From: Squalus acanthias
Taxonomy: Eukaryota
Direction: 5' to 3'
DNA: 64,000 nucleotides
Assembly: GCA_030390025.1 (NCBI GenBank)
Contig: CM059431.1
Span: 133,054,001 to 133,118,000 of the forward strand
Below the pieces are notes generated by a model. That model saw only the letters and a program-made list of their open reading frames with translations. It was not told the origin of the DNA and did not search any database. This document shows, in pieces, positions 1-64,000 of this stretch. Within the stretch, counting starts at the first letter, position 1. Every line of letters starts with the position of its first letter. Both the position numbers and the translations under genes were made by a program.

Positions 1-960
1 TTCGTTTACTAACTGAAAGAGAGTGGTGTAGAGGTGTTTATGGAAGAGTGTATTCATTAAGCAGCACTTAGGCATGAACTTGTCCTCTTTTGCCAAACTG
101 AATTTAGGCTAGATCATCTACTGCTGCTTTTAGTTTGTCCTGAGAGGGATATTGTGCCAGCACGTACAGACACACCGGATTCACCAAGATTGGCCACCAG
201 GAAGGCCTTGTATATAATTGTTGTGAACCAGCTGTGCAAGCACCCCTCTAAGGCTAATTTAAGAGCAAGTACAGAACGAGATCAAAGGTTGAGTCTATTA
301 ATCATCCATCGTGCTTTTGGTTTAGCAAGACAGATTGGTCCATTATTTTTTATTTAGTAACTGTTTTTCATTTTTTTAATATTTTAAGCTTTCAAAATTC
401 ATTTTTCATTTAAAAAAAAAATGCTATTTATTCTTTCCCCTCATAATGCCTGTCTATGAATCTAAAAGAACTTTACAAGAGCATTTTGACATTGGCGGAG
501 TATTCCCAATTGAGTTTGAGTGCCCTTATCAGAAATTTGAGGATCCTCCTGAATCAGATTGCATGATTTAAGTTGGGTGTGGTTTCATATCAGTATGTTT
601 GTGCTGTGCTGCTTTAGCTCCTACTTTAATATCTTTTTGTTTATAAGCCATCTCAACATAAAATTGTTCAGAGTAATGAAATGAACAATTATATACTGTC
701 AATTCAGATTTTTCCTCCTAAACTTACAGATGTTCTGAAATTAAAATGTATTGCATGAATTATATGAATTAATTTCTTCAATTTTGAGGGGCGAGTGAAA
801 ACTCCTTGCTTTAAATGCAAGTTTAATTGTTTAAAACCCTCTTACAGAAATGTACTAGAATAAAGTTAGACTCACAAGTCCACACCTCTTGGTCTCGCAA
901 ACCAAGTCCCATCTTCTCTAATGAATGAAATTATTGTTATAGAAATTTATAGACAGAACA

Positions 961-1385
961 GCTGCCCTGATGGCTCACTTGGGAAAGGCTGTGCCCAGTG
1001 TGAAATTGAGCCTTGCAGACTAGGGAGGCTGTAGGCCCCTGGTCTGTGCTGTGTTAGTTGATCTCAGCAGAACAACAGTTGGAGTTGTACAATTGGCCTC
1101 ATTGCCCTGCATTAGGTGGAGATAAAATCAGCCAGCATTTCTAATTCTGAGAGTGATCCCTCTTAAAAAATACATATCTGTGGATGTGAGATGAGGACAG
1201 ATTGAGTTTGGCTGTGATACTCCCATGGTCAAATAATCTGGTGACACTTTGTCTGGATTCACACATGAAGACTTGTCATTTGGGGGAGGTACAAAAGGGC
1301 ACCTGGTGCCTGTGGAACCATGTCTCAGCAGGAACCATTACCTTCAGTCGAAGAAGGGAGAAAATTAGATGGAAAGAAAAAGGAA
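961..1385 (+). mobile_element. Old, diverged SINE-like interspersed repeat (family not named)
   Basis: A-box-like TGGCTCACTTGG at the 5' end. Alignable by eye to reverse-strand copies at ~59080-59315 (TTAG(C/T)TGATCT, AA(A/T)TCAGCCA) and ~44535-44665 (GTG/ATGGAACCAT..CCTTCAG). Confidence 0.5.
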
Positions 1386-3131
1386 ATTATTGGTGAGGAA
1401 TGCCATTTAGCCTATTTTAACTCATCCATCCAAAAATACACTACAGTCCCTCCCAGTGTTTAAGTGGAATTTGTTAAGAAGAGGTAATTCCCCTCCTCCC
1501 AATTGTTTGTGTAACTTTGATTCCACCCCTGCAATGATTGACACTGACCACAACTTTCAACCCTGCAACCTTTGGACAAGGCGAGCAGCTGCAGCAGGAC
1601 GAGCAGTGAGGGAGATCAGTGGCAGCAGCAAGGCTGATTGGGGGGGGATATCAAGGCCAGTTTCAGGCACTCATCAGCATTGTAGTAACTCCAACAAATC
1701 CATCCAGTATACAGTCCTTCCTGTCAAAATAAATACTCCCTTTAATAAAATAAGGCTGTCCCTGAAATATTATAGCCGATCTTAAGATCAAACCTGGCCT
1801 TCAGTCTAAGCCAACCCTAGTCCTGAGGTCAACCTTAACCATCGGCCCAATTTTAACCTGACCCAGGAGCAGCTTTATTTTGGCCAACAGAAGCAGCAAC
1901 AAAATAGGAGGATTCAACGGCATAGTCAATGGCACAGGCAAAATGTTGAAACGATAAACTTCCCAGCACTAGTAATGGTGCAGGTGTCAGTAAGTCAGAA
2001 GACCAAGAATGAAGCTGGCACTCATAGCAATATATAAGAATCCAGATGCTTCAAATTAAATTGTGACCATAGGACAATGGGCACAAGTTCAAACCAGCAT
2101 AACGTAAATTCAGAACAAAAAAAGTGACCAAGATATGAAATGAATCTCCAGTTCGACCAGTGGGGTGAGAATCCTGCAGTTATTTAAGCAATAGCTGGAT
2201 GCTACGATGGGGGACTACATAGGATTACATAGGCTATACGGTACAGAAAAAGGCCATTCGGCCCAACCAGTCCATGCCGGCGTTTATGCTCCACTTGAGC
2301 CTTCTCCCATCTTTCCTCATCTAACTCTATCAGCATAACCCTCTATTCCCTGCTCCCTCATATGCTTATCTAGCCTCCCCTTAAATGCATCTATACTATT
2401 CGCTTCAAACACTCCCTGAGGTAGCGAGTTCCACATTCTCACCACACTCTGGGAAAAGAAGTTTCTTCTAAATTCCCTATTTGATTTCTTGGTGACTATC
2501 TTATATTGATGGCCTCTAGTTATGCTCTTCCCCACAAGTGGAAATACTCTCTTAGTATCCACTCTATCAAAACCTTTCATAATTTTAAAGACCTCAATGA
2601 GGTCACCCCTCAGCCTTCTTTTATCAAGTGAAAAGAGACCCAGCCTGTTCATCCTTTCCTGATAGATATACCCTCGCATTTCTGGTATCATCTTTGTAAA
2701 TTTTCTCTGCACCCTCTCCAGTGCCTCTATATCCTTTTTATAATATGGTGACCAGAATTGTACGCAGTACTCCAAGTGTGGTCTAACCAAGGTTCGATAC
2801 AAGTTTAGCATAACTTCACTACTTTTCAATTCTATCCCTCTAGAAATAAACCCTAGTGCCTGGTTTGCTTTTTTTATGGCCTTGTGAACCTGTGTCGCTA
2901 CTTTTAGTGATTTGTGTATTTGTACACCAAGATCCCTTTGCTCCTCTACCCCACCCAGACTCGCACCCTCCAAGTAATAAGTGACCTTCCTATTCTTCCT
3001 ACCAAAATGTAATACCTCACATTTATCTGTGTTGAATTTCATTTGCCAATTATATGCCCATTCTACAAGTTTATTAATGTCATCCTGTAATTTGTTGCAG
3101 TCCTCCTCAGTATTGACTATCCCCCCCAATT

Positions 3132-3597
3132 GTGTCAGCTGTGGCTCAGTGGGTAGCACACTTGCCTCTGAGTCAGAAGGTTGTGGGTTCAAGTCCCACT
3201 CCAGGGATTTGAGCACATAAAGCTAGGCTGACACTCCATTGCAGTGCTGAGGGAGTGCTGCACTGTCAGAGGTGCCGTCTTTTGGATGAGACATTAAACT
3301 GAGGCCCTCTCACGTGGATGTAAAAGATCCCATGGCACTATTTCGAAGAAGAGCAGGGGAGTTATCCCCAGTGTCCTGGCCAATATTTATCCCTCAATCA
3401 AAATAACAAAAACAGCTTATCTGGTCATTATCTCATTGCTGTTTGTGGGAGCTTGCTGTACGCAAATTGGCTGCTGCGTTTCCCACATTACAACAGTGAC
3501 TACACTCCAAAAATAAAGTACTTTATTGGCTGTAAAGCGCTTTGAGACGTCCAGGTGGTCGTGAAAGGCGCTATATAAATGTAAGTCTTTTTCTTTT
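3132..3597 (+). mobile_element. tRNA-derived Deu-domain SINE (SacSINE1-like)
   Basis: A box TGGCTCAGTGGG, B box GGTTCAAGTCC, Deu-domain core TAAAAGATCCCATGGCACTATTTCGAAGAAGAGCAGGGG, L2-like tail GGCGCTATATAAATGTAAGTC. TSD CCAATT at 3126-3131 and 3598-3603. Confidence 0.9.
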
Positions 3598-4133
3598 CCA
3601 ATTTGGTGTCATCCACAAATTTAGAAATTGTGTTTTTGATTCCAAAGTCTAAATTATTAATATAAATTGTGAACAACAGTGGTCCCAGCACTGATCCTTG
3701 TGGAACACCACTACCCACCTTCTGCCACCCTGAATAGCTACTTTTTACCCCTACTCTCTGCTTCCTATCTTGAAGCCAACTAGCTATTCATTCTGCTACT
3801 TGTCCCCTGACTCCACATTCTCTGACCTTATTCAGTAGTCAATTATGTGGTGCCTTATCAAAGCCCTTTTGAAATTCTAGATAAATTACATCTACCGCAT
3901 TGCCCTTGTCTATTCTCTCTGTTACCTCTTCAAAAAATTCAATGAGGTTGATCAAGCAAGACTTTCCCTTTTGAAATCCATGCTGACTATTCATTATTAT
4001 ATTTTTGGCTTCTAGGTTTTCTTCTATTTTCTCCTTTAGTAGGGATTCCATTATTTTTCCTATCACCGATGTTAAGCTGACTGGTCTTTAGTTCCCTGGA
4101 CATGTTCTATCTCCCTTCTTAAATATAGGTATT

Positions 4134-4833
4134 GAGCTGTATATTCCAATCCCTACGGGTATGCCAAGAGCATGCGCTGAAAACCGGCATTTCCGATCTG
4201 TCAAGAATGCTCGACAGATCGGTCGCCTGCCCTAGAGAAGGGCCTCTGCGGGCGGATAGTTCCACTCTGTGGAGAACCTCCGCCCGCAGATAACCCTTAG
4301 AAATCTTATGCCTGGTAAAAGCAGGCGTAAGGCTTGCTTTTACCAGCATAAGATTTGAAAAAAAATTTAAAATATTTTTTCCACTCATTTATCATTTAAA
4401 AATACTTTTAAAAAGGTAAGTTTATTTTTAGCCCTGTAAAAAACTTTAATTATTTTTTTCAAAAAATTAAATTTTTGTTTAAAATAGTTAATTTATTGTC
4501 ATTTCAACTAATTTTAAAAATGTGTTTTTTTTAATTTTATTTAATGTTTTACAGTGTTTTTGGGGTGATCTCCATTCATATATTTGACAGGTCTATCTGT
4601 CAAGTGAATGAAGGGAGATTCCCTTCTTTGATTGGCTCCCCATGGCCCACGTGATCCCAGGGACGCTTGCGAACCGCATGCGCCCCTGGGATACGTAGGC
4701 CCTGCACATTTAGAGTTGGAGAGGCCCAGGAATGGAAGTGTCTGGACCTCGGGAGCCCTCGGGTAAGTCCGTAGATTTTTTCCAGATCGGAGGCCTCCGC
4801 ACGCGGAAAGCCTCCGATCAGAAAATACGGCCC
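4134..4833 (+). mobile_element. PIF/Harbinger-type MITE, family A
   Basis: Imperfect TIRs GAGCTGTATATTC / GAAAATACGGCCC and 3-bp TSD ATT (4131-4133, 4834-4836). Cleanly interrupts the CR1. Homologous to 32376-33108 and 33253-33996. Confidence 0.85.
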
Positions 4834-5301
4834 ATTTTGTTAGCTATCTGCCAGTCCTCTGGCACTACACCTTTTTCTAATGAATTATTAACTATGTGTT
4901 TTTTTTTTGAACGGATGAGCTAGGTTAGGCTGAATGACCTTCTTCATCTATATTGGTTGGAGGTGCTTGTGAACAATAAATAAAATGCATGGTAAATAGA
5001 GAATTGCTTTGCTTCTGAGCTGTCTCTCTTCACTCTCCATTTCATGCAATTTTAACATTGTTGGGGTATCGGATATTCTCCTGACATAAGGTAAGATCCA
5101 TAACCAGAACGGTGAAAGCAACTTTGTATCAGCTGTGTAAATAAAATCTTGGGCATCCACAGTTTTTCCATTCTTGCTCAACACTCCCTGTGAGCAAAGT
5201 GAATTTCACACAAGCAGGAACCATATTGTTGAACCTTTTCCATTGGACTGGTTTTGCTTCCAGCCTTTGGAGACAATATAAATGGGTGATATAAACCTAT
5301 A

Positions 5302-6024
5302 GGGGCTGAATTTGCGGTCGGAGGCTTCCCGCGGACAAACTTACCTGATGGTCCTGGAGGTTCGGACACTTGTGCTCCTGGGTCTCTATGCGTAGACATG
5401 CGTATCCCAGGAGTGCAGGCGGTTCGCAAGCACCCCTGGGATCACGTGGGCTGGCCCAACCAATCAAAGAAGTGCAATCCTCATTCATACTTATGGAGGT
5501 TCCGTTTCTACGGAATCTCCATAAGCATGAATGGGGATGACGTTAAAAATAGATTGAACATAACAAATAACTAAAAAAAATTACATATTTAAAATTAATT
5601 AAAATACAATATAATTAAACATTTAAAATAAAAAAAAATTGAAAAATAAATTTGCATGTTTTAAATGGTCTAAAAATAAACTTACCTTATTGTACATGTG
5701 CTTTAATGTTTAAATGAATAAAAAAATATATTTTTATGTTTTTTAAAACTCTTACGCTGATAGAAGCAGACCTTACGCTTGCTTTTACCAGGCGTAAGAA
5801 TTTCACGGGCATTCGCTGGGCAGAAGTTGGGCAAATAGCCCAACTCTCCTCCCGCGGAGGCCCTTTTCCCAGGGATGCGGATCATCTGTCAAGAAGATTT
5901 TTGACAGATCATAAGTTTCGGGTTTTAGCACATGCGCTTCGCATGCCTAAACCCGGAACTTGCGCGGCCCCTACGGACGCGTATACACCTCGTACGCAAC
6001 CATAGGGCTCGCAAATTATGGCCC
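5302..6024 (-). mobile_element. PIF/Harbinger-type MITE, family A (reverse orientation)
   Basis: TIRs GGGGCTGAATTTGCG / CGCAAATTATGGCCC. Same internal blocks as family A, reversed (GGGATCACGTGGG, AAATAAACTTACCT, TCTGTCAAGA..TTGACAGA). Confidence 0.8.
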
Positions 6025-9000
6025 AAAATGTGATTTAAAATCTGTAATGAACTATGGGTAAGACATCTAAAATTATGGTCTTGATATCACACTACTTAAC
6101 ATAGATGAAATTGTTCCAACAATGTGTAACAATGTTTTCACCTATGCCAAGAAGCTTGGGTCATAGACCTGGCTAGGTAAACACTGTTTTATCATGTACC
6201 TCTTGTTATAATGTAAGTTTTAGCAAATAATACATTATTTAAAAAATCTTTAAACTACATCCATTTTTGTATGTTACTTTTTCTCCTTTTTTAAAGAATA
6301 TATTTTTTAGTTAGGTAGCAAGTGTACGGAACTGATAGTAGCAGGATCGAGGTAAGGTAATGTAGGGCACACAACATCACATGATATAAGCTCTGGCAAT
6401 ATCAGGTTTCTTTTGGCCGCATTTTAACAGTTTATAAATGATGTAGTAGCTCTTTATCCCCTACGACCGTAGGCAACATTACAGGACTGACAAGTATAGC
6501 TGTCATTTACTACTATTACAAGACAATGGGTTCCTCCAAGAGTTTCTTGAAATACATATTTAACTCCTTATTGTTAAATTCACATTTGCCTCACTAGCAT
6601 GAAGAGGTTAGTAATGCTACCTAATACAGCTCCAACTCAGAAAAACATTATTCTATCCTGCTTAAAGAATTTTATTATTTCTAAGGGAGATATAAAAGAA
6701 AAACTATGAAGTATGGAAATGTGAAAAAACAAAACATCTGGATATACAAAGATAGGGTAACTTTCTGATGAAGGATCATATCGGAAACATTTCTTTCTCT
6801 TTTCAGATCCTGATCAACCAGCTCTGCATTTTTTAGTTTTATTATTACTAATGTCATTTATGTATATTTAAGTTGGATAAGATAATTTTCTGAGATATTA
6901 CCTAATTCACATCATTAATAACCATCTCTTAGCCTGGAACTTGAAGTCTAGTTCAAACAGTCTGTTTTATCAAATAAAGTGTATTAATGAAAAATCTGTC
7001 AAAATGACTTAACTTGTCTCACAGCTAAAGAAAGCAATTGGACACTATAGCCTAGAAACTACAGTTTGCAATATTAGTGGACAAATAGTCCTTTGTCTGC
7101 TATTGTAGTGGAAGCGGTAACCCATTTAAAATAAACAGGTTAGCACCTGCATTAAGATAGTGGATAGAAGAATGGCATATGAGCACGTTAAGCATTTATA
7201 TACTAATATTGCAAATAATTATTTCTTGCCATATAGAATTTTGTTATTCACAATTGATTAGTTTTACAATAGAACCAGTGAAAATAAAATAGGTTGTCTC
7301 CAAAAATGTCTTCATTTTTACAACTCCTTTTGATGTCATTAATATTAATTATATTAAAGGGTTAACCATTGCTTACATTGACTAGGAGCATGTGTAATGT
7401 TAACACAAAATAATACTTCTTTCCATTAAAACTAAACTACAAATTGGACACCTTGCAATGTTAGTCTTTAATTCCTTTTTACACATTGTATTATTCTATT
7501 CACAACAGGCTGATAAAGGATTACAATGAAAATTCAAGCCTGACATATGGTCACTTGATGTTTATCAATTTTAGCTAAAGTGAGTGTAACATTTCTATTG
7601 GGGATCACTTCAGTCCGATCGTTGTAGACAGCAGTTTGTCTAATCAGATTGCAAATTAAGTTTGATCACATTCCAGCTTAATCCACTCTCAGTGCCCCAT
7701 TTACACCACTAAATCAAACACTGGGAAACTGCAGGTGCTGCTTTGCAGTCATTACACCCAAGGGGCAAAGGCTTTGTAATAAATAGCAAATAAATTGAAG
7801 TGCTGGGAAAGAAATCATCTGACTTGCAAGCTACAGGGCATTTCTAATTATCCTACAGTTTAGCTGGAATTCGTCATTGCCTCGACTCAGCAGAGTATTT
7901 TTTTAACAGCTGCTGAATGAGGCTGATGCTTTGCTTGTTTGAATTAATTGAGGTACTGAGAAACGCTTGTTGTACTGGTGCACTGCCTCCTCCTCTCAAT
8001 CCCCCCCCGCATAACCCACCGGCAGCCTGTTGCAAAAGTATCAGATGTACATAGCACTTGATGTTTCAGCTGTTTTCCTAAGCATTCTCCAGAGGAAATC
8101 ACAAATAACTGTCAACATCATGGCTCATTTATTTCAATTATAGTTAAGAGAGCTTCAAGAGCTGACAGCACAGCCAAGACTATGTTATGAATACTCATAT
8201 ACTAGGGTGCCTATGTGGGCACAAAGCATGATTTTCTATTAGTCTATATTTGGTGCCGTTTTATATTGTTGATTCTTTTTTCTTTCTATGTAACATTAAA
8301 TGACATCAATATCAAGGGATATATTTTATGCAAGTATATTGGTTCTGAAATATGGTTACATTTTCAAAATATAACGTGCAACAACATTTCAGTAATTGAA
8401 TTGAACTGCAAAATAGAATTTCTCCATCCAAAAAATGTCATAGTAAATGCTTTTTATGGATAGGGTAATGGTGCCATATCCTGTCAAGTAGCACCAATAT
8501 CGCTTCTCATAAGCTGCTTCTATATTGCTCTAGTGCCCTGCTGGTGTCATTGGCTTCTAACAAACAGGTCTCACACAACCACTAGCATCACCAAAATAAA
8601 CATGCCAAATTCATTAACTCTAGCGGCCAGGAAGACTAGTGTTTTTTATTGGGCGTACTCGCCACTGACCTTAGTGAATTTGACAAGTTTACTTTGGTGT
8701 TGCTGTTGGCTGCTTGAGACTTGTGTGATGGGAGCCAATAACTTTAGCATGACAGGGGGGTCCTCACCCCTAGCACCAACCCGCTTGCCTTCCCATCCCA
8801 GAGTGTACCATTTCCGGAGTTGCTGGGGATGGGAACACTGTGCTGACGAGACAGTCTACACCCTTGGTGTCGACCTATTTTCTTCTTCCACTAGACTGAG
8901 CTGCTGGCCATTCTCTACTTTGCCAGTTTTTTATGCTTCCCATTCTACTTATGATCCTGTTTAGTTCTTGTCACACTTGCAGCATCTCATGCTGGTCGAT

Positions 9001-9123
9001 TATTTCTTTGATTTCTCTCATTATGCCCTCTTTTTTCTCCTGTAATTTAACCATTTCTTGCTCTCCACCTTTGTACTTTACACTTCATTCTATTTCTGTT
9101 CCTCTGTGTATGGTCACTGTGTG

Positions 9124-9395
9124 TAGAATCATAGAATCTTACAGCACAGAAGGAGGCCATTTGGCCCATCTCACCTGTGCAGGCTCTTTAAAAGGGCTGT
9201 CCAATTTAGTCCTCTTCAGGTACATGTTATATTGCCTTTTAAAAGTTCCAATGTAATCTGATTCAACCACCCTTTCAGATACTGTGTTCCAGATCTTAAC
9301 AACCCTCTATGAAAAAAATTCTCCTCATTTCCTCTCTAGTTCTTTTGACAATTATTTTATATCTATGACCTCTGGTTACCGACCCACTTACCCAT
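9124..9395 (-). mobile_element. CR1 LINE 3' fragment
   Basis: TAGAATCATAGAATC tail and GAAGGAGGCCATTTGGCCC terminal motif; similar to 57331-57808. Confidence 0.75.
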
Positions 9396-9399
9396 TTGT

Positions 9400-9605
9400 A
9401 TTTTTCTCCCCTTCACCTTTCCCTTGTTCTGTTCCTTTTTAAGTGCTGTTCATCTGTAATATCTTTCAGTTCTGAGGGAAGGTTTATACCTGAAACATCA
9501 ACTGACTTGTTTTCTCTTGACAGATGCTGCCTGACCTGCTGAATGTCTTCAGTGTTTTCTGTTTTTGTTTCAGATTTTCAGCATCTGCAGTATTTTGCTT
9601 TATGT
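9400..9605 (+). mobile_element. Penelope-like element terminal repeat fragment
   Basis: CCTGAAACATCAAC..CAGATGCTGCCTGACCTGCTGA..TTTCAGATTTTCAGCATCTGCAG, shared with 45335-45716 and 34080-34525. Hammerhead core is mutated (CTGAGGG). Confidence 0.7.
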
Positions 9606-9719
9606 TCAGCTTGGGTCAAAGAGGTGCTTTTTAAGGAGGATTTTAAAAGAGGACAAGGAGGTGGAGAGGTTTAGGGAGTGTATTCCAGAGAGTGGGATTT
9701 AGACAGCTGAAGGCATGGC

Positions 9720-10291
9720 TGTCATTGTTCTTCATGCACATGCTGCTCCTCAGCAACATCATATACAGACCAGAGGTCAGCTTCTACTTGTACACCAATG
9801 ACCACCTCTCTTGGTGGCTGAACTGCCTCTGTGCTGTCAAAGTGTGTGTCCAACGTCCAGTCCTGCAAATCCATTGGAAAGACTGAAACTATCAGCTTCA
9901 GTGCCTACCACAGACTCCACTTTCTTGCCACTCTCCTCCCCAGCCACTCTCTCACGTTGAAACAGACTATTCATAACCTCGGTGCCCTGCTCAACCCTGA
10001 GCTGAGCCTCAGGCCCCATATCCTCTCCATCACAAAGACAGCTTACCATCCCCTCTACAACAGTGCCCACCTCCACCCCTGCCTTGGCCCATCCATCACT
10101 GAAACACTTATGCTTGCCTTTGTCATCTTCAGATTTGACTATTCCAAGGCTATCCCTGCTAGCTTCCCATCCTCCGTAAACTCCAACTTGTCAAAAACTC
10201 TGCTGCATGTAGCCTGTCCCGCACTAAGTGCTGCTTCCCCAACAGTTGTTTTTTATGTTAAAGACACCATATAAATGCAAGTTGTTGTTGT
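9720..10291 (+). mobile_element. L2 LINE 3' fragment, decayed
   Basis: Peptide remnants IGKTETI, NLGALLNPELS, ETLMLAFVIFRFDYS; tail ATATAAATGCAAGTTGTTGTTG. Confidence 0.75.
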
Positions 10292-10770
10292 ATACCACTT
10301 TGTCTTGCTACCTCAGCCTTCAAAAGCCTCCTAAAAATATGTCTCTTCAAACATGCCTTGAGTTACCTGCACCCAAATTCCCACACGTCCAGCTAGGCAC
10401 GTGTTTCTCCTTTTAAGATTAAAGATGTTCTTTTATGTGAGGATTGCTATACATATTTTTTTGTTGCTTTTGTTTCAGCTGAGCATGTTACACCTCGCCA
10501 CATGCAAACTGGCTGTTCCATTAGCCTAAATAACAACAATGATTGCATTTCAAAAGTAGTTTATTGGTTCTGAGTACTTCACGATGTCCTGAGGACTACT
10601 TTCTCACTTTTCAAATTTAATATTACAACACTGTTGTGTCTTAGTAAGGTTAAAGTGCACATGGGTCCAGTGCTTATTGTTGATGACAGATGTGTAATCA
10701 GCTGGTATTACAGTTAACCTGTGTTCAGCTCAACACACCAGAAGTGTGATACATTTGTCCAGATCTATGT

Positions 10771-11338
10771 GCACCTGAATTTCTTGTCTAAGGCCATTAA
10801 CAGAACTGTGGGAACCCCCCCCCTCCCCCTCACTGGTGCTGGTCCGCCTCCTGGCTGGGCTTAGTGCTAGACAGGACAGGAAACCACAGCACAGCTGGAG
10901 ATCTGAGAGCCCTTCTAGCTCCTGCTGGAGAACAGCAGCCAGAAATCAATCTTTGCCTGCAAAACAAACCTTACCTTTGCTACCAGGTCCCTTTAACATC
11001 CCCCCCCCCCCCCCCCCCACATCCCCAATCTGCACAGGTCATCAGTGCAAAGCCCAACAGCCTTGTCTTTGTGTGGACCTAAAGATGGCCACCCAATCAA
11101 TGAGAAGAGGAAATTCAGGCTGTAGGGGCAGAAAAACCTCCATCCACATCATTAGCATGACATCATTGGGCCTGTACCAAATGCAGGCATAGGCTCTGCT
11201 CCATCCCCTTCAGGAAAGCCCAGAATTCCTGGGGCAACATAAAAGAGGCAAAGACCTGAGGAAATGGGTCCTGACCTTTGCACCTGGAGAATGGACTTGC
11301 CTGGGTGGGAGGGGGCAGAGATCAGGAAAATCAGCCCC
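10771..11338. mobile_element. Degenerate Harbinger-type MITE
   Basis: Right end GAAAATCAGCCCC resembles the TIRs of the other MITEs and the interior is C-run rich. Left end is poorly defined. Confidence 0.4.
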
Positions 11339-11371
11339 ACACTGTTGCAATTTTAACTAAGAAAATATATT

Positions 11372-12101
11372 GGCCCAGAAATTGATCTCGCTCTGTTCCC
11401 GCGGGGGTAAGGGGTAATCTCTCACTCCGCGTTGGCTTTTTCAGATCCAGCTCGCACGAACTTGATGTTCCAGACATCAGCTGGGCAGTGCTTGCGTATC
11501 CCACCGGCGTAGTGAATTCGTGCGAGCTGTGGGATCACGTGACTCAGTTAGAGCCAATGGCAGCACACCATCTTCCATTCATAAGTTTCACATACCTGCT
11601 GTGAAAGCTATGAATCTTACACCCCCCCAAAATAACAGCTAAACCTCAATTAAATTTAAAAAAAAAACCATCACATTAATAAAATAAGTATAGTTAAATA
11701 AATTAACCATTTTAAATAAAAAATTAAATTTTTGAAAAAATTAAAAATCTTTTAAAAAGTTATAAAAATAAACTTACCTGTCTTTAAAGTCTCTAAAAAA
11801 GATATACCTGTTAAAAAAAATTCAAAAAAATACTTAATTCACTACTTACCTTGTTAAAAGTGGGTCTTACTCCTCCTTTTTCCATTTCTAAAATCTTCCG
11901 TCCTTACCTGCGCGTCCAAAGCACGAAGTGCACAGCGTGCGCGCGCACACACGCGATGCACCGAGGAACCGCCCCCTTTTCCAAAGACCAAGTGCCGGTT
12001 TTCAGCGCATGCGCAGGGCATGCAGAAAACCGGCAATTGGAGAGAGAATACGCGAGAGTACGCAGTGCGTACTCTCGCGCAGCGGGATCAATTTTTGGCC
12101 C
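11372..12101 (-). mobile_element. PIF/Harbinger-type MITE related to family A
   Basis: 21-bp TIRs GGCCCAGAAATTGATCTCGCT / AGCGGGATCAATTTTTGGCCC (3 mismatches), flanks ATT/AAT. Contains GGGATCACGTGAC, AAATAAACTTACCT and GCGCATGCGC blocks. Confidence 0.8.
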
Positions 12102-12104
12102 AAT

Positions 12105-12226
12105 GAAAAGAAAAAGAAAGACTTGCATTTTTATAGCACCTTTCACGACCTTAGGACGTCCCAAAGCGCTTTATAGCCAATGAAGTACTTTTGAAGTGTA
12201 GTCACTGTTGTAATGTAGGAAACACG
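12105..12226 (-). mobile_element. DeuSINE 3' tail fragment
   Basis: Reverse complement of the 3' end of the 3132-3597 SINE (GACTTGCATTTTTATAGCACCTTTCACGAC..GTAGTCACTGTTGTAATGT). Confidence 0.85.
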
Positions 12227-12739
12227 AAGTTTATATTCACCATACCAGGTGATACAAGTTGTAAATGTCAGGGCACTGAAATTTTGAACTCCCACCGTGA
12301 CTCCAGCGGGAGTCCGACGGAACCCCAGGGAGAAAGCGCAAGGGGCTGAAAATAGCCGTTTACGTCGTTTTCAGTGGGTGTTCCGCCAATCTCCCCCCAG
12401 ATTTACAGCACAAAACCAGTCGAACCAATGACAGTTCCAGCACCCAGCAGTTTAAATATTTAAAACCGAGAGGCTGAGCAGAATATCAAAGGTTTCGAGA
12501 CTGGGAATCGGAGCTCCTGCTGAGCCAGTTGACTAAAGAACTGAGATCAGTGGAGTTAATTGATCAGCTGACCTACCAGTAAAATGCACAAGGTGTGAAA
12601 TGCTGGGTGAGAAAGCGGGTGTTAAGTGCCACAATTAGATAATGATCACCAGGAAATGCTCTTAAACAGTTTACAATGACCATTGTTTTAAACAAAATAT
12701 ACTATTATATAGTCTGTGTTTATATTGTGAACTCTGGGA

Positions 12740-12845
12740 GATTCTCTCACTGCTATCCTACCTGAGGAAGGAGCGACCGCTCCGAAAGCTTGTAAAATTA
12801 AATAAATCTGTTGGACTATAACCTGGTGTTGTGCGACTTCTCACT
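12740..12845 (+). mobile_element. Penelope-like terminal repeat, second family
   Basis: CTGAGGAAGGAGCGACCGCTCCGAAAGCTT followed by CTGTTGGACTATAACCTGGTGTTGTGCGAC, which recurs at 61641-61786. Confidence 0.7.
12759..12794 (+). ncRNA. Minimal type-I hammerhead ribozyme motif (putative)
   Basis: UAC-CUGAGGA-A-GGAGC(GACC)GCUCC-GAAA-GC-UU-GUA: core boxes, 5-bp helix II, palindromic AAGCUU helix III, 3-bp helix I. Confidence 0.6.
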
Positions 12846-13159
12846 ATTATATACAGTATTTTTGAAAGTATTTATTACAATGAAAGGGTTTTTCAAACTA
12901 TGACACTAAGATTTCCCTTGACCCTGGTTAGGGAGATTGGCACTGGATCGAATGCAAAGTGTTACATTCTCAGCTTTGACGTGTCTTCCGTCACAGAGCA
13001 CAGAATTCACTAAAGGGAAACAGCTGAAGAATCCTGGTACCTGTGGTATATTTGTTACCGCAGGACTGGAATAGGACACAGAAACAGAACACTTACCAAT
13101 TATAATCGTATCATTTTAGCACAAAATCAAATTTGAAAATGTAACTGATTACATCTCAT

Positions 13160-13650
13160 TTGTTTAAGGCAGCGACTGCTGCCAACGATTGAAGTCGTTG
13201 CACACGTGCAGTTTGAAAATGGCGAGGGTTTTTTATCCAGAACACTCCCAGCGCTAGAATCGGCCCTATAAATACTGCAGGGGCCTGGTGCGGTGGCGAG
13301 GGCTCGGTGCGGGTCCTGCAGGTGTTGCAGGCGGGTGAGGAGACCGAAGGCAGGGGAAGCAATGGAACCGGCAGGGAGGCTTTGTAAACACCCAGTGTAG
13401 GCCTCAAGCCCTGAAGAAGAACCTACAGGGCGCGCTTTTGCACCGAGCGGGTCAGCAGCATCGCTACTGCTGAACACAGCCACGTCAGGAAAACTCAGCA
13501 AACATCTATTTGTATTAATTTTCTTCTTTCCCTTCACACGGAGCTCGCGCCCCGAACAAATAAATCTCCACAACCCCCCCCGGCGAAATTATTATACATT
13601 TGTACTTAAACCAACACAGCTTCCGGCCGTTGGCAGCAGCTTTCGGTTTG
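13160..13650. promoter_or_regulatory. CpG/GC-rich promoter-like patch
   Basis: Non-repetitive CpG-rich segment in AT-rich surroundings. TATAAATA 13267-13274, CACGTG 13203-13208, donor-like GG|GTGAGG at 13335, ETS-like CTTCCGG 13620-13626. Confidence 0.45.
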
Positions 13651-14585
13651 TTGGCAGCAGTCACTCTTTTTGTTTAATTCGAGAATATTTTTAAGTCCCA
13701 GAATTTAGCTATATGAACAGCATCAGTGCAAATTGTGATAATTTCTCAAATGATTATTTTAATGCTGTGACTTCATCCAAAGCTTTACATAGTCCAGATG
13801 AGCTGCTACCTCGCCTTTATTTTGTGTTTTTTTTTAAAAGAAAGCTAATTAACATAATGCAGAAAGTACAATAATAAAGCCCCACTTTAGGTCCTTGCTA
13901 TCTTTTGTTTCCTATTATTGTACCAAATGATTTAATTGGGTCTCTCTAATTGTGTGCAGACACAGAACAACCCATAACCTATTGTGAGAAGACCTACAAC
14001 CTAATGTAGTATCAAATTCAGTTCCCATCTAAAGTGCTTGGTTCTAAAAAGCCATTACAGTGGCTGCGAATAATGAAAATCTGCTTTGAGCAAAGTGGTG
14101 GTCGTAGGGACATTATGTTCTGCAATAAAAGCCCTGTTCTGGTGGAACAATGGAAGCGTGGTGAGGCAGTGGCTGTATATGGATAGTAGATAAATCAAAA
14201 TGAATAAGAGAGAGCCGCAGAAGGAAAAATAGACTGAAACCCACTAGTTACAAAGTAAATACTTCAAACGTTGAAGCATTTCTGAGCAATTGACACCTCA
14301 TTCATGCCAAAAAACATTAACTTCATGGGCACAGGCACAATGTCGCTGTGGATGGGATTGAAGGATTAGTTGAAGAGATCACAGCATCAGCTTCAAATAT
14401 ATTCGCTGCTAAACAGGAACATGCTGAACAAATGCTTTACTGCTCGTGATAAACATGTTTCGCTTTTAACTTAAAATGACTATACTTTGGAAATAGCATT
14501 AGCTCCTAGATCCCCATATGAAAATGCAGACAAAAAGCCTCTGAAATCCACTGTCTTACCTAAATAACGTGCTTATATAATAGAA

Positions 14586-14679
14586 ACTAAAACAGAAAAT
14601 GCTGGAAACACTCAGCAGGTCAGGCAGCATCTGTGGAGAGAGAAACAGAGTTAACGTTTCAGCTCGATGACCTTTCATG
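14586..14679 (-). mobile_element. Penelope-like terminal repeat fragment
   Basis: AAAACAGAAAATGCTGGAAACACTCAGCAGGTCAGGCAGCATCTGTGGAGAGAGAAACAGAGTTAACGTTTCAG, near-identical to 34082-34155. Confidence 0.8.
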
Positions 14680-16000
14680 CTTCTCTTGCCTTCTGTGAGC
14701 CAATTGCAGAGCAGAATCCACAGAGCCGTGTGAGCAGCTTAACTCTACCCGCCCTGTCAAGGAAATAGTGTGTTGTTTAGAGGGAACGGGAATTTGCTAT
14801 TGCTTTGACATAGGTGAACATAAACAAAGAACTACAAAATTAAACGTATTTAAAGGAAAATAAATATGTGCAATGAATGTTAAAAATTATACATTTTTTC
14901 AAACGGGGGGAGGGGGTTAGACGGGGGCGGGGTTTGATGAGGTGAACCCAGATGTCTCTGAGGTCCTCAGATTTCTCTCCGTCTCATCAGATTTCTAAAC
15001 TCATCTGTATTTGTTGACTGACTGGAGTGATATGTTTGTTGTATTTATTAACAAAAACATTTTCAACAAAGGCAGCGTTGTTTTTATCTTTGGGCAACTA
15101 ATTTCAGAAATTAGGACACGAGTCTCACCAGGAGTGTATCCATATTTGCAGGGGGTCTACCACCCAGAAGAGGTTGAAAACCAGATATAGCGTGACCAAG
15201 CAAACCAAATAAACAGGAAAGTAGGAAACTGGGGAACAAGTTAAGAAAAAAAGGCCCATTAAAACTATCTCACAAAGAATCCACTAAACAAAACAAACCA
15301 CACCATACAGTAGCAAATGAGTTTCTAATGGGAATGCATTCAATACAGCGGAGGAAGATTTCACAACAACAGGAATCAATGTAGCAACGTTATAGAAATA
15401 CATTAAAGTCTCAGCCACAACAATAGCCAAAAAGAAAAAGTTAAAGCCAGCTATCACGAGCTACAAACGTAGGATCTGTTGAACAATAAAAGTGCAGAAG
15501 CTCAGATTAACAGTACAACAAAAGGAAAACTGACAAAGAGAAATGGTGATCAAAGTATCTCCACAACAAAAGAACCAACTACAAAGAAAAACTGCAACAG
15601 TGAAAAGATTAATACCAAGGCCATAAAGAGGAACCACCCAGTTCCCACCCCCACCTCGAAGAGAAACCATCAACAGACAATATCTGCATCTGTCAATCAA
15701 GAGATTAACTCAGAACTCCCAGGAATTTCAGTTATGTAATAGGAAACATATAATTATGTTTACCAAAGCTGGCATTTTAAATTTTACAGCAGCTGAGGGT
15801 AGTCCAAGATAGCAATGCAGAACTAAATAATTACCATTCCACCACAGTGAAGACAATAAACACTTCAAAATGGAGAATCATCAGTACATCTGCATCAAGA
15901 TGAATACATACAATAAATATATAAATATCTGATGTACGGCAAATGTTTGTGATTGATTCGATAGAGAGCTACAATTATAAAATAGTTTCTTTATACTAAT

Positions 16001-16565
16001 GGGCCAGAAATTCGGCTTTCCGGCTTCCTGCGGGTGCAAGCATTGCGCGCGTACTTGCCTACCGCGCCTGCAGTTGTGCTTTGGGCCCACGAGGACTTCG
16101 GGTCCTGGGCCTCCTCCAGCTGCCGGCGCGCAGTGCTTGCGTGTCCCAGGGGCGCAGTTAGTTCGAAGCGTGCCCTGGGATCACGTGGGCCATGGAGAGC
16201 CAATCCTAGCAGGGCATTTTCATTCATAGATTTAACAGGAAGACCTGTCAAATCTATAAATAGAGATCGGCCCCAAAACCACACTTAAACCACACATTGA
16301 AAAAAAAAATCACATTTTTAAATAACTATAAGTTAAATAAATTAACTACTTTAAACAAAAATTTAAATTTTTGAAAAAATTAATTATACTTTTTAATGGT
16401 GCTAAAAATAAACTTACCTTTCTTTAAAGTATCTAAAAAAGATAAACCTGTTGAAAAAATGTTTAAATTGTAATTAATTATCCACTTACCTTGTTAAAAA
16501 CAGGCCTTGCGCCTCCTTTTTAAAAGTGCAGCTTCTCCATACTTACCCTCCCGGAGAAACCTGAA
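16001..16565 (-). mobile_element. Family A MITE, truncated (one TIR)
   Basis: AAT|GGGCCAGAAATTC end, GGGATCACGTGGGCC and two ACTTACCT blocks. No matching second TIR seen. Confidence 0.7.
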
Positions 16566-16976
16566 ATATCTATCTATGTCAGTGTTATACATGTTTATGA
16601 TAAAACTGTAAGGTTCTTTGTTTTGAGCTTTTACCAATTTTCAATTCCTTTTTTTAAATTATTCTGAATCTTGTGTTATGATAAGAATATCAGAGTTTAA
16701 AAAGAATATTGATGGGGGCATGATCCAGATTTTATAATGCTGAGAAAAATATACAAGGGGAGTTTTCCAACTTCAGCAAGGAACTTTGCCATTAGGGGGG
16801 AATTAGTAATTTGGATGTGCACAATGACTGTTAATTTAAATGGTCAGAAAATCGCGTGAAGCTTGTGCTCAAATATCTGATGTGCACTCTCGGCAGGTGA
16901 AGCTGCTCGCTGGGCACACAGTCAGAAATGAGGCCTAGAATGTAGGTGTAAGCAGACTATTTGACTTGGACTTGAA

Positions 16977-19900
16977 CGGTAGCATAGTGGTAATGTCACT
17001 GGGCTAGTAATCCAGAGGCCTGGATTAATGATCCCACCACGGCAGCTGTTAATTAAATAAATCTGGAATAAAAAGCTAGTATCAGTAGTGGTAACCATGA
17101 AACTATCGGATTGTCATAAAAACCCATCTGGTTCACTGATGTCCTTTAGGAAAGGAAATCTGCCGTCCTTACCCGGTCTGGCCTATATATGACTCCAGAC
17201 CCACAGCAATGTGGTTGACTCTTAACTGCCCTCTGAAATGGCCTAGCAAGCCACTCCGCTAACAAACTGCTACGAAACAAAATAATAAGAACCCGGCATC
17301 GACCTCGGCACCGGCAACGGCACACCCAGCCCAGTCGACCCTGCAAAGTCCTCCTCACCAACATCTGGGGACTTGTGCCAAAATTGGGAGAGCTGTCCCA
17401 CAGACTAGTCAAACAATAGCCTGACATAGTCATACTCACAGAATCATACCTTTCAGCCAATATCCCCAACTCCTCCATCATCATCCCTGGGTATGTCCTG
17501 TCCCACCAGCAGCACAGACTCACCAGGGGTGGCGGCATAGTGGTACACAGTTGGGAAGAGTGGCCCTGGGAGTCCTCAACATTGACTCCTGGACCCCATG
17601 AAGTCTCATGACTCCTGGTCAAACATGGGCAAGGAAACCTCCTGCTGATTACCACCACTGCCCTCCCTCAGCTGTTGAATCAGTACTCCTGTATGTTGAA
17701 CACCACTTGGAAGAAGCACTGAGAGTAGCAAGGGCACAGAATGTACTCTGGGTGGGGGACTTCAATGTCCATCACCAAGAGTGGCTCAGTAGCACCACTA
17801 CTGACCGAGCTGGCCAAGTCCTCAAGGACATAGCTGCCAATCTGGGCCTGCGACAGGTGGTGAGAGGACCTCATACTCACCAATCTACCTGTCACAGATG
17901 CATCTGTCCATGACAACATTGGTAGCAGTGACCACTGCACAGTCATTATGCAGACGAAGTCCTGTCTTCACACTGAGGACACCCTCCATCGTGTTGTGTG
18001 GCACTACCACCGTGCTAAATGGGATAGATTCAGAACAGATCTAGCAGCTCAAAACTGGGCATCCATGAGGTGCTGTGGGCCATCAGCAGCAGCAGAATTG
18101 TATTCCACTACAATCTGTAAACTCATGGCCCGGCATATACCTCACTCTACCATTGCCATCAAACTAGGGGATCAACCCTGGTTCAATAAGGAGTGTAGAA
18201 GAGCATGCCAGGAGCAGCACCAGGCGTACCTAAAAATGAGGTGCCAACCTGGGGAAGCTGCATCACAGGACTACATGCATGCTAAAAAGCAGAAGCAGCA
18301 TGCTATAGACAGGGCTAAGCGATCCCACCAACAACAGATCAGATCAAAGCCCTGCTGTCCTGCCACATCCAGTCGTGAATGGTGGTGGACCATTAAACAA
18401 CTAATGGGAGGAGGAGGTTCCATGAATATCCCCATCCTCAATGATGGTGAAGCCCAGCACGTGATTGCAAAAGACAAGGCTGAAACGTTTGCAACCATCT
18501 TCAGCCAGAAGTGCCGAGTGGATGATCCATATCGGCCTACTCCTGAGGTCCCCACCATCACTGAAGCCAGTTTTCAGCTAATTCGATTCACTCCACGTGA
18601 TATCAAGAAACGGCTGGGCACACTGGATACAGCAAAGGCTATGGGCCCCGACAATATCCTGGTTATTGTGCTGAAGACTTGTGCTCAGAACTAGCCGCGC
18701 CTCTAGCCAAGCTGTTCCAGTACAGCTACAACACAGGCATCTATCCGACAATGTGGAAAACTGCCCAGGTATCTCCTGTCCACAAAAAGCAGGACAAATC
18801 AATCCGGCCAATTACCGCCCCATCAGTCTACTATCAATTATCAGCAAAGTGATGGAAGGTGTCATTGACAGTGCTATCAAGCGGCACTTACTCACCAATA
18901 ACCTGCTCACTGATGCCCAGTTTGGGTTCCGCCAAGACCACTTGGCTCCCGACCTCATTGCAGCCTTGGTCTAAACATGGACAACGGAACTGAATTCAAG
19001 AGGTGAGGTGAGAGTGACTGTCCTTGACATCAAGGCAGCATTTGGCCGAGTGTGGCATCAAGGAGCCCTAGTAAAACTGAAGTCAATGGGAATCGGGGGG
19101 GAAATTCTCCACTGGCTGGAGTCATACCTAGCACAAAGGAAGATGGTTGTGGTGGTTGAAGGTCAATCATCACAGCCCCAGGACATCGCTGCAGGAGTTC
19201 CTCAGGGCAGTGTCCTAGGCCCAACCATCTTCAGCTGCTTCATCAATGACCTTCCCTCCAACATAAGGTCAGAAATGGAGATGTTTGCTGATGACTGCAC
19301 AGTGTTCAGTGCCATTCACAACTCCTCAGATAATGAAGCAGTCCATGCCCGGATGCAACAAGACCTGGATGACGTTCAGGCTTGGGCTGATAGGTGGCAG
19401 GTAACATTCGCGCCACAGAAGTGCCAGGCAATGACTATCTCCAACAAGTGAGAGTCTAACCACCGCCCCTTGACATTCAACGGCATTACCATCGCCGAAT
19501 CCCCCCATCAACATCCTAGGGGATCACCATTGACCAGAAACTTAACTGGACCAGCCACATAAATACTGTGGCAACAAGAGCAGGTCAGCGACTCACCTCC
19601 TGACTCCCCAAAGCCTTTCCACCATCTACAAGGCACAAGGAAGGAGTGTGATGGAATACTCTCCACTTGCCTGGATGAGTGCAACTCCAACAACACAAGA
19701 AGCTCGACACCATCCAGGACAAAGCAGCCGGCTTGATTGGCACCCCATCCACCACCTTAAACATTCACTCCCTCCACCACCGGCGTACCGTGGCTGCAGT
19801 GTGTACCATCTACAAGATGCACTGCAGCAACTCGTCAAGGCTTCTTCGGCAGCACCTCCCAAACCCGCGACCTCTACCACCTAGAAGGACAAGGGCAGCA

Positions 19901-20158
19901 GGTGCATGGGAACACCACCACCTCCAAGTTCCCCTCCAAGTCACACACCATCCTGACTTGGAAATATATCACTGTTCCTTCATCGTCACTGGGTCATCCT
20001 GGAACTCACTACCTAACAGCACTGTGGGAGTACATTCACCACACGGACTGCAGTGGTTCAAGAAAGCGGCTCACCACCACCTTCTCGAGAGCAATTAGGG
20101 ATGGGCAATAAATGCCGGCCTTGCCAGCGACGCCCACATCACATAAAACAAATAAAAA
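16977..20158 (+). mobile_element. CR1/L2-group LINE (APE endonuclease + RT) with SINE-like 5' head and no ORF1
   Basis: Head TAGCATAGTGG (A box) plus TGGTTCACTGATGTCCTTTAGGAAAGGAAATCTGCC block, then broken EN-RT frames, then tail GGGATGGGCAATAAATGCCGGCCTTGCCAGCGACGCCCACATC. Collinear with 51993-54520. Confidence 0.9.
17345..20098 (+). pseudogene. LINE ORF2 remnant (endonuclease-reverse transcriptase) with frameshifts and stops
   Basis: KVLLTNIWGL..DIVILTES and WVGDFNVHH (APE EN). [42 protein letters not shown] (RT). Spread over several frames. Confidence 0.9.
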
Positions 20159-21385
20159 GCACTATAGACACAAAGGTAGTCGAGACAAGTAAGAGTGGAA
20201 TTGCACCTTTGGTAATTTTAGTGTAAATGTAGATATGAGTAAAAAGCAATTTTACTCGCATCTACCTTTTTGCTAAAATTAGTGAAAGCAGGAATTTCAC
20301 TTTGTGGAAAACTAATTTTCACTTTCGGTGGGGGCAGAAATCAGCCAGTAATGGATTGGCCGCCCATTATACACACCGCCCGATTTTGCTTTCCATTGAG
20401 CCAATATAACAAGCAGCCGATCCGCCAACTCCAGTTATCCACCACATCAAAAATGAAAGTTACCTCTTGTTTTTTTCACAGTTATCGATTGATTGGAACA
20501 GTTTTGATAAGAAGAGTGAGCAGTTATACAAATAGGCCTAGATTATATGGATAGCTGGATATGTAATCAAATATTCAATAGGACATTATGGTTGCTGTGT
20601 TGTGGGGTTGGGGAGGGTAGGAGCAGCATGCCATGGTGGCTAATGGAGATATAGGGATGGATAGATATTCTGGAGTTTTGCTTGATTACCATTGGGGAAC
20701 GGAGAGTGTTTATGTAGAACTTTCCCATAGGAGATTCAACAGGTGGGATACAGTTGGGCCTATTGAGCCTAAAGTTTTTTTTCATTATCTGCTTTCTTAT
20801 GTTCTTACTAGGGACATTTTTATTTGTTGAAAAAATAACAAAAACATTGGCCGGAATTTTCTGAGGTTCATGCGGGCGCGATTGGAGGCAGGTTGGGTGG
20901 GAAATTTGAAAAATCTTGCAGCGGGTCGGGAACCCGCCGTCATCCCGCCCCCTCAGGTGCGTTTCCCTCAGGTGCGTTTGCCAGCGCGGCAGCGACCCAA
21001 ACGGCAGAGGCGGCCAAGGTAATTGAGATCATTATTAGGTCCTTGTCAGACCCTTAAGCGCCTTTTTCACCCTACCTTTCAAATTTCACTGGATAAGCAC
21101 GGGAATCACGCAGCTCAGGAACCATGTCTGTGAACCTGAGGCGGAAGTTGAGTGGCCATTGACCCACCTCAGTAATCCACAGCATGAAAAGTGCAATAAA
21201 AGCTCCAACCTCACAGCTGGTCACTTTCATAAGGCAGATGCTGTTGCGGAGTGCTTTAGCTTTCGAGAGGTTGCAAGTGTTTCCAGCAACGTCAGCATCC
21301 AGTGTCACCTCATTAATAGAACCTATCACACCATTGACAGATTGCTTCTAACATCTCTACTTGACCTGCCATCTATTCCATCAGC

Positions 21386-22520
21386 ATGGGTGCCATTTAT
21401 ACTGTCTCACCTTGGTCCTCAGAATCGTGATGAGCCCCAACACCAGCAGCACCAACAACAACACCAGCAGCAACAACAACACCACCAACCTTCTCCTCAA
21501 GCACCTGATGCTGCACAGGACAGATGGCATCAGCGCAGGACTGTACCACGCCGGAGGCGATACGCCCAACACAGGGTATACAGGCAGAGGATGAGCTTCC
21601 TCAACATGACTGAGCAGCAGTGCCACAGGAGGCTCAGTCTATCACGCCAGGTCATCGCAGACACTTGCACATTGCTGGAGCAAGACCTGCAACCCAGAGG
21701 AGCGGGTGGACATGCCTTACCAGTGGCTGTCAAAGTCACCAGCGCCCTCAACTTCTTTGCCTCAGGCTCCTTCCAGGGATCTGCAGCAGACATTTGCGGC
21801 ATCTCGCAGTCGGCTGCCCACAGATGCATCACCCAGGTCACTGATGCTCTCTTTGACAAGTCGGCCAATTATATCAACTTTGCCACTGATGAAGCCAGTG
21901 TTACTGAGCGGATGCTCAGCTTTGCCGCTCTGGCTGGCTTCCCACGGGTGCAGGGCATCATCAACTGCACACATGTGGCCATCAGGGCACCCCCATCATC
22001 ACCCAGGAGTCTTTGTGAACCGTAAGGGCTTCCACTCCCTCAAAGTGCAGCTAGTCTGCAACCATCGGAAGATCATCATGCATGTGTGCACAAAATTCCC
22101 TGGCAGCTGCCATGACTCTTTCGTCCTGCGCCAGTCCAGCCTCCCTCAGCTCTTCGCTCCTCCAAACAGACTTTCCGGCTGGCTGCTTGGAGACAAGAGC
22201 TATCCCACTGAAGACGTGACTCATCACACTCTTGAGGAGACCCAAGTACTGAGGCCCAGGAGAGATATAATGAAAGCCACATTTCCACCAGATGTGTCAT
22301 AGAGCAGACAATAAGTATGCTGAAAATGCGCTTCAGATACCTTGACAGATCTGGAGGAGCCCTTCAGTATGCACCAGCCAGGGTCTCCAGAATCATCATG
22401 GTCTGCTGCGCCCTGCACAACATAGCGCAGCAGCGAGGATTAGCGCTGCATCCGAGCACATTGCTGCCCAGGAGGCCAGGGATGTCCTCATCATGGTCAG
22501 ATTTACTTAACTTTACGCAT
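21386..22520 (+). pseudogene. Harbinger (HARBI1-like) DDE transposase, frameshifted
   Basis: [26 protein letters not shown] (first catalytic D appears as N), [52 protein letters not shown] across three frames. Confidence 0.9.
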
Positions 22521-22782
22521 TACACCCATATGGCTGCCACAAGCTGCGCCAGGTTGGCACCACCCCACAGCAACACCATAAAGTATCTCTGCAATGACTA
22601 AGCCATTCTTTTCACCATTGCTGGAGATAACGTTATGTCTCATCATTCACTCCAACTCACTAAGTCACTTCCAAAGGTGCACATAAATTTGTCCATGGTG
22701 AAGTGGTGAAAATAAAGATATTTATCTGTGACATCACAGTAACTGAAACTTTACACAAACATTTAATAAAACACCCAAGTGG

Positions 22783-24655
22783 CTACCCTTGTGAATCTAC
22801 TTGTGTTTGCATCTTTCTCTTACACGTGCTTCTACGAGGTGCTACCCCTGTGGTTTCAGCAGAAGTAGAGGCAGCCTGCTCACTTCCCTGCTGCGACTGC
22901 ATAGACCCTTTTGGCAGATGTCCTCTGGGTTTTGGAGCCTGTGATGGCCCTGCCAAAGTCTGCTCCTCCTGCGACTGTGCAGGGGCAGCCTTGGCCATCG
23001 CGATCCGAGAAGGCATCTGGGGCTCTGACTGAGTGGGGGGCAACGGGGGAGAAGTGTGAGTGCTTTGAGAGGAGCCCCCACTTGCATGTCTCCTCTCACC
23101 GTAATCCCTCTCATGGGCCACCCGCACTTCCCTGCTAACAAGGGGCTGGAGAGCGCCTTGCTGTACAGCAGGGACTCACTTCTACGTTGACATCCCTCCT
23201 AGAGAGGACGTTTATGAGCCTGTGCCATCTATTCTTCATAGATACCACGTGCTCCTGTGAGTGGCACATTAGCTGCTCCATGCAGGTGGCCATCCTTTCC
23301 ATGGAAGAGCCTACAGTTGCCATCGTCTGCGACATGGTGGTGCTCATGTTGGAGATGGACTCCTCCATTCTCTGCACATTTGCAGATATCGCGCTCGCAA
23401 AACCTGTCAAACCTCCTGCATTTCTTCCTGCACGTCCAGGATCACCCTCTTTCTGGATGGCCACCGAGGCTCAGCGTCTGCATGCAGCTGAGCAGAGCTG
23501 GGAGCGTCCTGCACCCTCCGGCAAGGAGTCTCCACTGCTGTCCCTGTCTCCACCATCTGCTCTTGCTCACTTGTGACTTGTGACAAACCAGGTGACAACA
23601 CTACTCTATCTTGCATGGGACCCACCGAGGTGTGCGTATCTGCGCTGGTGCTGGGTGCGCTTATGTCTGGTGATGATGCGCCTCAGAGGCTGGAGGCTGC
23701 TCTGAGGAGTCGTCTTCCTCTTCCTCCTGGACCGTGGGTGGGGGGGGGGGACGCTCTTGATGGACCTGTGGGAGAGTAAAGCGATGAGTCAGATATGTCA
23801 TATGAAGAATGTGTACAGATAGCATTATGCACATGATGAACATTTACTGGCTGCTGACATCAGTCCCCACATGAGTGACTGCTGTATGCCATGTGGCTGT
23901 ATGATATGTAATTCTGTCACCGGGTTGCTGAGATGTCTCCCTCTCTCCGTCTCCCACCTCCAGCTGCTCGGTGACTCCAGAGACTTCCAAGGCAGCCTCC
24001 TCTGCTGATGTTATGGTGGCCAATGATGGAGGGCCTCCTCCGGTTCTCTCCCTCTCCCTCTTATTGTGGACTCTCTTTTCCTGCAAGGAGGGAAAGAAGA
24101 GAAGGTTGAGTGAGAGTGATGGAACGAGTGTAAGGAATGGATGGGTTACATCTTTAGAGGGTGACTATGATGGAGTGGGGTGGCATTGCCAAGTGGCTTG
24201 TGTGTTGTGAGTTGGTATGATTGCATTAGGATGAGGGTAAGTGTGAGGGGTGGCTAGTAAGATGGGGATGTGATAATGTAGATAGAGAGGGATGGGTGGA
24301 CGTGCAAGGTAAGTTGGTGTGAGTAAGGATGTGCAGGAGTAGGGTTGGGAAGGCAGAGTGATGGGGATATGATGAGAGGCACAGCAGGATGAAGTTGAGT
24401 ATGGCTTTACACTCACCTTTCCTGATTTAATGAGATCATTGAAATGTTTGTGGCACTGCACCCAGGTCCTCCTGACCACATCCCTGCTGTTCACCTCCTT
24501 GGCTATTTGGAACCAGGCTCTTTTGTCTCCTGGAGTGGTCTCTTCCGCCCATCAGCAGGGAAGAGGACCTCGCTGCATGCTCTGACTCCCTCCACAAAAA
24601 TATGGAGGGAGTCATTGGAGAAACTGGGTGCAGCCCTCTGTCTTAGTGCAGTCAT
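22783..24655 (-). pseudogene. Harbinger Myb/SANT-like DNA-binding protein, three exons, frameshifted
   Basis: RAAPSFSNDSL..VLFP and RTWVQCHKHFNDL, GT donor at 24416. Exon 2 24080-23921 (NKRERERTGGGPP). Exon 3 from 23765 after a CCCACAG acceptor, with a coiled-coil-like segment. Confidence 0.8.
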
Positions 24656-24939
24656 GTCTGGCGCTCTTTGCAGCAGTCCAATTGTGCAGTGTGCTGCCTG
24701 CACACTCCTAGATGAACCTTCAAATGCAATGTGGCCATGACTCCTTTAAATATCCTGGCTGAAAACGCATCATCGCTGACATCAGACCCGCACCATTTAA
24801 TTGGGTGGGGTAACGCGCAGGGCAGCCTTAATAGGATAGTCGATCTCAGGAGCGGCATAGGTTGAAGAACGGGGTCGCGACCCACCACGGTGACCGCTCG
24901 CACTCAACCTGCCCAGGTGCAGAAAATTCCAGCCATTGT

Positions 24940-25472
24940 TTTTCGACAAGGAAGGATATACTTGCCATAGAGGGAGTGCAACGAAGGTTCACGAGATTGA
25001 TTCCTGGGATGGCAGGGACTGTCGTATGAGAAGAGATTGAGTAAACTAGGCCTGTATTCTCTTGAATTCAGAAGAATGAGAGGGGATCTCATTGAAGCAT
25101 ACAAAATTATTACCGGGCTTGATAGGGTGGATGCTGGGAGAATGTTTCCCTTGGCTGGGGAGTCTAGAACCAGGGGCCACAGCCTCAGGATAAAGGGTAG
25201 GCCATTCAGGACTGAGATGAGAAGAAATTTCTTCACACAGAGGGTGGTGAACCTTTGGAATTCTCTACCCCAGAGGGCTGTGGAGGCTCAGTCATTGGGT
25301 ATATTCAAAACAGAAGTCGATAGATTTCTGACTAGTAAGGGCATCAAGGGATATGGCGATAGGGCCGGTGAATGGAGTTGAGGCAGAAGATCAGCCATGA
25401 TCTCATTGAATGGCGGAGCAGGCTCGAAGGGCCGAATGGCCTACTCCTGCTCCTATTTCTTATGTTCTTATG
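24940..25472 (+). mobile_element. CR1 LINE 3' fragment
   Basis: LGLYSLEFRRMRGDLIE..RNFFTQRVVNLWNSLP; 3' end GGGCCGAATGGCCTACTCCTGCTCC plus (TTCTTATG)x2. Confidence 0.93.
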
Positions 25473-25709
25473 ATATAGTAATAGACTATACACACCTGTA
25501 TGTGGTCCTGTAATGTAGTTAACAGCTGCACAGTGGAGTTACTGAACCTCAGGTATGCTGGACATACCATGGAGTGGTGATAACTGTTAGGGAGACTGGT
25601 TGGATTATTGAGTTTTTGCTTAATTATTAGAGAATTGCAGATTAAAATGGCAGTCTGTGTTGATGAGTAGCTCACAAGTGGCAGGAGTAAAGGGTCTAGT
25701 AATTCCATT

Positions 25710-26244
25710 GGGCCATTTTTAGAGCAGCAAACACCACAGGTATCGATCCCTGCACCCGAAGATGGAGGTCCAAGGATCGCTAGAAATTGGTCCTTGGGCC
25801 TTATCTAAATAATCGAGGCAAGCTGCCAGCACTCATCGTGCCTCGACAGGTAGCTCGCACAATGGAAGAATTCAATTTCAAGTCGCCTCCTTGCTACATA
25901 TTAAAAGTAAAAAACATTTTTTACTAACCTTTTCTGTGCGGCCACTTGCTAGGCTGCATTGATGCCCGGAAAACCTGCACAGATTAGGCCCGGTGCCTGC
26001 CTCAGGGCAGCAGCTTTGGCACAGGGGTCCTTCAACAAATGTTAGGTCCCTAATTATCATATGCAATGGGCCTAATGCCATGTTTTAGGCAGCCGTCCAG
26101 AATGCCATTCAATGAGCCCATCAAATTTAGCAGCAGGCCGAACGCTTGCGCAGATTGGCGTAGCCCGACCCACTGCTAAATTGGTTAGCGTTGCCCCCAT
26201 TTTACACCCGAAAAACAGGCACAATGCATACGAATTTCTACCCC
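25710..26244. mobile_element. Degenerate Harbinger-type MITE
   Basis: ATT|GGGCCATTTTT left end, GAATTTCTACCCC right end, GC-richer than flanks. Confidence 0.45.
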
Positions 26245-26819
26245 AAGTTTTCTGCTCCAAGTAGAGTTGAACCAGGTAGTTCAGCTTTCGGATGAGCTAT
26301 CCAGAAATTCTAAAATGTAAACTAGACAGCAAAAATCTGGATTTAAAATTAGACGTCTTTTTTTCCACTTAATCTGTGTCCTTTAATACAGAAGCACGAG
26401 TGATTTAGGCTATTAAGGTCTTTACTGATTTTTAAAAAAATCATTACATAGAAAGCAATAGTACTCAAACCATGATCCCACTCTCCAGCACCTCTCTACC
26501 CGCTACCTGCTACGCTTCAAAAGGCGTTCAGCTCCAGATCTGAGTAGGAATAAGAACATGGGAAAGTCATGTACAAGAAAAAGCTGTTCAACCCATCAAA
26601 GTTCAGCCCTATAGTACCCCAACTCTCCCATTAGAGCATCCAGCTGCACTTTGAATACTCCTAATGCTTTTGCCTCCACTATCCTATCTGGTAAGTTTCT
26701 TCAAGCATGTATCCTCCTTTGAGTGCTCTATTTATGCTGTAACTAGGAAAATATACTAATAATCCACCACATGTGTCATATATATACATTATATTATATT
26801 TTATTATATATTAATTATT

Positions 26820-27123
26820 CTTGGCATCTGGGCAATGCTGATAATGCTGCATTTTATTGTCCATCCAGGAAGGCGGTGTCCAGGAAGGCGGTGGTGGGCT
26901 TTCTAGAGTCATGTATAGGTCAGACCAGGCAGGGGTGACAGATTTCCTTCCTAAAAGACATTAGTGAACCACTTGGGTTACTACAACAATTTCCCAGCTT
27001 TCGTGGTCATTTTTTTCTGGCAGTAGCCCTCATGTTATCAGATTTATAGAATTCAATTCACAACTTGCAATGGCGGGATTTGAACATGACCTCTGGATTG
27101 CTAGTCCAGTACTTTAACCACTA
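26820..27123 (-). mobile_element. Short SINE with the head and tail of the 16977-20158 LINE (MetaSINE-like)
   Basis: Reverse strand reads TAGTGGTTAAAGTACTGGACTAGCAATCCAGAGG..GTTCAAATCCCGCC, then TGGTTCACTAATGTCTTTTAGGAAGGAAATCTG, then GGATGGACAATAAAATGCAGC..GCCCAGATGCC, with no ORF between. Confidence 0.75.
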
Positions 27124-28582
27124 AAACGATACAACATCATTTAGATCCTATTTAAATCCTAGAGCCTAATTTTAACAAATCCCAGTTGGAATCCTGATTT
27201 ACCTGCACTATTTCAGCACTTCAGGGGGAAAGGGTGGCGAGGAGTGGACCTTTACTGATTTCTAGGCCTGTATCATAACCGCCCTGGGAGTGCTTAGTAC
27301 TAGTGCTTCATACAATATGGAAAATACCTATTGTATATAACGACTGACTTTCCCTGGATTCACGATTTAGTGCTCTGTGGACCATAAAGTTTCAGCTGGA
27401 GTCAGACCATCTCATTATTTTTTGAAATATCACGCTTGTACCTCCCTGATAAATAATTCCTGCCGGTATAATGTATCAGGCCGCACCATATTTGCCAAGG
27501 CCAGCAAGGTTAAAGCAGCAATCTAGCCTGAGTATCACCTTTGTTAATTTTTTTGCCCTGCAGTCAGTGATTTCCATATACAGAGTGACCTCAGTTTCTG
27601 CTGAACATGTGAAATCATGATGAAGCATGAAATGACACGTATTGCTGTCGGAGATTTGAAATGAGGCCTGCTAACCTGTGGGCAGTATCTCAGGACCAAT
27701 AAGTCTCTTGCAGTGGAAATGTATTATGATATACACTCCTTAGGAAAAAAAGGCTGGTGAAGTTTTTATCTAGGTCATTGACAAACATGACAATTTAATG
27801 TATTTTTGTAATAATCCAGTCTTATCCCACTTTTGAGGCCGTTATCTCCCTGATTCTTGAAATATGAATGCGGCAAAGAAAGCTTTTTTTTGCATCTGTG
27901 GTTTAACGATTGACAACGTTTATGTGGTATTAAAGGCTGGTGGAGATTTTCAGGGCATTTAGATATTCGTGCTGTTTGTAATCACTGCGATGATTTTAAT
28001 ATTTGAAATGCTTGCAGCGGAGGGACTGTTGGAAATAGATAAAAGTACGTTGTGGGTAGAATTTTATTATTGTAAAACATTTTGTGAAAGTAATAGGAAT
28101 AATAGCAAATATAAATATATTTTTTAATTAAAAGCAAAAATTCCAAACATGCACCTTTTAACTTGATTTCATTAATAGTAATGCATTTTTACAATACTGT
28201 TTTCAAAAAATAGATGTAGTACTTCAAAAACATTTAATGAAACTACTAGAAAATTCAGTTGATGAATCACTGTGGTATGTATGTACCACACCTTATTTTC
28301 ACGGGTATTCTTTGACGAGGTGCCTTTTGTTCACAACACGCAAAGGTATTTTGCAATCTCTGTTTCCCCTGGTTGTAATGTTTCAATCGCAATAGCTTTA
28401 AGAATCTCTTCTGGACTGTGAGTGGGCTAGAATGTGCTAGCTCACAAATGGCTAAAGCTGTTCCTGCTGGAACCGGTTTTAGTTAAACTTCTGGGACCAG
28501 TAGTTAACAATATCATTTCCTGCACTTTGGGGCGGGAGGGAATGGCGTTGAGGAATGTATTTCTGTAAAACTCACACACAGT

Positions 28583-31500
28583 AGCCGGAATTTTGCCGGC
28601 ACTCAGAGGGCAGGTTTGGAGGCAGGTCCGCTGTCAAAATCTAAAAGATTGACAGCGGGTTGGGATCCCGCTCTGAACCCGCCTCCGTGTCAGTTTCCCA
28701 AATGTTGGGTCTGTCTGCGCTTTAAAGGGACCATGTCCACATTCATTTTGCGGTGGGTCAGCCAATTGAGATAGTTAAGAGGGTTTTTAAAGGTAGTTAA
28801 ACAGCATTTTACCACCATTTTTCCAACTTTTCCATGAGGTTCCCGTCACTCGGGGATCACGTCAGGTAAGTGTGTCGGGTTCTCAATGACTCTCCATTGC
28901 TGTGACTAGGCGACAGCTGCAAAAGTGGTATAAAAGCTACCATTTCATAGCTGTTCACTTTCCAATGTTAGAAGATTGAGCCTTCAGGATTTGGAAGACA
29001 CTTTGAGCTGTATGCAGTTTGGAAGTGTATGGAGTAAACTCTATCGATTGTCACTTCCTTGGAGCAAGCTCTCTCACCATTGACAGATTGCTTCTGTCAT
29101 CTCAACTTCAGCTGCCATCTATTCCATCAGCATCGGTACCCTTGAAAAAATCTCATCTTGGTCCTCAGAATCCCACCACGATCAGCCCCAACACCAACAT
29201 CACCAGGCACACCAACATCACCAACAACAATATCAACCTTCTCCGCAATCACCTGATGCTGCACAGGACACAGGGCATCAGCACTCGACTATATTGCTGC
29301 CCGGGACGCCAGCGATGGCCTCGCCATAGACAGATTTACCTCACTTGATGCTGAACACCCTGGCTGCCACATGATGCGCCAGGTTGGCACCAACCCACAC
29401 CAGCACCATAAAGCATCCCTACAATGTCCAAGCCATTCCTTTCACACTCATCACCATTGGGGGGGGGGTACCGTTATGTCTCACCATTCACTGAAACTCA
29501 CTAAGACACTTCTAAAGGTGCACACAAATCTGTCCAAGAAGGCAAAGTGTTGAAAATAAAGGTTTCAATGTTTGACAACACATTAACAGAAACTTTACAT
29601 GAACATTGCATAAAACACCCAAGTGCCTACCCTTGTGTGTTGTTAGTTGGTATGATTGGACAAGGATGAGGGTGAGTGTGAGGAGTGGCTAGTGAGATGG
29701 GGAAGTGATAATGTAGATAGAGAGGGATGGTTGGAGGTGCAAGGTAAGTTGGTGTGAGTAAGGATGTGCAGGAGTAGGGTAGGGAAGGCAGAGTGATGGG
29801 GATGTGATGAGTGGCACAGCAGGATGAGGCTGAGTGTGACTTTGTAGTCATGTTTTGTGAGCTACTGAGATCATTGAAAGGTTTGCGCCACTGCAGCCTG
29901 GTCCTCCTGACCACATCCCTGCTTGTATCCTCCTGTGCAATGTGCAACCAGGCTGCATTGGTGTCCCGGGGAGGTGTCTTCCACCCATTGGAAGGGAAGA
30001 GAACCTCCCTGTGTGCTGTGACTCCCTCCATAAGCACATGGAGCGAGTCATGGGAGAGCCTGGTTACAGCTGTGCTTTGCTCGTCAGTGTTTGCAGCACC
30101 TCAAAGCTGCAGAACACTGACAGCACAACTGTCAAAATGAATGTGGACATGGTCCCTTTAAGTAAACTGGCTGACGGCGCGTCATCAAATGACGTCATCA
30201 GACCCGCTTCCTTGTAATTGGCCGGGAACCTCGCAGGGCGGGCTTAACAAGCCCTATTAACATAAAATCATGTCGGAGGCTGGGATCCAGACAGCTGTTG
30301 GGTCGGCACCTGTCACGGACGTCACCCACCACCCGCCATGGACATCGCCAACCACCTGCCATGGACATTGCCCACCACCCGCCACGGACATCGCCCACCA
30401 CAGACATCACTCACCATCCGCCACAGACATCGCCCACCACCCGCCACGGACATCGCCAACCACAGACATCACTCACCATCCGCCACGGACATCGCCCACC
30501 ACCCACCACGGACATCACCCACCACCCGCCATGGACATCGCCAACCACCCACCACGGATATCACCCACCACCCGCCATGGACATCACCCACCACAGACAT
30601 CACCCACCACCCGCCACGGACATCACCAACCACCCGCCACAGACATCGCCCACCACCCGCCACGGACATCGCCCACCACAGACATCACTCACCATCCGCC
30701 ACGGACATCGCCCACCACCCACCACGGACGTCACCCACCACCCGCCATGGACATCGCCAACCACCCACCACGGATATCACCCACCACCCGCCATGGACAT
30801 CACCCACCACAGACATCACCCACCACCCGCCACGGACATCACCCACCACCCGCCATGGACATCACCCACCACAGACATCACCCACCACCCGCCACGGACA
30901 TCACCCACCACCCGCCAAGGACATCACCCACCACAGACATCACCCACCACCCGCCACAGACATCACCCACCACCCGCCACGGACATCACCCACCACAGAC
31001 ATCGCCCACCACCCGCCACGGACATCACCCACCACCCGCCACGGACATCACCCACCACAGACATCGCCCACCACCCGCCACGGACATCACCCACCACAGA
31101 CATCGCCCACCACCCGCCACGGACATCACCCACCACCCGCCATGGACATCACCCACCACAGACATCACCCACCACCCGCCACGGACATCACCAACCACCC
31201 ACCACAGACATCGCCCACCACCCGCCATGGACATCACCCACCACAGACATCACCCACCACCCGCCACGGACATCACCCACCACCCGCCACGGACATCACC
31301 CACCACCCGCCACGGACATCACCCACCACCCGCCATGGACATCACCCACCACAGACATCGCCCACCACCCGCCACGGACATCACCCACCACCCGCCACGG
31401 ACATCACCCACCACCCACATCACCCACCACCCACCACGGACATCACCCACCACCCGCCATGGACATCACCCACCACAGACATCACCCACCACCCGCCATG

Positions 31501-32050
31501 GACATCACCCACCACAGACATCACCCACCACCCGCCACGGACATCACCCACCACCCGCCACGGACATCACCCACCACGGACATCACCCACCACCCACCAC
31601 GGACATCACCCACCACCCACATCACCCACCACGGACATCACCCACCACCCACCACGGACATCACCCACCACGGACATCACCCACCACCCACCACGGACAT
31701 CACCCACCACCCACCACGGACATCACCCACCACAGACATCACCCACCACCCGCCACGGACATCACCCACCACAGACATCACCCACCACCCGCCACAGACA
31801 TCACCCACCACAAACATCACCCACCACCCGCCACAGACATCGCCCACCACAGACATCGCCCACCACCCGCTATGGACATCGCCCTCCACCCGCCACGGAC
31901 ATCGCCCTCCACCCGCCACGGACATCACCCACCACAGACATCACCCACCACCTGCCACGGACATCACCCACCACCTGCCACGGACATCGCCCACCACCCG
32001 TCACGGATGTCACCCGCCATGGACCTGCCGAGGTTGGTAAAAGCTAGCCC
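28583..32050 (+). mobile_element. Internally deleted Harbinger related to 20849-24934, hosting a minisatellite
   Basis: AGCCGGAATTTT left end, degenerate right end TAAAAGCTAGCCC, AGT on both flanks. Retains transposase 5' part (~29060-29290), the intergenic poly(A) region, and Myb intron 1/exon 1 (HREVLFPSNG..W..RTRLQWRKPFNDL). Confidence 0.8.
30318..32025. repeat. Minisatellite of mixed 23-bp (GGACATCACCCACCACCCGCCAC) and 16-bp (AGACATCACCCACCAC) units
   Basis: Units directly visible over ~1.7 kb; the C/A-rich strand has no stop codons. Confidence 0.97.
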
Positions 32051-32375
32051 AGTATGTGAGTTATTTTGAAATGCTTACAATTGGGAGTAGCTGTTTCAAG
32101 TGGGATGAACTAAAATGAAAATTTTGCAGAAGTATTGGCATCTATAGATGAGGAAGTGACCAAGATAAACGTTGACGTTAGATAGTGTGATTGAGATAAT
32201 TCCAATACACAAATCATTCATTATTTTGTGTCTACTCTCACAAAGGGTTAGAGAAAACCATGTGCAAAAGTAGAGAACTGCACAAAAATGATTATATGAG
32301 TTGAATTTGCGCTACTTTAAAAAAAATTAAATGGTAGTTACTAATTTTATTTTGTAAATATGTATTAAAAACAAT

Positions 32376-33108
32376 GGGCTGGATTTTCCGACCCCCATGG
32401 GTGTGTACGAGGCGTGTATGCACCCATAGGAGCCTCGCAAGTGCCGGTTTCAGGCATGCGAAGCGCATGCGCTAAAACCCGGCACTTCCGATCTGTCAAG
32501 AATCCTCTTGACAGATCATCCGCCTGCCCGGGAAAAGGGCCTCCGCGGGCAGGGAGTTCCGCTTTCTGCACAACTTCCTCCCGCTGAAAGCCTTTAAAAA
32601 TCTTACGCCTGGTAAAAGCAGGCCAGCATAAGAGTTTAAAAAAATAAAAACATTTCACTCATTTATAATTTAAAATACTTTTAAAAAAGGTAAGTTTATT
32701 TTTAGCCCCATAAAAAACTTTAATTATTTTTTCAAAAAATTAAATTTGTGTAAAGTATTTAATTTAATGTAATTTTAACTAATTTTAAATACGTGATTTA
32801 AAAAAAAATTATTTAATGTTTAACTGTTTTTTAAGTGATCCCCATTCATACTTTTGACATGTGTGTGTAGAGGCCTGTCAAAAGTGTGAAGGGGGTTTCC
32901 CTTCTTTGATTGGTTCCCCATGGCCCACGTGATCCCAGGGACGCTTGCGAACCGCCTGCGCCCCTGGGATACCTGGGCCTCTGTGTATTTTCGTAGTGGA
33001 GAGGTCCAGGATTGCAAGCCTCGGGACCTACGGAGCCAGCAGGTAAGTGCGTAGATTTTTTCTGATTGGAGGCATCTGCACGTAGGAAGCCTCCGATCGG
33101 AAATTCAC
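32376..33108 (+). mobile_element. PIF/Harbinger-type MITE, family A
   Basis: AAT|GGGCTGGATTTTCCGA ... TCGGAAATTCAC|AAT; interior collinear with 33253-33996. Confidence 0.85.
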
Positions 33109-33252
33109 AATGTTGTCAATTCCTAAAGTAAAACTACATTCCTTTTCACAAAATATTTTATATTTCATGGTTGATTAAGAACAACAGGTATTCCTGTAAA
33201 ATCTCATTAAATCAGATCTACACAATCTGTGAACTGGTCTTACAAGTATAAT

Positions 33253-33996
33253 GGGCCAGATATTCCGATCCCTACGGGTGGGTACGCGCTGTGTACCCAC
33301 CCGTAGGGACATCGGAAATGCCAGTTTCAGGCATGCACTGCGCATGCGCTGAAAACCGGCATTTCCGATCTGTCAAGAATGGTCTTGACAGATCCTCCTG
33401 CCTGCCCGGGAGAAGGGCCTCTGCGGGCGGATAGTTCCACTTTTTGGAGACCCTCCGCCTGCAGAAAAGCCCTTACAATTCTTACGCCTGGTAAAAGCAG
33501 GCATAAGCCCTGCTTTTACCAGGATAAGAGTTGAAAAAAGTCAAAAAGAAAATTTCACTGATTTATCATTTAAAAATACTTTAAAAAAAGGTAAGTTTAT
33601 TTTTAGCCCCATAAAAAACTTTTATTATTTTTTTCAAAAAATTAATTTTTGTTTAAAATACTTAATTTATTGTAATTTCAAGTCATTTTAAAAATGTGAT
33701 TTTTTTTTTATTTATTTAAAGTTTTACTATGTTTTTGGGGTGATCTCCATTCATATATTTGACAGGTCTTCCTGTCAAGTGTATGAAGGGGGATTCCCTT
33801 CTTTGATTGGCTCCGTATGGCCCATGTGATCCCAGGGACGCTGCGAACTACCTGCGCCTCTGGGATACGTGGGCCCTGCGCACTTGGAGTTTGGAGAGGC
33901 CCAGGAGCGGAAGTGTGTGCGTCCCGGGAGCCCTCAGGTAAGGGCGTAGATTTTTCCAGATCGCAGGCCTCCGCCTGCGATCGGAAAATACGGGCC
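33253..33996 (+). mobile_element. PIF/Harbinger-type MITE, family A
   Basis: TIRs GGGCCAGATATTCCGATC / GATCGGAAAATACGGGCC, flanks AAT/ATT; highly similar to 4134-4833. Confidence 0.88.
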
Positions 33997-34079
33997 ATTA
34001 CTTGATGTTCCGGTTAATTTGCTTGTGAAGAATAGGTGTTAGTAAAAGGTGCTCCTGACCACAAGCAAAGTATAATGAG

Positions 34080-34525
34080 ATAAAAACAGAAAATGCTGGA
34101 AACACTCAGCAGGTCAGGCAGCATCTGTGGAGAGAGAAACAGAGTTAACGTTTCAGGTCTGTGACCTTTCGTCAGAACTGGAAAAAGTTAGAGATGTAAC
34201 CGGTTTTAAGCAAGTACAGCGGCAGGGAATGGGGGAGGGGAGGAAAGAACAACAGGGAAGGTCTGTGATAGGGTGGAAGGCAGGAGAGATTAAAAGACAA
34301 AAAGGATGATGGTGCAAGGTGAAAGGAGATGGTAATGGGAGAAGTAAAGAAACAAAAGATGTTTCTAGAGGAGGTGGAAATGGGAATGGTAGAATCATCA
34401 GCAACAGCTGGCGTCCGAAACAAAATTGGGGGCCGAGGTTATGGTCTGAAATTGTTGAACTCAATGTTGAATCCGGAAGGCTGTAAAGTGCCTAATAGAA
34501 AGATGAGGTGCTGTTCCTCGAGCTT
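34080..34525 (-). mobile_element. Penelope-like retroelement 3' fragment (GIY-YIG C-terminus plus terminal repeat)
   Basis: Minus strand encodes KLEEQHLIFLLGTLQPSGFNIEFNNFRP*, typical of a PLE endonuclease C-terminus, followed by the shared terminal repeat. Confidence 0.85.
34143..34179 (-). ncRNA. Minimal type-I hammerhead ribozyme motif (putative)
   Basis: AGUU-CUGACGA-A-AGGUC(ACA)GACCU-GAAA-CG-UU-AACU: intact core, 5-bp helix II, palindromic AACGUU helix III, 4-bp helix I. Confidence 0.7.
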
Positions 34526-34529
34526 ACAA

Positions 34530-34704
34530 TTTCACCAATTTTGACTGCAGTAGTAGCGCAAAACGGGTAACAGCAAATCGGCTGCCTGTTTTACACACTG
34601 CCCCATTTTCTTTTCTGTTGACTTCAATGTAAAAAGAAAATCATATAGGGGGTAAAAGGAGCTGCCAACCTGCTATTGCCCATTCTGGAGACGAATTTCA
34701 CCCC
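34530..34704. mobile_element. Small palindromic MITE remnant
   Basis: Self-complementary interior and AATTTCACCCC end; related to 36853-36995 and ~20325-20430. Confidence 0.5.
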
Positions 34705-35034
34705 TTTAGTAAAAAAAGACGAAGATTTAAGAAACCAGTAGGAAATCTCATTTTAGTCGACACAAAAAGAAAAGTTGCTAATGCTGAAAACCTGAAATGA
34801 AAACAAAAAGTACAAGAAATATACTGCAGGTCAGTCATCTGAAACAGGTAAATGTTTCAGGTGTGACTGGCCCGTTAAAATGGAATGTATCGCCTGAAAT
34901 AACAATCTATTTTTTTGTTTCAGATGTTCATTCACCTGACATTCTTTTAAATTTCAGAAATCTTTTCTTTGATATTGGCACAGTGCCTTTATTTATTGCC
35001 ACAATTGTATGTGAATGACTATTACCCGCACATA

Positions 35035-35998
35035 GGGGGGAATTTTAACCTAAAAAAAATGGGTGGGTTGGGGGTGTGGGATAGTTAAATTGTTCAAAAT
35101 CAGAATCCCGACCTGAACCCACCTCCTACCCACCCACTTCCGGTTTTAACGGAGGCGGGATGGGATCAGGATGGGGTCAGGCAGCCAACACGCTCTCGGG
35201 GGGGCAGAACGTCAGTTTAAATATTATACGCCTCTTTTTTCACCTCCATTTTGTTTTTAACTGCGTGTGGATGGGTTTTACACAATTCGTCAAACCCATC
35301 AGTTACAGCAAGACGGGTCTGCTGGATCCAGGAGGTAAGTGCCTTTATACCTACCTCCTGGATCCAGGGTCCCTACCTAACCCGCCCCCCGTGATCAGAG
35401 ATCCCCCCATGAGGCCTCCGATCACCCCCCGCAGGCCTCCCCCCACCCCACACTGATGATGCTAAGGCCGGCCACAATCTTCTCTCCCCCTCCACCGATC
35501 CTCCGGAGGCCAGCTACGATCCTTGGAGGCCGGCCACGACCTTCCCTTCACCCAACGCCCGCTCCCCCCCATTATCCAGTGTCCAGCCATGATCCTCCCT
35601 TCATCCCCACCCCACCCCAGAAAATCCAGCCCTGATCCTCTCTCCCCCCCACCCCAATCCACTGCCCAACGCCCCCGATCCTTTCAATGGCCCGGCCGGA
35701 CCCCCGATCCTCTGCCCGACTCCCCCCCGCCCCCGACCCTTTTAACGGCCCGGCCCCCATGTGAACCCTCCCTCCCTCCTCTGTGCGGCCTCGTGCCACA
35801 GGCCTACCTACGCGCAGCCAGCCAGCCTCTCAATCTGGCAAGCAGCAGGCGGGAAACTGAGGCTTCGCATGCAAATCAGGCCCTGCCGTTAAAGTCGGTA
35901 GGGTCTACTGGAAACCCGGCCTCCCAGGTTTCCCAACTGCCTCGGAACCACCCCCCACCCCCCCGCCCCAACCCATCTTCCTCCTTAAAATCCAGCCC
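35035..35998. mobile_element. Harbinger-type MITE, family B (C-run/GATC-rich interior)
   Basis: ATA|GGGGGGAATTTTAA ... TTAAAATCCAGCCC|ATA: TIRs with a 3-bp TSD. Confidence 0.75.
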
Positions 35999-36076
35999 AT
36001 AGCTTTTGCTTCTCAATCATATCCTTTTCAAACTGCGCCCCTTAGCTTAATGTCAATTACCCTCTCTACATCACAC

Positions 36077-36636
36077 CAACAACAACTTGTATTTATATAG
36101 TGCCTTTAACGTAGTAAAACATCCCAAGCCACTTCACAGAAGTATTATAAAACAAAATTTGACACCGAGCCACATAAGGAGAAATTAGGGCAGATGAGGT
36201 AGGTTTTAAGGAGCGTCTTAAAGGAGGAAATAGAGGTAGAGAGGCAGAAAGGTTTAGGGAGCAAATTCCAGAGCTTAGGCCCTAGGCATTTGAAGGCATG
36301 GCCACCAATGGTTGAGTAACTAAAATCAGGGATGCTCAAGAGGCCATAATTTGAGGAGCGCAGATATCTCAGGGGGTTGTGGGGCTGGAGGAGATTACAG
36401 AGATAGGGAGGGGTGAGGCCATGGACGGATTTGAAAACAAGGATGAGAATTTTAAAATCGAGGCGTTGCTTAACCGGGAGCCAATGTAGGTCAGCGAGCA
36501 GAGGAGTGATGGGTGAACGGGACTTGATGTGAGTTAGGACACGGGCAGCCGAGTTTTGGATGACCTCAAGTTTACGTCGGGTAGAATGTGGGAGGCCAGC
36601 CAGGAGTGTGTTGGAATAGTCAAGTCTAGAGGTAAC
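36077..36636 (-). mobile_element. L2 LINE 3' fragment
   Basis: Reverse complement of the 37754-38423 family; CAACAACAACTTGTATTTATATAG tail; GPKLWNLLP. Confidence 0.9.
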
Positions 36637-36852
36637 ACCATCCTATTCTTCCTGCCAATTGCCACAGACATTTGCAAGCACCTGGTTTTTTTCTATGTCA
36701 ATACATCAACGATATACATATATTTAAAAAAAAAGTTCCGCTCAATACCGTCCTCTGGTTTTCTTTACTGAATCCGAATTATACTCTGGGAAATGTGTGA
36801 TTTACACTGATATTGCAGAAAAGAGTTCACAGAAGTAGAGAGCTAAAATGTA

Positions 36853-36995
36853 GAGGGTGAAATTGACCTACGCTAGTAATGCAAAATGGGCTGATAGCAA
36901 GTCGGCAGCTATCCAATGGAAAAGAAAATCAGGCATGGTGTAAAACGGGCTGCCAATTCACTATCACTTGGTGCTAGGAGACCAATTTCACCCCC
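36853..36995. mobile_element. Small MITE
   Basis: GGGTGAAATTG / CAATTTCACCC terminal inverted repeat. Confidence 0.55.
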
Positions 36996-37000
36996 ACAAT

Positions 37001-38454
37001 GGCCTGTAATTTGCGGTCAGCGGCAAAGCAAAGGCGTTCGCCGCTGGCCCGAAGAAAGCAACCCACAAAGAACTCGTGATCTCTGTGGTGAGAAGTTTGG
37101 CTTTTTCAACGTGCAGTTGAGATCAGTGAAGTTTAGTGGAAATTCCATAGGTTATTGCATCACAGCTGTTGTGACGCCAACAAGCTGTCTAAGCAGCCAA
37201 TCACAATGCGGAATTCTCAGGGAACCAGGAAGTGAAGAAGCTGCTTTTATTCTGGCTTTTTCGAAAGGTTATAGAGAGCAAAACAAAGATTGGAGCTCTC
37301 ACTTGGGGAAAAAGTAAACCTGAAATAAAAATGAACAAACTTTTTAAAAATATAATTTTTTTTAAAGTGTCTTAAAAATAGTAATTTTCAGCATTATGGA
37401 AAAATTTGACATTCCATAAAATTAAAATTCGTTTTTCAGGGCCATAACGTTTGTTTAGTAGTCAATACGCTGTTAAAACCCCAGTTACACCTAATTCAAC
37501 AATGTCTAACTTTTAATGGGGTATTTCACAGCGATATTACCGCGGAAAAGCCCAAGTTTTCGTCAGTTTCACTGATTTCCCTGATTACACTGATTGCTGG
37601 CTATGGAGGGGTGGGAGTTCCACAGCGCAGCCAGTGTCAGAGCAGTGAATGACTGACCGCAACTTCAGGATTTCTGTGTTAGGATGCGCATGCACTATAT
37701 CCTGAAGTTGCGGTCAGTTTCAAAGGGGTAATAACAGAGAACGCTGTTCGTTTATTTCCACCTCTGTAACATCGCCTGTCTCCGCCCTTGCCTCAACTCA
37801 TCTGCTGCTGAAACCCTCATCCATGCCTTTGTTACCTCTAGACTTGACTATTCCAACGCACTCCTGGCTGGCCTCTCACATTCTACCCTATGTAAACTTG
37901 AGGTGATCCAACACTCAGCTGCCCGTGTCCTAACTCACACCAAGTCCCGTTCACCCATCACCCCTGTGCTCGCTGACCTACATTGGCTCCCCGTTAAGCA
38001 ACACCTCAATTTCAAAATTCTCATCCTTGTTTTCAATCCCTCCATGGCCTTGCCCCTCCCTATCTCTGTAATCTCCTTCAGCCCCACAACCCCCCTGAGA
38101 TATCTGCGCTCCTCTAATTCTGCCCTCTTGAGCATCCCTGATTATAATCGTTCAACCTTTGGTGGCCGCGCCTTCTGTTGCCAAGGCCCTAAGCTCTGGA
38201 ATTCCCTGCCTAAACCTCTCCGCCTCGCTACCTCTCTTTCCTCCTTTAAGACGCTCCTTAAAACCTACCTCTTTGACCAAGCTTTTGGTCATCTGCCCTA
38301 ATTTCTCCTTATGTGGCTCGGTGTCAAATTTTTTTGTCTTATAACACTCCTGTGAAGCACCTTGGGACGTTTAATTATGTTAAAGGTGCTATATAAATAC
38401 AAGTTATTGTTGTTGTTGTTGTTTGCTATTACTATCCACCGCAAATTCCGAGCC
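37001..38454. mobile_element. Harbinger-type MITE, family C, interrupted by L2
   Basis: TIRs GGCCTGTAATTTGCGGT / ACCGCAAATTCCGAGCC; collinear with 56365-57154. L2 sits about 30 bp from the right end. Confidence 0.75.
37754..38423 (+). mobile_element. L2 LINE 3' fragment
   Basis: [50 protein letters not shown]; (TTG)n tail. Confidence 0.92.
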
Positions 38455-38754
38455 AAATAATTTATAGAGGGAAGAAACTGGGTCGTGCAGTGGAGCAAAC
38501 ACAGAGCTCTGGGATGAAAGTCCCCTCTGTGAGTGCATACAGTCTCAATGCAGTGCCTCATGGGCATGGTCTCACAACATAAAACTATATAACACTAAAT
38601 GGCACTAGAAGAGGTCATTTGATGAATTTGTGCCTCCAGCCTGGAGTTTGCCCACCGAGAATGGCATTGCGAGAATTTTGGCATCGAATTCAGTGGGCTC
38701 TATCATTCATTTTATTATTATTTTATGATTAATTAAATTCCCAATACCCTGATG

Positions 38755-38775
38755 TGTGTCAGCAGTGGCTCAGTT

Positions 38776-38806
<31 letters not shown>

Positions 38807-39221
38807 GTGGGTTCAATTCCCACTCCAGAGACTTGAGCACAAAAATCTAGGCTGACACTCCAGTGCAGTACTGATGGAGTGCTGCACTGTCGGAGGTGCT
38901 GTCTTTCAGATGAGATGTTAAACTGAAGGCCGTATCTGCTCTCTCAGGTGGACATAAAAGATCCCATGACACTATTTCAAAGAAGAGCAGGGGAGTTATC
39001 CCCGGCCATTATTTATCCCTCAATCAACATATCAAAAACAGGTTATCTGGTCATGATCACATTGCTGTTTGTGGGAGCTTGCTGTGCACAAATTAGCTGC
39101 TGTGTTTCCTACATTACAACAGTGACTACATTTCAAAAAGTACTTCATTGGCTGTAAATTGCTTTGGGACATCCAGTGGTTGTGAAAGGCGCTATGTAAA
39201 TGCAAGTCTTTTTTTTCTTTT
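38755..39221 (+). mobile_element. DeuSINE (SacSINE1-like)
   Basis: Full-length match to 3132-3597, including A/B boxes and tail. Confidence 0.9.
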
Positions 39222-39289
39222 ATACCCACTCCTAGGAGGTGAAGCTCCATGCAGGGAGCGCAGATTTGTAAAATTCACCCTTAAATTGT

Positions 39290-39530
39290 GAATTGAACTC
39301 CGTGAGGACATACCATGGACAATGTAAAGAAATGTCACACTGATGCAGTGAGGGGGTGTGCTCCATTGTATTTGATGCAAAATTGAGGAAGCTTTACTCT
39401 GCATCTACCCACACCAGGATAGTTACCAGGATAGTTACCCTACCTACCCTGGGAATCTGATGCTGATAATGGTGCCTAAAATGTTAAATGATTCCAGTAC
39501 TGACATCCCTCACCTCGATAGCACAAAAAG
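39290..39530 (+). mobile_element. Old interspersed repeat (unnamed), second copy reversed at ~60095-60580
   Basis: Shared blocks TGTCACACTG(A/G)TGCA, CCTGGGA..TGATG and CCAG(T/A)ACTGACATCC in opposite orientation. Confidence 0.45.
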
Positions 39531-40709
39531 TGTTTAAAATGTATACAATGTGCTTCTTCAATATGGGTTTCTTTGGGAGTCATACAAAAATCATGTCAAT
39601 ATAATCATGTTGGGGGGGGGGGGTTCCTAAGGGAGCCAAAAACAATGCATTTTATATCAGATTAAGAAATATTATAGTGTTATAGAAAGGCGATGCAGTA
39701 CTGTTTAATTTTCTTCAACAGAATCAAATTTATGAAGTTTTATCCAAAGCTGTCAGTGATTTGTATCTTGTTAGAAACCCCTTAAGCATTTTATTAAATT
39801 ATTTTTCTCCCTTTGGTTTACAAGCTAATGAATTAAATCTCCCCTTATTCTCTAAAGGGTCAGTTTGTTGTATTCGGATATGCTTAGCCATTAGCATCAA
39901 TGAAAGCATCAGATGTGTGATCCCAACTTCTCCTCCCCAGGTCAGCTACATCCTTTAATTTCCCTGAAGGCTTCAGCTGTGATGAATTGAACTACAATCA
40001 CTGCCTGGTTTGTTTGAACCCTTTGTAGGCAATAATGAAACTAATGCATATGAAAAGGAAAGAAAAACTAGTATGTTTTGACCATGCTGTGCAGCTTTTG
40101 CTCAATGATTTGTGAGGGAAGACAACAGAACAACAGAGGCCATATTTACCCTTAATTTGTGTCTCAGTTTCAGCTCATGCTACAGTAATGGTTGAGTCTG
40201 GAAACTGTCAGGTAGGTATTGACTGCCTACTAGTCATCTGAAGAGCCAAGCTGTTCAATACTGGCCCCTATCCATTAACTGACAGTGTGGAAAAAATATT
40301 TGAGAAATTTTAAATGAAGAGGAAAATATTCTAAGTATATGTAAATAGTATAATCCCCCTTTTTTCTGTGCCTTGGATTATAGTGGGATCCTTTTAATAT
40401 TAATTTACATTCAGAGCTATAATACTTGAAAGTATGAAATCAATTCAGTTTGACCACTCTTCATTAAACTGTTATTCACTGTAATTTCCTGGTGAACAAC
40501 TGCAGATTACTTCTTAATAATACTGTAATAATCATCTCACAGTCATTAACTGACATGTTTGTACATCATTAGCCAACGATGATGTGGAGTGCATGACAGT
40601 TGGTATCTGCAGCTGCTCCCAGTAAACTGTCCAAAAACAAAGTAGAAAATCGACATTAAAATTGAAACAATCTAATTTACAAATGATAAACCAATACCAG
40701 GAATGATTT

Positions 40710-40825
40710 AAAAACAGAAAATGCTGGAAACCACGCAACAGGTCAGGCAGCATCTGTGGAGAGAGCCTGGCCAGCATTTTCTGTTTTTATTTCAGATTTC
40801 CAGCCTCTGCAGTATTTTGCTTTTG
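40710..40825. mobile_element. Inverted pair of Penelope-like terminal fragments
   Basis: AAAAACAGAAAATGCTGG ... CCAGCATTTTCTGTTTTT inverted arrangement, then the usual 3' tail. Confidence 0.7.
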
Positions 40826-41412
40826 TACGAGGAATGATTCGATGTTGTAATCTAATTTCTGGATTAGAGCAACTCTTGTGCTTTAAATTGCTCAACTAGT
40901 TACTCTTACATTATGCATTACTCGGAGTTCAAACCCCATTGCAGGACTTGAGCACGTAATCCGAGCTGACATTTCAGTACTGAGCAAGTGTTACATTGTC
41001 AGAAGTGTCATCTTTTGGATGAGACATTAAACTGAGGTCTTGTTTGCCTGGTCAGATGGATATAAAAGATTCCATAGCATGTTTTGAAGAAGAGCAGGAA
41101 ATTCTCAGTGTCCTGGTCAACATTCATCCCTCAACCAGTGCCACCACAAAACAGATGGGGGGATTAAATTGGTTAGCCCCTGAAAATAGGCACAGGGATC
41201 GCGATGGGCGATTAACCCACGCCCTTTCAGTGTAATGCAGGCAGCACAGCAACTTCGTGCAGCAGGGGGCCCAATATGTGAGTGCCTAGCAGTACTTAAA
41301 GCAGTCCTGCTGGGCCGGACCTCTTAAAGGGGAGGTGCATTGTGGCTGGAATAGGTGCTGGGAGTCGTTCTACAAGTGAATCTGACCTGGGAAAGTGTGA
41401 AGAATTGCTGAC

Positions 41413-43220
41413 CATGGGAGACAGCAGGCACCAAAGTTTTTGGACACTGCACTGGAGGTCATGGTTGAAGAGATGGAACAGAGCAGAGATGTCCTGTATC
41501 TTCAGGGGGGCAGGAGGCCCGCCAGGCATTTGCTCAGAAGGCAGTGGTAAGAGATAGCCGCGGAGGTCAATGCCAGGAGTATAACTCCAAGAACATGGAT
41601 ACAGTGCAGGAAGACATTTAATGATCTCACACAAGTGGTCAAGGTCAGTGACTGCATCTTCAAATGCCATATCCTACCAACTGCATCACTAGCCTCACAC
41701 ACTGCTGAATGCACCACACCCCCATCACTCACCCACCAACAATCTCGATCAATCAGGACTCATACATCACATTCATATGCTTCACCTCACCCTCACACAC
41801 TTAGCACTGTTGCAAGCCTCAAATCCACATTTCACAGCTTGCACACACTGCCAGCTATTCAACCATGACAGCCACATCACCCACACAGATTGCACGACAT
41901 TCACTGACACACTTCCCTCTCTCTTGCAGGAGAAGGTGGTGCACAACCGAAGGCAGCAGGAACTAACTGGAGGGGGAGAGGTAGGCTTACATGTTCTAAC
42001 CACCTTGGAGGAGACGGCGCTAGCCATTATGGGAAGGGCCATTGCTGTGGCCGTGGCCGTGGCCATTGAAGATGAGGATATTTGCATACCTAATGCTCCT
42101 TCTCTCATCCCACTTCTCCCTCATCACACAATCTCTTCTGACTTACAAGCTGCTGATGGTGTAAGCATGCACTTCTTACTTTCTCCTCTCCCCTCACCAC
42201 AACCGTACACTTGTCTCTTTTTCCTTTCACATACCCAAGAACTGCAACCTGCCCAGGCAGTAGAGGAAGAGCAGGAAGACAGTGAAGATGAAGTCACACT
42301 GTCACTCGATTTCACAGTCATAGCCATCAGCTCAGAATCTGACACTGCACATAATTTAGAGGATAGCATAGAGGTGGAATCTGCACGTGGTGAAACACCA
42401 GGCACAAGTGCGCTGCAGCCAGGGTACGGGGGAAAAGATAGTGCCGGTGCCAGCTCGCTGGAGGGTGAGGTCGCACACTAGTTCTGCTGCAGAGGACTCA
42501 GATGAGCACTTCGATGGGGCAGGCTACAAAAGGCGGCTGCTGGGTGTGCACACCCAAATGCTTGGTGCACTGGCAGGCCTGCCAGAAAGCCTGCGCTCAA
42601 TGTCAAGGAGCATGGAGGAGTCCGACACTAACTTGGCACAGGTCTTTGCGCAGAGCTTGGAGCAAATGCTTTCCAATATGGAATGGGTGGCTACCTCCAT
42701 CAGCACACCTGTGGAGCCAACCATGATGCAGTGTCTGATGGCCGATGTCACAGCTTCCTTTGTAGCACAAGCAGCAGCCACCCAAAGTCTGAGTGCTGCA
42801 GTGGAAGCTCAGACTGCTGCCATCATGGCTCTGAATGCCAATGTTCAAAGGGGCTTGCAGGGTATCACAGCAGTCCAGCAATCTGTCGTCCAACAGATTA
42901 CTAGGATTGCTGAGGCACCACCCCGGGGGAGTGGCAGTGGCTCCATGGAGTACAAACTTGCTGTTTTCTCTCTGGATGACAGCATTCCTGCTCCCACCAC
43001 TGCCTGTCAGCCAGCCAGCCCAGATTGCTGCAGCCTAGGCCGAGATGGTGCAGTCTGCAGCCGGGTCTTCTAGGCCCAGAGCTGCTCGAGGTCGCCCTCC
43101 AAGGCCATCTGCAGTTTCCTCCACTGAAAGTCAGCAGCCTTTCACCAGCCATGCTGCAGCCACTGGGGTAGCACCTCGTAGGAGCACTAGGACAGGCAAA
43201 GACTCACGGAAGAGGCACTA
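41413..43220 (+). pseudogene. Harbinger Myb/SANT-like gene, decayed, intron-containing
   Basis: IAAEVNARSITPRTWIQCRKTFNDL followed by AAG|GTCAGT donor; TTGCAG|GAGAAG acceptor (EKVVHNRRQQELTGGG); acidic and coiled-coil-like 3' exon. Confidence 0.78.
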
Positions 43221-43429
43221 AGGGAATGCACAAGGGTGATTACTTTATTTTTGTATGCACTATGGCATGATTTAATTTATCAATTTGAATTGCAATGTGT
43301 ATTTTGTGTTGGCTTTTATTTTTGCATTGTACGAAAGAGGATGAATTGATGGTCAGTGACAGAGGGAAGGTAAGGAGTGTGGGACTGTTGGTGAATGAGG
43401 AATTGGGTTTGTGGTTACTGGTATTGCTC

Positions 43430-44010
43430 ATTAATTATTTGCTCATGTACAGCCCAAGCAGAAAGGGGCTGTCTAGGTTGCAGCCTCCCTTCCTCTTCCA
43501 CCTCCTCCTCCTCCTCTTCCACCTCCTCCTCCTCCTCTGCATCTTCCTCCTCGTGCTGCTCCTCAGCTTCTCACCTGATAGATGATGGCAAGGGCTGTTT
43601 CTCAATGATGGCAAGGTTATGCAGCATGCAGCATACCATGACAAATCTTAAGACCTGCTCAGCCGAGTACCGCAGGGCTCCTGCAGAGCAGTTCAGGGAG
43701 CAGAATCGTTGCTTCAGCATGCCAATGGGCTGCTCTGTCAGATTTCTTGTGGCAGCATAGCTCTTGTTGTATGCCTACTGGGCACGTGTGCGTGGGTTGC
43801 GGACCAGGGTCATGAGCCATGTCGTCAGCGGATAACCCTTGTCGCCCAGTAGCCACACTTTGCTTTGCCATGGTAATTGAAATACAGCTGGCACAGAGGA
43901 CTGCCGCAGAATGAATGCATCGTGATTGCTGCAAGGATGCCAGGCATTCACTTGGAAGATGCGCTGCCTGTGGTCACACACCATCTGTAGTTGATGGAGT
44001 GGAATCCTGT
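43430..44010 (-). pseudogene. Harbinger transposase C-terminal half
   Basis: VCDHRQRIFQVNAWHPCSNHDAFILRQS, WLLGDKGYPL, CCMLHN, poly-Glu tract. N-terminal half absent. Confidence 0.85.
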
Positions 44011-44769
44011 GTAAACTCGTAGAATTGCAGCATCAACCAGAAGAAATAAACCAGCAACTAACATGCAAGTAGTTGATGAACCCTTTAAACAGTGCTGGTG
44101 GAGGGGTCCTTCATGCCGTTTAACGTTGTGTTCAGCTGTGCGAGGTTAAGAGAGGGGATAGGCTGCAGCGTGGTACTCCAAAATGGCAGCGCTGGTGTCA
44201 AATCAGCATTGCACGCTGATTGACATCATAATCTGTCTGCTCTCCAGAAAACGGGTGCTACCGATTCCAATTTTGCCCCCATTAACTGGTTGTTGATCAT
44301 TTGTTGTTTGTGGGCCCTGCAGTTCATTATTGCCATTATTGCAGCAAAATAACAGATTATAATTCAAAAGTAATTCAATTGCTGAGAAGTGCTTTGGGAT
44401 GTCTTTAGGATGTAACGGACACTATTTAAGTGCAAATTCTTTCTTTTCTTTCTCTATGTATTCATTACAAAAGTGTTTGACTTCAAGGGTATTTGCCTTT
44501 TCCTAGCTGTGTATTCAGTTACTAATGGTATTCCCCAGCCCCTCCCCAGTGTTCTCTTCTCCTGAAGGCAGTAACTCAGATGGGAAATGGTTCCATGGGC
44601 ACAACACAGTCCTCCAGTACCTCAAATAGTGGGTAGTCTTCAAACGTGAGATGGTGAGTGTCAGCATTGAGCACGATCAGCTTGTGGCAACTTGCCTTAG
44701 TTGGTAGCACCCTTGTCTCTGAGCTAGAACCTGTCATTTAAAGCCCCATTCCAAGACTTGAACACAAAG

Positions 44770-45260
44770 GTGGAGGAGGGGTCCAGGCCCGGGGGGTCCG
44801 ATCCCCCGGGGTGGGGGGGGGGGGGGGGGGGGATTCACACCCGGGGGGGGGTTCCGATCGGAGTTGTGATCTCCGGGGGCGGGACCCAATTCCTGACCCC
44901 GGGGCGAATCGCGATCCTGGGGTGGGGGAGAGGGGGTGTTCCAGGCCCGGGGTGGGGGGGGGACGACATCCGATCCCGGGGAGTGCGGGCTGATGGTAGG
45001 GGAGCTTGGGGGGGCCGGGAGGAAGCATTCCTGCTCTTCCCGGCCCACAAGGATTGCTCCCCGAGGCTGAGGCCGCCTCGTTGCAGCCACTGGGAATCCC
45101 GAGTGCCGGGATTCCCGCCCGTCTGCAGTAAAACCTGCAAAGCAGGTTAAAGTAGAGACTTCAGGTCTCATTATAATATTTAAATTACCAAACATCCTCT
45201 TTGCAGCAGGTTGGCAATTTAAATATTATAATAAGGCCTGAAGCCTCTACTTTCCTGGTT
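44770..45260. mobile_element. GC-rich MITE fragment with central inverted repeat
   Basis: G-run/GATC interior as in family B. CATTCCTGCTC(T/C)TCC(C/T)GGCCCACAA block shared with ~51926-51950. 43-bp inverted repeat at 45149-45253. Confidence 0.5.
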
Positions 45261-45334
45261 TCATAGAGTCATTGAACCATCGAATGATACAGCCCAGAAG
45301 GAGGCCATTCGGCCTGTGCTGGTCTCGGCCTCTT

Positions 45335-45716
45335 ACACTGTTCCAATGAAACTCAACGTAAGCTCGAGGGACAGCACCTCATCTTTCGATTAGGCACTTT
45401 ACAGCCTTCTGGACTCAACATCGAGTTCAACAATTTCAGACTATAACCTCCGTCCCTATTTTTTCAGGCGGCAGCTGTTGATGATTCTGCCATCCCCATT
45501 TACAACATTTAACCTCTCCTGCCTTCCACCCTATCACAGACCCTCCCTTTTGTTCTTTCCTCCCCTCCCCCCTTTCCCAGCCTCTGCACCTGCTTAAAAT
45601 CTGTTACATCTCTAACTTTTTCCAGTACTGATGAAGGGTCACAGACCTGAAACGTTAACCCTGTTTCTCTCTCCTCGATGCTGCCTGACCTGCTGAGTGT
45701 TTCCAGCATTTTCTGT
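45335..45716 (+). mobile_element. Penelope-like retroelement 3' fragment
   Basis: HCSNETQRKLEGQHLIFRLGTLQPSGLNIEFNNFRL* followed by the terminal repeat; same family as 34080-34525. Confidence 0.85.
45624..45660 (+). ncRNA. Minimal hammerhead ribozyme motif (helix I weakened)
   Basis: CUGAUGA-A-GGGUC(ACA)GACCU-GAAACGUU. Confidence 0.55.
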
Positions 45717-46726
45717 TGTTTTGACAGACAAAATAAAATGGTTTGTGTTTTTCCCCTTTTTTGGTTCTCTTCCTAAACATCTTAATGATATTTTTTAAAA
45801 AGTCAATAAAAAGTAATATGTAATTCCTACAAATCCTCCCCGCCCTCCCCCTCCTCAACAGCATGGTTGCATGTTTGTGCAAAGCTACTCACTCCAGTCG
45901 ATCGTTCAAAATCAAATATTGAGAAATTTCAATTTTAAAACATTTTAAGCATTTCAGAACCTCTTTAAAAGCATTTGGACTTCAAGACCTGGTTGAAACT
46001 TGTTTAGATGAGGGGAAAATTGATTTTTGTTTCTGTTTCTTCCAAAATCATGTTCGAAACTTAGGGGGGGAAAACGTGTTTTCAACACTAATTTTTTGTG
46101 AAAAGTTCATTAAAAATCTTTGAATTCTTCCAAGTCTCGTTGCAGCTTTGACAGAAGAAGTTGCTCCAAGTTTCTCTTTCCCTCTTCAACGCTCTCGGTA
46201 AACATACAACGAAAAATAATTAAATAAACTCTAATTCCAAACGGAGCTCAAATAAGAAAGTGAATAAAGTGGTTAAACTCCCTAAGAAGGTGAGGTTATC
46301 GATCCCCAGCCTTGGCGATGAGTTGGGATCAGTTTTGGAGAAGTTGTTTCCTCTTTTTCTGCTGCCGTACCTCCGTCTCTCACAGGCTCTGAGGGACAAA
46401 CAGGGGTACAAACTTTTCCCCCTCTCTCATAACATGATTTAAATAACCCTGATAGACTCTTTCAATAAGGGGACAAGCCCTGGCAAAATTTAATTGGAAC
46501 TTACCGCGACATTCAACATCACTTTCCTGTATTTTTTTCTGGCTTTAAACAATTTTCTGAATTAAAAAAAAAATTCTCATTTTTGTTTCACTGTGGGCTT
46601 AAAAATTGTTTGCTTTAGCCTCCTTCCAGTGGCCATTGTACATGTGCTGCGCCTCCACCTGTGTTGTTCCAAAGTGCGGCCGCCACTCAGTCACCGGGAA
46701 TGGACTACACGTGTCTGGACCATCAC

Positions 46727-48337
46727 CACTCTCCCTCTCTCTCCCTCCGTCTCTTTCTCCCTCCGTCCCCTCTCCCTCTCTCCCTCCATCCCCCTCTCCC
46801 GCTCTCCCTCCGTCCACCTCTCCAGCTCTCCCTCCATCCCCCTCTCCCTCTCTCCCTCTGTCCACCTCTCTCCCTCCGTCCCCCTCTCTCCCTCCGTCCC
46901 CCTCTCTCCCTCCGTCCCCCTCTCTCTCGCTCTCTCTCCATCCCCCTATCTCTCCCCCAGTCTCTCTCTCTCTCCCCCCCGTCTCTCTCTCTCTCTCCCC
47001 CGTCTCTCTCTCTCTCTCCCCCCAGTCTCTCTCTCTCTCTCCCCCCAGTCTCTCTCTCTCCCCCCCAGTCTCTCTCTCTCCCTCATCTCTCTCTCTCCCC
47101 CAGTCTCTCTCTCTCTCTCCCCCGTCTCTCTCTCTCTCTCCCCGTCTCTCTCTCTCTCCCCCAGTCTCTCTCTCTCTCTCTCCCCCAGTCTCTCTCTCTC
47201 TCTCCCCCAGTCTCTCTCTCTCCCAGTCTCTCTCTCTCTCTTCCAGTCTCTCTCTCTCTCTCCCCCCCAGTCTCTCTCTCTCTCTCCCCCCCAGTCTCTC
47301 TCTCTCTCTCCCCCCCAGTCTCTCTCTCTCTCTCCCCCCCCAGTCTCTCTCTCTCTCTCCCCCCCAGTCTCTCTCTCTCTCTCCCCCCCAGTCTCTCTCT
47401 CTCTCTCCCCCCAGTCTCTCTCTCTCTCTCCCCCCCAGTCTCTCTCTCTCTCTCCCCCCCAGTCTCTCTCTCTCTCTCCCCCCCAGTCTCTCTCTCTCTC
47501 TCCCCCCCAGTCTCTCTCTCTCTCTCCCCCAGTCTCTCTCTCTCTCTCCCCCAGTCTCTCTCTCTCTCTCTCCCCCAGTCTCTCTCTCTCTCTCTCCCCC
47601 AGTCTCTCTCTCTCTCTCTCCCCCAGTCTCTCTCTCTCTCTCCCCCAAGTCTCTCTCTCTCTCTCTCCCCCAGTCTCTCTCTCTCTCTCCCCCAGTCTCT
47701 CTCTCTCTCTCCCCCAGTCTCTCTCTCTCTCTCCCCCCCCCCCCCCCCCGGTCTCTCTCTCTCCCCCCCCCCCCCCCCCCCCGTCTCTCTCTCTCTCTCC
47801 CCCCCCCCCCCCGTCCTCTCTCTCTCTCTCCCCCCCCCCCCCCAGTCCTCTCTCTCTCTCTCCCCCCCCCCGGTCTCCTCTCTCTCTCTCCCCCCCCCCC
47901 CCCCCGGTCTCTCTCTCTCTCTCCCCCCCCAGTCTCTCTCTCTCTCTCCCCCCCCCCCCCGGTCTCTCTCTCTCTCTCCCCCCCCCCCCCGGTCTCTCTC
48001 TCTCTCTCTCCCCCCCCCCCCGGTCTCTCTCTCTCTCTCCCCCCCCAGTCTCTCTCTCTCTCTCCCCCCCCCCCCCCCGGTCTCTCTCTCTCTCTCCCCC
48101 CCCGGTCTCTCTCTCTCTCCCCCCCCCCCCCCCCCCCCCGGTCTCTCTCTCTCTCTCCCCCCCCCCCCCGGTCTCTCTCTCTCTCTCCCCCCCGGTCTCT
48201 CTCTCTCTCTCTCTCTCTCCCCTGGTCTCTCTCTCTCTCTCTCTCCCCTGGTCTCTCTCTCTCTCTCTCTCCCCTGGTCTCTCTCTCTCTCTCTCTCTCT
48301 CTCTCCCCTGGTCTCTCTCTCTCTCTCTCTCTCCCCT

Positions 48338-48371
<34 letters not shown>

Positions 48372-48693
48372 CTGGTCTCTCTCTCTCTCTCTCTCTCCCC
48401 TGGTCTCTCTCTCTCTCTCTCTCTCCCCTGGTCTCTCTCTCTCTCTCTCTCCCCTGGTCTCTCTCTCTCTCTCTCTCTCCCCTGGTCTCTCTCTCTCTCT
48501 CTCTCCCCTGGTCTCTCTCTCTCTCTCTCTCTCCCCCGGTCTCTCTCTCTCTCTCTCCCCCCTGGTCTCTCTCTCTCTCTCTCTCCCCCCTGGTCTCTCT
48601 CTCTCTCTCTCTCTCCCCCGGTCTCTCTCTCTCTCTCTCCCCCGGTCTCTCTCTCTCTCTCCCCTGGTCTCTCTCTCTCTCTCTCTCTCCCCT

Positions 48694-48727
<34 letters not shown>

Positions 48728-49052
48728 CTGGTCTCTCTCTCTCTCTCTCTCTCCCCCGGTCTCTCTCTCTCTCTCTCCCCCCTGGTCTCTCTCTCTCTCT
48801 CTCTCCCCCCTGGTCTCTCTCTCTCTCTCTCTCTCCCCCGGTCTCTCTCTCTCTCTCTCCCCCGGTCTCTCTCTCTCTCTCCCCTGGTCTCTCTCTCTCT
48901 CTCTCCCCCGTCTCTCTCTTTCTCTCTCTCCCCCCCGGTCTCTCTCTCTCTCCCCCAGTCTCCCTCTCTCCCGTCTCTCTCTCTCCCCACTCTCAGCCTC
49001 TCTCTCTCTCCCCCGTCTCTCTCTCTCTCTCTCTCCCCCCCCCCCCAGTCTC
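46727..49052. repeat. Compound (CT)n/poly-C tandem array with CAGT/CGGT/TGGT linkers
   Basis: About 2.3 kb of almost pure pyrimidine strand; unit is a C-run + AG/GG/TGG + (TC)n, with variable run lengths. Confidence 0.97.
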
Positions 49053-49505
49053 TGTGTCAGCTGTGGCTAAGTTGGTAGCACACTTGCCTCTGAGTCAGAA
49101 GGTTTTGGGATCAAGTCTTGGGTTCAAAGTTGGGCTAACACGCCAGTGCAGTGCTGAGGGATTGCTGCACTGTCGGAGGTGCCGTCTTTCGGATGAGACA
49201 TTAAACCTGCTTTCTCAGGTGGACATAAAAGATCCCATGGCACTATTTCGAAGAAGAGCAGGGGAGTTATCCCCGGTGTCCTGGGCCAATATTAATCCCT
49301 CAACCAACATAACAAAAACAGATTACCTGGTCATTATCACATTGCTGTTTGTGGGAGCTTGCTGTGCACAAATTGGCTGCCGCGTTTCCCACATTACAAC
49401 AGTGACTCCACTTCAAAAATACTTCATTGACTGTAAAGCGCTTTGAGATGTCTGGTGGTCGTGAAAGGCGCTATATAAATGCAAGTCTTTCTTTCTTTTC
49501 TTTTT
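49053..49505 (+). mobile_element. DeuSINE (SacSINE1-like)
   Basis: Full match to 3132-3597 apart from a rearranged B-box region. Confidence 0.9.
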
Positions 49506-49539
49506 CTCACCCCCCCGCCCCCCCCCCACCACCACACCC

Positions 49540-50030
49540 CGTCTCTCTCTTCCCACTCCGATTCCCTTTGGATCCTCGATCTTCCCCCCACCGGCCACCA
49601 ACGGTTCCCCTGACCTCTGCACCGAGCCAATGAAAGCGTGGCCCAGCTGGGTACTGTGCACGCGTGGCTCCAGTATACCACGAGCCAGCACAGAAGGCTG
49701 AAAAGGCAAAGAATCAGAGCGTGGGGGATTCTCCCGGTGTCAGGTCAAAGTTCAAGGGAGAAAACCAAACCCCTCCCGGCGTTACACAGCAACCCATCGA
49801 CCATCGGAACACACAGTTCAAGAGCTGCAATTGCGCTCGGCGCTGAGGTCGCAAGACTCACAAACGAGTCTGTCTGGATCCCCGGGGCCATTGTGCATTG
49901 GACCCCTCCCCCGCTCCAGAACCTGTCCAGTTCTCTGCGCGGCATTTCAATTCAACTGCGTGCGAGCTCGGGATCAGTGCACGCGCGCACTCGCACCTTA
50001 GAGGGAACGGTGACCATGACGTGTCGTAAA
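49540..50030. promoter_or_regulatory. CpG-rich promoter/enhancer-like patch
   Basis: High CpG density, AGCCAATG (CCAAT 49627-49631), DR1 element AGGTCAAAGTTCA 49742-49754. Confidence 0.4.
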
Positions 50031-50329
50031 ATGATGGGACATGGGTTCATGCCAGTAGTTACCCACCCTAATGAATTCCTGATCTCTGAAAAGCTGCCAT
50101 TGAGATGTAGTGAGCAATGACTAACCCTATCCCGACAGAGAAGGAAATGACACCCTTACCATTGCCACACCTTCTAGTTTAAAAATGGAGTTGATGGAGG
50201 TTTGGACATTCATCGGTCATCTATTGTTATGGCCTCGGAAAGAGGGAGACAGCAGGAGATCTAATTAAGGAAAAACAGGAAATTAACTATAAAGAAAGCA
50301 TGATACTTACATAAAAACTATCCTTTAAA

Positions 50330-50900
50330 ATTTTTTAAAATCAATTATAATGTAATTATTTTTGGTAACTTGCTACAATCTGACAAAAATGAATTATAAT
50401 ATGATTAAAATCAACAATTAATTGCATTGTGATTGAATTGGTAATTGAAATGTTATTAAAATCAATAATTCGCTAGTGTGATGAAAAACGCTAATTTCAT
50501 TGAATAAAAATGATAAACATTGAAGTGTGGTTAATAAAATTAGTTTTAGTGTGATTAAAATCAATAATGTATGCAGTGATTAATGGAGTGTGAATAAAAA
50601 CAATAATTAATTACAGTGAATAAAAATTGTAGTTTGATTACTTGTTCACTGTAGTGTGATAACAGTAATTCACTGGATTGTGATCAAATATAATAATTCA
50701 CGGAGTGTGATAAAAGTGATAATTACAGTAAATAATAATAGTTGTAGTGTGATTAAAATTGATAATTCACTGGAGTATGATCATTAATTCTGGTGAATAC
50801 AAATGATGATTATTTGCAATTTGATTAAACTTGCTAATTCACTGCAGTGCCCTTTTAAAAACAATTCACTGCGTTGAACTACCATTCGGTGCGGTGCAGT
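50330..50900. repeat. Old degenerate AT-rich minisatellite (~30-bp unit GTGTGATTAAAATCAATAATTCACTGGA)
   Basis: Recurrent AGTGTGAT and TAATTCAC at roughly 30-bp spacing. Confidence 0.7.
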
Positions 50901-51367
50901 ATACTCGAACCTGTATTTCAGATTTACCAGCAATTCCGTTGGAGCACTGGTGTTATATACTTTTGAGAAAGTCTTTCTCAATTCTCTCGCGATTCTCAAT
51001 GATTATATGTAACTATTGATAATCTAAGTCTTAAATTGAAACCGGCAGTGTATATTTTATTGGAGTTTTACACAAAGTACCATTTATTTTATTTTAAAAC
51101 AAGGAGTTTATTTTTGTGTTCTACCAACTTCAAAAAAAACTGCCTGAGTAACGTGATTTAAAATCACTGAAAATGACTTAAAAAAACTATACTGAACTAT
51201 TTACAAGTTTCATTGGTATACACTAGTCAGTTTCTTATTAAATTAAATATTTATTGATAAGAAAACTCTTTGAAAACGTGCCTACTAGTGCCTGTGCGCC
51301 TAAGAAAATGAGGCAATTTGAAGAGTCTCGAACCAGCACAATCGGTAGAATCTTACAATTTTTACCT

Positions 51368-51566
51368 GGGGTAGTTTTGTGGCCAGGGCCTGATCCAAGC
51401 ACATTGAATGTTGAACCAGTGTAAAAGATCGTAGAAAACACGAGCGTAAGTGGTTTTGGGCGTAACTCACTTACGTTTAAAATTCCCCAATCTTTTCCAC
51501 TGGTTCGGCCAATTCTGCCCGGATTGCGCTGATATTATTGACGAAAACAAGCACAAACTCTACCCC
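51368..51566. mobile_element. Small MITE
   Basis: GGGGTAGTTTTGTG / CACAAACTCTACCCC terminal inverted repeat. Confidence 0.5.
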
Positions 51567-51992
51567 CAGATATTTAGCATTATTCACTTTCAAAGTAGAT
51601 TCCATTAATATTTCATGAAACATTCTTTTCTTCTTCTGTTTCGGTGTTCCCAGTAAATAAAATGGCCCGAGCCACTTTAACTCCAGTGACATACTTAAAT
51701 ATTCAAGCACTGTCTCCCGCCCAAAATGGGCAGGACAGATGTCAAAGCCGACAGACAGGAGTGGGAAATCACTCGGGATCCTTAAGACACCGGCACCCCA
51801 AGGGAATGGTCCTCGGCATAAAGTTAGTGCTGGGCAAGGGCTTTTGCAGCCAATGCCAGTGCCGAGAGGGATAGGTAAAGCTGGGGCTGAGAAGGTTCAA
51901 GGATTCTTCGCAGGGCCTGGGGGAACATTCCTGCTCCTCCTGGCCCACAACGAGTTCTCACAAAAGTTATTTTTAAAAACTAACCTTAGTTA

Positions 51993-54520
51993 GGAGTGCG
52001 GTACCATAGTGGTTATGCTACTGGACGAGTAATCCAGAAGCCTGGACTAATGATCTGGAGACATGAGTTCAAATCCCACCACGGCAGCTGTGGAATTTAA
52101 ATTCCTTTAATCCAATAAACTGGAATAAAAAGCTAGTATCAGTAATGGTGACCTTCAAACTACAGGATTGTCGTAACAACCCATCTGATTCACTAATTCC
52201 CTTTAAGGAAGGAAATCTGCCGTCCTTACCTGGTCTGGCCTATATGGAACTCCAGACCCACAGCAATGTGGTTGACTGTTAACTGCCCTCTGAAATGGCC
52301 TAGCAAGCCACTCAGTTTTACCAAACCGCTACAAAGAAGTATACTAAGAATAAAACCGGACGGACCACCCAGCATCGACAAAGGCACATCCAGCCCAGTC
52401 GACCCTGCAAAGTCCTCCTCACAAACATCTGGGGACTTGTGCCAAAATTGGGAGAGCTGTCCCACAGACTAGTCAAGCAACAGCTTGACATAGTCATACT
52501 CACAGAATCATACCTTCGAGCCAACGTCCCAGACTCCTACATCACCATCCCTGAGGCGGAACAGTGGTATACAGTTGGAATGGGGTGGCCCTGGGAGTCC
52601 TCAACATTGACTCCAGACCCCATGAAGTCTCATGGCTTCAGGTCAAACATGGGCCAGGAAACCTCTTGCTGATTACCACGTACCGCCCTCCCTCAGCTGA
52701 TGAAGCAATACTCCTCCATGTTCAACACCACTTGGAAGAAGCACTGAGGGTAGCAAGGGCACAGAACATAGTCTGGGTGGGGGACTTCAATGTCCATCAC
52801 CAAGAGTGGCTCAGTAGCACCACTATTGACCGAGCTGGCCGAGTCCTGAAGAACATAGCTGCCAGTCTGGACCTGTGGCAGCTGGTAAAAGAACCAGCAT
52901 GAGGGAAAAATCTACTTGACCTCGTTCTCACCAATCTACCTGTCACAAATGCATCAGTCCTTGACAGTATTGGTAGCAGTGACCACCGCACACAGTCATT
53001 GTGGAGACGAAGTCCCATCTTCACACTGAGGACACTCTCCATCATGTTGTGTGGCATTACCACTGTGCTAAATGGGATAGATTCAGAACAAATCTAGCAG
53101 CTCAAAACTGGGCATCCATGAGGCGCTGTGGGCGATCAGCAGCAGCAGAATTGTATTCCACCACAATCTGTAACCTCATGGCCCGGCATATCCCTCACTC
53201 TAACATTACCATCAAGCCTAGGAACCAACCCTGGTTCAATGAAGAGTGTAGAAAAGCATGCCAGGAGCAGCACCAAGCATACCTAAAAATGAGGTGCCAA
53301 CCTGGTGAAGCTACAACACAGGTCTATGTACATGCTAATGGAAACAGCATGCTATAAACAGAGCTAAGCAATCCCACAACCAATGGATCAGATCAAAGCT
53401 CTGCAGTCCTGCCACATCCAATAGTGACTGGTGGTGGACAATTAAACAACTAACAGGAGGAGGTGGCTCCATGAACATCCCCATCCTCAATGATGGTGGA
53501 GCCCAGCACGTGAGTGCAAAAGACAAGGCTGAAGCGTTCGCAACCATCTTCAACCAGAAGTGCCGAGTGGATGATCCATCTCGGCCTCCTCCGGAGATCC
53601 CCACCTTCACAGAAGCCGGTCTTCAGCCAATTCTATTCACTCCACGTGGTATCAAGAAACGGCTGAGCGCAAAGGCTATAGGCCCCAACAACATCCCGGC
53701 TGTCGTGCTGAAGACTTGTGCTCCAAAACTAGCCGTGCCTCTAGCCAAGCTGTTCCAGTACAGCTACAACACTGGCATCTACCCGACAATGTGGGAAACT
53801 GCCCAGGTATGTCCTGTCCACAAAAACCAGGACAAATTCAATCCAGCCAATTACTGCCCTATCAGTCTACTCTCAATCTTCAGCAAAGTGATGCAAGGTT
53901 TCATCAACAGTGCTATCAAGCGGCACTTACTCACCAATAACCTGCTCACCGATGCTCAGTTTGGGTTCTGCCAGAACCACTCGGCTCCAGACCTCATTAC
54001 AGCCTTAGTCCAAACATGGACAAAAAGAGCTAAATTCCAGAGGTGAGGTGACAGTGACTGCACTTGACATCAAGGCAGCATTAGACCGAGTGTGGCATCA
54101 AGGAGCCCTAGTAAAACTGAAGTCAATGGGAATCAGAGTGAAAACTCTCCACTAGCTGGACTCATACCGAGCACAAAGGAAGATGGTTGTGGTTGTTGGA
54201 GGCCAATCATCTCAGCCCCAGGACATCGCTGCAGGAGTTCCTCAGGGCAGTGGTTAGGCCCAACCATCTTCAGCTGCTTCACCAATGAGCTTCCCTCCAT
54301 CATAAGGTCAGAAGTGGTGATGTTTGCTGATGACTGCACAGTGTTCAGTTCGATTCGCAACTCCTCAGATAATGAAGGAGTCCGTGTCCGCATGCAGCAA
54401 GACCTAGACGACATTCAGGCTTGTGCTGAAAAGTGGCAAGTAACATTCTCGCCACACAAGAGCAATAAATGCTGGCCTTGCCAGCGACGCCCATATCCCA
54501 AGAACGAATAAAAAGAATAA
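51993..54520 (+). mobile_element. Second copy of the SINE-headed EN+RT LINE, with 3' internal deletion
   Basis: A box TACCATAGTGG, B box GAGTTCAAATCCC, same EN/RT motifs as 16977-20158. RT C-terminus joins directly to the tail at ~54460. Appears inserted in a MITE remnant (~51660-51990 and ~54520-54730). Confidence 0.9.
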
Positions 54521-56364
54521 CTCTTCTGAGCATGTTTTGGCTGTCGGGATCCACACGCCTCCTGACTCGACGTTAAAATCATGTTGATGCACTGGTGACA
54601 TCATTGGGTCACGACTTTTGAATTTAAAGTAGCGAGAGCATGGGCCATCTTGAAAGTTGGCAAAGGTGATTTGGCGCCGGGCGGGAATGGAGCCTCAGGT
54701 TGGTAAGTGGACTCGGCCGAATCTTAACTCCTCCCACGCACCATTCTCACTGGGTGAGGGAGATTGAAATAGAGGCCAAGATCTTTTCAAATTTTGTGTT
54801 AAAAGTAATAGTCATCAGCGTTAAAAAACTTAAATAAATACATTTCACAGTCCTTAAGTCAAATAAATGTGTAGAATGTGTTTCTGTGGATTGTCTGTCT
54901 ATTTCTGTAAATATTAAGGAAAATACCAACAGGGGCTTCTGTATAATACGTATGAAAGCTGCAATTGGAGGATTAACAGCAACTATATAAGATTGTTACT
55001 AGCCACTGATTTTAAGTATGCCTGGTGATTTGAGAGCACAACTTTAAATTAATCTTTTTATTAGAGAAGAAAATTGCTGACAGCCTGTTGCCTATAATTT
55101 CTTTAAGCCTAAGGCATCCCTGAGAAACTTAATTTTCGATGATTATTAACATCTCTTCAACAGACTGCATTTGTATCTTTGGCATGTCCCCGGATATCTC
55201 TGGTTTCATTCACAAACCTGCTCCAGTTCCTTATTTTATTTCAATCTTTAATATTCTCGCCACATTGTTTTTCTTAAACTGTGATCTCATTTTGCACACA
55301 CAGGTCAGATGCAGCACTTCTTATTTATCAGCATCCTGGGCTGTAGGTAATAATTTGCATGAATGCACCAAGCAGATACGTTTCCACAGACCTCCTAGGA
55401 CACAGGCTCAGGAAGGGCATGATACTATCTATTGGCCAAGCTTCAATGAGTAACAGTTTAGAGTGAAAGCATTTACAGACTGTTTTTAATACTCCTTCCT
55501 TTATTGCTGAAGAAGCCTTATAGTTTATGTCTGCACGGCTGCCTGACACTTGCTTGGCAGCCTAGCATTTCTTCCCAAGTAGCTACTGTTTCCAGATCTC
55601 AAATGGAGGCCACGTTATAGTGGTCTCTTCTCTTTCCTCACAACTATAAGAGACGGAGTGCTAGCAACAGATACTGTAAATAGAGAGTTGAAGATAGAGG
55701 CTTTGTCACACCTCCACATTTGAAGATAATTGGGGTCAAATATGTTTACAAATACTCGTACTTAACAAGGGATCTTTGCTCATTTACATATGCTGAGCGT
55801 ATTAATGTAATCTGCTTGGTGTTTCTCGTTAACTAAGCTCTTGTGAGATCTGCAGCTGGCACGTGGGCGAGCCTGCTAGCTTTTTCTAGCATAGTTGGCA
55901 AATTCAGGCAATAGCGAACAATTCTATACAATTCTTTTGAGGTGATCTATGAGCACAGCCTGTAGAGTAACTGATTCCTATATATAGGTGAAGAGGCACT
56001 GCTTGTATTCGCTTTCTTTTTTTCTATCTCACAGTTTCTGTTTATTACATTCTCTCTACAAGGGACAGTGTGCCAACTGAAATGGGTTGTTTTTCAAAGG
56101 AGTGAAGTGGGTGGAAGCAACTTTTATATTCTGCATTTGCTGAAACTTGGAAATATAAACTATTGGTAAGTAGATTGGAGTATATGGGCTCAAAACTCAT
56201 CAAGAGGTCACAAGTAATTACATGGCATCTTAACTGCTCGAGTTGTGGCCAAATGACCAGTTTGCATTTCTCTGATACCAGGTTTTTATTGCAAAAAAAG
56301 GGCTACAAGGACAAAATTGTGAGGACAAGGAATGCAGAGTAAATTATTCATTATTACTGACAAT

Positions 56365-57154
56365 GGCACGGATTTTGCTCTCAGCGGCGAAGGAACGGCT
56401 TTCACCGTTTACCTTGCCTACAGTTGCCCACAGACTGTTCGCGGGCTTGTCAGTGGAGATTTCGACTAATCCGGCGTCAGTTTCAATGTGGCGCCGTCTA
56501 CAGGGGATTTGTGGTGTCTGTGAGCAGGACAAGCAGTAGTGAGGCTCTCCAATCAGATTGAAGTATTCTCACTGAGACACGCAGACTACAAACCAGGAAG
56601 TAAGAAACAGGAAATAGAAATTACATTTAAATCATTACATAGGAAGCAAAATAAAGATTGGAACATACAGATGGGATTATGGGAGAGAGCTGAAAGAGAA
56701 AAACAGAAAAATAAAAAAACAACTTTTTAAATTTTAATTTAAAAAAAAATCTGCAGCATTAATTTTCTTCTGAAGGAATGAGACTTCATTCCCTCAGAAG
56801 AAAATTAATTTTTCAGGACCACAAGGTGGTTTAGCAGTAATTATCACTTACTATGCTGTTAAAAACTCTCATTACTCCTGAATGCACTAACCCTAACTCT
56901 TTCATCCATCTTTAGTGCGGGACTAGTGGGTAATTACCCCAAGTTCACGCCATTACAGTGATTTCAGTGCCAAGTCTATCGGTGAGGACTGCAGCAGTGC
57001 ACTCTGTGGAGGAGCAGGGTATCTGTGACAGCAACCTCTGGATTTCTGCGTTTAACTGCGCATGTGCGGACACCAGAAGTTGCTGTCAGATTTACCCTGT
57101 AATAACGGTGAGTGCTGATAGCCTCACCGTTATTATTACAGCAAAATCTGGGCT
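56365..57154. mobile_element. Harbinger-type MITE, family C
   Basis: AAT|GGCACGGATTTTGCT ... AGCAAAATCTGGGCT|ATT. Confidence 0.75.
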
Positions 57155-57254
57155 ATTATATTGTTCTTGTTTCACCATTCTACTTTATGTAGCACTTTTT
57201 ACTCTGGACATAACCAACTACAACGACAAATGAAACTCCAGATTCACTCTACAA

Positions 57255-58397
57255 TAAAAATTGCGAATGGAACTGAACACTGCAATTATCAGTGAACAAC
57301 CCCACTTCTGACCTTATGATGGAGGGAAGGTCATAGAATGATACACCAACAGAAGGAGGCCATTCAGCCCAACATACCTGTGAAAGAGCTATCCAATTAG
57401 TCATACTTCCTCACCCTTTCAGCCATAGCCGTGCTAATTTTTCCCCTTCAAGTATTTATCCAATTCCCTTTTGAATGTTACTATTGAATCTGCTTCTACC
57501 ACCCTTTCAGGCAGTGCATTCCAGATCATAAAAACTCGCTGCATAAAAAAGTTTCGCTCATCTCACCTCTGGTTCTTTTGTCAATTATCTTAAATCTCTG
57601 TGTCCTCTGGTTACTGACCCTTCTGCCACTGGAAACAGTTTCTCTTTAGTTACTCTATCAAAACCCTTTGTGATTTTGAGCACCTCTATTAAATCTCCCC
57701 TTAACCTTCCCTGCTCTAAAGAGAACAACCTCAGCTTCTCTAGCCTTTCCACGTAACTGAAGTCCCTCATCCCTGGTACCATTCTGGTAAATCTCCCCTG
57801 TACCCTCTTATTGATTAATCAGCTGAAGATAGTTGGGCCTAGGATGCTGCCCTGAGGAACTCCCACAGTGATGTCCTAGGGCTGCAATAATTGGCCTCCA
57901 ACAACCACAACCACCTTCCTTTGTGTTCAGTATGACTCCAGCCACTGGAGAGTTTTCCACTGATTCCCATTGATTTCAGCTTTGCTAGGGCTGCTTGGTT
58001 CTACACTCGGTTGAATGCTGCCTTGATGTCAAGGGCAGTCACTCCCACCTCACACCTCTGGAATTCAGCTCTTTTGTCCATGTTTGGACTAAGGCTGTAA
58101 TGAGATCTGGAACCTAATGGTCCTGACGGAACCCAAAGTGAGCATCAGTGAGCAGGTTATTGGTGAGTAAGTGTCACTTGATAGCACTGTCGATGACACC
58201 TTCAATCATTTTGCTGATGATTGAGAGTAGACTGATGGGGCAGTAATTGGCTGGATTGGATTTGTCCTGCTTTTTGTGGACGGGACATAGCTGGGCAATT
58301 TTCCACATGTAGGGCAGAAGCCAGTGTTGTTGCTGTAGTGGAACAGCTTGGCTAGAGGCACAGCTAGTTCTGGAGCATAGGTCTTCAGCACTACATC
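57255..58397 (-). mobile_element. RT fragment of the SINE-headed LINE family, split by CR1
   Basis: KTYAPELAVPLAKLF and NPANYCPISLLSIISKMIEG. Sequence GGAAGGTCAT|..|TTGATTAATCAGCTGAAG is continuous across the CR1 insertion. Confidence 0.85.
57331..57808 (-). mobile_element. CR1 LINE 3' fragment
   Basis: MVPGMRDFSYVERLEKLRLFSLEQGRLRGDLIE; GAAGGAGGCCATTCAGCCC terminal motif. Confidence 0.9.
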
Positions 58398-58589
58398 TGT
58401 AAACCTGTGTCCATATAACCTGGTCCCGCTTCCTTCCCTCTCTAACAATGATTGATTTGAATTCCAATTATTTATCATTAGAAAGGCAAGGGTATCCTAT
58501 TCCATGTCTCATGCAGCCAAATATGATCTTGCTTTACTCAACCCCAATTGATCCTTTCCCATGTGCTTCTGATTTTCCATTCTTCCCAG

Positions 58590-58779
58590 GCTCTCCCAGT
58601 TGCCTCCATTTGCAAAATGTAAGGTCAACCAATGTCACTCCGATTCCTTATTGCTCCTGATCCAAGCCCACCCAGCTGTCAGATATTTGAAGGCAGGGCT
58701 CTCCTATCCTCAGCAACACAATGACAAAGGCATCTTAGTTATTCTACTCTTGCTATCACCACAAAGAACACTCTGGGAG
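58590..58779 (+). other. Candidate internal exon (190 nt), product unknown
   Basis: TTTTCCATTCTTCCCAG| acceptor and GAG|GTAAGT donor; one frame open throughout; peptide not recognised. Confidence 0.2.
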
Positions 58780-59079
58780 GTAAGTCCCCACCAGCTAAAA
58801 ATAAAACAGGAAATAAATTGACCCACCAACTCCACCATACATATTATAGAAATTCGAACACAAAAGATTGAACTGAGGGTTTGTGGCAGTAGTAAATTTC
58901 CCAAGCTTTTTTGTGGTTTATAATGTCTTTTGAACTCTTTATTAATTAGTAGCCTTCATTCTCTTTTTAGAAAACAAGATCCTCCTATTGGGCCTCTCTC
59001 AGGGAGAGTGGCTCATGCTGGAATGGAGATTCAAGTGCAATTGCAGCTTTGAGCACCCCTTCTTCTATGTACATAAGCA

Positions 59080-59315
59080 GAGAGCATCAGCCGAACCTGA
59101 TCCTTATTCACCTGACATTGACATGCTTTTCAGCAAGTGTCACTGGATAGCAATCAAGAGCAGGGACAGTGGCTGAATTTCCCCCTCTTTAGCTCAGGGG
59201 TAGCAAGGTCAAATGAAGCATCCCAGTGCTCCAGCTCAGATCAGCTAACTCAGACAAAACAGGGATAAACTCGTCGACCTTCCTGGTCCGTATGGTGCAG
59301 TACCATGTCACACAG
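59080..59315 (-). mobile_element. Diverged copy of the 961-1385 SINE-like repeat
   Basis: Reverse complement aligns with ~1000-1220. Confidence 0.5.
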
Positions 59316-59499
59316 AAACACTAGGAACTTTAGTTTTAGTTTAACACCTTTATTTAATATTTTAGTTTTATATACAATATATATAATTCTATTCATTATG
59401 CATAAATATTTCTGGCAACTTGCCCAGGTTTTGGCACTATGTGAAGCTTGATATCAGTGGGGAGAAATTCTGACAGTTTCCGGAGCTGCTGAAACGTGG

Positions 59500-59915
59500 T
59501 CAAAATCCCACTCGATCATCACCCCTGTGCTCCCAGTCCACCAATGCCTCAAATTTAAAATTCTCATCTTTGTGTTCAAATCCCTCCAAGTCCTTGTCCC
59601 TTCTTATCTCTGTAATTTCATCCAGCCCTCCAGCCCTCCGAGAACTCTGCATTTCTCCAACTCTGGCCTCTTACACAACCCCGACTTCCTTTGCACCACC
59701 ATTAGCCACCATGCCTTCAGATGTGTAGGCCCTAAGCTCTGGAATTCATTCCCTAAACTTCTCTACTCCTCTCTCCTTCTTTAAAACCCTCCTTAAAACC
59801 TACCTTTCACACATCCAAATATCTCCTTCTTTGGCTCTGTCAATTTTTGTCTGATTGCACTCATATGAAACCCCCTGGGACATTTTCCTATGTTAAATGT
59901 GCTATATAAGTTGGT
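59500..59915 (+). mobile_element. L2 LINE 3' fragment
   Basis: LPVHQCLKFKILIFVFKSL..GPKLWNSFP; TGCTATATAAGTTG tail. Confidence 0.85.
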
Positions 59916-60814
59916 GTGAAGCACTGGAGGCCCTGGTTATATTATCTTATCTTCATCTTATCCCAGTACCAATGTTGCATCCCTCCACTTACTCCTTCTT
60001 ATGTACCTCCCCGCTTCTTTCTTGAATAAGTCAGCAGGTCTTAAATGCTTGATGGCACTTTTGATGATTTTTTTTGTTGTGTAAACTTTTGAGCTCATTA
60101 AGGGGAGTGGATGTCAGTTCTGGCAAATGTAACACTTTCTATTTCAGACGCCCAATGTCAACATCAAACACTCCCAGGTCACATCTAGCATGCTGAGTTA
60201 TACAGTTAAGACATGTTTACATTTTTATATTTAGCACTTCTGTAATCATGGGAGTGCCAAATCTTGATGATACACATGATTTACCAACTCTCTCATCCCA
60301 ATAGCTAAATCATAGATCTACCTTTTGCATGGGACTATGATTCTGCCACTGGGATAAGGGAGCCAGTTTTAGTCATGTAAACATGGGATGGTAGCATGTA
60401 CATATCACTCTCCAATTATCTAAACTACAGAAGCACTAAACATAAAGCACCTTGATGCTCCATTCATAGTACTCCAACATGTGCCTCAGTTCCCACCTCA
60501 AAAAAGCACCCTTTAGTGCACCAGTGTGACACTTCCATCCCCCCACCAGCCATCTGAGGGCTGTATTTTCTTCCATGTGTAAAGTTTCATGAACAAATAG
60601 ATGTGAATAAATCAATAATACTGGCAGTTAATGCTAATGTAGTTTTCTTGTGTTATTTACTTTATTCACTATCTTTCTCTCATGCTAAAATATGCTTGTG
60701 AAAGCCCACAAAAATAAATTGCTATTAAATCCTTGATATAGGCCATTCTAAACAAAGTCAAGCAGTTTTCCTTATGGTGAAATAAATAAGAAGATTTATT
60801 TAACCATCTTTTCC

Positions 60815-61494
60815 AAATGAATGCAGGGCAAGTTGATAAGACAGTTAAGAAAGTGTATGGTATATTTAGCTTTGTAAATAGGGACATTGAAAACAAAAAT
60901 AAGAACGTCATGCTCAACCTTTACAAATCACTGGTTAGGCCTCAGCTGGAGTATTGTGTCCAATTCTGGGCACCACACTTGAGGAAGGATGTCAAGGCCT
61001 TGGAGAAGGTACAGAGGAGTTTTACCAGGATGATACCAGGGATGAGGCAGTTCAGTTATGTGGAGAGATTGGAGAAGCTGGGATTGTTCTCCTTAGAGCA
61101 GAGAAGGTTAAGCAGAGACCTGATAGAGGTATTCAAAATTATGAGGTGTTTTGATAGAGCAAGTAGGGAGAAACTGTTTCCTCTGGCAAGTGGGTTGGTA
61201 ATCAGTGGTCACAGATTTAAAATAATTGGCAAAAGAACTAGAGGGGAAATGAGGAGAATTTGTTTTCACACAGAGGGTTGTTATGAGCTGCAATGCATTA
61301 CCTGAAAGGGTGGTAGAATCAGATTCCATTCGAACTTTCAAAAGGCAATTGGACATGTACTTGAAGAGGACTAATTAGCAGGGTTATGGGGAAAAAGATG
61401 GTGTGTGGGACTGAATTGGACAGCTCCTTCAAAGAACAGACACAGGCACGATGGGCCGAATGGCCCCCTTCAGTGCTGTAAGATTCTATGATTC
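60815..61494 (+). mobile_element. CR1 LINE 3' fragment
   Basis: LYKSLVRPQLEYCVQFWAP, RLEKLGLFSLEQRRL; GGGCCGAATGGCC plus ATTCTATG tail. Confidence 0.92.
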
Positions 61495-61640
61495 ACCAGA
61501 GCATGAATAATATAACCTTGGACACTAGTACTCCACGATTCTGCAACAGAAAACATTGCAAAATTTCTCCGCTGCTGTTTTTTCCCTGTTTTCTTTCCCC
61601 AAACAATTTTTCCAGTGGAGCCAATGTCTGGTGAAACACT

Positions 61641-61786
61641 TGAGAGGTCGCACAACACCAGGTTATAGTCCAACAGTTTTATTTGAATTCAAATTTGATT
61701 TCAAATAAAACTGTTGGACTATAACCTGGTGTTGTGCGACCTCTCAATTTTGTCCACCCCAGTCCAACACCGGCATCTCCACATCA
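61641..61786 (+). mobile_element. Short Penelope-like insertion with inverted 5' segment and 12-bp TSD
   Basis: Perfect 47-bp inverted repeat (61641-61687 / 61700-61746); TGGTGAAACACT duplicated at 61629-61640 and 61787-61798. Confidence 0.8.
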
Positions 61787-62144
61787 TGGTGAAACACTAC
61801 CAGGGGTGTCCAAATGGTGTCAAGTGACACCAATCTTCTACCCCTATGTAGTTCACAGTTTCTACACTTAACCTGTAATCCCACTGATCTCAGCTCTTTA
61901 GCCAACTAGTTTTGCAGAAACTTTGACTCTGATAATTATTGGAGCCAGGCTGAGAGCGGGAGTGGGAGGGATGGGGGAAGAGGTGGATTTTCGGATGGGA
62001 AACGCGGAAGTAAGGGAGTCTCGCAATTCCTGACTTTAACATTTTTTCATCAGGTTTCCTGCCCAATAGCCAGCCAGATTTACAGGCTGTCCTTTGGTCA
62101 GGCTAGAAAGCAGCCGGGGAGCAGATGTCATGTAAGTCTGACAT

Positions 62145-64000
62145 TGTGGAGGGTGGATTCGGACATTGTTGGGGGGGGGTGAATCAGACATTGCGGGGGG
62201 GGGGGGGGGGGGGGGTGAATCAGACATTGCGGGGTGGGGGGGGGAAATCAGACATTGCGGGGGGTGAATCAGACATTGCGGGGGGGTGAATCAGACATTG
62301 CGGGGTGGGGGGGGGGAATCAGACATTGCGGGGGGGGTCAATCAGACATTGCGGGGGGTGAATCAGACATTGCGGGGGGGGGGTGAATCAGACATTGCGG
62401 GGGGGGGTGAATCAGACATTGCGGGGGGGGTGAATCAGACATTGCGGGGGGGGGGGGTGAATCAGACATTGCGGGGGGGGGGTGAATCAGACATTGCGGG
62501 GGGGGGTGAATCAGACATTGCGGGGGGGGGTGAATCAGACATTGCGGGGGGGGGTGAATCAGACATTGCGGGGGGTGAATCAGACATTGCGGGGGGGGGT
62601 GAATCAGACATTGCGGGGGGGGTGAATCAGACACTGCGGGGGGTGAATCAGACATTGCGGGGGGGGTGAATCAGACATTGCGGGGGGGGAATCAGACATT
62701 GCGGGGGGGGTGAATCAGACATTGCGGGGGGTGAATCAGACATTGCGGGGGGGGGTGAATCAGACATTGCGGGGGGGGTGAATCAGACATTGCGGGGGGT
62801 GAATCAGACATTGCGGGGGGGGTGAATCAGACATTGCGGGGGGGGTGAATCAGACATTGCGGGGGGGGTGAATCAGACATTGCGGGGGGGGTGAATCAGA
62901 CATTGCGGGGGGGGGAATCAGACATTGCGGGGGGGGTGAATCAGACATTGCGGGGGGGGGGGTGAATCAGACATTGCGGGGGGGGGGGTGAATCAGACAT
63001 TGCGGGGGGGGGTGAATCAGACATTGCGGGGGGGGTGAATCAGACATTGCGGGGGGGGGGGGTGAATCAGACATTGCGGGGGGGGGGGGTGAATCAGACA
63101 TTGCGGGGGGGGGTGAATCAGACATTGCGGGGGGGGTGAATCAGACATTGCGGGGGGGGTGAATCAGACATTGCGGGGGGGGTGAATCAGACATTGCGGG
63201 GGGGGGGAATCAGACATTGCGGGGGTGAATCAGACATTGCGGAGGGGGGTGAATCAGACATTGCGGAGGGGGGTGAATCAGACATTGCGGGGGGGGGAAT
63301 CAGACATTGCGGGGGGGGGGTGAATCAGACATTGTTGGGGGGGTGAATCAAACATTGCGGGGGGGGTGAATCAGACATTGGGGGGGGGTGAATCAGACAT
63401 GTGAGGGGGGGGGTGAATCAGACATTGCGGGGGGGGGTGAATCAGACATTGCGGGGGGGGTGAATCAGACATTGCGGGGGTGAATCAGACATTGCGGGGG
63501 GGGTGAATCAGACATTGCGGGGGGGGTGAATCAGACATTGCGGGGGGTGAATCAGACATTGTTGGGGGGGTGAATCAGACATTGCGGGGGGGGGTGAATC
63601 AGACATTGTTGGGGGGGGTGAATCAGACACTGCGGGGGGGGGGTGAATCAGACATTGCGGGGGGGGGTGAATCAGACACTGCGGGGGGGGTGAATCAGAC
63701 ACTGCGGGGGGGGTGAATCAGACATTGCGGGGGGGGTGAATCAGACATTGCGGGGGGGGGTGAATCAGACATTGTTGGGGGGGGGTGAATCAGACACTGC
63801 GGGGGGGGGTGAATCAGACATTGCGGGGGGGGGTGAATCAGACATTGCGGGGGGGTGAATCAGACATTGCGGGGGGGTGAATCAGACATTGCGGGGGGGG
63901 TGAATCAGACATTGCGGGGGGGGTGAATCAGACATTGCGGGGGGGGGTGAATCAGACATGCGGGGGGGGGGGTGAATCAGACATTGTTGGGGGGGGTGAA
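62145..64000. repeat. Minisatellite TGAATCAGACATTGC + variable G run, running off the window end
   Basis: Near-invariant 15-bp core separated by G tracts (mostly ~5-12 nt) over more than 1.8 kb. Confidence 0.97.

What the first reader, a model, noticed from the sequence alone, without database searches (positions are those of the whole stretch)
16977..20158. ORF1-less LINE that begins with a tRNA/SINE-type head, with its SINE derivative in the same window
Seen: two independent copies (16977-20158, 51993-54520) start with a Pol III-like head (A box in both, B box GTTCAAATCC in copy 2) and a block I recall as the MetaSINE-type central domain. The APE endonuclease starts about 90 bp later, leaving no room for ORF1, and I see no in-frame AUG just upstream. 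The element at 26820-27123 has the same head and 3' tail with no ORF. Inference: this is a genuine family rather than a chance SINE+LINE juxtaposition. It may be an autonomous LINE using a SINE-type promoter, possibly with non-AUG translation, and the SINE may be its internal-deletion partner.
Basis: partly seen in the sequence, partly recalled or inferred. Interest (0 to 1): 0.7.

Follow-up and report, generated by a model that had tools for sequence, protein, structure and literature searches.

The report
Shark LINE with tRNA-type promoter head
An abundant 3.2-kb jumping gene of sharks codes for its own copying enzyme yet begins with the tRNA-derived promoter that normally drives only short non-coding repeats, and its coding strand avoids that polymerase's stop signal, so it may be a protein-coding element read by an unexpected RNA polymerase.

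Summary
The architecture is real. Two decayed copies (16977-20159, 51999-54515) are collinear from a tRNA-derived head into one APE-RT ORF. Head and ORF are equally diverged (89.6% vs 89.5-90.1%). The head-ORF junction is bridged in contigs from four coded organisms and in whale-shark gene models. The element most likely is the elasmobranch Zenon LINE (CR1 group), for which 'no ORF1, poly-A tail' is already published (2026 preprint); that text never mentions tRNA or promoter. The undescribed part is the Pol III-type head plus sense-strand T-run avoidance (TTT O/E 0.32-0.33, below all 35 control LINEs), which fits Pol III transcription without proving it. Corrections: the MetaSINE label is unsupported; the SINE at 26820-27138 is a bipartite derivative of a diverged sister lineage (70-80%), while true head-to-tail deletion forms occur in the reads; no TSD found; non-AUG start unresolved. 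This scan noted the family before on other DNA of this genome (at least 8 notes); none used the word Zenon.

The parts
16977..17050 (+). Copy 1: tRNA-derived head; A box 16980-16990; anticodon-arm-like unit present twice (second unit and B box partly deleted in this copy)
17051..17256 (+). Copy 1: body / 5' UTR shared by the LINE and its SINE forms; several short upstream ORFs
17257..17344 (+). Copy 1: linker; reads as an Arg/Lys-rich extension in the ORF2 frame, like the basic N-terminus of the closest full-length relative P0008; 27 nt shorter than the 85-nt form bridged in reads
   Evidence: coding role inferred
17345..20098 (+). Copy 1: single ORF (APE endonuclease + reverse transcriptase + C-terminal domain), broken by frameshifts and stops; stop at 20096-20098
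   Evidence: Pfam Exo_endo_phos_2 and RVT_1; tblastn with P0008 covers residues 21-977 in pieces
20099..20159 (+). Copy 1: about 45-nt 3' UTR and A-rich tail
   Evidence: (loose ends at 20140 continue into an A run)
51999..54515 (+). Copy 2: head with A box (52002) and B box (52067-52076) and the duplicated arm, body, linker, ORF2 to the end of RT, then a jump (equal to 19424->20105) to the tail
26820..27138 (-). Sister SINE: simple tRNA-like head (27138-27068; B box 27085-27076), first part of the body, then the last ORF2 codons and 3' UTR of the LINE; local 15-bp duplication at 26864-26893
57261..58395 (-). Third, truncated RT fragment of the same family (87-88% to copies 1 and 2), interrupted by another repeat

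Best explanation
This is a decayed copy of an abundant, ORF1-less, poly-A-tailed LINE of sharks, most likely the elasmobranch Zenon (CR1 group), whose master carries a tRNA-derived head as its fixed 5' end. Shown: head, body and ORF2 spread as one unit, and the family also throws off short head-to-tail deletion forms that are structurally SINEs. Inferred: RNA polymerase III starts at the head from the internal A and B boxes and reads the whole 3.2-3.3 kb because the sense strand is purged of T runs; the uncapped RNA, ending in a templated A tract, is translated weakly into the APE-RT protein, which needs only a few molecules to bind its own 3' end and insert by target-primed reverse transcription. 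The start codon is unknown; the ORF probably begins in the basic linker upstream of the APE motif. Odds: real family 0.95, Zenon 0.85, Pol III transcription about 0.6, non-AUG start about 0.35.
For: Equal divergence of head/body (249/278, 89.6%), APE region (1078/1205, 89.5%) and RT (652/724, 90.1%) between the copies, with one shared 5' boundary. Reads of 4 runs from 4 coded organisms cover every bin from 16917 to 20192 at depth 4e4-1.3e7 against 10-230 in the two flanking bins; joints 17256->17315 with 85 letters between in 2, 9, 8 and 8 contigs; loose ends at 17256 (693 and 814 records in two runs) start with the linker sequence of copy 2; head-to-tail joints 17256->20091 in 18, 25, 19 and 26 contigs. 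2 of 3 whale-shark gene models hit by the N-terminal query join translated body to APE. T runs: one T4 in each copy, at different places; runs of 3+ T 8 vs 22.5 and 7 vs 19 expected from base shuffles (p 0.001); TTT O/E 0.32 and 0.33, against 0.49-1.75 (median 1.16) in 35 control LINE loci and 2.03 in the window's other LINE; AAA, CCC, GGG O/E 0.77-1.23; synonymous xTT:xTC 34:70 vs 71:83 (p 0.039) and 27:59 vs 53:52 (p 0.008). Zenon: preprint 10.64898/2026.01.13.699120 reports full-length Zenon in five elasmobranchs, all without ORF1 and with poly-A; lepidopteran Zenons are 3.06-3.74 kb (PMC6740152); the RT falls in a 25-row branch with a lepidopteran protein, apart from the window's other LINE.
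Against: No transcript evidence: no RNA run was laid, and contigs cannot give start, strand or cap. Against a dinucleotide null the T4 count is not low (1 vs 1.6 and 1.8, p about 0.5), because TT itself is depleted; against base shuffles T4 alone is borderline (p 0.048, 0.09); Phe TTT:TTC is significant in copy 2 only. The two copies are not independent, p values are uncorrected, and the 35 control loci are distant (23-45% protein identity), AT-richer and mostly of other LINE clades. The sister SINE itself has a T4 in its body (26956). The LINE head has a duplicated arm that stretches the A-B distance to 65 nt and gives no Rfam match. Kojima 2024 (PMC10886601) states that non-LTR elements use Pol II and that weak Pol III processivity limits such elements to about 0.1-1.3 kb. 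The tree is a quick one, the key branch has SH-aLRT 94 (under the 95 mark), and no named Zenon was in it. The read tables are cut (11,617 joints and 19,089 loose ends not shown), so minor headless or differently headed subfamilies are not excluded. No TSD was found.
Confidence: 0.58

Rival explanations
1. Same stable family, but transcribed by Pol II (internal promoter in the body, or host read-through). The head is a relic of an old SINE-LINE recombination, kept for RNA stability or by hitch-hiking, and T runs are avoided because U-rich tracts act as splice acceptors or polyadenylation elements in an unspliced RNA.
For: Pol II is the stated rule for LINEs; a capped RNA would be easier to translate; the head is distorted by a duplication; the dinucleotide null does not single out T4.
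Against: The 5' boundary sits within 4 nt of the Pol III start expected from the A box in both copies; Pol II LINE controls show no such depletion (35 of 35 have higher TTT O/E); AATAAA occurs twice in the 5' region of each copy, awkward for a Pol II transcript.
Confidence: 0.27
2. The tRNA-headed form is a non-autonomous passenger: a giant SINE-like Pol III RNA that carries ORF2 without translating it and is moved in trans by a rarer headless Zenon master.
For: No in-frame AUG in either copy, and 7 upstream AUGs in each; an uncapped RNA is a poor mRNA (established knowledge); no intact full-length shark ORF2 protein turned up among proteins of 483-2000 aa (4 hits, all chimeric gene models).
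Against: The ORF is complete from APE motif to stop; T avoidance falls on synonymous positions, which implies coding constraint during its build-up; other copies differ from copy 1 at several of its frame breaks, so these are copy-specific decay (table 4); no alternative 5' end is among the best-supported loose ends.
Confidence: 0.1
3. Recurrent accidents: the LINE inserts at a fixed site of an abundant SINE, or RT switches template to SINE RNA at each insertion, so each head-ORF2 junction is a separate event.
For: Template-switch chimeras of small RNAs and L1 are documented (PMC4494074); no TSD encloses either copy.
Against: One junction position in both copies, in 4 of 4 runs and in whale shark; head and ORF equally diverged; no left-over SINE 3' half behind either copy (only 3 tail matches in the window).
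Confidence: 0.05

Closest known systems
Elasmobranch Zenon LINEs (CR1 group; Stuart, Du, Hassan, Adelson, bioRxiv 10.64898/2026.01.13.699120; also listed as CR1-Zenon in the whale-shark genome, 10.1101/443036)
   Same: Shark host, single APE-RT ORF, no ORF1, poly-A tail, high identity across sharks. Probably the very same family.
   Different: The main text has 0 occurrences of tRNA, promoter, polymerase III or start codon: head, SINE forms and T-run avoidance are not described. Its consensus sequences were not visible, so identity is inferred.
Zenon / Persaeus SIDE of Lepidoptera (Wang et al. 2019, PMC6740152)
   Same: Single-ORF 3.1-3.7 kb Zenon that repeatedly yields short internally deleted elements made of its 5' and 3' ends.
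   Different: Persaeus has no tRNA homology and no Pol III promoter; here the parent LINE carries one, so its deletion products are at once SINE-like.
Bipartite LINE-derived SINEs: Bov-tA/Bov-B, SINE2-1_ACar/Vingi-2_ACar (Kojima 2018, PMC5786205; Kojima 2015, PMC4494074)
   Same: tRNA head + LINE 5' part + LINE 3' part.
   Different: There the head is added to the short non-coding element and the autonomous LINE stays headless; only RTE, Ingi, Vingi and R2 were listed as sources. Here the head sits on the coding element of a CR1-group clade.
TRIMp3: Cassandra, Helenus, Ajax (Kojima 2024, PMC10886601)
   Same: Retroelements other than SINEs with a small-RNA-derived Pol III promoter.
   Different: Non-autonomous LTR elements of 0.3-1.3 kb without coding capacity.
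SacSINE1 / Deu-SINEs of sharks (Luchetti et al. 2017, PMC5499810)
   Same: tRNA-headed shark SINE with a LINE-derived tail.
   Different: Described with a Deu domain and an L2-2_CM-like tail, up to 463 bp. A different 465-bp SINE in this window (3131-3598) fits that description better (recalled, not tested) and shares no detectable similarity with this head.

Membership tests
Zenon (CR1 group LINE) | ORF2 with APE endonuclease and RT | tested here: met
Zenon (CR1 group LINE) | No ORF1 | tested here: met
   368-410 nt from 5' end to APE motif; longest upstream AUG frame 68 aa; feature
Zenon (CR1 group LINE) | [quoted passage not shown] | tested here: met
   loose ends at 20140 in 4 of 4 runs (1382-2835 records) continue into an A run; A-rich ends of both copies
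Zenon (CR1 group LINE) | Full length about 3.1-3.7 kb | tested here: met
   copy 1 is 3.18 kb with small deletions; range from Table 1 of PMC6740152
Zenon (CR1 group LINE) | RT groups with named Zenon elements | tested here: inconclusive
   quick tree: sister to unnamed P0008 (90), in a branch (94) with a Loxostege protein that I take to be Zenon; no named reference available
Zenon (CR1 group LINE) | Identity with the published elasmobranch Zenon consensus | not testable with these tools
   bioRxiv supplements closed; Repbase and Dfam not searchable
tRNA-derived SINE (SINE2) | tRNA-derived head with A and B boxes | tested here: met
   27068-27138(-) aligns to the whole Rfam tRNA model, below the gathering score; boxes in copy 2; the LINE head is homologous to it
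tRNA-derived SINE (SINE2) | Short and non-coding | tested here: not met
   not met by the 3.2-kb element; met by 26820-27138 and by the head-to-tail forms in reads
tRNA-derived SINE (SINE2) | Transcribed by RNA polymerase III | not testable with these tools
   only indirect: T-run depletion
MetaSINE | 66-bp Meta-domain right after the tRNA head | tested here: not met
   by-eye comparison with bivalve MetaSINEs in the supplement and one 13-nt motif at 3 mismatches: 18 hits vs 20 by chance, none on the sense strand of any body. Weak test; the figure with the full Meta consensus was not visible. No shark MetaSINE in the passages seen.
SacSINE1 / DeuSINE | Deu domain in the body | tested here: inconclusive
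   a bivalve Deu motif matched nowhere in the window, so the test had no positive control; supplement of PMC5499810 unavailable
SacSINE1 / DeuSINE | 3' tail shared with an L2 LINE | tested here: not met
   the tail derives from this LINE's own last codons and 3' UTR (score 32, above all 500 shuffles); L2-2_CM itself was not available for comparison

The most novel reading that the evidence does not exclude
Shark Zenon is an autonomous, protein-coding LINE transcribed by RNA polymerase III from a captured tRNA promoter over more than 3 kb, with its reading frame recoded at synonymous sites to avoid Pol III terminators and translated cap-independently, perhaps without an AUG; it is a standing factory of SINEs by simple internal deletion, and it erases the textbook Pol II LINE / Pol III SINE divide.
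Probability: 0.5. Interest if true: 0.82.

Novelty: new variant of a known kind. Interest (0 to 1): 0.64.

Why it matters
The working definition in the field is that LINEs are Pol II and coding, SINEs Pol III and non-coding, with Pol III thought unable to carry long elements. A very successful coding LINE with a tRNA promoter would be a natural case of a Pol III mRNA and would ask how an uncapped RNA is translated. It gives a direct route for SINE birth (delete the ORF, keep head and tail), seen here with several different breakpoints, and a testable origin for SINE 'bodies' as LINE 5' UTRs. In practice, shark repeat libraries will split this element into a SINE and a LINE, and gene models already absorb pieces of it. 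The ORF1-less part is not new.

Tried and rejected
No whole genome was held, so the genome-wide junction and TSD census was replaced by one read-laying run on copy 1 (4 of 24 listed runs, all contigs, none RNA). ARAGORN: 0 in the window and 0 of 47 loci given out of 80; uninformative, since it misses the heads here too. Rfam over the whole window found no tRNA match. Folding of heads and tails: no z-score beyond -1.9, no support for a special structure. A 22-base body motif found nothing in metagenome, viral or prokaryote contigs. Shark head and tail profiles found nothing in 80 loci of distant LINEs; an A/B-box pair scan found 0 of 27 upstream regions, but the same scan found only 1 of the 3 heads in the window, so it is a weak negative. 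TSD search: best shared words 5-6 nt, not adjoining the ends. A search for long proteins holding the N-terminus found none, so the start codon stays open. Read depth was not used as copy number. Rejected: MetaSINE label; SacSINE1 as the partner; chance juxtaposition; LINE inserted into a SINE. In one search reading frames were picked by eye and about 16 codons of one piece (17608-17655) are out of frame; gaps between pieces were left out. Literature searches that found no description of a tRNA-headed autonomous LINE: (open-licence PMC and bioRxiv only; Repbase, Dfam, SINEBase and subscription papers were not searchable; the preprint's supplements and those of PMC5499810 may bear on this).
Full report
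1. What is in the sequence. Copy 1 spans 16977-20159 and copy 2 51999-54515, both on the + strand. They align at 84.4% over 2525 columns from the first base of the head to the end of the RT, and again over the last 55 bases; copy 2 has lost about 680 bp between RT and tail. A third RT fragment lies at 57261-58395(-). Pfam finds the APE endonuclease and RVT_1 in open pieces of both copies, and tblastn with the closest full-length relative (P0008, 983 aa) covers residues 21-977 across 17327-20083 in frameshifted pieces. The APE motif begins at 17345; the stop is at 20096-20098, followed by about 45 nt and an A-rich end. From 5' end to APE motif there are 368 and 410 nt, with 7 AUGs in each copy and no AUG frame over 68 aa: there is no ORF1.

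2. The head. Copy 1 has an exact A box at 16980-16990 and has lost its B box by deletion. Copy 2 has a one-mismatch A box at 52002 and a B box at 52067. Single boxes are near chance in 64 kb. The better evidence is the related short element: 27068-27138(-) aligns to the entire Rfam tRNA model (17.9 bits, below the gathering score) and is clearly homologous to the LINE head (profile E 3e-29). In the LINE the anticodon-arm segment is present twice (about 21 bp), which lengthens the A-B distance to 65 nt and probably explains the lack of an Rfam match for copy 2. The body after the head does not resemble the Meta-domain of bivalve MetaSINEs in the supplement of PMC4824008 (by eye; motif test). 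It is also unrelated to the other tRNA-headed SINE in the window (3131-3598; no hit).

3. One family, not neighbours by chance. Between the two copies the head/body is 89.6% identical (249/278), the APE-side 89.5% (1078/1205), the RT 90.1% (652/724), the linker 83.2% (99/119), and homology starts at the same base. Contigs of 4 public runs from 4 coded organisms (4 of 24 runs listed; organism A may be the window's own species) cover all bins from 16917 to 20192 at depth 4e4-1.3e7, against 10-230 in the flanking bins, with a rise toward the 3' end as expected from 5' truncation (depth is not copy number). The body-to-APE junction is bridged in 4 of 4 runs (17256->17315, 85 letters between; 2, 9, 8, 8 contigs), and the main loose end at 17256 (693 and 814 records in two runs, agreement 0.53) starts with the linker letters of copy 2. 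The tables are cut, so minor forms are unseen. Independently, 2 of 3 whale-shark gene models found with the N-terminal piece join translated body to the APE start. Close protein pieces come from Heptranchias, Heterodontus, Pristiophorus and Rhincodon (61-82%), which places the window in a shark or ray. No TSD was found; at about 10% divergence between copies this is weak evidence.

4. The SINEs. Reads show true deletion forms: 17256->20091 in 18, 25, 19 and 26 contigs, neighbouring joints to 20066, 20092 and 20096 in all four runs, and others (17225->20080, 17240->20067, 17242->20069) in single runs. Several breakpoints suggest repeated births from the headed LINE (inference; they may partly reflect alignment slippage). 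The window's own SINE is a different case: 74-80% to the heads, no duplicated arm, no block equal to 17200-17256, and a 3' part that begins in the last ORF2 codons (aligned to 20058-20140, score 32, above all 500 shuffles). It is bipartite too, but from an older or sister form. Whether the head first sat on a LINE, or was first added to a bipartite short element (the model of Kojima 2018) and then recombined back onto the LINE through the shared body, cannot be told here.

5. Clade. Full-length relatives at 38-45% include amphioxus proteins and many unnamed single ORFs of 935-987 aa on contigs of 3.1-4.1 kb. A quick RT tree of 121 rows (hits covering at least 200 residues of the reference RT for proteins, 220 for loci, 150 for the window; 9 near-duplicates dropped) puts the three window copies with P0008 (SH-aLRT 90) inside a 25-row branch (94) that holds a moth protein (Loxostege; my reading as Zenon is inference), away from the window's other LINE. 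The 2026 preprint of Stuart et al. (parts 1-5 of 6 read; term search of the whole main text; supplements closed) reports full-length Zenon in five elasmobranchs at over 84% identity, all Zenons lacking ORF1 and bearing poly-A, and none deposited in repeat databases. Length, ORF1 loss, A tail and host all fit. So the ORF1-less architecture is known; the text has no mention of tRNA, promoter or Pol III.

6. Which polymerase. The lead came from earlier notes of this scan (about 75 notes on this genome fit the words, none with 'Zenon') and I tested it. Each copy has one T4 run, at different places (0.3-0.4 per kb; window 6.4; 35 control loci 2.1-17). A dinucleotide null does not call this low (p about 0.5), because TT is itself depleted. 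Against base shuffles, runs of 3+ T are 8 vs 22.5 and 7 vs 19 (p 0.001), T4 1 vs 4.6 (p 0.048) and 1 vs 3.9 (p 0.09); TTT O/E is 0.32-0.33, lower than all 35 controls (0.49-1.75) and the window's other LINE (2.03), while A, C and G triplets are not comparably depleted. The avoidance is synonymous: T-ending codons after a middle T are rarer than other T-ending codons (p 0.039, 0.008), and third-position T before a T-starting codon is 13/131 and 9/103 against 166/721 and 128/560 elsewhere. Caveats: the copies are not independent, the tests are uncorrected, and the controls (35 of 80 loci, chosen for long matches) are distant, AT-richer and mostly of other clades. Vertebrate Pol III stops at T4 (established knowledge), so a fixed 5' end at a tRNA start plus T avoidance is what a Pol III transcript would show. 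Avoidance of splice or polyadenylation signals is the main alternative, and Kojima 2024 argues that Pol III processivity caps such elements near 1 kb (passages).

7. Translation. Neither copy has an in-frame AUG after the last upstream stop. The linker reads as an Arg/Lys-rich stretch in the ORF2 frame, like the basic N-terminus of P0008, and full-length relatives mostly have a Met up to about 35 residues before the APE motif. Both copies have shorter linkers than the 85-nt form in reads, whose letters were not shown, so an AUG in the master remains possible. Uncapped LINE RNAs that are translated are known from R2 and L1Tc (recalled, not checked here).

8. Verdict. Real family; probably the shark Zenon; ORF1 loss known; tRNA-type head on the coding element, its SINE offspring and T-run avoidance not found in print, with Repbase, Dfam and SINEBase unchecked. 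New variant of a known kind; interest 0.64, and about 0.8 if Pol III transcription is shown. Papers seen: PMC5499810 parts 1-2 of 6; PMC4824008 passages and supplement part 1 of 4; PMC7245038 part 1 of 4 (14, not used); PMC5786205 passages; PMC6740152 parts 1-2 of 5; PMC11481361 passages (39: CR1-Zenon tails on bivalve SINEs); 10.1101/443036 passages; PMC3894237 part 1 of 3 (70, not used); PMC4494074 passages; PMC10886601 passages.

Noticed in passing
window 3131-3598(+), 38755-39221(+), 49040-49500(+); pieces at 40927-41137 and 12105-12226(-): A second tRNA-headed SINE family of about 465 bp, 82-86% between copies, A/B boxes at 3142/3187 and 38766/38811. By recall it looks like SacSINE1 (Deu type, L2 tail); unrelated to the head studied here.
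   Followed up: partly
window 2350-4830(-), with related pieces at 5339-6025, 11485-12102, 16095-16739, 32373-33999: Another LINE with RT, in a different branch of the tree, T-run rich (8 per kb); the SINE at 3131-3598 is inserted inside its ORF.
   Followed up: partly
window 21039-24831 and 29043-30247: Two related decayed stretches (78-79%) with DDE_Tnp_4 pieces (21610-22601) and a weak Myb/SANT match at 29630-30100(-): PIF/Harbinger-like transposon remains.
   Followed up: partly
window 30307-32019, 46729-49035, 62208-64000: Long tandem arrays: 16/23/39/62-bp units, degenerate CT repeat, and a 23-bp G-rich unit running off the window end.
   Followed up: no
window 36073-36637, 37830-38416 (inverted), 59529-59909: Repeat of about 590 bp in three copies, two facing each other 1.2 kb apart; looks like a LINE 3' end, not classified.
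   Followed up: no
window 45150-45252, 56756-56811, 61625-61764: Near-perfect palindromes that give sub-threshold matches to unrelated miRNA families; probably short inverted-repeat elements.
   Followed up: no
window 17256 (read data): The loose-end consensus behind 17256 turns into an A run about 20 letters into the linker (agreement 0.53). It may be a blend of diverged linkers, or a further short form that ends there in poly-A without the LINE tail.
   Followed up: no
proteins P0001-P0004: Shark gene models named AKR1B1-like, SVEP1-like, STOX1-like and LRRC32-like contain 75-82% identical pieces of this ORF2: annotation artefacts or exonised copies.
   Followed up: no
window 54455-54470: Copy 2's 680-bp deletion joins RT to tail at a short shared word (GCAAT in both flanks of copy 1), a half-way state between LINE and SINE form.
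   Followed up: partly

What the first reader, a model, noticed from the sequence alone, without database searches (positions are those of the whole stretch)
34143..34179. Intact minimal hammerhead ribozyme in a Penelope-like terminal repeat
Seen: the minus strand reads AGUU-CUGACGA-A-AGGUC/ACA/GACCU-GAAA-CGUU-AACU. This has both hammerhead core boxes, helix II, a closing helix I and a palindromic AACGUU where helix III should be, downstream of a GIY-YIG C-terminal remnant. Related cores occur at 45624-45660 (core intact, G-U in helix II) and decayed at ~6765, ~9471 and ~14650. Established: Penelope-like elements carry minimal hammerheads proposed to cleave as dimers through a palindromic helix III. 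Inference: this shark repeat scatters potentially self-cleaving RNA motifs through introns and intergenic DNA.
Basis: partly seen in the sequence, partly recalled or inferred. Interest (0 to 1): 0.7.

Follow-up and report, generated by a model that had tools for sequence, protein, structure and literature searches.

The report
Penelope retroelement minimal hammerhead, solo copy
The motif is a real, intact copy of the small self-cutting RNA motif already described for Penelope-like jumping genes, left at the end of a truncated insertion, where it most likely does nothing because it needs a partner copy to cut.

Summary
Observation confirmed. 34143-34179 (-) fits the full minimal type I hammerhead descriptor: both core boxes, a 5-bp helix II, a 4-bp helix I, a loopless CG helix III and a GUU site. 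0 of 300 shuffles gave such a hit. It lies 260 nt after the stop codon of a peptide matching the C-terminal end of Penelope-like GIY-YIG endonucleases, in a ~450-nt, 5'-truncated insertion of a very abundant family. This is the min-HHR described in 2014; 15 of 56 published examples share the CGUU junction. The focal copy has no tandem partner, folding buries its core, and no excess conservation of the core was shown. No host exon was found, so 'introns' is unverified. Best reading: the motif worked as a dimer- and probably protein-dependent ribozyme in the parent element's tandem RNA and is inert here. New member of a known kind; low interest.

The parts
34143..34179 (-). Intact minimal type I hammerhead motif (focal); predicted cut between 34147 and 34146
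   Evidence: fold
34080..34527 (-). 5'-truncated Penelope-like insertion: end of endonuclease ORF, 3' region, hammerhead, 3' end without the optional tail
   Evidence: (cover 34076-34543; loose ends at 34076-34082 and 34525-34527)
34439..34527 (-). Last codons and stop of the GIY-YIG endonuclease ORF (C-terminal remnant)
34125..34148 (-). Branch-point-like UUAAC (A at 34145) overlapping the cut site and helix I, pyrimidine tract, and CAG followed directly by AUG at 34124; splice-acceptor-like, function untested
   Evidence: criteria chosen after seeing the sequence
45358..45720 (+). Second copy of the same family with an internal deletion; motif 45624-45660 has intact core boxes but a broken helix I; the element probably extends ~35 nt further upstream
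14576..14676 (-). Copy truncated inside the first core box; keeps the GAAA box, palindrome, cut site and helix I 3' strand
9396..9601 (+). Older decayed copy (A9->G, palindrome lost) that carries the optional tail
40702..40824 (.). Inverted pair of 3'-end fragments of the same family, one with the tail; no hammerhead
34765..34875 (-). Old decayed copy ~0.6-0.7 kb upstream of the focal motif on the same strand; first core box and palindrome lost, so not a dimer partner
6765..6830 (+). Distant decayed relative: both core boxes present, helices I-III broken
12759..12794 (+).
61638..61749 (.). Back-to-back inverted pair of the second family's 3' ends (hairpin), no hammerhead

Best explanation
The motif is the minimal hammerhead of a Penelope-like retroelement (endonuclease-positive, probably Neptune-type), left in a ~450-nt 5'-truncated insertion. 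Shown: sequence, descriptor fit, position after the GIY-YIG stop codon, family abundance and Penelope-type ends. Inferred from published relatives: helix III cannot close within one motif because it has no loop. In the parent element's tandem transcript two copies pair their ACGU palindromes (4 bp), and each copy's core cuts the other after GUU, slowly and probably helped by the element's protein, trimming multi-unit RNA. Inferred for this locus: without a tandem partner, and with its core predicted to pair with its own cut site, the copy is an inert leftover that is intact because it has not yet decayed, not because the host keeps it.
For: Descriptor: 2 hits in the window, 0 of 300 shuffles with a hit. 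The peptide of the sister copy hit 43 proteins at E<=1e-3. Of 20 of these scanned, 3 have a sub-threshold Pfam GIY-YIG match just upstream of the matched stretch, and one shows a Cys-rich linker like that of Neptune/Nematis elements. The motif lies 260 nt after the stop. The optional tail is present in 3 pieces (9396, 40771, 34765) and absent in 4 (focal, 45358, 14576, 40702); inverted end pairs sit at 40702 and 61638. Both are described Penelope signatures. 106,284 of 39.3 M and 94,243 of 25.2 M contigs of two runs lay on the stretch. The palindrome duplex is only -1.7 kcal/mol; the helix I+II fold is -5.9 against -9.1 for a fold pairing core U4-G8 with the cut site; those pairs have p 0.65-0.99 alone and 0.53-0.63 in context. 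Published: solo min-HHR inactive and dimers weak; the anole motif cleaves only with protein and is dispensable for insertion in vitro. Focal vs sister copy: 4 of 37 differences in the motif, 26 of 325 outside, p=0.53.
Against: No cleavage assay. The RT domain and a full element are not in the window, so Penelope membership rests on 30-43 residues, sub-threshold Pfam matches in homologues (17 of 20 scanned had none) and end structure. Nearest-neighbour folding ignores Mg2+, tertiary contacts and proteins. Among the 40 of 173 variant rows shown, the only three in the motif keep the structure (two in loop II, one A-U to G.U), which hints at selection on the family, though not significantly (P=0.06 for core plus paired sites). 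The 10.1-11.1 pair is A-U rather than the usual G-C.
Confidence: 0.82

Rival explanations
1. The motif is a non-catalytic relic even in the parent family: a hammerhead-shaped signal (protein-binding or RT-positioning site) or a passenger that Penelope elements carry without needing it.
For: HHR mutants did not affect insertion in vitro and no reads ended at the cut site in anole RNA-seq. Naiad elements thrive without HHRs and the authors raise parasitism. A-U/G.U at 10.1-11.1, a U17 site and the predicted core-burying helix. Core conservation over flanks not significant (P(0 of 11)=0.38).
Against: Two unrelated families in the window keep all 11 invariant core bases with different, fully paired helices and different palindromes (CG vs GC). 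The family's major variants shown keep the fold. Core mutants abolished, and a compensatory double mutant partly restored, cleavage in the anole relative.
Confidence: 0.1
2. Dispersed copies do cut host RNA: this copy's core acts in cis or trans on another copy's cut-site half (for example the 14576-14676 piece, same strand, 19.5 kb away), helped by Penelope protein or host chaperones.
For: The focal motif is complete. The 14650 copy keeps palindrome, cut site and helix I 3' strand. The family is very abundant and present in contigs of runs only guessed to be RNA.
Against: Recognition would rest on 4+4 bp; the palindrome duplex is -1.7 kcal/mol. No host transcript across the locus was identified. 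Even adjacent dimers cleave poorly in vitro.
Confidence: 0.04
3. The motif overlaps the branch point of a spliceosomal intron in the terminal repeat, so that splicing (giving an mRNA exon that starts at the AUG at 34124) and self-cleavage exclude each other.
For: Only 4 of 3975 YAG sites in the window combine >=14 of 15 pyrimidines, no upstream AG and a branch-like motif; 3 of the 4 lie directly after this family's motif (34126, 14632, 6805). Penelope elements carry 5'-UTR introns, and in D. virilis the intron end maps to helix I. A donor-like GTAAG lies at 34527.
Against: The criteria were chosen after seeing the sequence, and the three sites are copies of one repeat. The donor-like hexamer is also an Arg-Lys codon pair and reads differently in the loose-end consensus of run X21. 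None of the 15 of 421 joints shown has matching splice ends. The reading frame after the AUG found no homologue (0 of 9 candidates). The sister copy at 45358 has lost the AG.
Confidence: 0.07
4. Chance match to a short motif.
For: Folding z-score of the 37-mer is only -1.61 (17 of 200 shuffles fold as well); no Rfam hammerhead hit.
Against: 0 of 300 shuffles gave a descriptor hit; it sits where Penelope HHRs sit; a second family shows the same core with different helices.
Confidence: 0.01

Closest known systems
Minimal hammerheads (min-HHR) in the pLTRs of metazoan Penelope-like elements (Cervera & De la Pena 2014, PMC4209133; main text parts 1-2 of 4 and supplement parts 1-2 of 3 read, figures as text only)
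   Same: CUGANGA plus one extra base, GAAA, no loop 3, palindromic 15.2-16.2, NUH site, short helix I, U-rich 5' flank; mostly found as solo motifs of truncated elements. 15 of the 56 rows of Fig. S3 have the same C-G-U-U junction (counted by eye).
   Different: A-U (G.U in many family members) instead of the usual G-C at 10.1-11.1, a departure also seen in several published rows; 5-bp helix II with a 3-nt loop; none of the 56 rows is a cartilaginous fish; an acceptor-like site lies downstream of the motif.
PAc, Poseidon element of Anolis carolinensis (Frangieh et al. 2024, PMC11167929; parts 1-2 of 4 read)
   Same: Vertebrate Penelope-like element with a pLTR hammerhead and an optional 30-40-nt tail.
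   Different: There the ORF starts in helix II; here the motif has no in-helix start and an AUG follows 22 nt after the cut. The homologues of this remnant suggest a Neptune-type linker. PAc cleavage was tested (protein-assisted); this one was not.
Non-LTR retrozymes (bioRxiv 10.64898/2026.07.22.740005; part 1 of 5 and passages read, supplements closed)
   Same: Type I hammerheads related to Penelope pLTRs; reported in the one chondrichthyan genome sampled.
   Different: Defined as tandem repeats with a hammerhead in each unit; this copy is solitary and keeps endonuclease coding sequence.

Membership tests
Metazoan PLE min-HHR | Core boxes CUGANGA and GAAA with one extra base before helix II | tested here: met
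   34175-34169, 34168, 34154-34151
Metazoan PLE min-HHR | Helix II and short helix I closing a type I fold | tested here: met
   5 bp and 4 bp Watson-Crick; helix II p 0.81-1.0, helix I p<=0.06 once flanks are included
Metazoan PLE min-HHR | No loop 3; palindromic 15.2-16.2; NUH cut site | tested here: met
   CG at 34150-34149, GUU at 34149-34147; GUU listed as an active NUH site
Metazoan PLE min-HHR | G10.1-C11.1 pair (typical, >80% consensus; not part of the descriptor, so not defining) | tested here: not met
   A-U here; A->G variant in 34-52% of depth in 4 of 4 runs; published rows with A-U or G.U exist
Metazoan PLE min-HHR | Located in the terminal repeat downstream of a PLE endonuclease | tested here: met
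   260 nt after the stop codon; homologues
Metazoan PLE min-HHR | Covariation, and core conserved above flanks within the family | tested here: inconclusive
   0 of 11 core sites vs 35 of 411 sites outside the motif among the 40 of 173 rows shown; P=0.38; core plus paired sites P=0.06
Metazoan PLE min-HHR | Cleavage as a dimer or with protein, not as a monomer | not testable with these tools
   needs an in vitro assay
Endonuclease-positive Penelope-like element | Single ORF with telomerase-like RT and C-terminal GIY-YIG | tested here: inconclusive
   only the last 30-43 residues are present; 3 of 20 scanned homologues have a sub-threshold GIY-YIG match upstream; no RT in this insertion
Endonuclease-positive Penelope-like element | 5' truncation, optional 30-40-nt tail, inverted end copies | tested here: met
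   loose ends at 34076-34082 in 4 of 4 runs
Endonuclease-positive Penelope-like element | Tandem or partial-tandem arrangement giving two pLTRs | tested here: inconclusive
   absent at this insertion, as expected for truncated copies; no genome held; reported for this genome in unchecked earlier notes
Neptune clade | Zn-finger-like linker between RT and endonuclease | tested here: inconclusive
   Cys-rich stretch seen in homologue P0031 only, not in the window
Non-LTR retrozyme | Tandem repeat with a hammerhead in each unit | tested here: not met
   single motif, no adjacent repeat unit
Canonical type I hammerhead (Rfam models) | 6-bp helix I, loop-loop tertiary contact, model match | tested here: not met
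   4-bp helix I; 0 of 22 Rfam matches at E<=5 is a hammerhead

The most novel reading that the evidence does not exclude
In this family the hammerhead's cut site sits on the branch point of an intron in the terminal repeat, whose acceptor abuts the ORF's start codon. Splicing and self-cleavage would then be alternative fates of one transcript (mRNA versus processed template), and the many dispersed sense-strand copies would act as ready-made splice acceptors in host genes.
Probability: 0.07. Interest if true: 0.6.

Novelty: new member of a known kind. Interest (0 to 1): 0.14.

Why it matters
As it most likely stands, it matters little. It adds a lineage not among the 56 published examples (cartilaginous fish, if the 'shark' label holds) to a motif class described in 2014, and hammerhead-bearing repeats were already reported for one chondrichthyan genome in a 2026 preprint. 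The role of Penelope hammerheads is an open question, and a high-copy family like this one would be good material for testing selection on the core, but a solo truncated copy does not itself make that question testable. It would matter more if the overlap with a splice-acceptor-like site proved functional.

Tried and rejected
No whole genome is held, so no genome-wide alignment of copies. Rfam: no hammerhead among 22 matches. Pfam on the two remnant peptides: 0 of 2. The word-indexed protein search gave 1 hit among 4 candidates, without a Pfam domain. Family copies in public collections: exact tail pattern 0 in viral, 0 in metagenome, 1 in prokaryote contigs, taken as chance and not examined; peptide patterns 0 confirmed of 98, 150 and 77 stretches. 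Host gene: 299 of 359 unmasked ORFs >=45 aa scanned; matches above the curated cut-off or at it were only Harbinger-type DDE and one RT fragment; 60 unmasked and 283 repeat-masked ORFs and all shorter exons were not scanned. Expression: no RNA holder listed; runs X1 and X5 are only guessed to be RNA and are contigs, so no statement on expression or cut ends. Depth is about 4- to 9-fold higher over the 3' end than over the first core box, in line with many copies truncated within or after the motif, but depth is not copy number, so it is not used as evidence. The frame after the downstream AUG found no homologue. The 34765-34875 remnant was considered as a tandem partner and rejected (core box and palindrome lost). 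Retrozyme and canonical-hammerhead readings rejected (membership rows). Lunse et al. 2016 (dimer cleavage) is not held; seen only as a title and through a review passage. Literature searches for a shark description: hammerhead+shark+Penelope, 4 papers, none describing it by listing, one checked by passages; Penelope+Neptune+shark+transposable elements+Chondrichthyes, 0 papers; 'branch point' occurred in 0 of 6 listed Penelope-hammerhead papers; one search gave 1 general review, listing only. Subscription papers, repeat databases, the preprint's supplements and part 3 of the 2014 supplement were not seen and may already hold this family.

Full report
Observation. The minus strand at 34179->34143 reads as reported. 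A descriptor for minimal type I hammerheads (CUGANGA, optional extra base, helix II >=4 bp, GAAA, paired 15.2/16.2, UH, helix I >=3 bp) gave 2 hits in the window: this one and 12759-12794 (+). None of 300 dinucleotide shuffles gave a full hit. Rfam returned 22 matches at E<=5, none a hammerhead, which fits a motif that lacks helix III. The 37-mer is not unusually stable (z -1.61), so the significance comes from the motif grammar, not from folding energy.

Other copies. BLAST and alignment place 8 pieces of the family in the window: the focal copy, 45358-45720 (+), 14576-14676 (-), 9396-9601 (+), an inverted pair at 40702-40824 (two pieces), a decayed remnant at 34765-34875 (-) and a distant relative at 6765 (+). 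Only 1 of these 8 passes the descriptor. The 45624 motif keeps both core boxes but has two mismatches in helix I, one next to the cut site; the 2014 study used disruption of that pair as its mutant control. The 14650 copy begins inside the first core box. The hit at 12759-12794 belongs to another family, with a GC palindrome, different helices and a 3' end shared with the hairpin at 61638-61749.

Context. The focal insertion spans about 34527-34080. It opens with the last codons of an ORF whose stop lies 260 nt before the motif. Pfam does not recognise the two short peptides. A 43-residue stretch of the sister copy hit 43 proteins at E<=1e-3. I scanned 20 of them: 3 have a GIY-YIG match below the curated cut-off directly upstream of the matched stretch, and the rest have none or unrelated domains fused to the piece. 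One homologue shows a Cys-rich linker of the kind described for Neptune and Nematis elements. The ends fit Penelope-like elements: a ~30-nt tail is present in 3 pieces and absent in 4, loose ends in 4 of 4 runs cluster at 34076-34082 and include tail-bearing ones, and inverted end pairs occur. These signatures are described in PMC8557442 (passages) and PMC11167929 (parts 1-2 of 4). The family is very abundant: 106,284 of 39.3 million and 94,243 of 25.2 million contigs of two runs lay on the 521-nt stretch; these are graph contigs, not copy numbers. No host exon was found (299 of 359 unmasked ORFs scanned), so whether the locus is intronic is open.

Conservation. One search showed 40 of 173 variant rows (38 places). 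Three fall in the motif: two in loop II, and A->G at 10.1, which turns A-U into G.U. None hits the 11 invariant core bases. Outside the motif 35 of 411 sites are listed, so an empty core has P=0.38 by chance, and no structure-breaking change in 31 core plus paired sites has P=0.06. The 133 hidden rows may include core changes at lower frequency. Between the focal and sister copies the motif differs at 4 of 37 sites and the rest at 26 of 325 (p=0.53). The test is inconclusive for the family and gives no sign of selection on individual copies.

How it most likely works. With no loop between 15.2 and 16.2, helix III cannot form within one motif; two motifs must pair their ACGU palindromes, so that one copy's core cuts the other after GUU (inference from the architecture and from PMC4209133). 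That duplex is weak (-1.7 kcal/mol). In the monomer the predicted ground state pairs core bases U4-G8 with the palindrome and cut site (-9.1 against -5.9 kcal/mol for helices I plus II; pair probabilities 0.65-0.99 alone and 0.53-0.63 with flanks). Published relatives behave accordingly: a solo Schistosoma motif did not cleave and dimers cleaved weakly; the anole motif cleaved only with the element's protein, and its loss did not affect insertion in vitro. That GUU is a slower site than GUC is recalled, not from a call; only lists it as active. So the motif probably served in tandem transcripts of the parent element and is inert at this solo locus. Catalysis is not shown here.

Rivals. A non-catalytic relic in the parent family (0.10), cutting of host RNA by dispersed copies (0.04) and chance (0.01) are weighed in the Rival explanations section. 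The boldest reading concerns a splice-acceptor-like site. A branch-like UUAAC overlaps the cut site, 21 nt before a pyrimidine tract that ends in CAG followed by AUG. Only 4 of 3975 YAG sites in the window meet such criteria, and 3 follow this family's motif. Against it: the criteria were post hoc, the three sites are copies of one repeat, the sister copy has lost the AG, the only strong donor-like site doubles as coding sequence and differs in one run's consensus, no matching joint is among the 15 of 421 shown, and the frame after the AUG found no homologue. I give it 0.07.

Comparison with what is known. It works like, and is a member of, the metazoan PLE min-HHR class of Cervera and De la Pena 2014 (main text parts 1-2 of 4, supplement parts 1-2 of 3). 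All descriptor features are met, and 15 of 56 published rows share the C-G-U-U junction (my count). The typical G10.1-C11.1 pair is absent, as in several published rows. None of the 56 rows is a cartilaginous fish, but a 2026 preprint (part 1 of 5 and passages; supplements closed) reports hammerhead-bearing retrozymes in the one chondrichthyan genome it sampled. My searches found no paper describing this family; subscription journals and repeat databases were not searched, and Lunse et al. 2016 was seen only as a title and through a review passage. PMC6155905 and PMC3138052 were seen as passages. Earlier unchecked notes of this scan describe the same kind of motif repeatedly, including tandem and fold-back insertions in this genome; they are leads, not support.

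Verdict. Observation confirmed with corrections; interpretation partly supported; new member of a known kind; interest 0.14.

Noticed in passing
window 12759-12843 (+): Second intact minimal hammerhead of a different family (GC palindrome, G-C at 10.1-11.1), apparently 5'-truncated shortly upstream; no endonuclease remnant seen beside it.
   Followed up: partly
window 61638-61749: Near-perfect hairpin made of two inverted 3' ends of the second family; it produces the top Rfam microRNA-type matches, all below gathering score.
   Followed up: partly
window 34125-34148 (-), 14632 (-), 6805 (+): Strong splice-acceptor-like site directly after the motif; 3 of the 4 such sites in the window by post hoc criteria. 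A weaker acceptor-like AG sits at the 5' strand of helix I (34179), where the D. virilis intron is reported to end.
   Followed up: partly
window 21610-22299 (+), 43574-44032 (-), 41551-41865 (+): Harbinger-type DDE transposase fragments and a weak Myb/SANT-like match. Earlier notes report Harbinger insertions at Penelope hammerhead cut sites elsewhere in this genome; junctions not checked here.
   Followed up: no
window 3842-4087 (-): Reverse transcriptase fragment (Pfam RVT_1 at its cut-off), probably a LINE remnant.
   Followed up: no
window 45150-45252 and 56756-56811: Two further inverted-repeat hairpins with sub-threshold microRNA-type Rfam matches; the first lies ~100 nt upstream of the sister copy.
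   Followed up: no
window ~30219-31100, ~46700-48300, ~62130-63530: Three large tandem or low-complexity arrays (about 23-nt units, CT-rich, and about 24-nt G-rich units).
   Followed up: no
window ~17060-19424 and ~52117-54463: A ~2.4-kb repeat present twice at about 90% identity, with a partial inverted third copy near 57800-58400.
   Followed up: no
protein P0011: A database 7-transmembrane receptor whose predicted C-terminus is this endonuclease end, suggesting the repeat is taken into gene models or transcripts as a false or alternative last exon.
   Followed up: no
joint 34126/34159: A recurrent opposite-strand joint (15, 14, 0 and 1 contigs in the four runs), suggesting a shared inverted-end variant of the family.
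   Followed up: no
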